A stretch of 64,000 nt of DNA from Macrostomum lignano (GCA_002269645.1 NIVC01002866.1:1-64000), one strand, 5' to 3'. Counted from the first letter of the stretch, positions 1 through 64,000 are shown. Made by a program: numbers and translations. Notes: generated from the letters alone by a model not told the origin.

Positions 1-9
1 TGCGGGCGG

Positions 10-1833
10 TAGCTTTTTTCTCATCATTTTGACAGGCCATCAAAATTTATGAGGTCAGAGCCTATTGTTCGGATTCACTCAAGCGTGTGACAGCTTTGAC
101 AGCTATGCGTTTTACCCCTAAAAGTACTTTAGGATTAGTGATTAAGCGTTTCCTCTTCATTATCTTCACTTTCTATTTAATAAGAGCTTTCTAATGTATA
201 TTTTTTCATTAATTTCTGTCAATCCTACGCGAAAAGTCAAAATCCTCAGCGATTTTGAGTGATTTATGGCCGCACCTGTCATCTTTTTACGACCCTGTGG
301 GAACTGATAGGATCTCTCGGTCACGTGATTCTGGGTAGCAACAAGCTTAGCCAATCAGAAAATTCGGCGCTCATTTTAACAAAACGGCTCAGCCAATCAG
401 AACCGACGTGTTCCATTATAACAAACTGCGGTCCAGTAGGCGGCTACTTAAACCGGAGTTTTTGGCCCGCTCGGACGCAACTCTTGCTCGGGTCCAGCAC
501 GCAACTTCTGGTTCCCGGAGCGCGACCGTCGTTTCTTGATCCCCGGATTGCGACTTCCCCCCATCATCATCAAGGACGAATCCCCGGTCGTCAGCAGCGA
601 ACATCAAGCGAAGATCATCACCTGCTAGCTATCAGCGAAGATTGTGTCAGCATCATCCCGAGTCTACAGCTGCGAGGCATCAAGCCGATTCGGTCACTGT
701 GGATTACCTGGTCTCCGGCTGTTGAGTTTCTGATTGGTTGGGTGAGAGGCTACCTAGATTTGCTTGATTGGGTGATCCCTATCTGTCCCCTGTTTCAGTA
801 GTTGAATTAGGCGCACACTTTTCTCATTTTGTTCAGTAGTGCTGTTACTGAGGCAGAAATCACTTAATAATACTACTAGTAGTCTGACCTCCAATTCAAT
901 CTGAGGTGTGAAGTGATCTAAGGAGAAGGTTAAATCTGGCAGTTATTTTTATCGGTTTTATTTCTTTGTTCGCCGATGGCTCAGATGAGTGGCTAAGCTA
1001 GTAGGCGCCGGTCACAGTGGACCAATGGCCAGGCAGTCCCCAGTCGATCAATCAATCAAATCAGTGAGCAAAACTGCCAGAAGTGCAGAATCGGCGCCAG
1101 AGATGTACTTTGTGCACTCTAGGTTCGCCAAGCGGCTCGGGTAATGAATCATGCGAGGTCTCTGAAGTTCGAGTTAGTCTATCATCAGCGCTATGAGAGG
1201 CTAGTTGGCGCGTTGAAGGCCAAAAGTACATATCTTCGTATTTAGCAATGTAATAGTACATGTAGCTACCCCATAGACTCGCCACTGCAAGAATCCCCTG
1301 GACAAGTCCCCTCTGTACCTGCATGGCCAATGCGATCTAGTCCAGCAGTGTCCCTTATCATCGGCTATGACTTCGAGATTGACAGCAAAAAGACACTAGT
1401 TGGCAGGTAAGTGCAGAGCCCCTTCTAGTCGGAAGCCCGATTTCGAAAGTCTCGGTGTGGTGAGCCACGACGCACGGGCTGGTGGCAGCGAGTTAGCTTA
1501 GTCTGCGGATTAGCTAATTTCTACCTTCAAAATTCTCCCTGCTTGTCTCTCGCTTTCCCTCTCTTAGCTATAGGACCTAGACTGCTCGCCACACGATCAA
1601 GCTACCATGGGGCTGACCATCTGACAGGAGTGGGGGGCCAGGTCTCTAAGTGATTTGTTTCTGAGCCTGAGGCCCGAAGGCTTCCTAACAAGGGACCCGA
1701 AGGTCGAAACCCATCATACTTTTAGGGGTAAAACGCATAGCTGTCAAAACTGTCACACGCTTGAGTGAACCCGAACAATAGGCTCTGACCTCATAAATCT
1801 GATGGCCTGTCAAAAATGATGAGAAAAAAGCTA
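10..1833. mobile_element. Putative non-autonomous DNA transposon/foldback bounded by ~117-bp inverted repeats (10-126 and 1717-1833)
   Basis: tagcttttttctcatcatttt...ttttacccctaaaagta at 10-126 is the near-exact reverse complement of 1717-1833. No convincing coding interior. The left end may lie outside the window, so no TSD can be assessed. Confidence 0.5.
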
Positions 1834-3793
1834 TCATTCGCATCCCCTCAGACCATCTGGCGCCCGCCTCAACACTGAGTGAGGCGCATGTGGTTGCAGA
1901 CCAGCTTCGAAAGCGATGATTTATGACCCAAAAAGCTATGCCTATGTTATTATGACTACTAGTATGACCAAACATTATATCTAGTATAGATTCTATGAAA
2001 AAATGCCCATTGCCCACTGTTACTAGGCTAGTAAGTTTAGAGCCCATGTGCTAGCGCGGGATTTGGAAAAAAATGCGTCCTCATTATACAGTTATACTAG
2101 TCACTAACTAAATATGTAGTCACTATTTAGTAATATAGTAGTAGTTTATTTACTAGTGATACTGTGTTGGTAAAATTTTATAGGAAGACTTTCATTTTCA
2201 CAGCAAAATGATACGAGCGTATGTAAAGAACATATTGCTCGAAGCTGTACCTGCTATTTTTGGAATCTAGTGCATTTTTGCTGCTTTAATTATCTCACTC
2301 AGAGTACAATCGACCACATGAGTATATGCATGGTTCCAGTCAATTCAGCCGAACTGAGACTATAGTCTTGCATGAATGCCAAACATGCAGATTTATTCTT
2401 ATGAACACATGACGCGTATCAAGTACCGCGGATCAAGACCCTGCAAGACCCTGCAAGTTAGTTGCAAAACTACACTGTATGTTCTGCTAATAATCTGCAA
2501 GGAGAGTAGTGAGAACTAATACTAGCATCCACGAGAGTAGACTAGTACGAGAGTATTCGTGGTTAATTGACGAAACTGGAATGGTTCTCCACAGTTCTGG
2601 TAATCCGCATATAACGGCAATAACTCTGTTCAAGATATTCAATAAAAAAATAACAAGCAATTATTAAAAAGAGACGCGCTAAATTTTAGGAACTTATTTT
2701 TTTGTTTTAAGTTGTATGTAATGTATAATGCATCACCGATGCAATTTAATTATAATTTGTTTGCAAATAAAAATTGGCAGCTGATTTATAGTAAGCCGGC
2801 CTCACTGCCCTTATACTAACTGTAACTAATTAGGGAGAAGGACTAAATTGAAATATATAATTAATTAAGAATAGAAAGGGGTATTTTTACGGGTTCTTTT
2901 AGTTACTGGCGAATGATTTACCCCATATTGATAGTTGCTTCATCAATTCTAGGTATAGGCCTAACGGTCATATATTTTCTGATTTTATTCAAAATATCCG
3001 AATTGTAGAGCACTCTCTTCAAAGGAGTATTTAAGTTTTTTGTGCATTTATTTATATGCATGAATAATATTGATTCGGCCATTCATTGTAGTACCTACTA
3101 CAGTTTTTAGGCCTTCTCAATATTATTTCCTTGTGCTGATATTATTGATATCATATCAACATTTGCTTTATTGTTGATAAGCATTTTCTTTATCATTTAT
3201 CTTCCTTCATGTCATTTTTATATTATGAGCATGCCAGTGACATTGTTTTCAGTCTATTAGAATAGCTTTGGCATTCCTTATGCTTAAAATAAAGTGTTTC
3301 TAACTAAGTTTAGATGTTTTCTTTTGTAAAAAAATCAATATTTATTTATAGCTTACTTTTTTACTTTAATTTAAGCTTAGCTATTTGTAAAGCACAAAAT
3401 CTATGTTTTCAATTTGAAATAATAATATCTAAGTATTTTTACATTGAGAGAAATATTAAAATAAATATCATATATAATAAAACTAATCATTTGATTATAT
3501 TTATATACTAAGCAAACCAAATTTAATCATTTTCTTTTAATTAACAATATAATACTTTCATTTACTTTACCATTTACCATTACTTTACCATTACCATTTT
3601 CATTTACTTTATTTTCATATAAAGTATATGAAAATAGAGAGAGTATTGCAATTGACTTATAATAGTCTATTGATATAGTTTTTGATTTTTTAATTTTATA
3701 AGATTATATGCAGAAAAACTTTTCTAGTTTTTTTCTGATCATTTCTAACTTGACAGATCAAAAACAATTTTATGCTTAGGCAGCCAGTTTGCA

Positions 3794-6190
3794 ATGGGCC
3801 AAACCTTATCAGAGCCTGTCACAAACAAGGACACATCATTGAAACGCAGTCCAGACCTCACTGTTGGCACATCCAACATGCAGGGCTGGCGGGTTCACAT
3901 GGAAGATGCGCATTCCAGCTTCCTCAGCCTGCCTGGTCACCTAGACACCGCTTACTTTGCCGTTTTTGATGGGCATGGCGGCTCCAAGGTGACCCCACTG
4001 TCTAAATGACAGTTTGCTTATTGATCTGTCAATTCCATGGGGCTCCGAAGCTTAAGGAGTTGGTTAAAAGAATGAATTACAATAAATCGTCTGTAGGAGC
4101 TTCCATTGGGTATAACTGCTCTGCCCCTGAGATTCTGGCGGAGAGAGTGAATCTCTGGGCTGAGATTCTAAGGCGAGAGAGTGAATCTCTGGGCTGAGAT
4201 TCTAAGGGGAGAGAGTAAATCTCGGGCTTAGCTTCTAAGGGAGAGAGTAAATCTCTGGGCTTAGCTTCTAAGACGAGAGAGTGAATCTCTGGGGCTGAGC
4301 TTCTAAGGGGAGAGAGTGAATCTCTGGGCTGAGATTCTAAAGCGGGAGAGTGAACCTTTGGGCCGAGATTCTAAAACGAGAGAGTGAACCTTTGGGCTGA
4401 GATTCTAAGACGAGAGTGAATCTTTGGGGCTGAGCTTCTAAGGGAAGAGAGTGAATCTCTGGGCTGAGATTTTAAGGCGAGAGAGTGAATCTCTGGGCTG
4501 AGATTCTCAGACAAGAGAGTGAATCTCTGGGCTGAGATTCTAAGGCGAGAGAATGAATATCTGGGGCTAAGATTCTAGAGGGAGAGTGAATCTCTGGGGC
4601 TGAGCTTCTAAGGGAAGAGAGTGAATCTCTGGGCTGAGATTCTAGGGGTGAGGGAGAATCTCTGGCCTAAGCTTTCTGGTGAAAAAGCTAGACTAGATAA
4701 GTTTCTAGATAAATTAATCCGGTTTCGCCGGACACCCCAAGGTGGCCAAGTACGCGGCGGCCAACCTGCATCGCAAGATCCTGGCGCAGCCGTCATTCCC
4801 AGCTGACCCCAGTGCCGCAATGGAGCGGGGCTTCCTAGCGCTAGACGAGGAGATGCAGAACTGCAAGGAGACCAGAGACGAGCTGGCGGGCTCCACAGCG
4901 CTGGCCATCATTCTCCGCGAAGGCCGGGTCTGGTGCGCCAGCGCCGGCGACAGCCGAGCCGTGATGAGCGTCTGCGGGTTGGCCGTGGAACTCAGCAGAG
5001 ATCACAAGCCGAGCAATGAGACGGAGAAAGCTCGGATTCAAGCTGCCGGTGGCTGGGTTGACTTCAACCGGGTCAATGGCAATCTGGCGCTGAGCAGAGC
5101 GCTGGGCGATTTCGTGTTTAAAAGGAACACTAAGAAGAGCGCAGAGGAGCAGATTGTTACAGGTGAGTGACATGGGAGTGCTCTGGGAGAGTGATATTCC
5201 TCTTTTAACAAAGGGGAGCATTTTGACAAAATAAGAGCGACACCAAGAGTGACGTTTTGTTACTTTGAAAGTGCCTTTGTGACTCTGGAAGGCTTAAATC
5301 TTTAAATTTTTAGACATTGCGACACTTTAGGACTCAGAGTGAGTCAGTGGGATTTGTCTATTTGAAAATGAAGCAGTTAATTAGCTCGTGCAAAGGACTC
5401 AGTCAAGATCTGACACAGATCCTGCTCTGTCATCACTGACTGAAACGAAAGCCTGCAAGAAATCAGTGGAACAGGTGTGCTGAGAAACTGTTTATTTGCA
5501 ACACTCATTACCCGGATTCATTGATACAATAATTACAGGCCTTTTGTTAGGCTTTGACGCTTTGAGGTCGCTTATTTATCTTTTGTTTGAAAGTGTCCCT
5601 ACATCTATATGTCATCTGATCTTCTACATCAGCGAAGCCTGACGTCACCGTGAACGACGTGACACCCGATGTTGAATTCATCGTGCTGGCGTGTGACGGC
5701 ATCTGGGACGTGCTCACCAATCAGGAGGTGGTGAACTTTGTTCGTGTCCGATTGGCCCAGGAGATGGACCCGGACGTGGTAAGAGTGGGGGTTCGATCCC
5801 GGATGTGGTAAGGGTGAGGGTTCGATCCCGGATTTGGTAAGAGTGAGGATTCGATCCCGGATGTGGTAAGAGTGGGGGTTCGATCCCGGATGTGGTAAGA
5901 GTGAGGATTCGATCCCGGATGTGGCTAGAGTGGGGGTTCGATCCCGGCCGGATGTCGTTCCTGTCGTTGTCAAAGAAGTTACTCTCGTCCTCTGAACTGC
6001 GCATTTTTTGCCGCAGGTGTGCGAAGACCTGATGATGCAGTGCCTGGCTCCCGACTGTCACAATAGCGGCCTCGGCTGCGACAATATGACCGTCATGATT
6101 ATCGGCTTCCTGCATCGGAAAGGCAGCAGGCATCTGTTTCAGGCCTGCGCCAGGCCTCCCAAGTCTCGCAGCGTCTACCTGCCTATGTGA
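3794..6190 (+). CDS. Protein phosphatase 2C (PPM family, Ptc2/3-like; 4 exons: 3794-3988, 4742-5162, 5633-5778, 6017-6190)
   Basis: MGQTLSEPVT N-terminus and PP2C motifs MQGWRVHMEDAH, VFDGHGG, AGDSRAV, GGWVDFNRVNGNLALSRALGDF, LACDGIWDV, GCDNMT. GT-AG junctions join in frame (phases 0,1,0). Confidence 0.95.
4125..4670. repeat. ~34-bp minisatellite in PP2C intron 1 (gagtgaatctctgggctgagattctaaggcgaga)
   Basis: Direct tandem copies with small variants. Confidence 0.9.
5768..5945. repeat. 29-bp minisatellite starting at the PP2C exon 3 donor (gtaagagtgggggttcgatcccggatgtg)
   Basis: GTAAG recurs at 5779, 5808, 5837, 5866 and 5895, with a degenerate copy at 5924. Confidence 0.9.
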
Positions 6191-6204
6191 CTAATGGAAC
6201 TGAG

Positions 6205-6470
6205 GTGGGTAAGGAATGAGGGGGTGAGGAGTGAGGTGGGTGAGGAGTGAGGTTGGGTAAGGAGTGACGTGGGTGAGGAGTGAGGGGGTGAGGAATGAGG
6301 GGGGTGGGGAGTGAGGTGGGTGAGGAGTGAGGTGGGTAAGGAGTGAGGTGGGTGAGGAGTGAGGTGGGTAAGGAGTGAGGTGGGTGAGGAGTGAGGTTGG
6401 GTAAGGAGAGACGTGGGTGAGGAGTGAGGGGGGGTGAGTAGTGAGTTGGGTGCAGGAGTGAGGTGGGGGA
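6205..6470. repeat. G-rich low-complexity repeat (gagtgaggtgggtgag-like) 3' of PP2C
   Basis: Imperfect short-period repeats with many GG/GGG runs. Confidence 0.8.
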
Positions 6471-6980
6471 GCCAACAGGAACGTTCGCGCCATTTTTTGG
6501 ACTGATGCTTTTTAAATCGCATCACTGTTTACTTGAAGAGCGACAGCGAGCTCTCAATGTTATTCTTAGTTTATTGTTTAGGTTAGATTTTTTGTCTCAG
6601 TTGGAACAGACTGGTAACAGTTATATTTTTTGTTCATTTTTTTCGATTCAGTATTCAATCAAGCGCTTTTTATCATTCTGTTGCAATGATGTTTTAATCC
6701 GTCGTAAAAATGAGTGTAGATATCAATATTTAGAAGCTATTATTTGTCTTTGTGTATTCTTAATAGCGTTGAAGTCTGTCGTTTCCAGTCGGTATTTTAA
6801 GGGTGGTTGGAGCCAACCAGGAGCGCATGGTAATTGATACTTAGCTCAACAATATTGGTGAATCAGATTGGGCCGGGCTTTCCCTTAGAGTTAGACATCC
6901 ATGTCAATATTGTTGCAAAGGACAGGACTCAAAACTCCGTTCGTATCATTTTTGGAGGACGCACACTTTTCTTGAAAATA

Positions 6981-7212
6981 CACTGCAGAGGTAGTAAAAA
7001 TCTTTTTTTTTCATCTGGGGCAGTAAAGATTATGAGCTTATGAAAAAAAAAGAAAACAATATGAAAGTGAAACTTTCACTACACAACTATATAAAATGCA
7101 GCAGAGTAACATGCTGTCCGTGGTAAATTGAAATAATAGTAATCTTCACTGCCCCAGATCAAATGCAATCATTGAGTCTGATGAAAAATGATTTTTTCCT
7201 ATCTCTGCAGTG
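6981..7212. mobile_element. MITE with CACTG termini and TA flanks (CMC/EnSpm-like)
   Basis: ta|cactgcagaggtag...ctatctctgcagtg|ta. An internal inverted segment catctggggcagtaaagatt / aatcttcactgccccagat is also present. Confidence 0.6.
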
Positions 7213-7599
7213 TATTTTTTACAGGAAATTGGCCTCCTAATAAATTACACAATCATTGAGTTTTACGTCCTGTTATGCTACAGTGGTCCTTGCTTGTTGC
7301 TTGCAAAGACAAATCAATTATAGTATTCCGGGTTTTCCCTTAGAGTTAGACGTCCATGTCGATGTTGTTGCTTGTAAAGGTACTCAAGTGCGTGTATAAA
7401 TTTTCGTGTATTTCAAATATACAACAAATGCGTCCGATCGCACTCAGTTGTGCGCATTTTCTCGTTGCTATTAAAATATTATTGTTATTCATTGCTATGC
7501 CCTTTCGGTGACAATAACGAAGGGTAAATTATATTTTTCGATGCTAGCAAAACACCGGGAAACTTTTCAACAGAGAAATCCTATGTTAATCAGTTAATA

Positions 7600-7830
7600 C
7601 CAGACAGAAAGAATATCGATCGGATTGCGACTGGGCAAAAGCACAGGTCAAACTACCTACCGTATGCAGCGGTTGGTGTACACCTTTTCTAAGGCCTGAT
7701 TTCTCACTGACGTTCTTCATAAACTCTTGAAGATAGCGAAATCCTCTAGCAGTTTTCTCGGAGAATCTATAGCGGTTCCCGTCTCGCCTGAATGACGTGC
7801 AACTCAAGTCGAACTCGTCGGATGTCACTC
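7600..7830 (-). pseudogene. Degenerate tyrosine-recombinase (Crypton/DUF3504-like) fragment
   Basis: The minus strand reads YLQEFMKNVSEKSGLR, then after a 1-nt shift VYTNRCIR*. This resembles the L..FMK.IS..AGL...YTNHS(L/I)RAT motif of Crypton-type recombinases. Confidence 0.5.
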
Positions 7831-8129
7831 CTGATCTCTCACCATTCGGTATAGCTCGGTAGTTAACTAGAGGAGGCAGAACTTAGCCCACTGTAGTTGG
7901 CTCTGCGTCAGCCATGGCGATTTTGTTTGCGTAAATGAAAGATGCCAGCAATCAAATCTACTACATGTAAGTCTTTCTACTCAGCTCTCTTAAACCTTCT
8001 GTCTGTCTCTCTCTTTATAGGGTAAAAAAACTACAGTGCATATTAATGTCGATGTGGACCATTACACTAAAATTTTTTTACATTTAATTGTAGAAAGTGG
8101 GGGCTTTGCCCCCACACCACTGTTCTCAC

Positions 8130-8398
8130 CAGTGGCGGATCCAGAGTTTCATTTGGGGGGGGGGCGGTCCAAGTTTGGGGCGCCAACACGAGTGTAAGGG
8201 GCGCCAATTTTTAAGCTAGGGGGCGCAAAAAATGCGCGTAGGGGCGAAAAATCAAGCTTAGGTGCGCTAAAAAGGCGTTTGGGGGCGAAAAATCAAGCTT
8301 AGGGGTGCAAATTTAGGTTTTTTGGGGGGCGCAATATGTTCGGTTAAGCTATTTTGGGGGGGGGCGCCGCCCCCCCCCCCCCCCTAAATCCGCCCCTG
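8130..8398. mobile_element. hAT-type MITE (TIR cagtggcggat / atccgcccctg; 8-bp TSD gttctcac)
   Basis: TSD gttctcac at 8122-8129 and 8399-8406. The interior carries short ggggcg repeats. Confidence 0.85.
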
Positions 8399-9027
8399 GT
8401 TCTCACTCTCCCCGACCTCGACTCCTTCCGGCGCCAACTAATGTCACAGACGAAAACGCATAGTAATGTTTCTACAATAGCATTAACAGTCAAATATATA
8501 GTGCAGAAGAATATACACGTATCTATCCAACCAACGCATAAATTCATCCAGAGATGCATCGTCGCAGTGATCATGATGACTAGAAAATCCGACAGGAAAT
8601 GAAGCTTGTTTGAAATTAAGATGCTTCCAATTTATAGGAGGTGGAATTGGTGCCATGTTGTTTTGGTATCTAACATTTATCAGATGATAAATTATAAAGT
8701 AAAAATGACAACAGCTAGAGCGTGGATGCACCAGCGTAGGAATCTGATACAATTTATCGAAATATATTTCAATATATTTCGCCAACTATAAGCAATTCAA
8801 TTGTTAGTGAATTTACTTGTGTCTACGTGCGGCTAACTACTTCATTCAGGCTAAGGTGTTTAAGATTATCAACAGCTCAGGCTCAAAGTTAATAAATAAC
8901 AAGTTAATGTAGTACTCATAATTTCTTATAATTTATGCTGTAAGCTACGTGTACGTGTAATTCAGTTTTTAAGATGAAAAATAGGACCTACAGTCACTAG
9001 AGGATCTGTCAACGAGCAGCTCGTCCA

Positions 9028-10239
9028 TCAGAACTGGAACAAGCCGGCAGGCCTGGTCTTCAGGTAGTCCTGCACTTTGCCCGACTGAGCGATCCGCTCT
9101 GCGAAGGCCTTCACGTCCGGGTAGGCGTCCTGGCTGGCCTTGATCTCATCGATGAGTTCCAGGCTGTTCACGATGCAGGCCACGGTGAGGTCAGCCCAGG
9201 TCATCTGCGCATTGGATAAAGAGCTATTCGCGTTTCTTGGATAAAGAGTCGGTACATATTCCTAGCTCGCCTACTATAAGTAGAGCAGTGCGGAGCAGAG
9301 CTTTACTCACCCTATCGCCGACCAAATAGCCCGAGCGGCTCTCCTTCACCCACTGATCGATAATGCCGTAGAACTTCGGCCCGGCCAGCTCGTTCCAGTT
9401 CTGGAAGCCCTTGGCTCGCTCCTCCGGCGACTTGAGCGGCATGAACTTCACCACGGCGTCGAACATGTCAATCATGACCGTGTCAACGATGGCGTCGCAT
9501 TTGTAAGCGGCCAGGTCGTCTGTGGGAACGAGGCCGCCCTTCTTGGCCACGTAGCGGGCGATGGCCTCGCTTTGGCGGAGCTGGTAGCCCTCGGGAGTGA
9601 CCAGGTAGGGCACCGCGTTGCCGGGGATAGCTGGGGTGCGGGGACGGTTAGGGGTCACGCTTTGCCGAATCTGGGATCTGCTCTGTCGAGTGTGCAATCC
9701 GCTTTACCGAATCTGAGATCTACTCTACCGAACTTGCGATCCATTCTGCCGAATCTGCGATCCACTCTACCGAATCTGCGATCGACTCTGCTTAGTGTGC
9801 GATCCACTTTACCGAATCTGCGATCCTTTCTGCCGAATCTGGGATCTGCTCTGCCGAATCTACCCTACTTTGGGAAATTATTATACTCAACCGAAAGTAT
9901 CTTCTGAAACATCTCAAAACATCTACTGAATGCAACAGCTTTCATGTAAGCTTATAGTTACAATTTTTGTATTAAAAATTTTGCAATACGTGTATACTGT
10001 ACTTTACTGAACTAAAGCTTATTTACTGACTCTACTTGTATTGTGTTATCGTTCAATATTTTTACAAAAAATTGCAAGCAAACACAAAAGCACTCACTTG
10101 GCTTCAAAGTCTGCCACTCCTGCATCTCAATTCGCCGGTCCTCCCATGGCAGGCCACTGGCAGCCAGAATCCAGCGGATAAACTCGCCCCTGGCTCGAAT
10201 GTTGAAGTAATAGTAGGTGTACTTGCCCTTGGAGCTCAT
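9028..10239 (-). CDS. Glutathione S-transferase, sigma-class-like, copy 1 (exons 10239-10098, 9630-9311, 9204-9028; ~212 aa)
   Basis: YYYFNIRARGEFIRWIL, VPYL, QSEAIARYVAKKGGL and MTWADL motifs. GT-AG junctions join in frame. Confidence 0.93.
9660..9860. repeat. 21-bp minisatellite in GST copy 1 intron 1 (ccgaatctgcgatccactcta)
   Basis: Tandem copies. The same array is longer in copy 2 (about 13895-14265). Confidence 0.9.
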
Positions 10240-11859
10240 GACGGCTGCTGGTCAGTGCTAGATTTTTCTGAGATTATTGCTTAGCAGTCTGGTAGCAATT
10301 TCGGCAGGAGCTCACAGTTTTATTACTTTATCTGTCTTTTTTCTCTTACACACACCTGGGCACATACAATTCGTGCTTATAGGGTCAATCCGTTTCCATA
10401 GTAACTGTGCAGAGTGAGCCGTTCTGTCTTTACAGAAGGGGAGAAAGATTTTTTACTAACTTTAATTCTCTACTCCAGACCCTGTTCTTTCTGAGTTGCT
10501 TTTGCATTTCCTGGGTTGACGAAGAGCAGTTGAGAGACAGTTGAGTTGCCCCACCTCAGTCTCTGAACTTGTCTCTGACCCTGTCTGTCTCTCTTTGCCT
10601 ACTCAGTATAATTGTCCTCTTGTACATTCAAGCAAAACTCTCCTTCATCTTGGAATTTTCCTGGCGTCAGTTGCTTACGCTTTCGCTCTGCTGTCTTGAG
10701 TTAAATAGACAAGGTCCTAGCCGACACCGTTGACTTTGTCTTATCAAAAATACATATTAATGCTCAACTTATATCTATACCCTCTCAGCAAGAAAATTTG
10801 CAGAGGTAAAGTGGACCATTTCTATGAGAAGCTGATAAAAGAAGCGATTAAATTCTCAGCGAAGTCCTACTCAGCTAATTCTTCTGTGATCATAGCAGAA
10901 ACCTGCATTCTCTCTACTCGCGAGTAGGATGGGCCATTATTTGATAGCTAATTACGATAAATTGTAATTTTGCTTGCAGTTAAACAAGACATTGAGCCCA
11001 ATCTATCCGAACGTATTGTACAATATAAGAGTCGCCTGCACAGACCAGTACAGGGACTTACTCAATACTAAGGAAGGGAAACTACAAAAGTTGGGAGGCC
11101 GATCTATTAATATCTTAGTCCTCGAAAAGCACTACTATGGATATAGCTTTTACCACAGACACAGACTCACTGGCTGCAGTACAAGGTAAAACCCATCCAG
11201 GTGATAATTTGCGAAGACTCATTGCTACTATAATAGATCGGGCTTTCATCTTTTTAGTTTCCCGTCCTTATAGTATTTTTAGTAGTCCCTGAGAGCAATG
11301 CGCTGGCTGCATGGTACGGACAGTTGAAATTAATGAAAAATCGAGACTGCATGTGCCTCATCTGTCTGAGCAGTGGTAGGAGTTTTCCGGAGCAGTACAC
11401 CATTTTATACATAAAATGCTTACTGTTCAAGCAGACGAAGCAGCTGGCGGATCAGAAAGTCCGCTACGCTCTCATCAACAACCAGCAGACCGCCACATCA
11501 GAAATTGCAAGGCCCTCGACTAGATCAGAAACCAACCGAGAGCAATTAGTTGTAAGGGTTTTTTGAGATATCAAATCGCTCTCACACTATCGAACACTCT
11601 TACTCAGCATTAAGATCTTCATCCCAGTGCTTGTACACTCAGAACACTTCACGAATGCCATTCTGACAAAATGCTGATATTATAAAGTTCATCAGCGTTG
11701 GGACTGTGCACCTTTGTCCAAGGGGTCCCACGAAGGCCACAGGTGCTGCTAGTTTGCTTTGACAATCGACCAGCATCTACTTTGAAGCAGAGAAGGAATT
11801 GGCTTTAAGCACATTTTAGCACCATAACGATACTGTGGTATTGCTGAGTATTGAAGAAT

Positions 11860-12345
11860 CACATTCGCGCAGCTCAGAACGAGGACAGCAGGTCAGAAAA
11901 AATTGAGCGGAATTTCTTTTTTGGCAGCGATAAAAAATAATAATCGCAAGAAAGCTGTGGCCACTTTGGTGCAACGCCTAAGGTGACATCTTCTCACAGC
12001 CTCCTGCACAACCAACGGTATGACAGTTCCGACCATTCAGCTGACTTCTGAGCACATAGTGATAACCTGAGTCCGTCGGTGCTGACCGTACCGACGGACC
12101 TCCCAGCTGAGATCTACTGCCGCCACTCACGCTTGACTCCTGAGAGCCGCTTCGGTGTCCACTACCGCCACCACCAACACCAGCAATGACGAGCTATACC
12201 GTCGGGCTACAGCTGGCCGGCCATGTCATCCGAGCAGAGCAGCACTGACCTGAGCCGCTTTAGAACGCGCTGCTGCTCTCCCTTCAAGGGCCGCGGGGGC
12301 TTGGTCAGGCGAGAAGTCTGCGTTTTGTCGACATCTGCTCTTCTA
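11860..12345 (+). mobile_element. Degenerate non-LTR retrotransposon (RTE-like) ORF2 C-terminal relic
   Basis: Broken frames read TSNDELYRR, LQLAGHVIRAE and LLLSLQGPRGLGQARSLRFVD, typical of the post-RT region of LINE ORF2. Confidence 0.55.
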
Positions 12346-12544
12346 AGAGACGCAGAGATTTCTGACACTCGCGGACTCGCTGTTCTGCGCAACTCTGCGC
12401 TTGACAGCAACCCTGCTTGGCTTGTCCAGGGCTGTTGTAGTTTGTTGTTGTTGCTTGTTGAGCACATGCAAGCGCGCAAATGCTATACACAGGCGTGCAC
12501 TCATGCACACGCTCACACAGGGTGTACAGCAGCCCTGACTGCCT

Positions 12545-12700
12545 AATCATCAAGCATGCACACTCTCTGTGCCTTGGGGGCTGGCTCTCATGGGTGCGAA
12601 TCGCAAGAAAGCCCCAAATGAATCATCAAGCATGCACACTCTCTGTGCCTTGGGGGCTGGCTCTCATGGGTGCGAATCGCAAGAAAGCCCCAAATGAATG
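12545..12700. repeat. 76-bp direct tandem duplication
   Basis: aatcatcaagcatgcacactctctg...gccccaaatg starts at 12545 and again at 12621. Confidence 0.9.
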
Positions 12701-13261
12701 AGGAGCCGCGCACGGAATCGAGCCAGGGGTTTCAGCGCGCGAGTCAGACGCGTTTACCGCTCAGTGCTGCTCTCTGCTCCTTTCTTCGGTCGCCGCATGT
12801 ATTGAATTCTGAACTCGAGGTTATCTTCAAAGTATCTTAGGTATTTAGTATTTGAGTACCATATTTTAAAAGAATTTTAAAGTTGACCAAGAGCTTTACC
12901 TCTGCCCTACCTCTTCAACTACCATATGCTTAACAACGACAACTTTACTACCATGGCAAAATTTCAGTATACTCGTATTTTGAGCATACAAAAGATAGAA
13001 GACGCAGACAACTCATTTTCAGTATACAGTGGATTAATTCTTCCTCAAAAAGGAGTTGTCTAGTATCCCAGTGCAGCAATCCGATTGAGATCGAGGGTTG
13101 CTTCAGTGTTGTATTGGATGCTTATTTTAACCCTGTTTTAAACAATCAAGTACTTCTGAGGTGCCAATTTTCATTCTTTGAATCATTGGTATAGCAGGAC
13201 AGCCAATGCAGCAGTTTTACACGTACTACTGATATAGAACTGACTCTTTGTCAAAAGTCGA

Positions 13262-14691
13262 TCAGAACTGGAACATGCCGGCAGGCCTGGTCTTCAGGTA
13301 GTCCTGCACTTTGCCCGACTGAGCGATCCCCTCTGCGAAGGCCTTCACGTCCGGGTAGGCGTCCTGGCTGGCCTTGATCTCATCGATGAGTCCCAGGCTG
13401 TTCACGATGCAGGCCACGGTGAGGTCAGCCCAGGTCATCTGCGCATTGGATAAAGGGCTATTCGCGTTTCTTGGATAAAGAGTCGGTACATATTCCTAGC
13501 TCGCCTACTATAAGTAGAGCAGTGCGGAGCAGAGCTTTACTCACCCTATCGCCGACCAAATAGCCCGAGCGGCTCTCCTTCACCCACTGATCGATAATGC
13601 CGTAGAACTTCGGCCCGGCCAGCTCGTTCCAGTTCTGGAAGCCCTTGGCTCGCTCCTCCGGCGACTTGAGCGGCATGAACTTCACCACGGCGTCGAACAT
13701 GTCAATCATGACCGTGTCAACGATGGCGTCGCATTTGTAAGCGGCCAGGTCGTCTGTGGGAACGAGGCCGCCCTTCTTGGCCACGTAGCGGGCGATGGCC
13801 TCGCTTTGGCGGAGCTGGTAGCCCTCGGGAGTGACCAGGTAGGGCACCGCGTTGCCGGGGATAGCTGGGGTGCGGGGACGGTTAGGGGTCACGCTTTGCC
13901 GAATCTGGGATCTGCTCTGTCGAGTGTGCAATCCGCTTTACCGAATCTGAGATCTACTCTACCGAACTTGCGATCCATTCTGCCGAATCTGCGATCCACT
14001 CTACCGAATCTGCGATCGACTCTGCTTAGTGTGCGATCCACTTTACCGAATCTGCGATCCTTTCTGCCGAATCTGCGATCCACTCTACCGAATCTGCGAT
14101 CGACTCTGCTTAGTGTGCGATCCACTTTACCGAATCTGCGATCCTTTCTGCCGAATCTGGGATCTGCTCTGCCGAATCTGCGACATGCTCTACCGAATCT
14201 GCGATCTGCTCTGCAGAATCTGCGATCTGCTCTACTGAATCTGCGATCTATTCTGCAGAATCTACCCTACTTTGTGAAATTAAGCATACTCAACCGAAAG
14301 TATCTCCTGAAGCATCTCAAAACATCTATCGAATGCAGCAGCGAAGCTTGCCTTGACGTAAACATCTACTGAATGCGCTTTCATAAGCTTTTAGTTTCAA
14401 TATTTAAAAAAAATTTAAATACCGCACTATATACTAAACTTAACCTTATCTACTGCGACTGCAATGCTCGTACATCTATTACGTCATCATTTTGTTTCTA
14501 TTCAATTGATATTTTAATTAAAAAATGCAAGCAACACAAAAGCACTCACTTGGCTTCAAAGTCTGCCACTCCTGCATCTCAAATCGTTTGTCCTCCCATG
14601 GCAGGCCGCTGGCAGCCAGAATCCAGCGGATGAACTCGCCTCTGCCTCGAACATTGAAGTAATAGTAGGTGTACTTGCCCTTGGAGCTCAT
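13262..14691 (-). CDS. Glutathione S-transferase, sigma-class-like, copy 2 (exons 14691-14550, 13864-13545, 13438-13262)
   Basis: Same exon sizes as copy 1 (142/320/177 nt). N-terminus YYYFNVRGRGEFIRWIL. Confidence 0.93.
13895..14265. repeat. 21-bp minisatellite in GST copy 2 intron 1
   Basis: Same unit as 9660-9860, with more copies. Confidence 0.9.
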
Positions 14692-15475
14692 GGTGGCTTG
14701 CGGGGCAGTGCTAGATTGTAGAGATATTAGACAGTCCGGCTTGCGTAGCAGTCTGGTAACACTTAACAGCTTTTCGGCACAAGTTCTTAATTTGATTAAT
14801 TTATTTATCTTTTTTCTCTGACACAAACGTACGAACACACACACACACACACATACACCTGGGTGCACACAAGCCGTACTGATTGGGTCCATCAGTTTCC
14901 ATAGCAACTGTGCAAGAGTGAGCCGTTCTGTCCTACAGAAGGGGGAGATATTCCTTGCACATTTTGATTCTCTACTCTCACCCGTTCTCTTTCTGAGTTG
15001 CTTTTACATTTCCCTGGTTGGCAAAGAGCAGGTGAGAGACACGAGCTGGCCAATCTCAGTGAACTTGTCTCTGACCCTGCCAAGGGCCGAGCTCTCTCTC
15101 TCTCCGCCCATTCAGTTTAATTGTCTTCTTGTAGAATGCATTCTAGCAAAACTCCATAATGGAATTGTGCAGGTGTGTCAAATTTCTTACCCACTTACCA
15201 ACCCAGTCATATCTACCTTTTCAGCAAGAACATTTGCAGAAGTAATTTTTTTACCATTTCTGTTAGAAACTGATAAGAGACCTATTTGTTGGTCTGGAGA
15301 AACTCTCAAGTCAAGACATATTTGTAAGCAAAAAAGTGGAGAGCAAAATGACTCAGAGTCACAGCTTTTATTAGTTTTTCACCTAATACAGGGCCAGGTA
15401 CATAGCAAATATTTAATCGATTATATTTGGGGTTAAGCACTGTACACAAATGTGCTAGCACAAACATCAATACAA

Positions 15476-16078
15476 ACTGCTCAGGTACAGACTGCTCAGG
15501 TACAGACTGCTCAGGTACAGACTGCTCAGGTACAGACTGCTCGGGTACAGACTGCTCGGGTACAGACTGCTCAGGTATAGACTGCTCAGGTACAGACTGC
15601 TCAGGTACATGTACAGACTGCTCAGGTACATGTACAGACTGCTCAGGTACATGTACAGACTGCTCAGGTACAGACTGCTCAGGTACATAGACTGCTCAGG
15701 TACAGACTGCTCAGGTACCGACTGCTCAGGTACAGACTGCTCAGGTACATGTACAGACTGCTCAGGTACATGTACAGACTGCTCAGGTACATGTACAGAC
15801 TGCTCAGGTACAGACTGCTCAGGTACATAGACTGCTCAGGTACAGACTGCTCAGGTACCGACTGCTCAGGTACAGACTGCTCAGGTATAGACTGCTCAGG
15901 TACAGACTGCTCAGGTATAAACTGCTCAGGTACAGACTGCTCAGGTACCGACTGCTCAGGTACAGACTGCTCAGGTATAGACTGCTCAGGTACAGACTGC
16001 TCAGGTATAAACTGCTCAGGTACAGACTGCTCAGGTACAGACTGCTCATGTACAGACTGCTCAGCTACAGACTGCTCA
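15476..16078. repeat. 15-bp minisatellite (actgctcaggtacag) with 21-bp tacatg-insertion variants
   Basis: Tandem copies. It explains the spurious TDCSG and LYLSS ORFs. Confidence 0.95.
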
Positions 16079-16909
16079 ACTCCATTCACAAAAGTTTTGT
16101 TTATGACTGACTTTTTGCTTGACCAGAGATCCAAGGTCTCCGTGGACCTTAAACTCAATTGAGACACCTTACAGTGATTCTACCTGTGCCACTTACTATC
16201 TGGCCCATTTGATGCTAGCTAGCAGACGGAGAGTATGCAATCTATTCTCTCTTATCAAAGAAGTTCTCAAAATTAATTTTGTCAAAACAGCCGAAGTTTC
16301 CCTGGAAAATCGAGTTTATCGAGTCTAGGTTCAAAAAAGTTAATGAGCGAGCAAACACCGGAGATAAGAGGAGAGAAGAGGGCAGAGGGTAAAGTTTAAA
16401 GGAGAGAAGAGATTAGATAAGTTGAGAGGACAGAGGGAGAGGAGATGAGGGCCGGTCGGAGGCTACCAACAAATGTTACCAACAAAAATCCATACCTTCT
16501 AATCATGAGTAAGATAGTCCACCATGATTCCGAATATGCTCGTACCTTTTAATAGAATTTTTTGCATGCATTATTAATTTTTCTTTTTTGGCGCGAGGTC
16601 AGAGATTGCCGATCCAGTCAAGGCGGTGAAACTTTCATTAAATGTAAAAACGAGATAGGTGTAAGAACAGGTGCGTCACCTGTAGCAGCTCATGTCTCTT
16701 GTAACAAAGGTAAATTTGGTAATTTTCATTTTGACTGGCAACCGAGAATAAGCCTGGCTCATTCGTCAGAGTCCACTGATTGAGCAGAAAATCTGCATGT
16801 ACTTCTGCCTGAGCAGCCCAGCTCAGCATTGAACAGCCATTTTTGACCGATATATTTCACAAAGATTTTTGACAATATTGAGGTTTGGATATGACAGCTC
16901 GGGTGGCGA

Positions 16910-19900
16910 TCAGACATCCAGCAGAAACCGAATGGCGTTGCTATAGTAACCCATAGCCATGCCGGTGGAGTGGGCTGAGCAGCCACCTGCAAGGGGGAAT
17001 TTCTCACTCATCAAACGATTCTTTAAGTAGGAATTTCTCACTCACCAAATGATTCCAAAGGGGGAATTTCTCACTCATCAAACGATTCTTTAAGTGGGAA
17101 TTTCTCACTCACCAAATGATTCCAAAGGGGGAATTTCTCACTCATCAAACGATTCTTTAAGTGGGAATTTCTCACTCACCAAATGATTCCAAAGGGGGAA
17201 TTTCTCACTCATCAAACGATTCTTTAAGTAGGAATTTCTCACTCACCAAATGATTCCAAAGGGGGAATTTCTCACTCATCAAACGATTCTTTAAGTGGGA
17301 ATTTCTCACTCACCAAATGATTCCAAAGGGGGAATTTCTCACTCATTAAACGATTCTTTAAGTGGGAATTTCTCACTCACCAAATGATTCCAAAGGAGGA
17401 ATTTCTCACTCATCAAACGATTCTTTAAGTGGGAATTTCTCACCCATGAAACGATTCCATAAAGGGGGAATTTCTCACTCATCAAACGATTCTTTAAGTG
17501 GGAATTTCTCACTTATCAAACGATTCCATAAAGGGGGAATTTCTCACTCATCAAACGATTCCATAAAGGGGGAATTTCTCACCCATGAAACGATTCCATA
17601 AAGGGGGAATTTCTCACTCACCAAACGATTCCAAAATGGAATTTTAAACATGGTTTAGGGGGAATTATTCTTCGCTAATTGGGCTGCTATTCCCCGTCAT
17701 CACTTGCCCTGCATTTCAGCATCGCGCAGAATTTTCCGCCCCACGGCGGGTCCGGAGGCCGCGGCGGCGGAGCCGCTGACGGACAGCTTGAAGCAGCCGA
17801 GCTGCGGGTCCTGCCAGGAGGCCACCGTGGACACCGAGCCGCCGTTGTAGAAGTCCTTGAAACCCGCCAGTCCACAGAGAAGTGCTGGCGAAAGTGTTTT
17901 GGTGCGGGCAATAAGATTTGGCGATCGTGCATTGATAAAGATTGGTTCCGCCCTCTACCCCATACTCCACTCCGCCCTCTACCCCATAATCACTTCCGCC
18001 CTCAACCCCATCCTCAGCTCCGCCCTCTACCCCATCCTCAGCTCCGCCCTCTACCCCATCCTCAGCTCCGCCCTTTACCCTATACTCAGCTTCGCCCTCT
18101 ACCCCATCCTCAGCTCCGCTCCCTACCCCCTATCCTCAGTCCCGCCCCTCCGCAGCGCCAGCCGCAGCGCCCACCCTGCTCCATGTGGAGGTCCCTCAGG
18201 CCGCCAGCCATGCCGTCTCCCATCTGTCGCGAGATGAGAGTCCAATTGGCCGCTTGAATCAGTTTAAACTCGGACAGCACTTTACGGCAGACGGCAGTGA
18301 ACTCGGTGGCCAGGCCCCGGTCAGGGGAGACCGATTCGCACGGACCCTGCAGAGAGGAAATTAACAACTTTTGTTTTGACAGGATTTTAGATATTCTACG
18401 AAGTTCGCATTTCCGCGCCAGGATTCGAGGCGAGCGCCAATTTTATTCGGGCCGTGGAGTGAAATAGGCAGATAATTTTTGCTGTAATTATGGGCAGTGC
18501 TGCAGCTGCTGCCCAAGGCTTGTCTGCTACGAGCGTACATCGATGGAACCAGCTCCCAGTTCAGCAGTGCTTAACAAGCAGAGTAAAAGATGAAAACTGC
18601 TTCTGCGGACTTAAATAGTCTGCTTGTCCAAAATAAGGCATTAGGGGTGGGGGGGGGGGGGTTGCGTAGGTTCAAAATCCGTCATCTTTTACTTATGGAA
18701 TGAGCCGGCGAGCCAAACTGTTTGCACAGTTTCTGCAAACAGAACTTCAGTGTCTTTTCAAGTGACAGGGGAAATTTCTAGGGAAGGGAACAGAATAACC
18801 AGAACGTCCCTCTTCTGGATTGCTAATCTAGCCAGCATGATCGCTGATGAAGGAAAATAACGGATTGCTAATCTAGCCAACATCACTGATGCAGGAATAG
18901 AATGGATTGCTAATCTAGCCAGCATCGCTGATGAAGGAATAGAATGGATTGCTAATCTAGCCAGCATCGCTGATGAAGGAATAGAATGGATTGCTAATCT
19001 AGCCAGCATCACTGATGAAGGAATAGAATGGATTGCTAATCTAGCCAGCATCACTGATGAAGGAATAGAATGGATTGCTAATCTAGCCAACATCACTGAT
19101 GAAGGAATAGAATGGATTGCTAATCTAGCCAACATCACTGATGCAGAAATAGAATGGATTGCTAATCTAGCCAGCATCACTGATGAAGGAATAGAATGGA
19201 TTGCTAATCTAGCCAGCATCACTGATGAAGGAATAGAATGGATTGCTAATCTAGCCGACATCACTGATGAAGGAATAGAATGGATTGCTAATCTAGCCAG
19301 CATCACTGACGAAGGAATAGAATGGATTGCTAATCTAGCCAGCATCACTGATGAAGGAATAGAACGGATTGTTAATCTAGAAAACATCTAGACAACAAGG
19401 AAGTAGTGAAATGGACTGTTTATCTAGCCAACAAATCTTTGAGACTAAACTTAAACTCACCAAGTCCTTGATCAGTTTATACAGCAGCTGGTGAGTCAGG
19501 TAATATCCAGATGATTTTTCCAAATTCCGGTCGAAATAAGGACAGGTAGCCGTGTTCCAGCATCTGCGGTGCGATGAGCAGTGGCGAATGTGTGTTCACT
19601 CACTCACTCACTCACTCAGTCACTCACTCACTCACTCAGTCACTCACTCACTCACTCACTCACTCACTCACTCACTCACTCACTCACTCACTCACTCACT
19701 CACTCACTCACTCAGTCACTCACTCACTCACTCACTCACTCACTCATGAACTCACTCACTCACTCACTCACTCACTCACTCACTCACTCACTCACTCACT
19801 CACTCACTCACTCACTCACTCACTCACTCACTCACTCACTCACTCACTCACCCGCCATCAGTCCGCAGAGCCTTCATCAGGCAGGCATCTCCAGCGGGCT

Positions 19901-20405
19901 CATCGTACTCAATCAGCCGGTACACGGTGCTCGCAACGGCCGCCTCTCCGTTCGGCCATCGGCCGGCCGCTCCGCCGGGATCGCCCAGGACCATCGCCGA
20001 CCTCGGAGCTCCGGTCAGCCGCTGGAACCGGCCAGCCATGGGCTCGCAGATTCGGAAGTAGGTGTCCCTGTCGTAGCCGGCGGCGCGGTCGGCGATGCGA
20101 CTCTCGAAGCGGCTGGCCAGGAGGTCCTGCCGGAGCAGCGCAGATTGAAGTTGGTTGGCTGGGGAGCTGCCGCACTGAGTCAGCACCGCAGCGGCCACGG
20201 CAGTCGGCGCCAGGAGGTCGCGCGACAGTCGCAGGCCGAAGTAGCCGTCAGTGTTCACCCGTTCGGCGTCAGAGGCGTAGAAATCGATCAGATCGGAGAG
20301 GCGGCCAAGGAGCTGCTCGACGCGGCGGCACGGCTGCCCAGAAGCAACAGGAAATGGCCAGGCCGCTAGAAGCAGACACGGCAGAAGCAAGTAAAGCTGC
20401 GCCAT
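16910..20405 (-). CDS. UPF0764/C16orf89-like secreted protein (exons 20405-19852, 19563-19461, 18346-18175, 17884-17708, 16986-16910; ~360 aa)
   Basis: Signal peptide MAQLYLLLPCLLLAAWPFPVASG. Family-like motifs DGYFGLR, GYYLTHQLLY, DLHMEQALLCGLAGF, VASWQDPQLGCF, GGCSAHSTGMA. All phases join if the last intron uses a GC donor. Confidence 0.85.
16993..17640. repeat. 33/34-bp minisatellite (alternating 67-bp dimer) in the last intron of the C16orf89-like gene
   Basis: gggggaatttctcactcatcaaacgattctttaagt alternates with gggaatttctcactcaccaaatgattccaaag. Confidence 0.9.
17950..18140. repeat. 24-bp minisatellite in intron 3 of the C16orf89-like gene (cctcagctccgccctctaccccat)
   Basis: Tandem copies. 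Confidence 0.9.
18820..19380. repeat. 42-bp minisatellite, array A (gattgctaatctagccagcatcactgatgaaggaatagaatg), intron 2
   Basis: Tandem copies. It explains the SSVMLARLAIHSIP ORFs. Confidence 0.95.
19597..19851. repeat. (TCAC)n / (GTGA)n microsatellite forming most of intron 1
   Basis: About 60 units, beginning exactly at the minus-strand donor GTGAGT (19851). Confidence 0.95.
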
Positions 20406-20639
20406 TGTTGCTGCTCTTCTTCTGCAGCAGCAGCAGCAGGTTCTGGCTGGGTTTGGCACGATTAGCAAACATTGGCATTGTGTGGGAGCTGCTTCTCAAA
20501 TCAATCTTTTATATGATGACTCCCCAGCGAGTCGAGTGCTCACATTCTGTGTGATTGAACTGATCCACTTTGATGTGGCCCTGCAGTGCTTTTCTGTGCC
20601 TTTGTTCCAATAGCAATTCAGTTACATTATATATTCTTG

Positions 20640-21332
20640 GATTGCTAATCTAGCCAGCATCACTGATGAAGGAATAGAATGGATTGCTAATCTAGCCAGC
20701 ATCACTGATGAAGGAATATAATGGATTGCTAATCTAGCCAACATCACTGATGAAGGAATAGAATGGATTGCTAATCTAGCCGACATCACTGATAAAGGAA
20801 TAGAATGGATTGCTAATCTAGCCAACATCACTGATGAAGGAATAGAATGGATTGCTAATCTAGCCAGCATGATCGCTGATGAAGGAATAGAATGGATTGC
20901 TAATCTAGCCAGCATCGCTGATGAAGGAATAGAATGGATTGCTAATCTAGCCAACATCACTGATGAAGGAATAGAACGGATTGCTAATCTAGCCAGCATC
21001 ACTGATGAAGGAATAGAATGGATTGCTAATCTAGCCAACATCACTGATGAAGGAATAGAATGGATTGCTAATCTAGCCAACATCACTGATGAAGGAATAG
21101 AATGGATTGCTAATCTAGCCAGCATGATCGCTGATAAAGGAATAGAATGGATTGCTAATCTAGCCAACATCACTGATGAAGGAATAGAATGGATTGCTAA
21201 TCTAGCCAGCATCACTGATAAGGAATAGAATGGATTGCTAATCTAGCCAGCATCACTGATGAAGGAATACAATGGATTGCTAATCTAGCCAGCATCACTG
21301 ATGAAGGAATAGAATGAATTGCTAATCTAGCC
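20640..21332. repeat. 42-bp minisatellite, array B (upstream of the C16orf89-like gene)
   Basis: Same unit and orientation as array A. Confidence 0.95.
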
Positions 21333-21944
21333 AAAACACCCTTCTTACCTTGTAGAAGCGAGAAAAATTGAGCAGAAAAAGCAAATAATTTCGGGGAGCA
21401 GAAGCCGAAACACCGAACTAACGCAGATGAAGACCTACCTATCAGCAAAAATCGTGCTTCATTTATTATGCTGCTCAAAACGCAGCCAACGCTCCCCCCT
21501 CCGGACCAACCCCGGGGGTTCCCCTGTCCCATGGCCTGAGCTGCCTCTCGGCCAATCCTGGATCGCACGCATCGCGTGTGCAGCTGGCTGTTTTATCCTG
21601 GTTTGGGAGCTGCGCGGTCCGGCAGTGTTGAACTTCTGAATTCGGAATGGCTCAGCCACCAGATAAGCGAGGCTTCTCTGCGTTAGAGGAATTGCGGGAA
21701 TTCATCTGACACGGGCCGGACAAGCAGCCCCTATTCAAGGCGATTGAGAGGGCTCAATGGATGAAGGTTGTTTCTTCATCAAGGATTCAAATTGAAAGAA
21801 TAAATGGAATTTAATATCTCTGATTGCCCTCTTGTTCCGTGCCGTTTTTCTTTTTTCAATATTTAATTGACAGGCGCTATTCCTTTTATTTAGTTACACA
21901 ATGATGGCTGGCATAGAGGTATATTCGAATCCTTCATACGCGGT

Positions 21945-22280
21945 GTTGGCTAGATTAGCAATCCATTCTATTCCTTCATCAGTGATGCTGGCTAGATTAG
22001 CAATCCATTCTATTCCTTCATCAGTGATGTCGGCTAGATTAGCAATCCATTCTATTCCTTCATCAGTGATGTTGGCTAGATTAGCAATCCATTCTATTCC
22101 TTCATCAGTGATGCTGGCTAGATTAGTAATCCGTTCTATTCCTTCATCAGTGATGTTGGCTAGATTAGCAATCCATTCTATTCCTTCATCAGTGATGCTG
22201 GCTAGATTAGCAATCCATTCTATTCCTTCCTCAGTGATGTTGGCTAGATTAGCAATCCATTCTATTCCTTCATCAGTGAT
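21945..22280. repeat. 42-bp minisatellite, array C, inverted relative to A and B
   Basis: ggctagattagcaatccattctattccttcatcagtgat is the reverse complement of the unit. It ends abruptly at the LINE 5' end. Confidence 0.95.
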
Positions 22281-22757
22281 GGCCGGGGCTGTTGCCCCCA
22301 GGACCCCGGGTCCTGCACGCAATGGCGTGGTGAACTATCTGTGCAGTATGAGACTGGTATGGCCCTTATCCCAGCCAGCGATGCTCACACCTGCCTCCCC
22401 TGGCGGGCTGATAGCTAAAGAGACTCTGTCTCCTGATTTTCACCTTGCAAGGCGCACTTCGAAGGGTACTCGTCCCGTGGGTGTTAAGGCAGGCTCTCGG
22501 GCCTTGCCGAGCTGATTCGTTGGCGCCGGGTCCTGGTGTGACCATATAAACGCACCCTCTAATGTCCCAGTGTAACTCCGTGCTGATGGACGCTTGGCCA
22601 GGGAGTAGTCTGGTCGCTAACGGTTCCCCTTGCGCTTTTGGGTCCCCCCGCAGGGTGGTATTTTGCTTTTTGGAGGCCTGCCGCTTGGTTTGGGGTTGCG
22701 GCCTTGCGGCTCTTTGCCTGTGTTCTGCAGGAAGTCCCACCTTTTTACTTCCAGCCA

Positions 22758-24224
22758 ATGGCTTCTAACCGAAGTACCCAACCGGCTGTGGATGACACAG
22801 TGCCTCCGGCCTCGGCTGGGGCCGTGGACTCCGCGGCCATACCACCTGCTACCATCGGGGACGCCTCGGCGAGACCCGTGGAGCCAACTCTGAGCGGTGC
22901 CTCCGAGAAGACACCTGCTACTCCAGCTGCCAAGCAGTTGAGCACCACCTCTGAAGCTGCCCGCCGTCGACTTAACAAGGCGAGGCGGGCCAAGGAGGGC
23001 GGAAGCCTAACCGGCGCCAGGGGCCAACGGCCCGCGGCAGCGGAAGCTTCCCAATCTGGGGCGGTGGCGGAAGAGGGCCTCGAGCCCACTGAAGCCCCTG
23101 TCCAGGATGGGGAGGACGATGCAGCCGGGAGGGTGGACAGCCCACCTGAAGAATGCTCCACCGACCCCCGGGCCTCCTACGCTGATGCGGCAAAGAGGCA
23201 ACCGGCGGTTGTCATTCTGGGGAAGGACGCGCGCCTGTCTCCCGATCAGCTGAAGCAGGTGAGAGGTGCCGTTGATGGCCTCCTGTGGAAGCAAACTCTG
23301 AAGGGCACGCCTCTGAACATTCATTCGAATGCGACGAGGGACTCGTGCCTTCTCATTTGGCCCAGTGATGCTGACTCGGGTCGGCGGCTCCTTGAGCTGC
23401 TGCCCGAGCAGAGCTGGGACCTCAACCTAGCCTTCTGCAGAGAGGATGAGCGCCCCCGGACCAAGAGGCATCGAATCTGGGTTCCGGCCAGGAGCGTCGT
23501 TACCTCTGCTGACGAGCTCCGGAAAGGACTGCTAGCAGTCAACCGGGAGCTTCCCGCCGCGGGCCTAGTGGTGCATGACACCCTTAAGCGCACCGACGGC
23601 ACTGGCTTCACAGCCATCCTGGGGCTGTCGGACGCCTGGATGAGGCGCTATCCGCACGGCAGCTTCATCAACGTCGGCCTTTGGAAGCTGCGCATCCGCT
23701 CCTACGAGGCCGACCCTCCCCGTGGCGGTGAGCAGGGCGGGCGGAATGCCGAAGCAGCCGGGGCCGTGGCGCGAGCTTCTGCTCAGGCTGCCAAAGCAAA
23801 CCGCCCCGCCCGGCAGCACGGCCGCGCGGGTAAAGCCGAGCGCGCCGCTGAGGGCGGAGGAGACCGACGCCCGGCACGCAGCTCCAAGCGACGCGGCCTG
23901 TACCAGCGCGCAGCTGAGGCAGTCCGTACCGCCAAAATCACCCAGCTGAGGAGAGAGGTCGCCGGGACGCCTAGGCGCACCAGTTCGTCCAGGGAGGGTG
24001 GGGACGTCCCAGCTGGGCCCAACCCCTCGGGGCAGGGCCGACTGGAGACGGACCCGCCTGCCCAGGCGGCTGGCTGCTCCAGGGCATTGGGCCAGTCTGA
24101 AGCGGAGGACCCATGGCTGGTGGGCGAAGGGCGGCGAACGCTGCCTATTGCCTTCCGACCAACCGGGGGCCTTTTGCTGAAGAAGAGCCCATGGACACCG
24201 GCGACCCCGACCCGAAGCTGGTGA
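22758..24224 (+). CDS. LINE ORF1 (gag-like, no CCHC knuckle seen)
   Basis: Long ORF with SYADAAK followed by a folded-looking region (LLIWPSD...W.L...RHRIWVP) resembling ORF1 of LOA-type elements. Basic C-terminus. Confidence 0.7.
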   Translation: MASNRSTQPAVDDTVPPASAGAVDSAAIPPATIGDASARPVEPTLSGASEKTPATPAAKQLSTTSEAARRRLNKARRAKEGGSLTGARGQRPAAAEASQSGAVAEEGLEPTEAPVQDGEDDAAGRVDSPPEECSTDPRASYADAAKRQPAVVILGKDARLSPDQLKQVRGAVDGLLWKQTLKGTPLNIHSNATRDSCLLIWPSDADSGRRLLELLPEQSWDLNLAFCREDERPRTKRHRIWVPARSVVTSADELRKGLLAVNRELPAAGLVVHDTLKRTDGTGFTAILGLSDAWMRRYPHGSFINVGLWKLRIRSYEADPPRGGEQGGRNAEAAGAVARASAQAAKANRPARQHGRAGKAERAAEGGGDRRPARSSKRRGLYQRAAEAVRTAKITQLRREVAGTPRRTSSSREGGDVPAGPNPSGQGRLETDPPAQAAGCSRALGQSEAEDPWLVGEGRRTLPIAFRPTGGLLLKKSPWTPATPTRSW

Positions 24225-24276
24225 GCGCCGAGGAGGAGGAGGAACTCCTGGCGACTGCAACACCCGATCTGCACTG

Positions 24277-27200
24277 ATGCCAGCGGCTACCTGGTGTCTG
24301 CAGATCAACACCCAGCACTGCGTGGCGGCGTCAGTCAACCTGATGCGCACGACAGAGCAACAGCTTCCGGGCCTGGTCTTCGTGCAGGAGCCCTGGATGA
24401 CTAAAGGTAAGCCAAATAATGTGCCATCTGGCTACCACTGTTTTTGCATGGCGGACTCTCAGCCTCGCCCAAGATCTCTGGTCTTTGCTGCAAAAGCTTT
24501 TGAAGCATGGATGAGACCTGATCTCTCGTCTGGGGACATCTGTGTTGTTCAAATCAATAACCTCATTCCAAATAAACCTGCGCTGGTAGCATCTGCCTAT
24601 TTCCCAGGCGATGCCCCAGTAGTCTGCGACGCACTAGTCAATCTCATTGACTATGCCGCGTCCCGACGGTTCGAGCTGCTCATTGCAGGGGATGTGAACG
24701 CACACCACCTGCATTGGGGCAGCAAGAACACCAATAACAGAGGCGAGGAGCTGCTGGCCTACGTCAGCAGCACAAACCTCAATTTCTGTAACGTGGGCAA
24801 TGCACTAACGTTCAATAATGGGCGGTGGGCCGAAGTCATCGACACCACCATCGCCTCACCCGGACTGCTTTCCGCAGTCACGGGCTGGCGAGTGTGGGAC
24901 GAGGACTCGCTCTCGGACCACCGCTTTATCCGCTTTTGCATTGGGCCGACGAAGCAAAAGCGTAAGGTCACTTGGAGTCGGAACGTCAGGAACACCGATT
25001 GGGCCGCCTTTGGCTCGAAGCTGAGCCGCGGCCTTCGGGATCTTGACCCCCCCAGTGACCTCTCTGACTGCCAGGTGGTGGACGATCTCGCCTCCTCCCT
25101 GGGCGGGGCGATCACCACTGCATTTGAAGCAGCCTGCCCTCTAAAGGCCTATAAAGGCAAGAAATCTGCTCCCTGGTGGAACCCAGAGCTCGGGGCCCTT
25201 CGGCGCCGAGCCAGGACCCTCCAAAGGCGAGCGCTCAAAACCAAAGACCCATCTGATATAGAGGCCTATACCCGTGCGATCCACGAGTTTAAGGGCCAAG
25301 TCAGAAGGGCCAAGACGGCCAAGTGGCGCCAATATTGCAAAGGGCTTGAGGGCTCTCGCCCCGCAGCCCGCGTGGTTAAGGCACTCACTAATGACCGTTT
25401 TTCTAAACTCTCTGTTGTGAAGAGACCTGATGGCTCGGTCACAGAGAGTTCGGAAGAGACTCTAGAGCTCATGCTCAGCAGTTTTTTCCCTAAATCTCCG
25501 ACTCAGCAGGGCCCGCCTGACCACACAGTGGGAGGGCAAGGCCTAGCAAAGTCTATGATCACCAAAGACCGCATTATTAGAGCGGCAAGGTCCTTTAACC
25601 CGTTCAAGGCGCCTGGGCCCGACGGCATCTACCCAGCGTTCTTGCACGAGGCGGTGAAAAACCACCGCTTCCTGGACCTGCTCTGTCGTCTCCTTCGAGC
25701 TTGTGTGGAGCTGGGCTATGTACCAGTTGCGTGGAGAGAGGCCCGGGTGATCTTTATCCCCAAGCCTGGAAAGAGCGACTACCAATCGGTGAAGGCCTTC
25801 AGGCCTATCAGCCTCACTTCTTTCTGCCTCAAGCTCCTCGAGAGACTGGTGCTTTGGCGCCTACTTTCGGTCGAGCTGAAGCGCTTCCCACTCTCGCAGA
25901 ACCAGCACGCCTTCCGCGCGGGCAGGTCTACCGAGAGTGCTCTCCATGTCATTGTTGACTTCCTGGAGAGGGCCGTTCTTGGCAGCGGCTTTGCCCTCTC
26001 GCTTTTCCTGGACATTGAGGGGGCCTTCGACAACGTCATCTTCGAGGCCTTTTGCAGAGCCCTGGAATCCAGGGCCACGCACTCTCACCTTGTCCGGTGG
26101 ATCATGTTCATGATCCGGAACCGCACTGTTGTGGCCCACCTGAACGGCAGCTCTCTTTCGGTGCCTGTCCTGAAAGGGGGCCCCCAGGGCGGCGTTCTCA
26201 CCCCCGTTCTCTGGAACATGGTCATGGATGAGTTGCTTTGCAGTGATCTCCACGACCCCATTCTCAAGGTGGGCTATGCCGATGATGTGACCGCGATATG
26301 CGCGGGCCCCTCGGTTGATACCATCAGAGACCTTCTGCAGGGCTTTCTGGGACGAGCGGAGCGTTGGGCAAACCAATCTGGCCTTAGACTCTCAGAGTCG
26401 AAAACCACAGCAGTCATGTTTACCAACAAACTGCTCTGGACCATTAAGCCCCTCACCCTCTATGGAAAGAATATTTCCATGGAGAAGCAGGTCCGCTGCC
26501 TGGGCCTCACTCTGGACCACAGGCTTAACTGGACTCCGCACATTCAAACTAAAGCCAAAAAAGCCCTGGCTGTACTGGCTCAGATCAGGCGCGCCGTGGG
26601 CACCACCTGGGGGCTCACCCCCAGGAAGCTGTGGTGGATTTACACTGCCATCATCCGCCCCTCGATCAGTTACGCCAGCCTCGTGTGGGCTAGCGGCCTG
26701 AGCGTCAAGAGCAACCTCAACGCTCTCTACAAAATCCAGGGCAGAGCCTGCCGCATGACTATGGGCGCTCCACCCTCTACTCCTTTTGAAGGCATGAATG
26801 CCTTCCTCTGTGCCCCTCCTTTGGATATTTATATCAAAGGAGAGGCGGCGAAGAGCACCCGGCGTCTTCTGGATGCTGGGGTGGCCTTCAAGAAAGTGCG
26901 GGCCTTTAAGAAGCGGTCGCTTATCCCGCACTCTGACCTCTGCCTCAAGGCTCTCGAGGAGTGTGGCGGGCTCAACATCCTCACGGACTCGATCCCAGCC
27001 ACCCTTCTCCTGAGCCAAAGGTATAAGGTCACCATTCAGCCTCGACACGAGGCGAGTGACAGCTGGAGCGATTCTGAAATCCACTGTTACACTGACGGCT
27101 CTATGAGGCATGGTCTTTCAGGCTTCGGAGCTTGCGTCTTCTTCAAGGGAGAAGTGGTGTGGAGCTACTCCCAACACACTGGGCTCAACTCCAGTGTTTT

Positions 27201-27977
27201 TCAGAGCGAGGTGCTTGCATTAGCTCCTGCGCGGCAGAACTGCGCCGAAGGCAGCTTAGCGGTCGGAAGCTTATTTTTCACTCTGACAGCCAAGCAGCCC
27301 TTCGGGCCCTCTGCCGCAGCACCGCCAGCTCCAGGTCCGTCCTGGACTGCAACACCCAGCTCAACGGGCTTGCGCTAGGCAACCAAGTGGAGCTCAGATG
27401 GATCCCGGGCCATGCCGGTTTCCTCGGCAACGAGCGCGCCGACATGCTGGCTAAGGCTGGCTCCGCCGGCGCGCTGCTGGGGCTGGGCCCGGGAGCCCCC
27501 ATCCCCGCCTCGGTGATCAATTCCCGCGTTAAGCGCTGGGCTGACTCCGAGCATCTCCGCAGGTGGCACGACACCCGGAATTGTAGGCAATCCCGTGTTG
27601 CCGTCCCCTGCCCCTCTCCTCTCCTGCGTAGAGCCCTCCTCAGGCTCAACCGCAGAGACCTCAGAGCAGTCAGCATGGCCCTCTCCAGGCATGGCTGCTT
27701 CTCTCGCCACCGCTTCCTTCAGGGCCAAGTACCCGAGGAGCGGTGCCCCTTCTGCCGCTCAGGCAGTGAAAACGCCGAGCATTTTATCTGCCACTGCCCG
27801 GTTTTCACCAGGGCCAGGCTTACTCACCTCGGGCCAAACCCGGTTCTCTCCGACGTTTGCAGGCCCGAGAGCATCCCGCTGCTCGCCCGGTACCTCAGGG
27901 ACACCGGACGAGCTGATTTCTTCCCCACCGTCGGTGAGGAGGACCGCGCTGCAGGCGAGACCGACGGGTCCCCCTGA
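24277..27977 (+). CDS. LINE ORF2: AP endonuclease, reverse transcriptase, RNase H, CCHC; one frameshift near 27225
   Basis: QINTQH, VQEPW, GDVNAHH, SDHRFI (APE); KAPGPDG, FRPISL, PQGGVLTP, YADD (RT); YTDGS, FQSE, SDSQAAL, WIPGH, GNERADMLA (RNase H); CPFC...HFICHC. Confidence 0.93.
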
Positions 27978-29531
27978 GCGACACCACTTCAACGGAAGTC
28001 GTTGGTCGCCAGGGGCTAGCGGAATGGGCGGTCTCCTCCGCCTCGACCTCGCTGCATCCGCCGGACGCCCCCTGCAGCTAAGTCAAGTAAGTCAAGTACT
28101 AAAAGAACTTAGGCTTAGGCACATTAGATAAAAACTTTAGTGGAATGGGATTGATAAAAAGATGAACTATATTATATCAGCTGGTACCCTTAGCTTCCAA
28201 GACTCAGAAAAGCCAAAGCCGACGGAAAACCGGCCGACACTTGCTTGAAATTTTATCTGATAAAGCCATAATAACGAAACTATATATGGCTGTGCGAGAA
28301 ACATAGTAAACTGTTGCATTATCGCGCTTCGCTAGTCAACCGATCACCTATTTCAGTACTAGCCTAATTTAACGGAACTAAACTTGGCTACTACGCTGAC
28401 TCTCTAGCCCTACAACAGGTCGGTCCGGTTATTTACACGTTAAACAAAAATCACTTGTGCTTCGTGACAGAAGCAAATGCTTTATGTTGATAATTTCTGT
28501 AGAAAAAAAAATTTTTTTTTAAAAGTACAAGTGTAGCATTGTTTAAAAATATCATCAAAGCGTTTGTGATAATTGTTTAGATCTCTTATTTAAATAGCTG
28601 GTTCTTAGCTGTTTCTTAGAACTTTTTGCTGGGCTTGGACCAAATCGCTTGATGCTTTATTCTTATTGCAAAACCTTAATGTTCAAAAGGTAGTAAACTA
28701 CAATTCAATAATTTCAGCAACTTGTCATCTGATCTTAATTCCTTAAATCATGTGACATTCTCCTGTCCATAATTAATTGTATTGATTACTATTATTATCG
28801 GCTCAAGGCCAACAAAAGCAAATAAATTTGTATTTCTATAATATAGATTTTTTTGGTATTTCTGCAATTGAACCAAGTTTTATAAATTTCTAGGAGCTAA
28901 TTTTGTGAAATTTAAAGTTTTTTCCATTTTGACAAATGGAAAAAACTTTTTTTTCTAATTTTTTTCTAAATTTAAAATTTCCATGCAATTTTGTTACATT
29001 GATCCTTAGTGAAACTATCTACTAGATACTTTTCTTGGCACTGATTAGCTAGACAAGAACCCAACTTAAAAACTTTTTAGCAATTAATAAATGCTTAATA
29101 TACTTGATATATATTAACTATGTTATCATGCATTCCAGTAACATAATTTCTAGAGAAGCCAACTAATATATTTTTATTTAGTTAAATCTAGCCTTAATTA
29201 CCAATATTTTAAATATCATAAAATAATCATTGCCATTTAGCATTCTAGGTTTAAATTGGAAATACCTAAGTAAAACAAAATTTATCATGATATATTGTGA
29301 TACAAAAACAAAGCTATTAAAAACAGTTATAGTATAAGACTTTATTATAAAAAATTTAGAATGTCATTTTTTGTTAATTTTGTTTGAACTATAAGTCACT
29401 AATTTATATTTAGATTCATATAGTTTATTAAATTAAAGTCTTTTTTTAACACTAATCTAAACTCTAACTATTGCAGGTTTCACTAGTCTATAGAATATTT
29501 AGCAAAAAGTCAATCAGCCATATCTCAATAA

Positions 29532-32500
29532 ATGGCTGGGCAATTGGGTAGCAACAATGGAGGTCAAGCAGAGGCCAGCTACAGACCACTTACAGGCATG
29601 GTGTTCATCTTTAATCTTATCGTAGGAACTGGCGCTCTCACTCTGCCAAAGGCATTTGCCATTGCTGGCTGGCTAGCTGGCGGCCTCACTATTGTCTGCC
29701 TGGCATTCCTCAGCTTCATCACAGTGAGTTACATTGTAGAGGTCATGTCAACCACCAATGCGCTGGTCAAGCGCCAAGATGAGCAGCGACTGACTGACAC
29801 TGACAGCTTGAATAGCGAAAGTTCTCCACTAATCCGCTCGTCAGCTGACAGCTTCGGCAATGAAATCGATGAGCTTCGCTATCCAGGCAGGATTGTGCAG
29901 TCAGAAGCGCCTACTGCACCATCCGCCGATTCGATGCCATTTGAAATCACTCGACGATTTGAACTGGGCCAGATGGCGCACATGTACTTTAATTCCTACC
30001 TGATTGTGGCATTCTATGCCGTGATCTGCATTTACCTGTACGGCGATCTTGCTATCTATGCTGTTGCGGTGCCCAAGTCACTCAGAGACGTGGCTTGCAC
30101 TTATTGGCCAAATGCCAGCAGCACCGACACTGACAATCGGACAGAAACGGATTACTGCTGGTCACCCCAGTCTGGCTTAACCCGCCGAGACGCCTACAGA
30201 CTGTTTGTTGGCGCCTTCAGCCTGCTGGTTTGTCCGTTTGCCTTCTTCAATGTGCAGAAGACCAAGTATCTGCAAGTGGCCACCAGCCTGTCTCGCTGGT
30301 TGGCCTTCGGTGTCATGCTGACTTTGGCAGCCACCACTTTAGCCATCGGCCAGGGTAGCGGCCATCCAGGTCAGTTCTGAATTGGCTTCGCATGCTATTC
30401 CTGCTGGTTTATAACTGTGAGATATCCTGTAGCGATACCCAAATGTCTGGTCTAGAATCTATATGTCGTGGTGTCTATCTAGATTATTCTGATATCTAGA
30501 TACCCTAACAACTAGATACCTTTATGTATGCATACCCTAGTGCACAGATATCTTAGGGTATAGAAATCCGAATGCGTTGATATCCTGTTATCCAGATATT
30601 CTCTAGTACAGCTACCCTGTTTTATAGATATTATTTAGTATAGACACCCTGTTATCTAGATATTCTCTAGTATAGACACCCTGTTATCTAGATATTCTCT
30701 AGTATAGACACCCTGTTATCTAGATATTCTCTAGTATAGACACCCTGTTATCTAGATATTCTCTAGCATAGACAGACTGTTATCTAGATATTATCTAGTA
30801 TAGACAGACTGTTATCTAGATATTATCTAGTATAGACACCCTGTTATCTAGATATTCTCTAGCATAGACAGACTGTTATCTAGATATTTTCTAGTATAGG
30901 CACCCTGTTATCTAGATATTATCTAGTGTAGACACCCTGCCATCTAGATATTATCTAGTATAGACACCCTGTTATCTAGATATTCTCAATTCTCTAATAT
31001 AGACACTGTTACCTAGATATTATCTTGTATAGGCACCCTTTTATCTAGATATTCTCTAGTATAGACACCCTGTTATCTAGATATTCTCTAGTATAGACAC
31101 CCTGTTATCTAGATATTCTCTAGTAATGACACCCTGTTATCTAGATATTCTCTAGTATAGACACCCTGCCATCTAGATATTCTCTAGTATAGACACCCTG
31201 TTATCTAGATATTATCTTGTATAGGCACCCTTTTATCTAGATATTCTCTAGTATAGACACCCTGTTATCTAGATATTCTCTAGTAATGACACCCTGTTAT
31301 CTAGATATTCTCTAGTATAGACACCCTGCCATCTAGATATTCTCTAGTATAGACACCCTGTTATCTAGATATTATCTTGTATAGGCACCCTTTTATCTAG
31401 ATATTCTCTAGTATAGACACCCTGTTATCTAGATATTCTCTAGTAATGACACCCTGTTATCTAGATATTCTCTAGTAATGACACCCTGTTATCTAGATAT
31501 TCTCTAGTAATGACACCCTGTTATCTAGATATTCTCTAGTAATGACACCCTGTTATCTAGATATTCTCTAGTATAGACACCCTGCCATCTAGATATTATC
31601 TAGTATAGACACCCTGTTATCTAGATATTCTCTAGTATAGGAACACTGTTATCTAGACATATCTAGTATAGACACACTGTTATCTAGATATTATCTAGTA
31701 ATGACACCCTGTTATCTAGATATTCTCTAGTAATGACACCCTGTAATCTAGATATTCTCTAGTAATGACACCCTGTTATCTAGATATTCTCTAGTAATGA
31801 CACCCTGTTATCTAGATATTCTCTAGTATAGGCACACTGTTATCTAGACATATCTAGTATAGACACACTGTTATCTAGATATTATCTAGTAATGACACCC
31901 TGTTATCTAGATATTCTCTAGTAATGACACCCTGTTATCTAGATATTCTCTAGTAATGACACCCTGTTATCTAGATATTCTCTAGTAATGACACCCTGTT
32001 ATCTAGATATTCTCTAGTAATGACACCCTGTTATCTAGATATTCTCTAGTAATGACACCCTGTTATCTAGATATTCTCTAGTAATGACACCCTGTTATCT
32101 AGATATTCTCTAGTATAAGCATCCTGTTACCTATACTTACCTATACCTATACCTATCCTGCTAAATTGTTATTTGTTGTAATTTCAACCGCCAAATATGG
32201 TTGCTAATTTGTTATCCGCATCAGCTTGTAGCACGTACTACTGCCTGTGTATAAACCATTGGCTAACTTGAACCTCTGACATTTAAAAATAATGAACTAT
32301 TTTTGGCAACACCGTTGACCAGTGCAACCTCGCAACCGCCAATAACTGATTCAGGCCCAGTTAATTGGACAAGAATTCCCCAGCTGTTCGGCGCATCCGT
32401 GTACTCTTTCATGTGCCACCACTCGCTGCCTGCCCTGCTCACTCCCATGTCGCCTAAACGCCATCTGCGTCTGGTACTGCTGGCCGACTTCTCGCTAATA

Positions 32501-34179
32501 TTAGTGTTCTACCTTAGCCTGGCCTATACTGGCATATTCGCGTTCGGCCATCTGGAAGATTTGTACACGCTTAACTTTCAGCCAGGAAGGCGGCTGGCTA
32601 TTGGGGTGAGTTTGACTGATCTTCTGTGCCGGGTAAAAGGCGGGAGCAACTTGCGTTTGCTTTGAACGTGTGAATACCTCGCCGGCTACTTGGGGGTAGC
32701 AACCCACTGATTAGGATAGGGTAGCCATCCACTGATAGAACAGGTAGGATGGGGGTAGCCACCCTCTGATAGAACAGGTAGGATGGGGGTAGCAGCCCAC
32801 TGATAGAACAGGTAGGATGGGGGTAGCCACCCTCTGATAGAACAGGTAGGATGGGGGTAGCAGCCCACTGATAGAACAGGTAGGATGGGGGTAGCCACCC
32901 TCTGATAGAACAGGTAGGATGGGGGTAGCAGCCCACTGATAGAACAGGTAGGATGGGGGTAGCCACCCTCTGATAGAACAGGTAGGATGGGGGTAGCCAC
33001 CCTCTGATAGAACAGGTAGGATGGGGGTAGCCACCCTCTGATAGAACAGGTAGGATGGGGGTAGCAGCCCACTGATAGAACAGGTAGGATGGGGGTAGCC
33101 ACCCTCTGATAGAACAGGTAGGATGGGGGTAGCAGCCCACTGATAGAACAGGTTTGAGCAGTCCATTTGGAGGTCCGGAGTTTGCGTCGCAGATTTATGA
33201 TTTATGCATGTTTCTTCTCATCCCTTCTCATAGGGGCTTGTATTTGTGGCCTAGTGGTTAGAGCGTTGGACTCACGAGTTGAAGGTTGGGGGTTCGATTC
33301 CCGATCCCACTGGAACAATTTGTGTCATTGAGCAAGACACTTAACTCTGCATTGCTTCAGTTCACCCAGCTGTAAAATGTCTGCCAGCATTAGCTGGGGT
33401 AATTGAGGGTGTATGTGGCGGCCCCCAGTCCTTGGACTGAACAGCCGTACGCAGCCTTCAGATGCGCCGCGCAAATAGCTGCGGCTGAGCTGTCGGTTGC
33501 ACATCTGCCCAATTTTACCGTCTTCGATGATGCGACCCATTGTAAAATATAAAAACATATTTACAATTTTCTATAAGCCTACGAGTACTGAGCCAGCTTC
33601 CTTTCTCACGAACTCTTCACCCAGGTGTGGCAGCCAGTGCGCTATTTCCTGGCCCTGTTCCCCGTGTTCGCGCTGAGCACCTCTTTCCCAATCATCGCCA
33701 TCACTTTGCGCGGCAATTTGAAAGCTCTGTTCGGCTTGATTCGGTCGCGCGCCGGCGGCGGCAGCAACGGTCGGCAGTTTCACTGGCTAGTAGAGAAGGC
33801 GGCTTTTCCTCTGCTGGCAGTCGGGCCGCCTGTGGCGTTGGCTTTCGTCACTAGCAGCGTGGACGCTCTGGTGAATTACACAGGCTCATACGCTGGCGCA
33901 CTGCTGCAGTACGCTGTGCCAGCTCTGCTGCTGCACTACAGCAGGAGGAAGGCCGCCTCGCAGCTGCCGCCACTCGATGCCGACAGTCGCTACGCGCCGA
34001 TTCACGTCAGCCCGTTCGGTCATCCGGCCTGTCTGGTTGCTATACTCGGCTGGACACTGGCGTGCATGGCTCTGGTCACGGCCGATCACCTGATGGAGGA
34101 TGCTGCACTGGCCAATGTGACCGCTGCTGGACCCAGGGTGTCCGGCTTGCGGCCGGCTCTGACGCTGCAATTGAACTGA
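29532..34179 (+). CDS. TMEM104: Transmembrane protein 104 (amino-acid transporter family; exons 29532-30369, 32355-32605, 33625-34179; ~547 aa)
   Basis: FNLIVGTGALTLPKAFAIAGW, RRFELGQMA, YLYGDLAIY, FNVQKTKYLQ, YSFMCHHSLP, STSFPIIAITLRGNL motifs. Junctions join in frame. Confidence 0.9.
30590..32115. repeat. 32-bp minisatellite in TMEM104 intron 1 (atctagatattctctagtatagacaccctgtt)
   Basis: About 1.5 kb of tandem copies with variant subtypes. Confidence 0.95.
32725..33150. repeat. 34-bp minisatellite in TMEM104 intron 2 (gatagaacaggtaggatgggggtagccaccctct)
   Basis: Tandem copies. Confidence 0.95.
33244..33511 (+). mobile_element. tRNA-derived SINE with a CORE-like central domain
   Basis: A box TGGCCTAGTGG, B box GGTTCGATTCC, then tgtgtcattgagcaagacacttaac...cagctgtaaaatg. 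A second copy lies at 36663-36908. Confidence 0.8.
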
Positions 34180-34219
34180 AGGTTAGCCCTCGCTTAACTA
34201 ATATGTAACTGGGGGGGGG

Positions 34220-35300
34220 GGTTCAGCTGACCCCCTTAGTTACTCTGAGAGTCAGGAGAATCAATCTACGAGCGTATCCTTAGTTAATTAAGCTGAGAGT
34301 GATGGAAGTCAACTGACCCCCCTTACTTAGTCTGAGAGTCAGAAGAGTCAACTGACCCCCTTAGTTACTCTGAGAGTCAGGAGAATCAATCTATCCTTAG
34401 TTAATTAAGCTGAGAGTGATGGAAGTCAACTGACCCCCCCCCTTACTTAGTCTGAGAGTCAGAAGAGTCAACTGACCCCCTTAGTTAGTCTGAGAGTCAG
34501 AAGAGTCAACTGACCCCCTTAGTTACTCTGAGAGTCAGGAGAATCAATCTATCCTTAGTTAATTAAACTGAGAGTGTTGGAAGTCAACTGACCCCCTTAC
34601 TTAGTCTGAGAGTCAGAAGAGTCAACTGACCCCCTTAGTTAGTCTGAGAGTCAGGAGAATCAATCTATCCTTAGTTAATTAAGCTGAGAGTGATGGAAGT
34701 CAACTGACCCCCTTAGTTAGTCTGAGAGTCAGAAGAGTCAACTGACCCCCTTAGTTAGTCTGAGAGTCAGGAGAATCAATCTATCCTTAGTTAATTAAGC
34801 TGAGAGTGATGGAAGTCAACTGACCCCCTTAGTTAGTCTGAGAGTCAGAAGAGTCAACTGACCCCCTTAGTTACTCTGAGAGTCAGGAGAATCAATCTAT
34901 CCTTAGTTAATTAAGCTGAGAGTGATGGAAGTCAACTGACCCCCCCTTACTTAGTCTGAGAGTCAGAAGAGTCAACTGACCCCCTTAGTTAGTCTGAGAG
35001 TCAGAAGAGTCAACTGACCCCTTAGTTACTCTGAGAGTCAGGAGAATCAATCTATCCTTAGTTAATTAAACTGAGAGTGATGGAAGTCAACTGACCCCCC
35101 CTTACTTAGTCTGAGAGTCAGAAGAGTCAACTGACCCCCTTAGTTACTCTGAGAGTCAGAAGAGTCAACTGACCCCCTTAGTTAGTCAAAGAGTCAGAAG
35201 AGTCAACTGACCCTCCCCCTTAGTTAGTCTGAGAGTCAGAAGAGTCAACTGACCCTCCCCCTTAGTTAATCTAAGAGTAATGGCAGTCAACTGACCCCCA
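34220..35300. repeat. Compound minisatellite with higher-order structure (tctgagagtcagaagagtcaactgacccccttagttag plus a longer variant)
   Basis: Two related units are interleaved, just 3' of the TMEM104 stop. Confidence 0.9.
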
Positions 35301-36129
35301 TTTTAGTGAGTGTATATTCCGATCCTGCACCATACGTAGCATCACAAATTGTTATTTTCTAACCGGTTTTGTTAAAGTTTGGTTAAAGCTACCATTAGTA
35401 GTATATAAAAGTTTTAATATAGATTTCGGCAGCCAGTATTGAATATAAATAATTTATTATGTCTGAAACTTAATTGTCCGCTTCGTCAGATTGCTAAATC
35501 TATTTTTTCGCAATACTTTTGCATGCTGATGTTGACAGCGCTAAGAGTTTGTTGCTGATTTGTACAATAATGCGGAATATTCTTGGACTTCAGGTTGTGC
35601 TGTCTTTTTACTGTCTATTAACACTTGCCTGTCGATATTCCAGGGTCTAATCTAAGGTCAGAGGTCAGACAGCCCTAAGAACAGCTTTAACTGTATAAGT
35701 AGAGTAATTTTTTTCGATTACAGTTAGAAGAAGAGTGTAAATTTATTCTTTGGCCAAATTTGTTAATTCAATCTCAGCTCAAATTTACGCTCGTGTCAAT
35801 AAAATTGCTCTCGACTGTGATTTACATGTAGTAGATTGTTTGTTTACCTGCTAACAATAGTTAATTACAATTATTGTTATTTTAAAAATAAAAAAGTAAC
35901 AATTAAATTATATGTACGATTTTCTGTTGAAAAATGAAATATGGCGAACTCGGTGGCCTAAGCGTATGTTGAAGGCTTAAAACGAATGATGGTCTATAAA
36001 CATAAATACCTACTACAGGTAGATACATAGAGACAAACCATTTTTAGTATAGTAGACTAGCGATCGTGTGCCCCCCTTCGGGGTGGCCAATAAGCGAAAG
36101 AAGAAAATTATTTTTATGTATATCCTATT

Positions 36130-36460
36130 TGCCTTGACATCTCAGCAATTCCCCCCCCCCAAGCCTTGACATCTCAGCAATTCCCCCCAAGCCTTGACAT
36201 CTCAGCAATTCCCCCCCCCAAGCCTTGACATCTCAGCAATTCCTCCCAAGCCTTGACATCTCAGCAATTCCCCCCAAGCCTTGACATCTCAGCAATTCCC
36301 CCCCCCAAGCCTTGACATCTCAGCAATTCCTCCCAAGCCTTGACATCTCAGCAATTCCCCCCAAGCCTTGACATCTCAGCAATTCCTCCCAAGCCTTGAC
36401 ATCTCAGCAATTTCCCCAAGCCTTGACATCTCGGCAATTCCCCCCAGTAAGCTTGGACAT
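36130..36460. repeat. 28-31-bp minisatellite (aagccttgacatctcagcaattcccccc)
   Basis: Tandem copies with a variable C run. Confidence 0.9.
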
Positions 36461-36662
36461 CTCAGAAATATTTCAAAAATCAATCACATACCTAGATACC
36501 TTAGAAAGAGATAACTCATTTTTAGTATAGTGAACTTAGCCATTCTGTCATTTTCTGTCTGATAGACAGTCGAAGTGCATACTTGTACATGTATGAAGCT
36601 CTATGTAGTACACAGTTTATCCATTAATAATAACAATAATAATTGATTACACCTGCCCTAAT

Positions 36663-36908
36663 GGGCAGATGTGCAACCGACAGCTCAGCCGCAGCTATTG
36701 CGCGGCGCATCTAAAGGCTGCGTACGGCTGTTCAGTCCAAGGACTGGGGGGTCGCCACACACCCTCAATTACCCCAGCTAATCCGGGCAGCCATTTTACA
36801 GCTGGGTGAACTGAAGCAATGCAGAGTCAAGTGTCTTGCTCAAGGACACAAATTGTTCCGAGTGAGTCGAGAATCGAATCCCGGCCCCGGCGCTCTAACC
36901 CTGGCTAC
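36663..36908 (-). mobile_element. tRNA-derived SINE, second copy
   Basis: Its reverse complement aligns with 33244-33511. The tRNA head is shortened. Confidence 0.8.
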
Positions 36909-37477
36909 AATCCCTGGTCTAATAACAACTACTATAAAATATACTACTGCAGTTACAAGTAAACAATTAGTTTTCAAAACAGTTTAAAAAAGCACTGTTA
37001 TCGATTGTTGAAACCTCATTTTTGCAACCAAAATGCTCCGGCCCCATGAATGCTTCTTGATTCACCATGAATCTGTTTAGAAACTGTCTACAAGCTGTGT
37101 CTCCAGAAAAGCTTTTAAAACGTGCTTTGCAGTTTTTGTTTACTTGAACCGAATTTCTTTACCTTTGCCATTTCTATACTCTGTCATTAATCAAGCTGCA
37201 AGCTGTAGACAAAAATATAGCAATAAAAATCGAGGCTTTTGTCCAGCCTCTGTGAGCACGAGCACGTGTCAGCTGACATAATTGAGTACGAGTTGCTGGA
37301 GGCTAAGGACCAACAGTGAGAGAAAGAATGCTGTAAACAGGTTTGATGTGAAATTTTTCATCTGGAATTTTACACAGTCCACGGGGCCCTTGAAACTCAC
37401 AAGCAAGCAGGCACAACTGTTCCAGACTCTCCATTAAAGAATGGATTTTAGAAGAGATTGCCTTAAGCTACCTGCTG

Positions 37478-37483
<6 letters not shown>

Positions 37484-37530
<47 letters not shown>
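37484..37530. repeat. (CT)n microsatellite
   Basis: Direct observation. Another lies at 52164-52237. Confidence 0.95.
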
Positions 37531-37535
<5 letters not shown>

Positions 37536-37747
37536 TTACGCTCCACTGACAGATAAAAACAGTTGCGTCTTAACAATAGACTGAGGGAATGAAGCAAACC
37601 CCCTCAAGCTGTAGCCTCGGTGCCACTGTAAAATCGAGTTGGATGAAAAACGTGAAAGCCAAGCACAATTAGCTAGGCTGCTTTTTGCCACTCGTGCGGC
37701 AAAAACGTGCCGCCAGAAGAGGCGGGGGCTGTGCCTGAGCAGATGAG

Positions 37748-37754
37748 TATAAAA
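37748..37754 (+). promoter_or_regulatory. TATA box of the poly-vWA gene
   Basis: TATAAAA about 110 nt upstream of the ATG at 37860. Confidence 0.55.
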
Positions 37755-37859
37755 TCGAGGACCCGCTGCATCAAGTCTTATGCGCCCAACATTTCATTTT
37801 TTTAATTAAATGTCCAGCCGCTTTGGTGAAGTCACAAAAAGCAGGCAAAACTAAGCTTA

Positions 37860-40800
37860 ATGCGTCATCTACTGAAGTTTCTGGCGCTTGCCCTGGTCAT
37901 CCTGGCGGTGAGCGAAGGGCGAAGCATGCCGCGTAAGTTTTCCGGGTGACGTTTGCTCCGCCGCGGGGTTTGCTGTTCCCATTGTGCATGTGCAAAGGCC
38001 GCTAGAAATGTCATGTCACCTTAAATGGGGGCATCACAAACCCGAAATATCACAAACCCGAAATATCATAGACCCGAAATATCACAAACCCGAAATATCA
38101 TAAACCCGAAATATCATAAACCCGCAATATCATAAACCCGAAATATCATAAACCCGCAATATCATAAACCCGAAATATCATTACCCGCAATATCATTAAC
38201 CGGAAATATCGCAAACCCGAAATATCACAAACACGAAATATCATAAACCCGCGCAATATCATTAACCGGAAATATCACAAACGCGAAATATCAAAACTCT
38301 GAAAAATAAAATAGCAACGCCCATCATAAACCGCTTTTTTGGAAAGCGCTTTTCGGAGTCGTGACTTTTAGGGTTTGTGATGGCGACCCACCTTAAATAA
38401 AGGGGTCGGCAAACTCCGGTCCGCGAAGCCTCTCTATCCGGCCCTCGGGTCCTTTGAAATTTCACAATACCAATCTGCCCGCTCAAGGTTTGTGTCTCTT
38501 CTCAGCTCTCTGCTCTTTTCTCCCCTTTCCTCTTCTCTCCCTTGAGGTAAAGAAGTTTTCTGACCCCTGCAAATCAATACTCCTATTACGTCATTTAGAA
38601 AACCTACGTGTAGAATTATTTAGAGAGCGGAGACTTGGACGCTGACTGCGAGGCTGACGCGTCTTTTTTCCATGACTACGCTTAATGTGGCTTCCAAGCA
38701 TCTTACTCTAAACTGCTGTAAGACACCGTAGATACAGCATAGGCGTATACAGGAGCGGACGGCTAGCTTTATTGGCCGTGCTACGGACCAAGAAGCGGGG
38801 TTATGCAGATTAGGGAGGGACTTTGCGAGTTGACACTCACATTTGATCCCGTTCAGCTCGCAGGTTGCATTTCGTTTGTTGGTTAAGTTTCAGCTACAAA
38901 TACTCGTACTGAAAAAATTATTGCGCTTGAAATTCACAGGATGCCCCGGTGGAGGCAGGCCAGTTGCCACCAGCAAGAGGGTCTGCTCCTGCAAGCCGGT
39001 AGCTCCCCGACCTGGAAAGCGAGGATCGCTGATATTCGTTGTCGATGACACCGGCAGCATGGGCCGCGTCATCACAGCCGTCAGGAACCACATTCAAAGC
39101 ATCATCAGGGCGAATAAGCGCTTCAACAACTACGTCATCGCTACTTACGGAGATCCATACAGGCGGAACGTGCTCAAGACAAGGAACGCCCACCAGGCAC
39201 TCGCGTTCCTGAGACGCGTCCGTCCTCACGGCGGTGGCGACTGTCCTGAGATGGCTCTGCAAGGAGTTCGCGATGCCGCTGCTGCCGCCGACCGAAACTC
39301 GGTCCTGTTCCTGTTCACCGACGCCTCCGCCAAGGACGCCCACTTGCAGAGCTCTGTCGCCAGCCTGCTGTCTTCCAAGAACATCCGCTTCTTCACTGTT
39401 GCTTCTGGAAATCTGTGCGGCCGTCCGGGCAATGTGTACAAATCTCTCGCCACGAGGACTCGAGGTCGGTTTTCTAAGTTGGGCAACGCATATACCAAAT
39501 CCGTAAGTTTTGATCTATAACTTACAGTAACCCGTAAATTTAGTGCATCATTAACTCTTAAGCTGGGAAAGATTTTTTTTGAGTATTATGTGTACTGTCA
39601 TGGCTACATTGTATTATTTTGGATAAAAATTTGCAGGTAATGCACTTCATTCGCAAGGCTGTTTCGGGACACTACAGCTTTAGCGTCTTTCCTCGAAATG
39701 CTGGAGAACTACGCCGAGTAATGTCTGGTCGTGAGTAAAAGAATTGAAAGTATTTTTTTCTTTCTCTTAATTTCGAACGATTACACAAGCTACGTTTTAT
39801 AGCTTAAAAGCAAGCATGACTCTTCATTTATTGAATTTTTCAATCCATTTAGGCTGCGGATGCCGCGTGGTTCGTCACTACAAGTGCAGAGGTGGTGGCG
39901 GAAAGAAACCAAAACCGCCAAGAAGTAAGATCCCTCTGCGATAGATATTAAAATTTGTATAATGCAAATCTACATGTTTTCGCCAAATTAAATGCTACTT
40001 TAGGATGCCGAAGAGGCGAAAGGGTCAGCTTCCGAAGGCGAAAGGTCTGCTCATGCAAGCCTGTTGCTCCCCGACCTGGAAAGCGAGGATCGCTGATCTT
40101 CGTTGTCGATGACACCGGCAGCATGGGCCGCGTCATCACAGCCGTCAGGAACCACATTCAAAGCATCATCAGGGCGAACAAGCGCTTCAATAACTACGTT
40201 CTTGGTACGTACGGAGATCCCTACAGGCGGAACGTGCTCAAGACAAGGAACGCCCACCAGGCACTCGCGTTCCTGAGACGCGTCCGTCCTCACGGTGGTG
40301 GCGACTGTCCTGAGATGTCTATGCAAGGAGTTCGCGATGCCGCTGCTGCCGCCGACCGAAACTCGGTCCTGTTCCTGTTCACCGACGCCTCCGCCAAGGA
40401 CGCCCACTTGCAGAGCTCTGTCGCCAGCCTGCTGTCTTCCAAGAACATCCGCTTCTTCACTGTTGCTTCTGGAAATCTGTGCGGCCGTCCGGGCAATGTG
40501 TACAAATCTCTCGCCACGAGGACTCGAGGTCGCTTCTCCAAACTCGGAATGAAATTGGCGTCAAAAGTACGTACTGTATAATTATCGATATTGCCGATTG
40601 ATTTTCGTTATTTGTTAGTGGCCATGCGTTGACTATTGCTTCTTTACAATCCAGGTGATGTCGTTCATCAAGGGCCGGTTGCTGACGCTTCAGCTTCGGA
40701 GTTCTGCTCGCAACGCCAGAGAGCTGTCTCGAGTGATGTCTGGCCGTGAGTAGATTTTTCCTGGTACTGAAACCTTTCTNNNNNNNNNNNNNNNNNNNNN

Positions 40801-43800
40801 NNNNNNNNNNNNNNNNNNNNNNNNNNNNNNNNNNNNNNNNNNNNNNNNNNNNNNNNNNNNNNNNNNNNNNNNNNNNNNNNNNNNNNNNNNNNNNNNNNNN
40901 NNNNNNNNNNNNNNNNNNNNNNNNNNNNNNNNNNNNNNNNNNNNNNNNNNNNNNNNNNNNNNNNNNNNNNNNNNNNNNNNNNNNNNNNNNNNNNNNNNNN
41001 NNNNNNNNNNNNNNNNNNNNNNNNNNNNTTGGCAGTTTATAGTTTGTGCCATGCCTGTCAATGTCGGCAGTCAAATGCTCCGTTGTCAAGTTAGGCAGTC
41101 AAATATTGTCTATCCAACATAACCATAAACATTTAAAACTGCGTTGTAGGATGCGGTTGCCGATTCGTCAAAATTCGCATTGCATTCCATCCGGTGGACC
41201 GCCTGTCCGCCACCTGTCCGACCGCCTGTCCGAACCACAGTCCGTCCAAACCTAAGCGCTGCCCTCGAGGTGGTCGCAGGATCTCCATCAAGAAGAAGGT
41301 CTGCTCATGCAAGCCGTAGCTCCCCGACCTGGAAAGCGAGGATCGCTGATCTTCGTTGTCGATGACACCGGCAGCATGGGCCGCGTCATCACAGCCGTCA
41401 GGAACCACATTCAAAGCATCATCAGGGCGAACAAGCGCTTCAATAACTACGTTCTTGGTACGTACGGAGATCCCTACAGGCGGAACGTGCTCAAGACAAG
41501 GAACGCCCACCAGGCACTCGCGTTCCTGAGACGCGTCCGTCCTCACGGGGTGGCGACTGTCCTGAGATGGCTCTGCAAGGAGTTCGCGATGCCGCTGCTG
41601 CCGCCGACCGAACTCGTCCTGTTCCTGTTCACCGATGCTCCGCCAAGGACGCCCACTTGCAGAGCTCTGTCGCCAGCCTGCTGTCTTCCAAGAACATCCG
41701 CTTCTTCACTGTTGCTTCTGGAAATCTGTGCGCCGACCGGGAAATGTGTACAAATCTCTCGCCACGAGGACTCGAGGTCGCTTCTCCAAACTCGGAATGA
41801 AATTGGCGTCAAAAGTACGTACTGTATAATTATCGATATTGCCGATTGATTTTCGTTATTTGTTAGTGGCCATGCGTTGACTATTGCTTCTTTACAATCC
41901 AGGTGATGTCATTCATCAGGGGCGCGGTTGCTGGACGCTTCAGCTTCGGAGTTCTGCCTCGCAACGCCAGAGAGCTGTCTCGAGTGATGTCTGGCCGTAA
42001 GTGATCATCGATCATCTCTCTTTTCAAGATTTCCAGGATATTTTGCTTGGCTGCCCGAATTGTGTTAGCTGGTCGTGTATCTGTTGGCAATTTTTAAGAT
42101 AATTCGGCCTCAACCCTACTGGTAAAGCAGTATCGTAGCTTAACCCCTCAATGTTCCCATTAAAGCTCAAAAGATAAATGTATATACATGTAGCATAGTG
42201 TAGCTATTTCTATTATTTAGTAACTCTTCGGGGTACACTTGTCAGCCTAGCGTCTACCCATCCCTAAAACGAGTTTTCTTGACCCGAGATTTAAGGAAAG
42301 CTTAAGCCATCTAGTTCCATCTTAGACTTTTTTCTCTTCAGGATGCGGATGCCGCTTTGTCCGTACTCACAAGTGCGTTGGAACCGGAGGGGTTCGGCCT
42401 CCCGTCCGCCCACCTGTCCGACCCTGTCCGACCACCAGTCCGTCCAAACCTAAGCGCTGCCCTCGAGGTGGCCGCAGGATCTCCACCAAGAAGAAGGTCT
42501 GCTCATGCAAGCCTGTTGCTCCCCGACCTGGAAAGCGAGGATCGCTGATCTTCGTTGTCGATGACACCGGCAGCATGGGCCGCGTCATCAAAGCCGTCAG
42601 GAACCACATTCAAGGCATCATCAGGGCTAACAAGCGCTTCAATAACTACGTTCTTGGTACGTACGGAGATCCCTACAAGCGTAACGTGCTCAAGACAAGG
42701 AACGCCCACCAGGCACTCGCGTTCCTGAGACGCGTCCGTCCTCACGGGGGGCGACTGTCCTGAGATGTCTATGCATGGAGTTCGCGATGCCGCTGCTGCC
42801 GCCGACCGAAACTCGGTCCTGTTCCTGTTCACCGACGCCTCCGCCAAGGACTCGCGCATGCACAAATCTGTGGCCAAATTGCTGGCTTCCAAGAACATCC
42901 GCTTCTTCATCATCGCCTCCGGAAATCTGTGCGGACATAGTGGCGGCGCGTACAAAGCCATCGCCCGGAAGACTCGAGGTCGCTTCTCCAAACTCGGAAT
43001 GAAATTGGCGTCAAAAGTACGTACTGTATAATTATCGATATTGCCGATTGATTTTCGTTATTTGTTAGTGGCCATGCGTTGACTATTGCTTCTTTACAAT
43101 CCAGGTGATGTCGTTCATCAAGGGCGCGGTTGCTGGACGCTTCAGCTTCGGAGTTCTGCCTCGCAACGCCAGAGAGCTGTCTCGAGTGATGTCTGGCCGT
43201 AAGTGATCATCGATCATCTCTCTTTTCAAGATTTCCAGGATATTTTGCTTGGCTGCCCGAATTGTGTTAGCTGGTCGTGTATCTGTTGGCAATTTTTAAG
43301 ATAATTCGGCCTCAACCCTACTGGTAAAGCAGTATCGTAGCTTAACCCCTCAATGTTCCCATTAAAGCTCAAAAGATAAATGTATATACATGTAGCATAG
43401 TGTAGCTATTTCTATTATTTAGTAACTCTTCGGGGTACACTTGTCAGCCTAGCGTCTACCCATCCCTAAAACGAGTTTTCTTGACCCGAGATTTAAGGAA
43501 AGCTTAAGCCATCTAGTTCCATCTTAGACTTTTTTCTCTTCAGGATGCGGATGCCGCTTTGTCCGTACTCACAAGTGCGTTGGAACCGGAGGGGTTCGGC
43601 CTCCCGTCCGCCCACCTGTCCGACCGCTGTCCGACCACCAGTCCGTCCCAAACCTAAGCGCTGCCCTCGAGGTGGCCGCAGGATCTCCACCAAGAAGAAG
43701 GTCTGCTCATGCAAGCCTGTTGCTCCCCGACCTGGAAAGCGAGGATCGCTGATCTTCGTTGTCGATGACACCGGCAGCATGGGCCGCGTCATCAAAGCCG

Positions 43801-46800
43801 TCAGGAACCACATTCAAAGCATCATCAGGGCGAACAAGCGCTTCAATAACTACGTTCTTGGTACGTACGGAGATCCCTACAACGGAACGTGCTCAAGACA
43901 AGGAACGCCCACCAGGCACTCGCGTTCCTGAGACGCGTCCGTCCTCACGGGGTGGCGACTGTCCTGAGATGTCTATGCATGGAGTTCGCGATGCCGCTGC
44001 TGCCGCCGACCGAAACTCGGTCCTGTTCCTGTTCACCGACGCCTCCGCCAAGGACTCGCGCATGCACAAATCTGTGGCCAAATTGCTGGCTTCCAAGAAC
44101 ATCCGCTTCTTCATCATCGCCTCCGGAAATCTGTGCGGACATAGTGGCGGCGCGTACAAAGCCATCGCCCGGAAGACTCGAGGTCGCTTCTCCAAACTCG
44201 GAATGAAATTGGCGTCAAAAGTACGTACTGTATAATTATCGATATTGCCGATTGATTTTCGTTATTTGTTAGTGGCCATGCGTTGACTATTGCTTCTTTA
44301 CAATCCAGGTGATGTCGTTCATCAAGGGCGCGGTTGCTGGACGCTTCAGCTTCGGAGTTCTGCCTCGCAACGCCAGAGAGCTGTCTCGAGTGATGTCTGG
44401 CCGTAAGTGATCATCGATCATCTCTCTTTTCAAGATTTCCAGGATATTTTGCTTGGCTGCCCGAATTGTGTTAGCTGGTCGTGTATCTGTTGGCAATTTT
44501 TAAGATAATTCGGCCTCAACCCTACTGGTAAAGCAGTATCGTAGCTTAACCCCTCAATGTTCCCATTAAAGCTCAAAAGATAAATGTATATACATGTAGC
44601 ATAGTGTAGCTATTTCTATTATTTAGTAACTCTTCGGGTACACTTGTCAGCCTAGCGTCTACCCATCCCTAAAACGAGTTTTCTTGACCCGAGATTTAAG
44701 GAAAGCTTAAGCCATCTAGTTCCATCTTAGACTTTTTTCTCTTCAGGATGCGGATGCCGCTTTGTCCGTACTCACAAGTGCGTTGGAACCGGAGGGGTTC
44801 GGCCTCCCGTCCGCCCACCTGTCCGACCGCCTGTCCGACCACCAGTCCGTCCCAAACCTAAGCGCTGCCCTCGAGGTGGCCGCAGGATCTCCACCAAGAA
44901 GAAGGTCTGCTCATGCAAGCCTGTTGCTCCCCGACCTGGAAAGCGAGGATCGCTGATCTTCGTTGTCGATGACACCGGCAGCATGGGCCGCGTCATCAAA
45001 GCCGTCAGGAACCACATTCAAAGCATCATCAGGGCGAACAAGCGCTTCAATAACTACGTTCTTGGTACGTACGGAGATCCCTACAAACGGAACGTGCTCA
45101 AGACAAGGAACGCCCACCAGGCACTCGCGTTCCTGAGACGCGTCCGTCCTCACGGGGTGGCGACTGTCCTGAGATGTCTATGCATGGAGTTCGCGATGCC
45201 GCTGCTGCCGCCGACCGAAACTCGGTCCTGTTCCTGTTCACCGACGCCTCCGCCAAGGACTCGCGCATGCACAAATCTGTGGCCAAATTGCTGGCTTCCA
45301 AGAACATCCGCTTCTTCATCATCGCCTCCGGAAATCTGTGCGGACATAGTGGCGGCGCGTACAAAGCCATCGCCCGGAAGACTCGAGGTCGCTTCTCCAA
45401 ACTCGGAATGAAATTGGCGTCAAAAGTACGTACTGTATAATTATCGATATTGCCGATTGATTTTCGTTATTTGTTAGTGGCCATGCGTTGACTATTGCTT
45501 CTTTACAATCCAGGTGATGTCGTTCATCAAGGGCGCGGTTGCTGGACGCTTCAGCTTCGGAGTTCTGCCTCGCAACGCCAGAGAGCTGTCTCGAGTATGT
45601 CTGGCCGTAAGTGATCATCGATCATCTCTCTTTTCAAGATTTCCAGGATATTTTGCTTGGCTGCCCGAATTGTGTTAGCTGGTCGTGTATCTGTTGGCAA
45701 TTTTTAAGATAATTCGGCCTCAACCCTACTGGTAAAGCAGTATCGTAGCTTAACCCCTCAATGTTCCCATTAAAGCCCAAACGATAAATGTATATACATG
45801 TAGCATAGTGTAGCTATTTCTATTATTTAGTAACTCTTCGGGGTACACTTGTCAGCCTAGCGTCTACCCATCCCTAAAACGAGTTTTCTTGACCCGAGAT
45901 TTTAAGGAAAGCTTGAGCCATCTAGTTCCATCTTAGACTTTTTTCTCTTCAGGATGCGGATGCCGCTTTGTCCGTACTCACAAGTGCGTTGGAACCGGAG
46001 GGGTTCGGCCTCCCGTCCGCCCACCTGTCCGACCGCCTGTCCGACCACCAGTCCGTCCCAAACCTAAGCGCTGCCCTCGAGGTGGCCGCAGGATCTCCAC
46101 CAAGAAGAAGGTCTGCTCATGCAAGCCTGTTGCTCCCGACCTGGAAAGCGAGGATCGCTGATCTTCGTTGTCGATGACACCGGCAGCATGGGCCGCGTCA
46201 TCAAAGCCGTCAGGAACCACATTCAAAGCATCATCAGGGCGAACAAGCGCTTCAATAACTACGTTCTTGGTACGTACGGAGATCCCTACAACGGAACGTG
46301 CTCAAGACAAGGAACGCCCACCAGGCACTCGCGTTCCTGAGACGCGTCCGTCCTCACGGGGGTGGCGACTGTCCTGAGATGTCTATGCATGGAGTTCGCG
46401 ATGCCGCTGCTGCCGCCGACCGAAACTCGGTCCTGTTCCTGTTCACCGACGCCTCCGCCAAGGACTCGCGCATGCACAAATCTGTGGCCAAATTGCTGGC
46501 TTCCAAGAACATCCGCTTCTTCATCATCGCCTCCGGAAATCTGTGCGGACATAGTGGCGGCGCGTACAAAGCCATCGCCCGGAAGACTCGAGGTCGCTTC
46601 TCCAAACTCGGAATGAAATTGGCGTCAAAAGTACGTACTGTATAATTATCGATATTGCCGATTGATTTTCGTTATTTGTTAGTGGCCATGCGTTGACTAT
46701 TGCTTCTTTACAATCCAGGTGATGTCATTCATCAGGGGCGGTTGCTGGACGCTTCAGCTTCGGAGTTCTGCCTCGCAACGCCAGAGAGCTGTCTCGAGTG

Positions 46801-48658
46801 ATGTCTGGCCGTAAGTGATCATCGATCATCTCTCTTTTCAAGATTTCCAGGATATTTTGCTTGGCTGCCCGAATTGTGTTAGCTGGTCGTGTATCTGTTG
46901 GCAATTTTTAAGATAATTCGGCCTCAACCCTACTGGTAAAGCAGTATCGTAGCTTAACCCCTCAATGTTCCCATTAAAGCCCAAACGATAAATGTATATA
47001 CATGTAGCATAGTGTAGCTATTTCTATTATTTAGTAACTCTTCGGGGTACACTTGTCAGCCTAGCGTCTACCCATCCCTAAAACGAGTTTTCTTGACCCG
47101 AGATTTAAGGAAAGCTTAAGCCATCTAGTTCCATCTTAGACTTTTTTCTCTTCAGGATGCGGATGCCGCTTTGTCCGTACTCACAAGTGCGTTGGAACCG
47201 GAGGGGTTCGGCCTCCCGTCCGCCCACCTGTCCGACCGCCTGTCCGACCACCAGTCCGTCCCAAACCTAAGCGCTGCCCTCGAGGTGGCCGCAGGATCTC
47301 CACCAAGAAGAAGGTCTGCTCATGCAAGCCTGTTGCTCCCCGACCTGGAAAGCGAGGATCGCTGATCTTCGTTGTCGATGACACCGGCAGCATGGGCCGC
47401 GTCATCAAAGCCGTCAGGAACCACATTCAAAGCATCATCAGGGCGAACAAGCGCTTCAATAACTACGTTCTTGGTACGTACGGAGATCCCTACAAACGGA
47501 ACGTGCTCAAGACAAGGAACGCCCACCAGGCACTCGCGTTCCTGAGACGCGTCCGTCCTCACGGGGGTGGCGACTGTCCTGAGATGTCTATGCATGGAGT
47601 TCGCGATGCCGCTGCTGCCGCCGACCGAAACTCGGTCCTGTTCCTGTTCACCGACGCCTCCGCCAAGGACTCGCGCATGCACAAATCTGTGGCCAAATTG
47701 CTGGCTTCCAAGAACATCCGCTTCTTCATCATCGCCTCCGGAAATCTGTGCGGACATAGTGGCGGCGCGTACAAAGCCATCGCCCGGAAGACTCGAGGTC
47801 GCTTCTCCAAACTCGGAATGAAATTGGCGTCAAAAGTACGTACTGTATAATTATCGATATTGCCGATTGATTTTCGTTATTTGTTAGTGGCCATGCGTTG
47901 ACTATTGCTTCTTTACAATCCAGGTGATGTCATTCATCAGGGGCGCGGTTGCTGGACGCTTCAGCTTCGGAGTTCTGCCTCGCAACGCCAGAGAGCTGTC
48001 TCGAGTAATGTCTGGCCGTAAGTCACGCTAATTGGAATCTTTGTGTCTTCCTGCAGAGCTACATGTAGTATGGTTATACATTTTACTTGTAATAGCTTTA
48101 TAAGTTTCCATTCTAGCACTATGAATAGTGAATAGTCTTGGCTAACCAATTGTAGGCTGCGGCTGCCGATTCGTTCGCACCTACTCGTGCGTTGGCACGG
48201 GACTTGTTCGCCCTCATGGTGGCAGCTCGAGCTCTGGCACCGATGAGACAACCACGGATTCTAGCACCAGCACACACACCAGCACCAGCACAAGCACCAG
48301 CTCAGAGACCAGTGGTGACTCTGACCATGGCCACTGGGAGACAACGTCACACATTGAGCACTACTGCATTGATCCCTACACTAGCCACAAGTACAAGCCC
48401 GGACAGTCCTGGGTGAGCAAGGCCGACAGCATGTGCTTCCACTTTAAGTGCAGCAAGGACCCGAGCTCCAGCCGACCCTACCGCTCCGACTGCCTGAGTA
48501 CCAATGGCAAATGCGTGAGGGCGTCCAGCTCCGGCACCGATTTCAGCTGTAAGGTGCACGGATCGGTGAAGAAGTGCCAGTGCAAGAAGGAGGCTGACGG
48601 TAGCGTGTACATCACTCGCATGGAGACCTATACCAGCACGACTGAGTACGAGGACTAG
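37860..48658 (+). CDS. Secreted cationic protein with at least 8 tandem hemicentin/VWA7-type vWA domains and a Ser/Thr-rich plus Cys-rich C-terminus
   Basis: Exon 1 (37860-37932) MRHLLKFLALALVILAVSEG. vWA exons start at 38940, 40004, 41150, 42342, 43544, 44747, 45953 and 47156 (VVDDTGSM, GGGDCPEM, LFTDASAKD), each followed by a ~94-nt exon. Last exon 48156-48658. Units 1, 2 and 8 have intact vWA exons; others carry 1-nt indels. Confidence 0.85.
38027..38389. mobile_element. Mutator-like MITE (9-bp TSD accttaaat) carrying a 16-bp minisatellite
   Basis: TSD at 38018-38026 and 38390-38398. Imperfect TIR ggggg-catcacaaaccc / gggtttgtgatggcgaccc. Internal (cccgaaatatcacaaa)n. Confidence 0.75.
40780..41028. 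other. Assembly gap (N run) inside the vWA tandem array
   Basis: 249 N bases. Confidence 1.
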
Positions 48659-49431
48659 AAGAATTATTCGAATCGCATCGCAGCTCTGACTAACAGACAG
48701 AAAAGAAGCCTGTTTAGCTAACGGATTCTTGTTTTACAGACAGCTAGTACATGTAGTGAACATATTTATATTTAGCAAGTGGCACTACATGTTCAACTAA
48801 CGCATATTGACTAAATTAGACAACTATACTGTTCTGTTAACTCCTAATAGTAGCCCAAAGTACTCCTGTACGTTTAATATTAATAGTTTTGTTTTCTCCT
48901 TACCGCCAGTTTATCGTGTCGGTATATAGTTTCTCTGTCTGAGCAGACTAAGCTACTCGTGCATGCAGCTGTGATTTTTTGTTATAAAATTACTAATCTT
49001 ACTATCTATTCAAGATGCTTAATCACATTATTCCCAGCAACATCAAAACAATAAATTCCTCTTAATATAAAAACTATTATATTATATTATTATTTAAAAA
49101 ATAATGATTTTTCTTTTAAACCTTTTCATCTCACCTTGAATTCGAAGGCAAGCTGCCAATGTTTGGTCTGGCTCGGACAAGGACTCTTGGTTCAATTAAA
49201 TATAGAATTTTCAACGCAGTTTCTGTCTGTATAATAGCAGCTATAGTGGTGAAAATGTGTTTAATTTTACCGTTAAAAATATTTCACAATCAGCTTTGCC
49301 AGCTGGCCAGGGACAACTAAAACACTCGGGACGCGAAACGAGCCAAATCATGGTGAAAAAGGTTGGGGGTTCGTTTGAGTCTATGGGCGCCCAGTTTTTC
49401 ATGCATTAGATGCATTACGATCAGCTTAGCT

Positions 49432-50196
49432 CAAAGAGTATTTAGGTCGCCTAGTATAGAGTGCCAATAAGGATGAAAATCTGAAGCCGATTTTTAGAAT
49501 CCACCCACCCCCTCCGGTCACCAAGCTTTTTAGTCTATGACACAAGTTGTGGCTAGAATAGTGTACAAAGCCGATGCTCAGAAATATGCATAGAGTGCAT
49601 GAGAAAAATACAAGTAGCTAATGTAGCTGGACGAATACTATGTATGCTTAAAACGTCCTCAAGACTTTATTTCTGTATCTATACTGTAACCGTACGTACG
49701 ATGATTGCATTGTGTAAGGAGAAAAGAAGTTGAGCAGGATTCTTGCAGCAGAGTCGGAAAGACAAAAACATAAGTGATAAACAGGCAGAGCGAAAGAAAA
49801 CAGTACTATGAGCAAATAAGCAGGAAGTAATGTAGCAAACATGTCAAGTGAGAGAGGAGAGGAGTCATAGCCTCGATCGCCAGAAGAATATCTAAAATTC
49901 ATGAAGATTATTGTTCTGTGCAACCGATTCCGCACAGATAGACCATGAAGCTTGTCGCGACTAGCCTTTTCGATGTGTTTAGAACGCAGGAGGAAAAAGA
50001 ATTCGGCAAAGAAGGAAATTAGCTAAGTGTGAAATGTCTTATATTTCTGAGCATCGGCTTTGTACACTATTCTAGCCACAACTTGTGCCATAGACTAAAA
50101 AGCTTGGTGACCGGAGGGGGTGGGTGGATTCTAAAAATCGGCTTCAGATTTTCATCCTTATTGGCACACTATACTAGGCGACCTAAATACTCTTTG
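49432..50196. mobile_element. Non-autonomous DNA transposon with ~155-bp TIRs and an 8-bp TSD (P or hAT superfamily)
   Basis: gcttagct|caaagagtatttagg...cctaaatactctttg|gcttagct. TIRs at about 49432-49587 and 50041-50196. Confidence 0.85.
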
Positions 50197-50288
50197 GCTT
50201 AGCTGCTGAAAAGACAAGGGCCACAGTTCTATTATTTTTGCTTCAAAAGGTTCAGAAGGTTTTCTAAACGGTTTTTAGTGATTTTTAA

Positions 50289-50400
50289 ATAACAGCCGGC
50301 GCTAAACCTGGCCGGCGACACCCCGGAGGAGCGCAGGAATGAATTGCGCGACTTCTTCGCCAGCATCGTGAACGCACCCGCGTCGCCGCTGCTCAGATTT
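50289..50400 (+). mobile_element. Short LINE ORF2 scrap
   Basis: Reads PALNLAGDTPEERRNELRDFFASIVN, resembling the pre-RT W..(H/Y)F..LLN region of LINEs. Confidence 0.4.
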
Positions 50401-50948
50401 CCCATAGGCATCACTCAAGAGGATTCGGTTCAGCAGTTTTCCTCTAACTGGCTGGCTGCAATAGCGGTATTTAACTTTAAAATAACTGGAAATCAATTTA
50501 TTTTTTTCTATTGATTCTGCCATATCAATAGTGTCTGAGGAAATTGATTAATGGTTTATAGTGCGGCTTGCGTGCATCTGCCCATCTGTGGGGCGGCGGC
50601 TGAACCAGCCAGCAGCTTCCTGCATTAAAAAAACTGCTGATAGAAGCTGGGCTTGTCTGAGTTGAATTTTTTTTAATAAAATCATTTTCTTCCCTACTGG
50701 TTGGGGACGGGCTTGCAGAGCACTGCAAGAGCATTGCGGAAGCTCAAGTCGCCCACGCAATGCTCTGACATTAGCCCAGTCCTGCCAGCCAGCCTTTCCC
50801 ACCCCCGAACACAAAAATGCATATAAGGGTTGCCGGATTTCAAGAGTTTCTTTGCTCTCTCTGCATTGTGTGAAGAATCTGCTGAGAGATTTTCAGCTAC
50901 ACTAAATTATTTCTGTTCCAAATTTTGACAGCATTGAGTCAGTCTAAC

Positions 50949-51394
50949 ATGGCTAAGTAAGTTATCGAGAGACAGGCAATATTCCTCATATTCAGAAACC
51001 TTTCTTCATTCCTCATTTTTCTCCATCTCCACTCAGGGCTCTCCTAAAGTCCCCGGTCTCGGCGGCTGCTGTCGCTCTGCTTCTGAGCCTGCAGGTCGCC
51101 TTCGAAGTTGACGCCGCCTTCAGCAGGCGCTGCTTCGTGACCCGACTTGACCAGGCGAGCGGCGTCCTGCGTGACAGCCTCGAGCGCTGCGACGCTGACA
51201 AGCCATTCTGCTTTCGCGGCCGCCTGACCCGCCTGGGCGAATCGGCCGTCAAGCAGCTGTACAACTGGCCGGTTCGCGCTGGCCGAGTCATGCGCGGCTG
51301 CGTCCAGTCGAGACAGCCGCCGGACGAATCGGTTCGACGCTGGTACGAGCCCAGAGGTTTGGCTGTGTGCGTCCACGACGGCTGCAATAATTAA
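50949..51394 (+). CDS. Small secreted three-finger (Ly6/uPAR-like) protein with 6 Cys (exons 50949-50956, 51037-51394; ~121 aa)
   Basis: ATGGCTAA|gtaagt...actcag|G gives MAKALLKSPVSAAAVALLLSLQVAFEVDA (signal-like), then C-x18-C-x6-C...RGC...C-x4-CN-N-stop. Confidence 0.65.
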
Positions 51395-52161
51395 CGATGA
51401 GCAACTCTAACTGAACCGAGTTACAATAGAATGCTAGGCGTTATAAGGGATCGGAGTGTTGAAATCGATGGATTCAGTTGCAAGCTTCTTTGGCGTGAAC
51501 GAAAGAGATTGGATTCTTAGGATGCATGGATTTAGTAAGTTAGTATCAGGCGCAATTATCTTTGTTGAGCATTGACTCAGAGACACTTGCAGAGGAACGC
51601 AAAGATCTCTCGATTTTTTTTCTCAAGCAGGCACTTCGGCACTGAAGATTGGCTGACATGGGCGTTCGTTGTGGCCATATATAGGAGGAAGTTGTAAATG
51701 TTTTTGTTTGCAGTTGTATCACATCCAGTCTTAAAACTCTTCAAGTCTACCAATAAACTTTCCGGGTCTAAGGTTCAGGGTTACAATTAACCTGGTTATT
51801 GAAGCTTGCAATTGAAATCTTTAAATATTCAATATCTCAAAAAGCTTTGCATTCTTTGAATAAACAGCGAAATCCCCTAGATCCCCTAGATTCCCTAGCT
51901 AATACGCCAGCTCGCGTTTTATAAATTTCGAGATACTTTTGTCAACAACTGTTCTTTTGAGCAAACCGCTAATATAATGAGTGAGCAGTTTACTTCAGAA
52001 AAAAATCGAAATCCATACCTTTAAATGACTTTGTTGACATGAATTTATATGCATATTCATGCGCGCGTGCCACCAAAGCAGTGCCAAATTGCCAATGTAT
52101 GTATAAATGTACATGCACCATATGTCGGATGCTTTCCAACGCCTGCAAGTTTAGGCTCTCC

Positions 52162-52242
<81 letters not shown>

Positions 52243-52289
52243 GGGCGTGAAGTCATTTCCAAGCTGTTCATGTTCATTCATTGAGACAG

Positions 52290-53460
52290 GTTCTTTAGAA
52301 AGCTTGCTGCCTGTCTTCCACGATCTCCAGCTTCCTTTAATCTTCCATTCCTCCCTTTCTCATAATATGGCCAAAGAACTCCATCTACTCTACCATCTCC
52401 GAATTTTCGCTATCAACTTCCTTCTACAACCAGCAGAACATCTTCATTCTCTGTGACTGACCCAGCTCACTTTGAGAATTCACCTCGAGAACCACAATTC
52501 CTCTTCCTCGATTCTTTTCTCCATTGCCGGTGTTATTGTTGAGCACTCCGACCCATGTGTGAGAACAGGGAGACAGCAGACAAGAATTCTTAACTTCTTC
52601 GACTTACCCATTTGTCTGGATTTTTTCATCTGCTGCATGGAAGGCATCCTTTGCCATGCTGATTCTCCGTTTGATTCTCCGTGTTCACATTTTCCACCCG
52701 AAGTTATTAAACTTCCTAAATAGTTACATTTGCAAACTTGCTTCGCATGTTCACCATTTATGGTAATGTTGCGTACTGAAGCTTCTGTTTGGTAGCAACC
52801 AATGCCTTCTGAACCCATCTTCTCACTTTCCAGTGGCTCGCACCACTCTGTTTCTTGCAACTTCTCTTCCGTTTTCGTAATGAGCACTGTCTCATCAGCA
52901 TATCTCATTTTGGTCAAGTTCTGTCTTCCAATGACGAGTCCTGGTAGGTCTCCAATCTAGTCTCACAGAATCTTCTTACTGTACAGGTTGAATACACCAG
53001 GAGAGAGGACACAGCCTTGCCTGACACCTTTCTTAGTCACCGCAAACTTTGTCAGTTCAGTCAATCTTTATAGCCGCGCTTTGCTTCCAATGCAGATTGC
53101 TAAGAACTCGAAGGTCTTTTCCATCAATGTCAAATTTCTTCGAACATCTTCATCAATTCTTCATGTCTGACACTATCAAAGGCCTTTGCATAGTCCATAA
53201 AACACAACTACGTACAGATTCTTCTTCATTTCAATATAGCTCTTTCACTCAGGAATCGAACAGCGAGAATGGCATTTCGGGCACCACAGTCCTCAACAAA
53301 GCCCCGCACTGAACTTCAGAGATCTCAACGTGGTCGTAATCTCTGTTTCGCGCTCATCATTCGAACCCTCATCAGCTTTTTGGTAATGTGGGTCAAGATG
53401 ACGGCAGTATAGTTTGCCATAGCTTGCTGCCTCAGTTAATGTTGTTGAGACATCATCTCT
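52290..53460 (-). mobile_element. Degenerate RTE-clade LINE reverse transcriptase fragment
   Basis: The minus strand gives RYADETVLI, YLGSLIT, a GVRQGCVLSP-like stretch (ggtgtcaggcaaggctgtgtcctctctcct) and LPVLTHGSEC, with stops and shifts. Confidence 0.8.
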
Positions 53461-55122
53461 AGCTGGATAGCCGTTGACTCATGAGTTCATCCGCCTTTTG
53501 GCAGGTCTTGTTTTTCATCCTGCACTGCAACGTGTCCAGACACACTCCTAATTAGTATAGGCTGAACTATTGGGGGCCGATTATAACTCGCCGATCATTC
53601 CACCAACAGACATGTATTAACTGCATGGTTTACATATGGTACCAGTAGCAGTCGGGGACTTACCTGACCTAGAAGCTGGTGTAGGCTAGCTGTTATAAAC
53701 GAAAAAGTTCGCAGAGAAAATATTTTTATAGAGAACCACTCTATATAAATGTTGTTTGTCCATGCGCTCGTTTGTTTGGTTATATCTGTTATAAACGAAA
53801 AATTTCCCAGAGCAATTAAGTAACTTAAACACCCTATGGATGTGTTTGTTTATCCAGAAAGTGTCGCAATTTATAAGAGAATTTTGGTCCAATATCCGAA
53901 CAAAGACACATTGTTAGCTTCAATTGTAAGCAATGATCGGCGGTCGTCAGTTTAATCATCTATATCGCGCATATTCAAAGTCGTCGTTTGGTAATTATCG
54001 CGGCGAGCGCGCGCGCCCGTCTGTGTCCAGCTGGGGGCCGAAGCCCTACTAGTATTTTCGCTATTTCGCCTGTATTGCGTCGAAGATTCGAATTACAAAT
54101 CATATGTTTAAAGTACTTTCTAAAAGTCTACATCTTTAATTGTAAGCTTGGCATTGCTATCAGTTGGCTAGCCAGCTAGATGGCCTATTTATTAAGTCGA
54201 ATAATGTCATCCTGAAAGAACTAGCCTAGGTCTAGGTAAATTTTAAATTGATTAGTGATTACTGATTAGTAAAGTAGTATCAACAATAAGACATGCAATA
54301 AAATGAAAGAGGCTTGTAATAATTTATTATAATTTAAGTAGAAATACAACATAATCCTTTCTCATTACTCATTGTTACATATATCATTTTATTTTTTGCC
54401 TTAGGCATTTTATCTAATGCTAAAGCATAAGTCTAAAGCATAAACTAATGCTATTTTACTTTAATACTTTATAGTTATATACAAAATAATATTCTATATT
54501 AGTTTATAAACATTAAACAATTATGAAAAAGTTTAATATAACAGTATAACAATATTAATTTGATTATAAAAAATATAAATTGTTGTAAATTATATGAATT
54601 CATAATTCAAGCTAACTAATTAGGGGCCTACATAAACTTAGATTTTTAAATTTAATTGCATTTTTGATTATAAATACTTTTAAGCTTATAGCCCTAAATA
54701 TACTAAAAGTCTATTAATATTTATTTGTTTATGTGTATGTTTGTTGCTAAATTTCTTCTTAGACTATAGTATTAGTAAGTCCGCATTAAAAATTCCAATA
54801 TACTAAAATAATATACTAAAAATGAAAAAAGCCTTTGTATATATATGCAATCTATTATATCTCCCAAACAGTTCAAGCAATTTTACCATTTCTTCATCAA
54901 AAGATATGAAATATGCATAAATTGGGGTTTGCAGTCCTTTTGTCTACCTCCTTTTTGCCTGCCAACAGATGAAACCACTTTTTAAAAGAAAGAGTAAGAT
55001 CAGCTGCAAAACTTATAAAGCTAATTTTCTATTTTTTCAGTGTGCATGCATTCAAGAGACTCTATAACCAATTTTAATGATTGCATTAAAAAAATTCAGA
55101 AGAATATTATAAGAAAATAGCT

Positions 55123-57214
55123 ATGTGCATCCCATTGGTAAGATAATTACTTGACTTCTCAATTATGTAACTATATGAGGGATAATAATTAATTACTTTT
55201 TGGATGCTAGCAGAATATTTCCCTTAGCTTGTATAATGCTAATATTAATAATATAATTATTTAGTTTTTACTTCTATATAAAGTTTATAGTATATTCATT
55301 ATTTGATATAAAGCTAATATTTATATTCATATAGGCCCTATTCCAACTGCCTAGATCCCTATCTTCATTATCCCAACCTTCTAAATCCCTATCTACCACT
55401 TTCCTAATTATCCAAAACCCTATTTGCCATTATCCCAACCATTTATTTAATCAATATCTGCCATTATCCCAACCATTCAAATCTCTATCTGCCATGCCCA
55501 TGCCACTATCCCAACCATTCATTTAATCAGTATCTGCCATTATCCCAACCATTCAATCTCTATCTGCCATGCCATTATCCCATCCATTCATTTAATCCCT
55601 ATCCACCACTATCCCAACCTTCCAAATCCCCATCTACCACTATTGCAACCTTCCAAATACCTATCTGCCACTATCCCAACCTTCCAAATCCCCATCTGCC
55701 ACTATTCCAACCTTCCAAATCCCCATCTGCCACTATTCCAACCTTCTAAATTCCCATCTGCCATTATCCCAACCTTCCAAATCCCCATCTGCCACTATTC
55801 CAACCTTCCAAATTCCTATCTGCCACTATTCCAACCTTCCAAATTCCCATCTGCCACTATCCCAACCTTCCAAATCCCCATCTGCCACTATCCCAACCTT
55901 CCAAATTCCCATCTGCCACTATTCCAACCTTCCAAATCCCCATCTGCCACTATTCCAACCTTCCAAATTCCGATCTGCCACTATTCCAACCTTCCAAATC
56001 CCCATCTGCCACTATTCCAACCTTCCAAATTCCGATCTGCCACTATTCCAACCTTCCAAATCCCCATCTGCCACTATTCCAACCTTCCAAATTCCCATGG
56101 ATATGACACAATAAGCCCAGATCCCAACCGTCCGAATCCCAAATACTTTGGCACTAATCCCAGAAACAAAAAATTCCAATGGGAAATACCTCAAACAATG
56201 CAATCCCACCATTGCAGTCCTGGCAGCTAGCAGCCAAGCGCCTCCTGGCAGCGGCCTATTCGCCGCGTTACCTCTTAGCAACGAACTGCGCCACAGCTGG
56301 CAGCCTCTTCGTTCTGGCCGATTGCGCCGCTCAACGAATTGAAACTCTGGCTGGCGGTAGCAGCGCCATTAGGGCGCACGATTGGCGCCGCTCCGGCAGG
56401 CTGGGCCTGATTGGCCTGATTGGGGCCGTGCCGGCTCACTATTGGTACCTTACGCTGGACAGGCGGTTGCCTGGACGGACACCTGGAACTATGCTGGCCA
56501 AGGTAGCGTTTGGCTTCTGTCCGTAGTTCTTCCTGATTCCTCAGGCTCCCCGCTATGTCCCCTCCCTGATTCCTCAGGCTCCCCGCTATGTCCCCTTTCT
56601 GATTCCTCAGGCTCCCCGCTATGTCCCCTCCCTGATTCCTCAGGCTCCCCGCTATGTCCCCTCCCTGATTCCTCAGGCTCCCCGCTATGTCCCCTCCCTG
56701 ATTCCTCAGGCTCCCCGCTATGTCCCCTCCCTGATTCCTCAGGCTCCCCGCTATGTCCCCTCCCTGATTCCTCAGGCTCCCCGCTATGTCCCCTCCCTGA
56801 TTCCTCAGGCTCCCCGCCATGTCCCCTCCCTGATTCCTCAGGCTCCCCGCTATGTCCCCTTCCTGATTCCTCAGGCTCCCCGATATGTCCCTCCCTGATT
56901 CCTCAGGCTCCCCGCCACCCTCTTCACTGCAGATTCTGCTGGACCAGGCGGTGTTTGGCGTCTGCTTCAACCTGGCCTTCTTCACCGCCCTGCCTCTGAT
57001 GGAAGGCCGGTCCTGGCGCGACAGCCTGTATTACTGTCGGGATAAATTTCCCACCGCCCTGGCTGTCGAAGCCTGCGTGTGGCCGGCCGCTCAGGCCGTG
57101 AATTTCTATTGGCTGCCAACTAGGCTGCGGCTGTTCTTTGTGACAGGCCTGGCCGCCGTGTGGGACGTGTTCCTGTCCTGGTATTCGCACAGGTCTCCGC
57201 CTGTTGAAGAGTAG
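55123..57214 (+). CDS. MPV17L2: Mpv17/PMP22-family protein, MPV17L2-like (exons 55123-55137 tentative, 56218-56502, 56933-57214)
   Basis: RYLLATN, LADCAAQRIE, HYWYLTLDR, KILLDQ, CVWPAAQAVNF, WDVFLSWYSHRSP. The 5-codon first exon MCIPL is inferred from its in-frame GT-AG fit. Confidence 0.85.
55370..56095. repeat. 31-bp minisatellite in MPV17L2 intron 1 (ccaaatccccatctgccactattccaacctt)
   Basis: Tandem copies that degrade toward the 5' end. Confidence 0.9.
56531..56915. repeat. 33-bp minisatellite in MPV17L2 intron 2 (cctgattcctcaggctccccgctatgtcccctc)
   Basis: About 12 copies. Confidence 0.95.
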
Positions 57215-57714
57215 GCAGCAGTTCTGTCTTCTAGTTTTAGTGAATAGTGGAAAATATTATTCTGCAAATGCTTAACTGCATTGCATTTTAGCATATTTTA
57301 GCGATTTTTTTCCACAAGAAACATTCGTTGTTACTACTTAAATTTAGACAAAAAAGTAGTAATGTTTTTGCATTGTTAATTTCTTAACGGTTGTCAATGA
57401 CGTCCTGCAATTCAATCATTTTTTTCGTTACCTCACCCCTTTGCGAATTGTACACTTTACTGGGAGAACTTTTTGGTGCGCAAGTTTTTGACTGGTTTAA
57501 TTTAAATTTTATCTAAGTCAGACTTTAACAAACTTTTCTGACCGATCTATTATCAGTGAGTAATTTTTCTGTTTTGTTTCTTTTTTGGCTCTATTTGGAA
57601 TTTCGGGCTTGCTAATGTGAGGTCTATCGATATAAGTTGTTTCCTAGGTAGGGTCCAAGTTCCCAGGGTTTTGTATTGCTTGCTGATGTAGCAAATATTG
57701 TTTGTAAGGAAAAT

Positions 57715-58650
57715 TCTGCGTTGCTACGGAGAGAGTCTTGGTTGTTAAGGTAGAATATGCGTTGCTAGGGAGAGAGTCTCGGTTGCTATGGTAGTACAGT
57801 ATCTGCGTTGCTAAAGAGAGTTGCTAATGTAGAATATGCGTTATTAAGGAGAGAGTCTCAGTTGCTAAGGTAGAATCTGCGTTGCTAAAGAGAGTTGCTA
57901 ATATAGAATATGCGTTGTTAAGGCGAGAGTCTTGGTTGCTAAGGTAGAATCTGCGTTGCTAAGGAGAGAGTCTCAGTTGCTATGGTAGAATCCGCGTTGC
58001 TAAAGAGAGTTGCTAATGTAGAATATGCGTTATTAAGGAGAGAGTCTCAGTTGCTAAGGTAGAATCTGCGTTGCTAAGGAGAATTGCTAATGTAGAATAT
58101 GCGTTGTTAAGGCGAGTCTTGGTTGCTAAGGTAGAATCTGCGTTGCTAAGGAGAGAGTCTCAGTTGCTATGGTAGAATCCGCGTTGCTAAAGAGAGTTGC
58201 TAATGTAGAATATGCGTTGCTAGGGAGAGAGTCTCGGTTGCTAAGGTAGAATCTGCGTTGCTAAAGAGAGTTGCTAATGTAGAATATGCGTTATTAAGGA
58301 GAGAGTCTTGGTTGCTAAGGTAGAATCTGCGTTGCTAAAGAGAGTTGCTAATGTAGAATATGCGTTGTTAAGGCGAGTCTTGGTTGCTAAGGTAGAATCT
58401 GCGTTGCTAAGGAGAATTGCTAATGTAGAATATGCGTTGTTAAGGCGAGTCTTGGTTGCTAAGGTAGAATCTGCGTTGCTAAGGAGAGAGTCTCAGTTGC
58501 TATAGTAGAATCTGCGTTGCTAAAGAGAGTTGCTAATGTAGAATATGCGTTATTAAGGAGAGAGTCTCGGTTGCTATGGTAGAATCTCTGCGTTGCTAAG
58601 AAGAAAATCTTGGTTGCCAAGGTAGAATCTGCGTTGCTAAGGAGAGAGTC
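57715..58650. repeat. Compound minisatellite between MPV17L2 and eIF2D (gttgcta core; ~20-bp subunits in higher-order blocks)
   Basis: gttgctaaggtagaatctgc, gttgctaaagaga and gttgctaatgtagaatatgc blocks recur. Confidence 0.9.
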
Positions 58651-58706
58651 TTGATTGCTGGGTAAATTCCCAATTTGATAACAATTGATGCAACCACAGC
58701 CCAACA

Positions 58707-61700
58707 ATGCCCGGTCTATTTCACAAGCCCTTCCGCGTCAAATCGCACGCCAAGCTGAAATCCACTGAGCGCCGGCAGCTGCTCGACGAGCTTCGCCGTT
58801 GCTACCCAGACGCTTTCGCAATTTCCGGAGGCGACGAGGCGGAAATTCGCCTGCTCGGTGGCAACCGGAAGTGCGACCTCTTCAAATCTAAGATTGTGGC
58901 GCACACGGACCAGACGGGCTTCGTGTACTTTGCAGCCGGCCAGCCAATACTGTACAATTTTAGTGAAGGCCTCCGCCCCACTGTCTACGCCTTGTGGCGC
59001 GCTCCGCTTATGTCTAATGGCGCGTGCGTTGACGCCGCTTCCGGCCTGTTGTCGGTGCTGCAGAACGGCGCCGATCTGATGGCGCCGGGCTTGGTGGCGC
59101 CGATGCCGGATTCGTTAGCTCGCGGCGCTCCGTGCTGCCTGCGGCTTGCTGGCCAGTTTGTGGCTGTTGGCCGGGCGGCGGCCACCGCGGCCGAGCTGGC
59201 AAAGAGCGGAGGCCGGGGCAGGGCCGTACTGGTTGATCACGTGATCGGCGATCAGCTGTGGCTGCGCGGAGACCAGAGTGTCGGCCCCACGACTGCCGAC
59301 GCTGCCGTTGCTGCCGCTGCTGTAGAAGAAGAAGCTGAAGTCAAGGTGGCGCAACTGTCCGAAGAGATGGGCGCGGCGTCCGTGGACTCGAGCTGTAACA
59401 AACCTAACGAGCAGTTCGACGAGGACTCCGGCGAGAGCGATGCGGAGGCCGCTGTAGAGGTGCGTTTGGAGGTGTTAAAACTCGATTTGTGGGATATTTA
59501 ATGAGTTTTTTAGTTTCAAATCCCTTGATGGGAGATTCTGTGGATTGTAAAAATCCCTTGATGGGAGATTCAGTGGATTTGAAAATCCCTTGATGTGAGA
59601 TTCAGTGGATTGTGAAAATCCCTTGATGTGAGATTCAGTGGGTCGAAAAAATCCCTTGATGGGAGATTCAGTGGATTGTAAAAATCACTTGATGGGAGAT
59701 TCAGTGGAGTGTAAAAAATCCCTTGGTGGGAGATTCAGTGGAGTGTAAAAAATCCCTTGATGGGAGATTCAGTGGAGTGTAAAAAATCCCTTGATGGGAG
59801 ATTCAGTGGAGTGTAAAAAATCCCTTGATGGGAGATTCAGTGGAGTGTAAAAAATCCCTTGATGGGAGATTCAGTGGAGTGTAAAAAATCCCTTGATGGG
59901 AGATTCAGTGGGTTGTAAAAAATCCCTTGATGGGAGATTCAGTGGAGTGTAAAAAATCCCTTGATGGGAGATTCAGTGGGTTGTAAAAAATCCCTTGATG
60001 GGAGATTCAGTGGAGTGTAAAAAATCCCTTGATGGGAGATTCAGTGGAGTGTAAAAAATCCCTTGATGGGAGATTCAGTGGAGTGTAAAAAATCCCTTGA
60101 TGGGAGATTCAGTGGAGTGTAAAAAATCCCTTGATGGGAGATTCAGTGGAGTGTAAAAAATCCCTTGATGGGAGATTCAGTGGGTTGTAAAAAATCCCTT
60201 GGTGGGAGATTCAGTGGAGTGTAAAAAATCCCTTGATGGGAGATTCAGTGGAGTGTAAAAAATCCCTTGATGGGAGATTCAGTGGAGTGTAAAAAAATCC
60301 CTTGATGGGAGATTCAGTGGAGTGTAAAAAATCCCTTGGTGGGAGATTCAGTGGAGTGTAAAAAATCCCTTGATGGGAGATTCAGTGGAGTGTAAAAAAT
60401 CCCTTGATGGGAGATTCAGTAGGTCGAAAAAATCCCTTGGTGGGAGATTCAGTGGAGTGTAAAAAATCCCTTGATGGGAGATTCAGTAGGTCGAAAAAAT
60501 CCCTTGGTGGGAGATTCAGTGGAGTGTAAAAAATCCCTTGGTGGGAGATTCAGTGGAGTGTAAAAATTGTTAAAGAGAAAAGAACTTGGCTAGAAAAAAT
60601 TGACCAACTATGCCACCACTCAGTCCGCAGATCGGCACCTGTTGAACTGCCTATTGCACTCTTTGTTACAAAAGATCCACGACAAAGACTTGCCAATACT
60701 GTGCAGCTCCCTGCTAGCCAACTACATGTCCAGGTATTCGTCCGGCAGCCCGCTAAATCTCAAGGCTACCAGCTATAAGAAGTTTGGCGCATTTGTGCAA
60801 GCAATGAAAGACGAAGGTCTGTTGGAGCTCAACAACGATAAGGGCGTCATGTCGGTTGTGTCAATCAACTGGCGACACCCGCTGTTGCAGGGGGAACTTC
60901 AGCCTTCGCTCACCTACGTTGATCCGGCTGCTGCATCGGCGTCGACGGCGGCTGCTGGTGCCGCCAGCTCCGGCGCTGCTGGCGAAGGCCCGCTGACCAT
61001 CGAGGACGTCCTGTTCGTCACGGCCAGCAGCGGGGAGCTGTTCAAACGTTGGGGCCACTGCAAAGGCAGCTGCTTGACTGGCAAACAGGTCCGACAGTTG
61101 ATTACGGAGTACGCTAAGGCTGAGGGATTGCAGGTGAGTGGCTGGGGATATGCTACTGATGTCTTCTTTCATATAAGTAGCTTGAACGGATATTATGTGC
61201 GAATTTGTGTAAATAGAGGAACGGATCGGGGGACGGCAGCTGAAGGATCGGGGAGGGGATGGCTGCTGAAGGATCGGTGAGGGGTGGCAACTGATGGATC
61301 AAAGAGGGGATGGCAGCTGGAGGATCGAGGAGGAGGTGGCAGCTGATGGATCAAAGAGGGGGTGGCAGCTGAAGGATCGGGGAGGGGACGGCAGCTGAAG
61401 GATCGGGGAGGGGATGGCTGCTGAAGGATCGGTGAGGGGTGGCAACTGATGGATCAAAGAGGGGGTGGCTGCTGGAGGATCGGGGAGGGGATGGCAGCTG
61501 GAGGATCGAGGAGGAGGTGGCAGCTGATGGATCAAAGAGGGGGTGGCAGCTGAAGGATCGGGGAGGGGATGGCAGCTGGAGGATCGGGGAGGGTGTGGCA
61601 GCTGGAGGATGGGGGATGATGCACCAGTCGCACCGAATGCAACGCCCGCAGATGGCAGGCCGGCCGGGCGAGGTCACCCTGGACGCTTTGCTGAGCCGTC

Positions 61701-62904
61701 TGGCCAGCCAGTGCGGCCGGCCTGTGCTGGAGGACTCGCTGCCCTGGGAGCGGCTGTTTCAGGTATTCGCTTGATTCTCTGATCTGACCCATTCACAGTA
61801 CAGCCAACACCCATTCACAGTACAGCCAACACCATTCACAGTACAGCCAACACCATTCACAGTACAGCCAACACCATTCACAGTACAGCCAACACCCATT
61901 CACAGTACAGCCAACACCATTCACAGTACAGCCAACACCCATTCACAGTACAGCCAACACCCCATTCACAGTACAGCCAACACCCATTCACAGTACAGCC
62001 AACACTTATTCACAGTACAGCCAACACCCCATTCACAGTACAGCCAACACCCCATTCACAGTACAGCCAACACCCCATTCACAGTACAGCCAACACCATT
62101 CACAGTACAGCCAACACCCCATTCACAGTACAGCCAACACCCATTCACAGTACAGCCAACACTTATTCACAGTACAGCCAACACCCCATTCACAGTACAG
62201 CCAACACCCCATTCACAGTACAGCCAACACCCCATTCACAGTACAGCCAACACCATTCACAGTACAGCCAACACCCATTCACAGTACAGCCAACACCCAT
62301 TCACAGTACAGCCAACACCCCATTCACAGTACAGCCAACACCCCATTCACAGTACAGCCAACACCATTCACAGTACAGCCAACACCCATTCACAGTACAG
62401 CCAACACCCCATTCACAGTACAGCCAACACCCCATTCACAGTACAGCCAACACCCCATTCACAGTACAGCCAACACCCATTCACAGTACAGCCAACACCC
62501 ATTCACAGGTGTGCTCGGCTTGCATGACACCAGGCTACAGGGTGCTGGACTGTCACGGCGCCGTCTTGCTGGAACGGCGCGGCGCCGCTCCGCGCGTATT
62601 GATGCGCGTCGAGTCGCGCGCGTCGAACAAGTGCGTGAGCCTGCTGGCCGGCCTGCCCGACTTCGGGGTGGACGCGGCGCAGTTCGCTAAACGGGTGCAG
62701 CGCGCGCTCTCAGTCAGCGCGGGTGTACAGTCGGCGCCCACCTGCGGAGGCTCCGGCGAGGTGGTGTCGGTGCAAGGCGACCAGCTGGCTTACCTGTACC
62801 GGCTGCTCACGGAGGACTATCAGATTTCTAAGAAATATGTCACCGGCTTCACGCCCGGCGGCAAGAAAAAGAAAAACAAGAGCAATAATAAAGGAAAGAA
62901 GTGA
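58707..62904 (+). CDS. EIF2D: Eukaryotic translation initiation factor 2D (ligatin; exons 58707-59459, 60624-61133, 61652-61762, 62509-62904; ~589 aa)
   Basis: FHKPFRVKSHAKLKSTERRQL, PTVYALW, LQNGADLMAPG (PUA), LKATSYKKFGAFVQAM (WH), a SWIB-like region, and SUI1 RASNKCVSLLAGL...VQGDQ. Confidence 0.93.
59515..60566. repeat. 34-bp minisatellite in eIF2D intron 1 (aaaaaatcccttgatgggagattcagtggagtgt)
   Basis: About 30 tandem copies. Confidence 0.95.
61200..61615. repeat. Purine-rich compound repeat in eIF2D intron 2 (ggatcggggaggggatggcagctgaa-like)
   Basis: Imperfect tandem copies. Confidence 0.85.
61790..62508. repeat. 21-23-bp minisatellite filling eIF2D intron 3 and ending at the acceptor (tacagccaacacccattcacag)
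   Basis: About 32 copies. The last copy supplies the AG at 62507-62508. Confidence 0.95.
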
Positions 62905-63834
62905 TTGGATGCCTTTGAATGCTGTTCTGATTGAGGCACAGCCTTCGCGGCATAAATATATATTTTATCAGCATATATTGCATTTTTGGTGCTGTCTTTA
63001 AGAAGAATTGAAAATTTACTATGTTAATGGCATTGTTTTTTTGCAATTGAAATAATCGTCACTTGCTTTTTACAGTAGATTAGTTAGTTGTGTTTTGCAT
63101 GTTTGTCGGTCAATGAGTTATGTAGTTAGTCAGTCAGTCAGTCAGTCACCCACTCACTCAAGTCAGTCAGTCAGTCAGTCAGTCAGTCAGTAACTAAGAA
63201 GGTCAGTATGGAACCGGAATCTTAATCTTAATTTGATCTTGCAACGAGCCTAAAACTGTTGCTGACTCATGCCACGTGACTGGATGGAATTTCGCAGAAA
63301 AGACCCGAGGCTAACCGTGGAATTAACGGCAGAGAATTGCAACTTGGCACAGCTCTTAGTTGGAATTGACTATAAACAAATATTGCAGTCACTACATGGG
63401 CCTACCTGGCCGGGGAATGATTTGCACACAGTTGGGCACCTGCTGATCTATCTAGAGGCACAAATACATGTATTAAAAACTGCTTAACATGTAGACTGTA
63501 CTAGTTAACAGGTGAAACCGTTGTTCCACAGGTGTAAAGCTACTAATTAACAGGTGAAAGCAGAAGAAGTTCTCATCAAGCACAAGCGGTGCAGCCATCC
63601 AGCCCAACAGGTATCCGGTCCAAACATTCAGCTTTCTGTTTACACAAGTTCGCTAGTGCGACTGCTTGCAGTAAACATTTCTAATCAATAAGATAAACAG
63701 CCTTTTTCTTGAAATAGACGTCATTACTGATTTTAACTTTAATTTCTAATCAAGTCTGGGTGACTCATCATCGTTAAAAGTTGCACATTCTGTCACATGA
63801 CAATTGCGCAGCTGAACCTGCAGCAGAGGCAGGC

Positions 63835-63840
63835 TATAAA
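63835..63840 (+). promoter_or_regulatory. TATA box of the downstream secreted-protein gene
   Basis: TATAAA about 90 nt upstream of the ATG at 63925. Confidence 0.5.
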
Positions 63841-63924
63841 GCACCGATTCAAAGGCCTCTCCGCACCTCTTGCGCCTGGCCCTCAGTTCACTTTAACCCG
63901 CTCCCGTGCTGAACTGCCGCAACA

Positions 63925-64000
63925 ATGCGAGTCGCGCTTATAGTCGCCCTGCTGTCTATGGCACTAACTGCCAACACCAATCCAATGCCGGACATTGTCC
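63925..64000 (+). CDS. 5' end of a secreted protein (truncated by the window)
   Basis: MRVALIVALLSMALTANTNPMPDIV: a signal-peptide-like start in an aacaATG context. Confidence 0.55.
   Translation, partial: MRVALIVALLSMALTANTNPMPDIV

What the first reader, a model, noticed from the sequence alone, without database searches (positions are those of the whole stretch)
37860..48658. Secreted, strongly cationic protein built from 8 or more tandem hemicentin-type vWA domains
Seen: a signal peptide, at least 8 repeats of a two-exon module (about 258 aa in the intact unit 8) with DDTGSM, GGGDCPEM and FTDASAKD, and very high Arg/Lys content. Known: hemicentins and VWA7 carry a single such vWA domain, followed in hemicentins by Ig repeats. 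Inference: a poly-vWA cationic protein is an unusual architecture and a candidate adhesive, mucus, rhabdite or seminal secretion that cross-links anionic surfaces.
Basis: partly seen in the sequence, partly recalled or inferred. Interest (0 to 1): 0.82.

Follow-up and report, generated by a model that had tools for sequence, protein, structure and literature searches.

The report
Secreted cationic eight-vWA flatworm protein gene
This is a real Macrostomum lignano (flatworm) gene for a secreted, very positively charged protein made of at least eight tandem hemicentin-type vWA domains; its peptides already sit unremarked in published tail and adhesive-footprint proteomes, and its function has never been studied.

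Summary
Window 37860-48658 (+) is one 19-exon gene. It has a signal-peptide exon, eight two-exon modules (the last five on a 1204-bp period), and a unique C-terminal exon. Each module scores 120 bits on Pfam VWA_4 and folds as a complete vWA domain (pLDDT 95). The protein has 20% Arg+Lys, pI 11.5 and net charge about +336.

The N gap lies inside an intron. Every module is phase 1-1 and 774 nt long, so any number of hidden units would keep the frame.

About 24 deletions of 1-2 nt break the frame in units 2B-7, densest next to the gap. Filling them gives a 2198-codon ORF with no stop. A published transcript ORF of 1242 aa exceeds the longest open stretch as assembled (455 aa). I therefore read these deletions as assembly errors.

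The organism is M. lignano. Fourteen tryptic peptides in the Wunderer 2019 datasets (tails, footprints, PNA pull-down) match exactly, including one from the C-terminal exon.

It is neither a hemicentin nor a VWA7. It belongs to a Macrostomum-restricted family of cationic multi-vWA_4 proteins. The likely role is a multivalent cross-linker in a secretion; that role is inferred, not shown.

The parts
37748..37754 (+). TATAAAA box about 110 nt upstream of the start codon (putative core promoter)
   Evidence: read directly from the sequence
37860..37932 (+). Exon 1: start codon and signal peptide MRHLLKFLALALVILAVSEG|RSMP. It ends in phase 1 with a GTAAGT donor.
   Evidence: The junction to unit 1 is predicted. 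Paralogues P0159, P0003 and P0012 also run from the signal peptide straight into a CPxG motif.
38033..38297 (.). 16-bp tandem repeat (16.6 copies) inside intron 1
38940..39502 (+). Unit 1 exon A (type I): N-terminal Cys triad plus vWA core. Intact.
   Evidence: 311/314 residues of P0001 are identical across units 1-2.
39637..39730 (+). Unit 1 exon B: last helices of the vWA. Intact.
39853..39924 (+). Unit 2 mini-exon: linker CGCRVVRHYKCRGGGGKKPKPPR
   Evidence: The same junction is present in the independent gene model P0001.
40004..40566 (+). Unit 2 exon A (type I). Intact.
40655..40745 (+). Unit 2 exon B. It has three 1-nt deletions (about 40676, 40684, 40707), which leaves it in frame overall.
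40780..41028 (.). Assembly gap (249 N), inside the intron 40746-41149 between unit 2 and unit 3
41150..41814 (+). Unit 3 exon A (type I vWA with a type II-like linker). About 10 small indels; this is the most damaged unit and it sits next to the gap.
41903..41996 (+). Unit 3 exon B. Intact.
42342..43016 (+). Unit 4 exon A (type II). Deletions at about 42423 (2 nt), 42444 and 42750 (2 nt).
43105..43198 (+). Unit 4 exon B. Intact.
43544..44220 (+). Unit 5 exon A. 1-nt deletions at about 43627, 43881 and 43949.
44309..44402 (+). Unit 5 exon B. Intact.
44747..45425 (+). Unit 6 exon A. 1-nt deletion in the GGGGG run at about 45154.
45514..45606 (+). Unit 6 exon B. 1-nt deletion at about 45597.
45953..46630 (+). 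Unit 7 exon A. 1-nt deletions at about 46135 (CCCC run) and 46290 (AAA run).
46719..46810 (+). Unit 7 exon B. 2-nt deletion at about 46738.
47156..47835 (+). Unit 8 exon A: intact reference unit. It encodes the linker RCGCRFVRTHKC-(VRPP)4-KPKRCPRGGRRISTKKKVCSC plus the vWA core.
47924..48017 (+). Unit 8 exon B. Intact.
48156..48658 (+). C-terminal exon. It encodes the closing Cys triad, a Ser/Thr-rich acidic stretch (S+T 34%), an 8-Cys domain with no detectable homologue, and the TAG stop.
   Evidence: The published peptide EADGSVYITR maps at 48590.
49050..49055 (+). AATAAA, a candidate polyadenylation signal about 390 nt after the stop

Best explanation
One Macrostomum lignano gene encodes a secreted, polycationic protein of about 2200 aa.

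Shown:
- A signal peptide is followed by at least eight modules. Each module is a complete hemicentin/VWA7-type vWA domain (Pfam VWA_4).
- Modules are separated by Pro/Arg/Lys spacers such as (VRPP)4.
- The protein ends in a Ser/Thr-rich stretch and an orphan 8-Cys domain.
- The protein is made in the animal. Its peptides occur in tails and in material left on glass.
- The module array (1204-bp period, units 4-8 almost identical including their introns) arose by recent unit amplification or concerted evolution.

Inferred:
- Each vWA is flanked by two Cys triads, C-x13-C-x-C before it and C-x-C-x8-C after it. The model predicts these as beta hairpins. I infer that they clamp the domain termini.
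- The small deletions that break the frame in units 2B-7 are consensus errors of the assembly in a near-identical tandem array. They are not real lesions.
- Mechanism: the protein is a multivalent extracellular cross-linker stored in and released from gland cells. Eight or more MIDAS-like sites (DxTGS ... GGGD ... TD) would bind acidic ligand side chains through a divalent cation. The cationic linkers (R+K 32%) would bind polyanions such as sulfated or acidic glycans and the glycocalyx. Together these would give cohesion to a mucus or adhesive secretion, much as the Lys/Arg-rich regions do in Mlig-ap1.
For: Gene structure:
- GT-AG introns and consistent phases across 19 exons.
- The independent model P0001 shares the unit 1 to unit 2 splice junctions.

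Domain:
- VWA_4 scores E=9e-35 to 9e-36 per module.
- AlphaFold2 gives pLDDT 95.2 and pTM 0.91 with full vWA topology.
- Foldseek matches integrin beta-I/alpha-I, ANTXR and ITIH1 vWA domains.
- The extended unit models at pLDDT 90.4, with beta hairpins at both Cys triads.

Charge.

Constraint between diverged units: dN/dS is 0.33-0.58.

Frameshifts read as errors:
- All are deletions, many in homopolymer runs.
- They recur at the same site in non-adjacent units (5 and 7).
- They are densest beside the gap.
- No stop appears after they are filled.
- A published transcript ORF is 1242 aa (RNA1310_3126.1). The longest open stretch as assembled is 455 aa.

Expression:
- 14 exact, fully tryptic peptides come from the Wunderer 2019 datasets.
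- Four of them are specific to type II units or the C-terminal exon.
- In the Tails_Trypsin sheet the protein has 11 peptides and 32% coverage.

Family context:
- Paralogue P0012 fuses two such modules to a VWD domain and a 26% K+R, 8% Cys region.
- P0010 carries an LCCL domain and P0019 is named a SUEL-lectin protein. All are secretion or matrix-type partners.
- Paralogue P0003 peptides are also in footprints.
Against: - As assembled, five of eight units are frameshifted. I had no reads to show that these are errors.
- Deletions are about 3.6-fold denser in exons than in introns of the array (13 in 3.9 kb against 2 in 2.2 kb). A uniform error model does not predict this, although the exons are richer in G+C and in homopolymers.
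- The published transcript assemblies are collapsed (432-1242 aa), so unit number and order in the mRNA are unknown.
- The link from exon 1 to unit 1 is predicted only.
- Footprint and pull-down lists hold many intracellular proteins, so presence there is not specific.
- No in situ, RNAi or binding data exist.
- The MIDAS Thr position falls in the GGGD loop, so metal binding is not certain.
Confidence: 0.6

Rival explanations
1. The array is partly decayed. The frameshifts in units 2B-7 are real, so this copy is a pseudogene, or it yields only short isoforms by skipping broken units. The published peptides and transcripts would then come from an intact paralogous or homeologous copy elsewhere in the duplicated M. 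lignano genome.
For: - About 24 frame-breaking deletions as assembled.
- One deletion, in the GGGGG run, is shared by four adjacent units (3-6), as expected if a mutation spread with unit duplication.
- Deletions are denser in exons than in introns.
- P0001 and P0002 show that at least one near-identical second copy or allele exists.
- Whole-unit skipping would keep the frame, because each unit is 774 nt and phase 1-1.
Against: - There are no nonsense substitutions and almost no substitutions at all, in 2198 codons. All lesions are deletions.
- The same AAA-to-AA deletion occurs in units 5 and 7 but not in unit 6.
- Lesion density peaks at the contig end next to the gap.
- The type II and C-terminal peptides match this locus exactly.
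Confidence: 0.12
2. It is a structural extracellular-matrix or basement-membrane protein that anchors cells to matrix, as the hemicentin vWA domain does. On this reading it is not a gland secretion.
For: - The vWA type is that of hemicentin and VWA7.
- Multi-vWA matrix proteins such as collagen VI, matrilins and cochlin are common (established knowledge).
- Paralogue P0010 has the cochlin-like combination of LCCL plus vWA.
- The protein is abundant in whole-tail proteomes.
Against: - There are no Ig, EGF, TSP1, G2F, fibulin or collagen modules.
- It has an extreme pI of 11.5, recent unit amplification and a mucin-like Ser/Thr tail. These are typical of secreted glue or mucus proteins.
- Its peptides are recovered from footprints left on glass.
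Confidence: 0.2
3. It is a reproductive secretion: seminal fluid from prostate glands, or cement or shell-gland material that attaches and hardens eggs.
For: - It is secreted, rapidly amplifying, lineage-restricted and present in tail samples. Tail samples include the genital region.
- The eggs of M. lignano are glued to the substrate (established knowledge).
Against: - No VWA, hemicentin or Willebrand term appears in the held supplements of the screen that found 76 prostate-limited transcripts.
- Footprints were collected from attaching worms, not from eggs. This is weak evidence, because the sample is not specific.
Confidence: 0.15
4. The number eight is an assembly artefact. The true array has a different number of units, either because near-identical 1.2-kb units were collapsed or expanded, or because units are hidden in the gap.
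For: - Units 4-8 are almost identical, including 88-nt introns that are 100% identical in seven units.
- The gap has only an estimated length, between units 2 and 3.
- Transcript assemblies range from 432 to 1242 aa.
Against: - Units 4, 7 and 8 carry private or shared substitutions that tell them apart.
- The spacing across the gap (1253 bp) is close to one period.
- This rival changes the count only. It does not change what the gene is.
Confidence: 0.35

Closest known systems
Macrostomum lignano paralogues: BOX15_Mlig025149g1 (P0003, 512 aa, 2 modules), A0A1I8I2M0 (P0009, 3 modules), BOX15_Mlig029053g1 (P0159, 1 module), BOX15_Mlig022224g1 / PAA86075.1 (P0012, 4112 aa)
   Same: - A signal peptide runs directly into the same module: Cys triad, VWA_4, Cys triad.
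- vWA identity is 44-55%.
- Most are strongly cationic (pI 10.2-11.7).
- Module junctions fall at the same place.
- P0003 peptides are also in the published footprint proteome.
   Different: - They have 1-3 modules instead of 8 or more.
- None has the Ser/Thr-rich plus 8-Cys C-terminal domain.
- P0012 continues into a VWD domain and a huge K/R/C-rich region.
- P0010 inserts an LCCL domain.
- P0009 is only mildly basic (pI 8.6).
- All are uncharacterised.
Hemicentin-1 / fibulin-6 and VWA7 (N-terminal vWA domain, Pfam PF25106)
   Same: - Same vWA subfamily: the DxTGSM, GGGDCPE and FTDASAKD motifs and the conserved Cys pair.
- 25-40% identity to animal hemicentin and VWA7-like proteins.
   Different: - Hemicentin and VWA7 carry one such domain, with 2 copies in a few predicted proteins. 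It is followed by a galactose-binding-like domain and Ig, TSP1, EGF or fibulin modules, or preceded by VWA7_N.
- None of these modules is present here.
- Those proteins are near-neutral or acidic (pI 5.8-6.4 for P0017 and P0018).
Mlig-ap1, the cohesive protein of the M. lignano temporary adhesive (Wunderer et al. 2019, PMC6410801)
   Same: - Same animal. It is secreted, very large, repetitive, Lys/Arg-rich and Cys-containing.
- It is proposed to act through its positive charge on negatively charged partners.
- It is found in the same footprint and tail proteomes.
   Different: - Mlig-ap1 has KR-repeat regions with pI above 14, plus C-type lectin, vWD-C8-TIL and 17 EGF domains. It has no vWA.
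- The protein here has folded vWA domains carrying the charge, and none of those domains.
- Adhesive-gland expression and an RNAi non-adhesion phenotype are shown for ap1. They are untested here.
Classical multi-vWA extracellular proteins (collagen VI, matrilins, cochlin/vitrin; Pfam PF00092)
   Same: - Tandem vWA domains in a secreted protein, used for multivalent protein-protein or protein-matrix binding.
- Foldseek matches the collagen VI alpha3 N5 and collagen VII vWFA2 domains.
   Different: - A different vWA subfamily. PF00092 scores only 24-30 bits here, against 120 bits for VWA_4.
- No collagenous, coiled-coil or LCCL part.
- The extreme positive charge is not a feature of those proteins.
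Bacterial-looking poly-vWA protein P0102 (1549 aa, Logan assembly, 6-7 VWA_4/VWA domains; source organism not identified)
   Same: The only hit in the top 150 of 1.84 billion representatives with more than three vWA_4-like domains in tandem.
   Different: - Distant from the query (E=1e-15, 33% identity).
- No Cys triads and not cationic in the same way.
- It comes from an unrelated lineage, so the tandem arrangement is probably convergent.

Membership tests
Pfam PF25106 VWA_4 (hemicentin/VWA7-type vWA domain) | Profile score above the curated gathering cut-off | tested here: met
   120.1 and 123.4 bits against a cut-off of 27, E=9e-35 and 9e-36. This is the best-scoring of the four vWA families that hit.
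Pfam PF25106 VWA_4 (hemicentin/VWA7-type vWA domain) | Complete alpha/beta (Rossmann-like) vWA fold | tested here: met
   AlphaFold2 gives pLDDT 95.2 and pTM 0.91, with six strands alternating with helices. Foldseek finds integrin I and beta-I, ANTXR and ITIH1 vWA domains at E about 1e-7 and TM about 0.65.
Pfam PF25106 VWA_4 (hemicentin/VWA7-type vWA domain) | Signature motifs DxTGSM, GGGDCPE, FTDAxAKD and the conserved Cys pair | tested here: met
   The motifs are present in all 8 units, some of them across frameshifts. The G-G-G-D-C-P-E, A-x-A-K-D and C132 columns are invariant or nearly so in alignments of 12 and 60 family members.
Pfam PF25106 VWA_4 (hemicentin/VWA7-type vWA domain) | Divalent-cation binding at a MIDAS site | not testable with these tools
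   In the alignment to alpha2delta-1, DvtGS falls on the MIDAS DVSGS and TD falls on TD, but the MIDAS Thr position falls in the GGGD loop. Metal binding is inferred only.
Hemicentin (fibulin-6) orthologue | vWA followed by a galactose-binding-like domain, long Ig arrays, TSP1/G2F, EGF and a fibulin C-terminal module | tested here: not met
   Only vWA families hit the modules. The 167-aa C-terminal part has no Pfam hit at E<=1. No further coding exons or domains were found in 36-50 kb on either strand.
VWA7 | VWA7_N domain (PF25107) before the vWA and an Ig_VWA7 domain after it | tested here: not met
   Neither domain was detected. They are detected in the hagfish and scallop relatives P0017 and P0018.
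Mlig-ap1-type cohesive adhesive protein | KR-repeat regions with pI above 14, plus a C-type lectin / vWD-C8-TIL / EGF core | tested here: not met
   Here R+K is 20% and pI is 11.5, carried by folded vWA domains and short linkers. No lectin, vWD, TIL or EGF domain is present. Definition taken from PMC6410801.
Mlig-ap1-type cohesive adhesive protein | Expression in adhesive gland cells and loss of attachment on RNAi | not testable with these tools
   Only proteomic presence in tails, footprints and a PNA pull-down is on record. Those lists are not specific.
Macrostomum cationic multi-vWA_4 family (defined here from the hits) | Signal peptide followed by one or more modules of Cys triad, VWA_4, Cys triad, joined by Pro/Lys/Arg spacers | tested here: met
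   The same layout and junctions are seen in P0003, P0009, P0012, P0014 and P0159. These are the only hits with E<=1e-30 among 1.84 billion representatives. All the named ones are M. lignano.
Classical multi-vWA matrix proteins (PF00092: collagen VI, matrilin, cochlin) | PF00092-type vWA domains combined with collagenous, coiled-coil or LCCL parts | tested here: not met
   PF00092 scores 24.3-29.9 bits, barely above its cut-off of 23.8 and far below VWA_4. No partner domains are present.

The most novel reading that the evidence does not exclude
The cationic poly-vWA family (this gene plus P0003-type paralogues) is an overlooked working component of the Macrostomum temporary adhesive or its mucus interface. 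Its many Mg2+/Ca2+-dependent MIDAS bonds and cationic linkers would tie Mlig-ap1/ap2 or the glycocalyx together.

This would help explain two published findings: worms cannot detach in 80-100% isoosmolar MgCl2, and heparin blocks attachment (PMC6410801). A small anionic releasing factor would then act by competing at these sites.
Probability: 0.12. Interest if true: 0.7.

Novelty: new variant of a known kind. Interest (0 to 1): 0.45.

Why it matters
[quoted passage not shown] The published mass-spectrometry tables also contain this abundant protein of pI 11.5 with eight vWA domains, and a paralogue of it. Neither is discussed in the paper.

If the protein is glandular and secreted, it adds a metal-dependent, multivalent binding module to the flatworm secretion toolkit. 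It also gives a small, well-folding unit of about 240 aa that could be expressed and tested for biomimetic glues.

The gene is also a clear example of a phase 1-1 two-exon module amplified in tandem with concerted evolution. And it shows how such arrays are damaged in assemblies, which explains why public gene models for it are only fragments (P0001, P0002).

Tried and rejected
- **Sequence search of PDB with one module:** no hit. A family profile gave only weak alpha2delta-1 vWA hits.
- **C-terminal domain:** it has no Pfam hit and no homologue by word search in 5.8 billion proteins. My impression that it looks VWC- or SVWC-like could not be supported and is dropped.
- **Other copies of the locus:** P0001 is not on record in the contig index. 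A guessed ORF from unit 8 to the stop was not accepted for look-up.
- **Gene and transcript IDs in paper full texts:** Mlig025149, Mlig022224, Mlig029053, RNA815_1151, RNA1310_3126 and others gave no hits. RNA815_1151 is not in the held supplements of Arbore 2015. Lengerer 2018 (tail in situ screen) and Smith 2017 (slug glue vWA) are not held.
- **Is P0012 the same as Mlig-ap1?** Rejected. The ap1 antibody peptide is absent, and its VWD domain lies at residues 733-891 rather than in a central core.
- **Minus-strand ORFs inside the units:** no Pfam hits. They are mirror ORFs of G+C-rich coding sequence.
- **Rfam on 36-50 kb:** nothing.
- **Tandem Repeats Finder:** it cannot see the 1204-bp period, because its maximum period is 500. 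The repeat finder and my own alignments were used instead.
- **Second Foldseek run on the extended unit:** it added nothing beyond vWA hits. A TRAP-like beta-ribbon resemblance is only suggestive, at TM 0.46.

Full report
**What is in the sequence**

The window is eukaryotic, with 47% G+C and one run of 249 N at 40780-40728+300, that is 40780-41028. Between 38.9 and 48.2 kb, the repeat finder reports eight copies of a unit. Start-to-start spacings are 1064, 1253, 1199, 1204, 1204, 1205 and 1204 bp.

A multiple alignment of the units shows two conserved coding blocks per unit, separated by an 88-nt intron. Both blocks are bounded by AG acceptors and GT donors. The exon table is:
- Exon A runs from a CAG|GATGC or TAG|GATGC acceptor to an AAAA|GTACGT donor.
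- Exon B runs from a CAG|GTGATG acceptor to a GGCC|GTAAGT donor.
- Exon A starts in phase 1, the A/B junction is phase 0, and exon B ends in phase 1.
- In the intact unit 8 the two exons are 680 and 94 nt.
- Unit 1 lacks the long linker. In unit 2 the linker is split off as a 72-nt mini-exon.

Upstream, an ATG at 37860 opens MRHLLKFLALALVILAVSEG|RSMP. This has a basic n-region, an 11-residue hydrophobic core and small residues at positions -3 and -1. The exon ends in phase 1 at a GTAAGT donor, and a TATAAAA box lies about 110 nt further upstream.

Downstream of unit 8, a TAG|GCTGCGG acceptor at 48156 opens a 503-nt exon that ends with TAG at 48658. An AATAAA follows at 49050.

The finding's coordinates, 37860-48658, are therefore exactly the start and stop codons of one 19-exon gene.

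**The gap**

The N run lies entirely within the intron between the unit-2 exon B donor (after 40745) and the unit-3 exon A acceptor (before 41150). Both flanks are unique intronic sequence. Its length therefore cannot disturb the reading frame. Because every unit is phase 1-1 and a multiple of three in length, any whole number of units hidden in the gap would also keep the frame. The spacing across the gap (1253 bp) is close to one period. What cannot be decided here is whether units are missing.

**The frameshifts**

As assembled, only unit 1, exon A of unit 2 and unit 8 read through. Aligning each exon to unit 8 locates about 24 events:
- three in unit 2 exon B;
- about ten in unit 3 exon A;
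- three each in units 4, 5 and 7;
- two in unit 6.

Outside unit 3, whose divergent linker makes the alignment less certain, every event is a deletion of 1-2 nt. Many fall in homopolymer runs (GGGGG, CCCC, AAA). The AAA-to-AA deletion is present in units 5 and 7 but not in unit 6. Density is highest right next to the gap, which is a contig end.

After the missing bases are filled with N, the 2198-codon reading frame contains no stop codon, and units 4-8 differ by only a handful of substitutions. The longest open stretch in the spliced sequence as assembled is 455 aa. A published M. lignano transcript of this gene has an ORF of 1242 aa.

I conclude that most or all of these lesions are consensus errors in a near-identical tandem array. 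This is an inference, because no reads were available. One observation does not fit a uniform error model. Deletions are about 3.6 times denser in the exons of units 4-8 (13 in 3.9 kb) than in the introns (2 in 2.2 kb). The exons are richer in G+C and in homopolymers, which may be the reason.

**What the module is**

- Each module hits Pfam VWA_4 (PF25106, the hemicentin/VWA7-type vWA) at 120-123 bits. VWA_2, VWA and VWA_3 score far lower.
- An AlphaFold2 model of the vWA part of unit 8 (exon A plus exon B, 191 aa, 60-sequence alignment) has mean pLDDT 95.2 and pTM 0.91, with the full strand-helix alternation of a vWA domain.
- Foldseek against the PDB returns integrin beta-I and alpha-I domains, anthrax-toxin-receptor vWA domains, ITIH1, and collagen VI and VII vWA domains.

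So the two exons together encode a complete domain.

A profile of the family aligns DvtGS with the MIDAS DVSGS of the calcium-channel alpha2delta-1 vWA, and TD with its TD. The MIDAS threonine position falls in the invariant GGGDCPE loop. A metal site is likely but not shown.

A second model covers the unit with its flanks (243 aa, pLDDT 90.4). It predicts beta hairpins for the segment CPRGGRRISTKKKVCSC before the vWA and for CGCRFVRTYSC after it. These two Cys triads recur around every vWA in the protein and in the paralogues. The structural unit is therefore Cys triad, vWA, Cys triad, and (VRPP)4 is the spacer between units. That the triads disulfide-clamp the adjacent N and C termini of the vWA is my inference.

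**Composition**

The repaired mature protein has R 12.8% and K 7.4% against D+E 4.6%. Net charge is about +336 and pI is 11.5.
- The 66-aa linker has 32% R+K, 21% Pro, 9% Cys and no acidic residue.
- The vWA domain itself is also basic (pI 11.5).
- The last 167 aa are different: S+T 34%, net charge 0 and eight Cys. This part has no Pfam hit and no homologue found by word search in 5.8 billion proteins.

Diverged units show dN/dS of 0.33-0.58. The units have therefore evolved as coding sequence.

**Organism and expression**

The best database hits are Macrostomum lignano proteins. P0001 (UniRef A0A1I8GPA0) matches units 1-2 at 311 of 314 residues, and it includes the unit 1 to mini-exon to unit 2 splice junctions that I derived.

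The decisive evidence comes from the supplementary mass-spectrometry tables of Wunderer et al. 2019 (PMC6410801). Fourteen tryptic peptides listed there match the conceptual protein exactly, each preceded by K or R. They include:
- VRPHGGGDCPEMSMHGVR, FNNYVLGTYGDPYKR and NSVLFLFTDASAKDSR, which are specific to type II units 4-8;
- DAHLQSSVASLLSSK and FFTVASGNLCGRPGNVYK, from type I units 1-3;
- EADGSVYITR, from the C-terminal exon.

The tables assign them to these transcripts, annotated only as 'Pfam VWA; similar to hemicentin':
- RNA815_1151.1 = RNA1310_3126.1 (ORF 1242 aa, pI 11.75);
- an RNA1509 transcript (2777 nt, 5'UTR-CDS-3'UTR, 925 aa);
- RNA1310_17919 (584 aa);
- RNA1310_27252.1 (432 aa).

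The 1242-aa entry carries both type I and type II peptides. The 584- and 925-aa entries carry type I peptides together with the C-terminal peptide, and the 584-aa entry also carries a type II peptide. Units of both types and the C-terminal exon are therefore joined in mRNA. The assemblies are clearly collapsed, however, and do not give the unit number.

The peptides occur in three sample types:
- amputated tails (11 peptides, 32% coverage in the sheet Tails_Trypsin);
- footprints left on glass (two sheets);
- one PNA-lectin pull-down.

Peptides of paralogue P0003 are in the footprints too. These lists also contain HSP60, HSP90, EF1-alpha, ATP synthase and ribosomal proteins. Presence there shows translation and is compatible with secretion, but it is not specific. 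The paper's text does not discuss these proteins.

**Relatives**

A full HMMER scan of 1.84 billion representatives with exon A of unit 8 gave 1067 hits, of which only ten had E<=1e-30. All the named ones are M. lignano:
- P0009 has 3 modules.
- P0010 is vWA-LCCL-vWA.
- P0011 and P0004 each have 2 modules.
- P0012 (PAA86075.1, 4112 aa) has a signal peptide, 2 modules, a VWD domain and a region with 26% K+R and 8% Cys.
- P0159 is a complete one-module protein.
- P0019, with one such vWA, is named a SUEL-lectin protein.

Outside Macrostomum, identities drop to 25-40% and almost all hits have one vWA_4 domain. Two copies occur in predicted proteins of hagfish, scallop, Ciona, a midge and a mudskipper. 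One bacterial-looking protein of unknown source has 6-7 copies.

The gene is therefore neither a hemicentin nor a VWA7. The galactose-binding-like, Ig, EGF, fibulin and VWA7_N parts are all absent. It is the largest known member of a Macrostomum-restricted family of cationic multi-vWA_4 secreted proteins.

**How it most likely works**

Shown:
- a signal peptide;
- eight or more complete vWA domains of a type with a conserved MIDAS-like motif;
- polycationic linkers and domains;
- a Ser/Thr-rich tail;
- translation in vivo.

Inferred: the protein is stored in gland cells and released as a multivalent cross-linker.
- Each vWA would offer a cation-dependent site for acidic ligand residues.
- The linkers would offer electrostatic binding to polyanionic glycans.
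- The tail is a plausible mucin-type O-glycosylation site, which could account for its recovery with PNA.

The closest functional analogy is Mlig-ap1. Its Lys/Arg-rich regions are proposed to provide cohesion and are blocked by heparin. The same paper reports that worms cannot detach in 80-100% isoosmolar MgCl2. A Mg2+-dependent vWA bond is a speculative alternative contributor to that effect.

Which gland makes the protein is unknown. No VWA or hemicentin term appears in the supplements of the prostate seminal-fluid screen. I could not reach the tail in situ screen of Lengerer 2018.

**Surroundings**

Nothing else is encoded in 36-50 kb. The minus-strand ORFs have no Pfam hits and there are no Rfam matches. 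The neighbours are:
- a LINE-type retrotransposon at 22.6-28 kb;
- an amino-acid transporter exon at 29.5 kb;
- eIF2D at 58.7-61.3 kb.

**Verdict**

The gene is a new variant of a known kind. It uses a known domain in an unusual, lineage-specific, polycationic tandem array. The protein is already present but unremarked in public transcriptomes and proteomes. Interest is moderate (0.45). It would be higher if the gene proves to be a working part of the flatworm adhesive.

Noticed in passing
window 22638-28131 (+): A G+C-rich (about 0.60) non-LTR (LINE-type) retrotransposon. It has an uninterrupted 1033-aa ORF with endonuclease/exonuclease/phosphatase and reverse-transcriptase domains, followed by an RNase H segment. 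A 528-aa upstream ORF has no Pfam hit (possibly ORF1). The element looks recently active.
   Followed up: partly
window 58707-61280 (+) and 29532-30380 (+): Flanking genes. Exons with Pre-PUA, PUA and eIF2D winged-helix domains point to an eIF2D/ligatin gene. An exon at 29.5 kb carries the N-terminus of an Aa_trans amino-acid transporter.
   Followed up: partly
window 36131-36446, 37483-37531, 38033-38297: Three simple tandem repeats lie around the 5' end of the gene. A 28-bp unit x11 lies 1.4 kb upstream, (CT)24 lies 330 bp upstream of the ATG, and a 16-bp unit x16.6 lies inside intron 1.
   Followed up: no
window 42342-48017 (units 4-8): Small deletions are about 3.6 times denser in exons (13 in 3.9 kb) than in the introns of the same units (2 in 2.2 kb). 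The 88-nt A/B introns are 100% identical in seven units. A uniform sequencing-error model does not explain this. G+C or homopolymer content is the likely cause but was not tested.
   Followed up: partly
P0012 = PAA86075.1 (BOX15_Mlig022224g1), M. lignano, not in the window: A 4112-aa paralogue with a signal peptide, two of the same vWA modules, a VWD domain, and more than 3000 aa with 26% K+R and 8% Cys. This make-up resembles Mlig-ap1 but is distinct from it. I found no paper that mentions it.
   Followed up: partly
P0010 (A0A1I8JEL7) and P0019/P0267 (A0A1I8GDF5, A0A1I8JAD7), M. lignano: The same vWA_4 module is combined with an LCCL domain (a cochlin-like layout), and it also occurs in proteins named SUEL-type lectin proteins. 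The module has been shuffled widely among secreted proteins of this species.
   Followed up: no
Supplementary datasets S1-S3 of PMC6410801: Peptides of paralogue P0003 (for example AIRPNGGGDcPEYSLSGVR, NYVLATFSDPYKR, NYINAIKPSGGGDcPEYSLSAIR) are also present in the footprint and PNA pull-down tables. At least two members of the family are therefore recovered from secreted material.
   Followed up: partly
L002 (Logan contig SRR28338165_1131634, 1073 nt): An intron-free contig from an unidentified sequencing run encodes a complete one-module homologue (P0014, 273 aa, 55% identical in the vWA). It has the same signal, Cys triad, vWA, Cys triad layout. It is probably a transcript from a related flatworm.
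   Followed up: no
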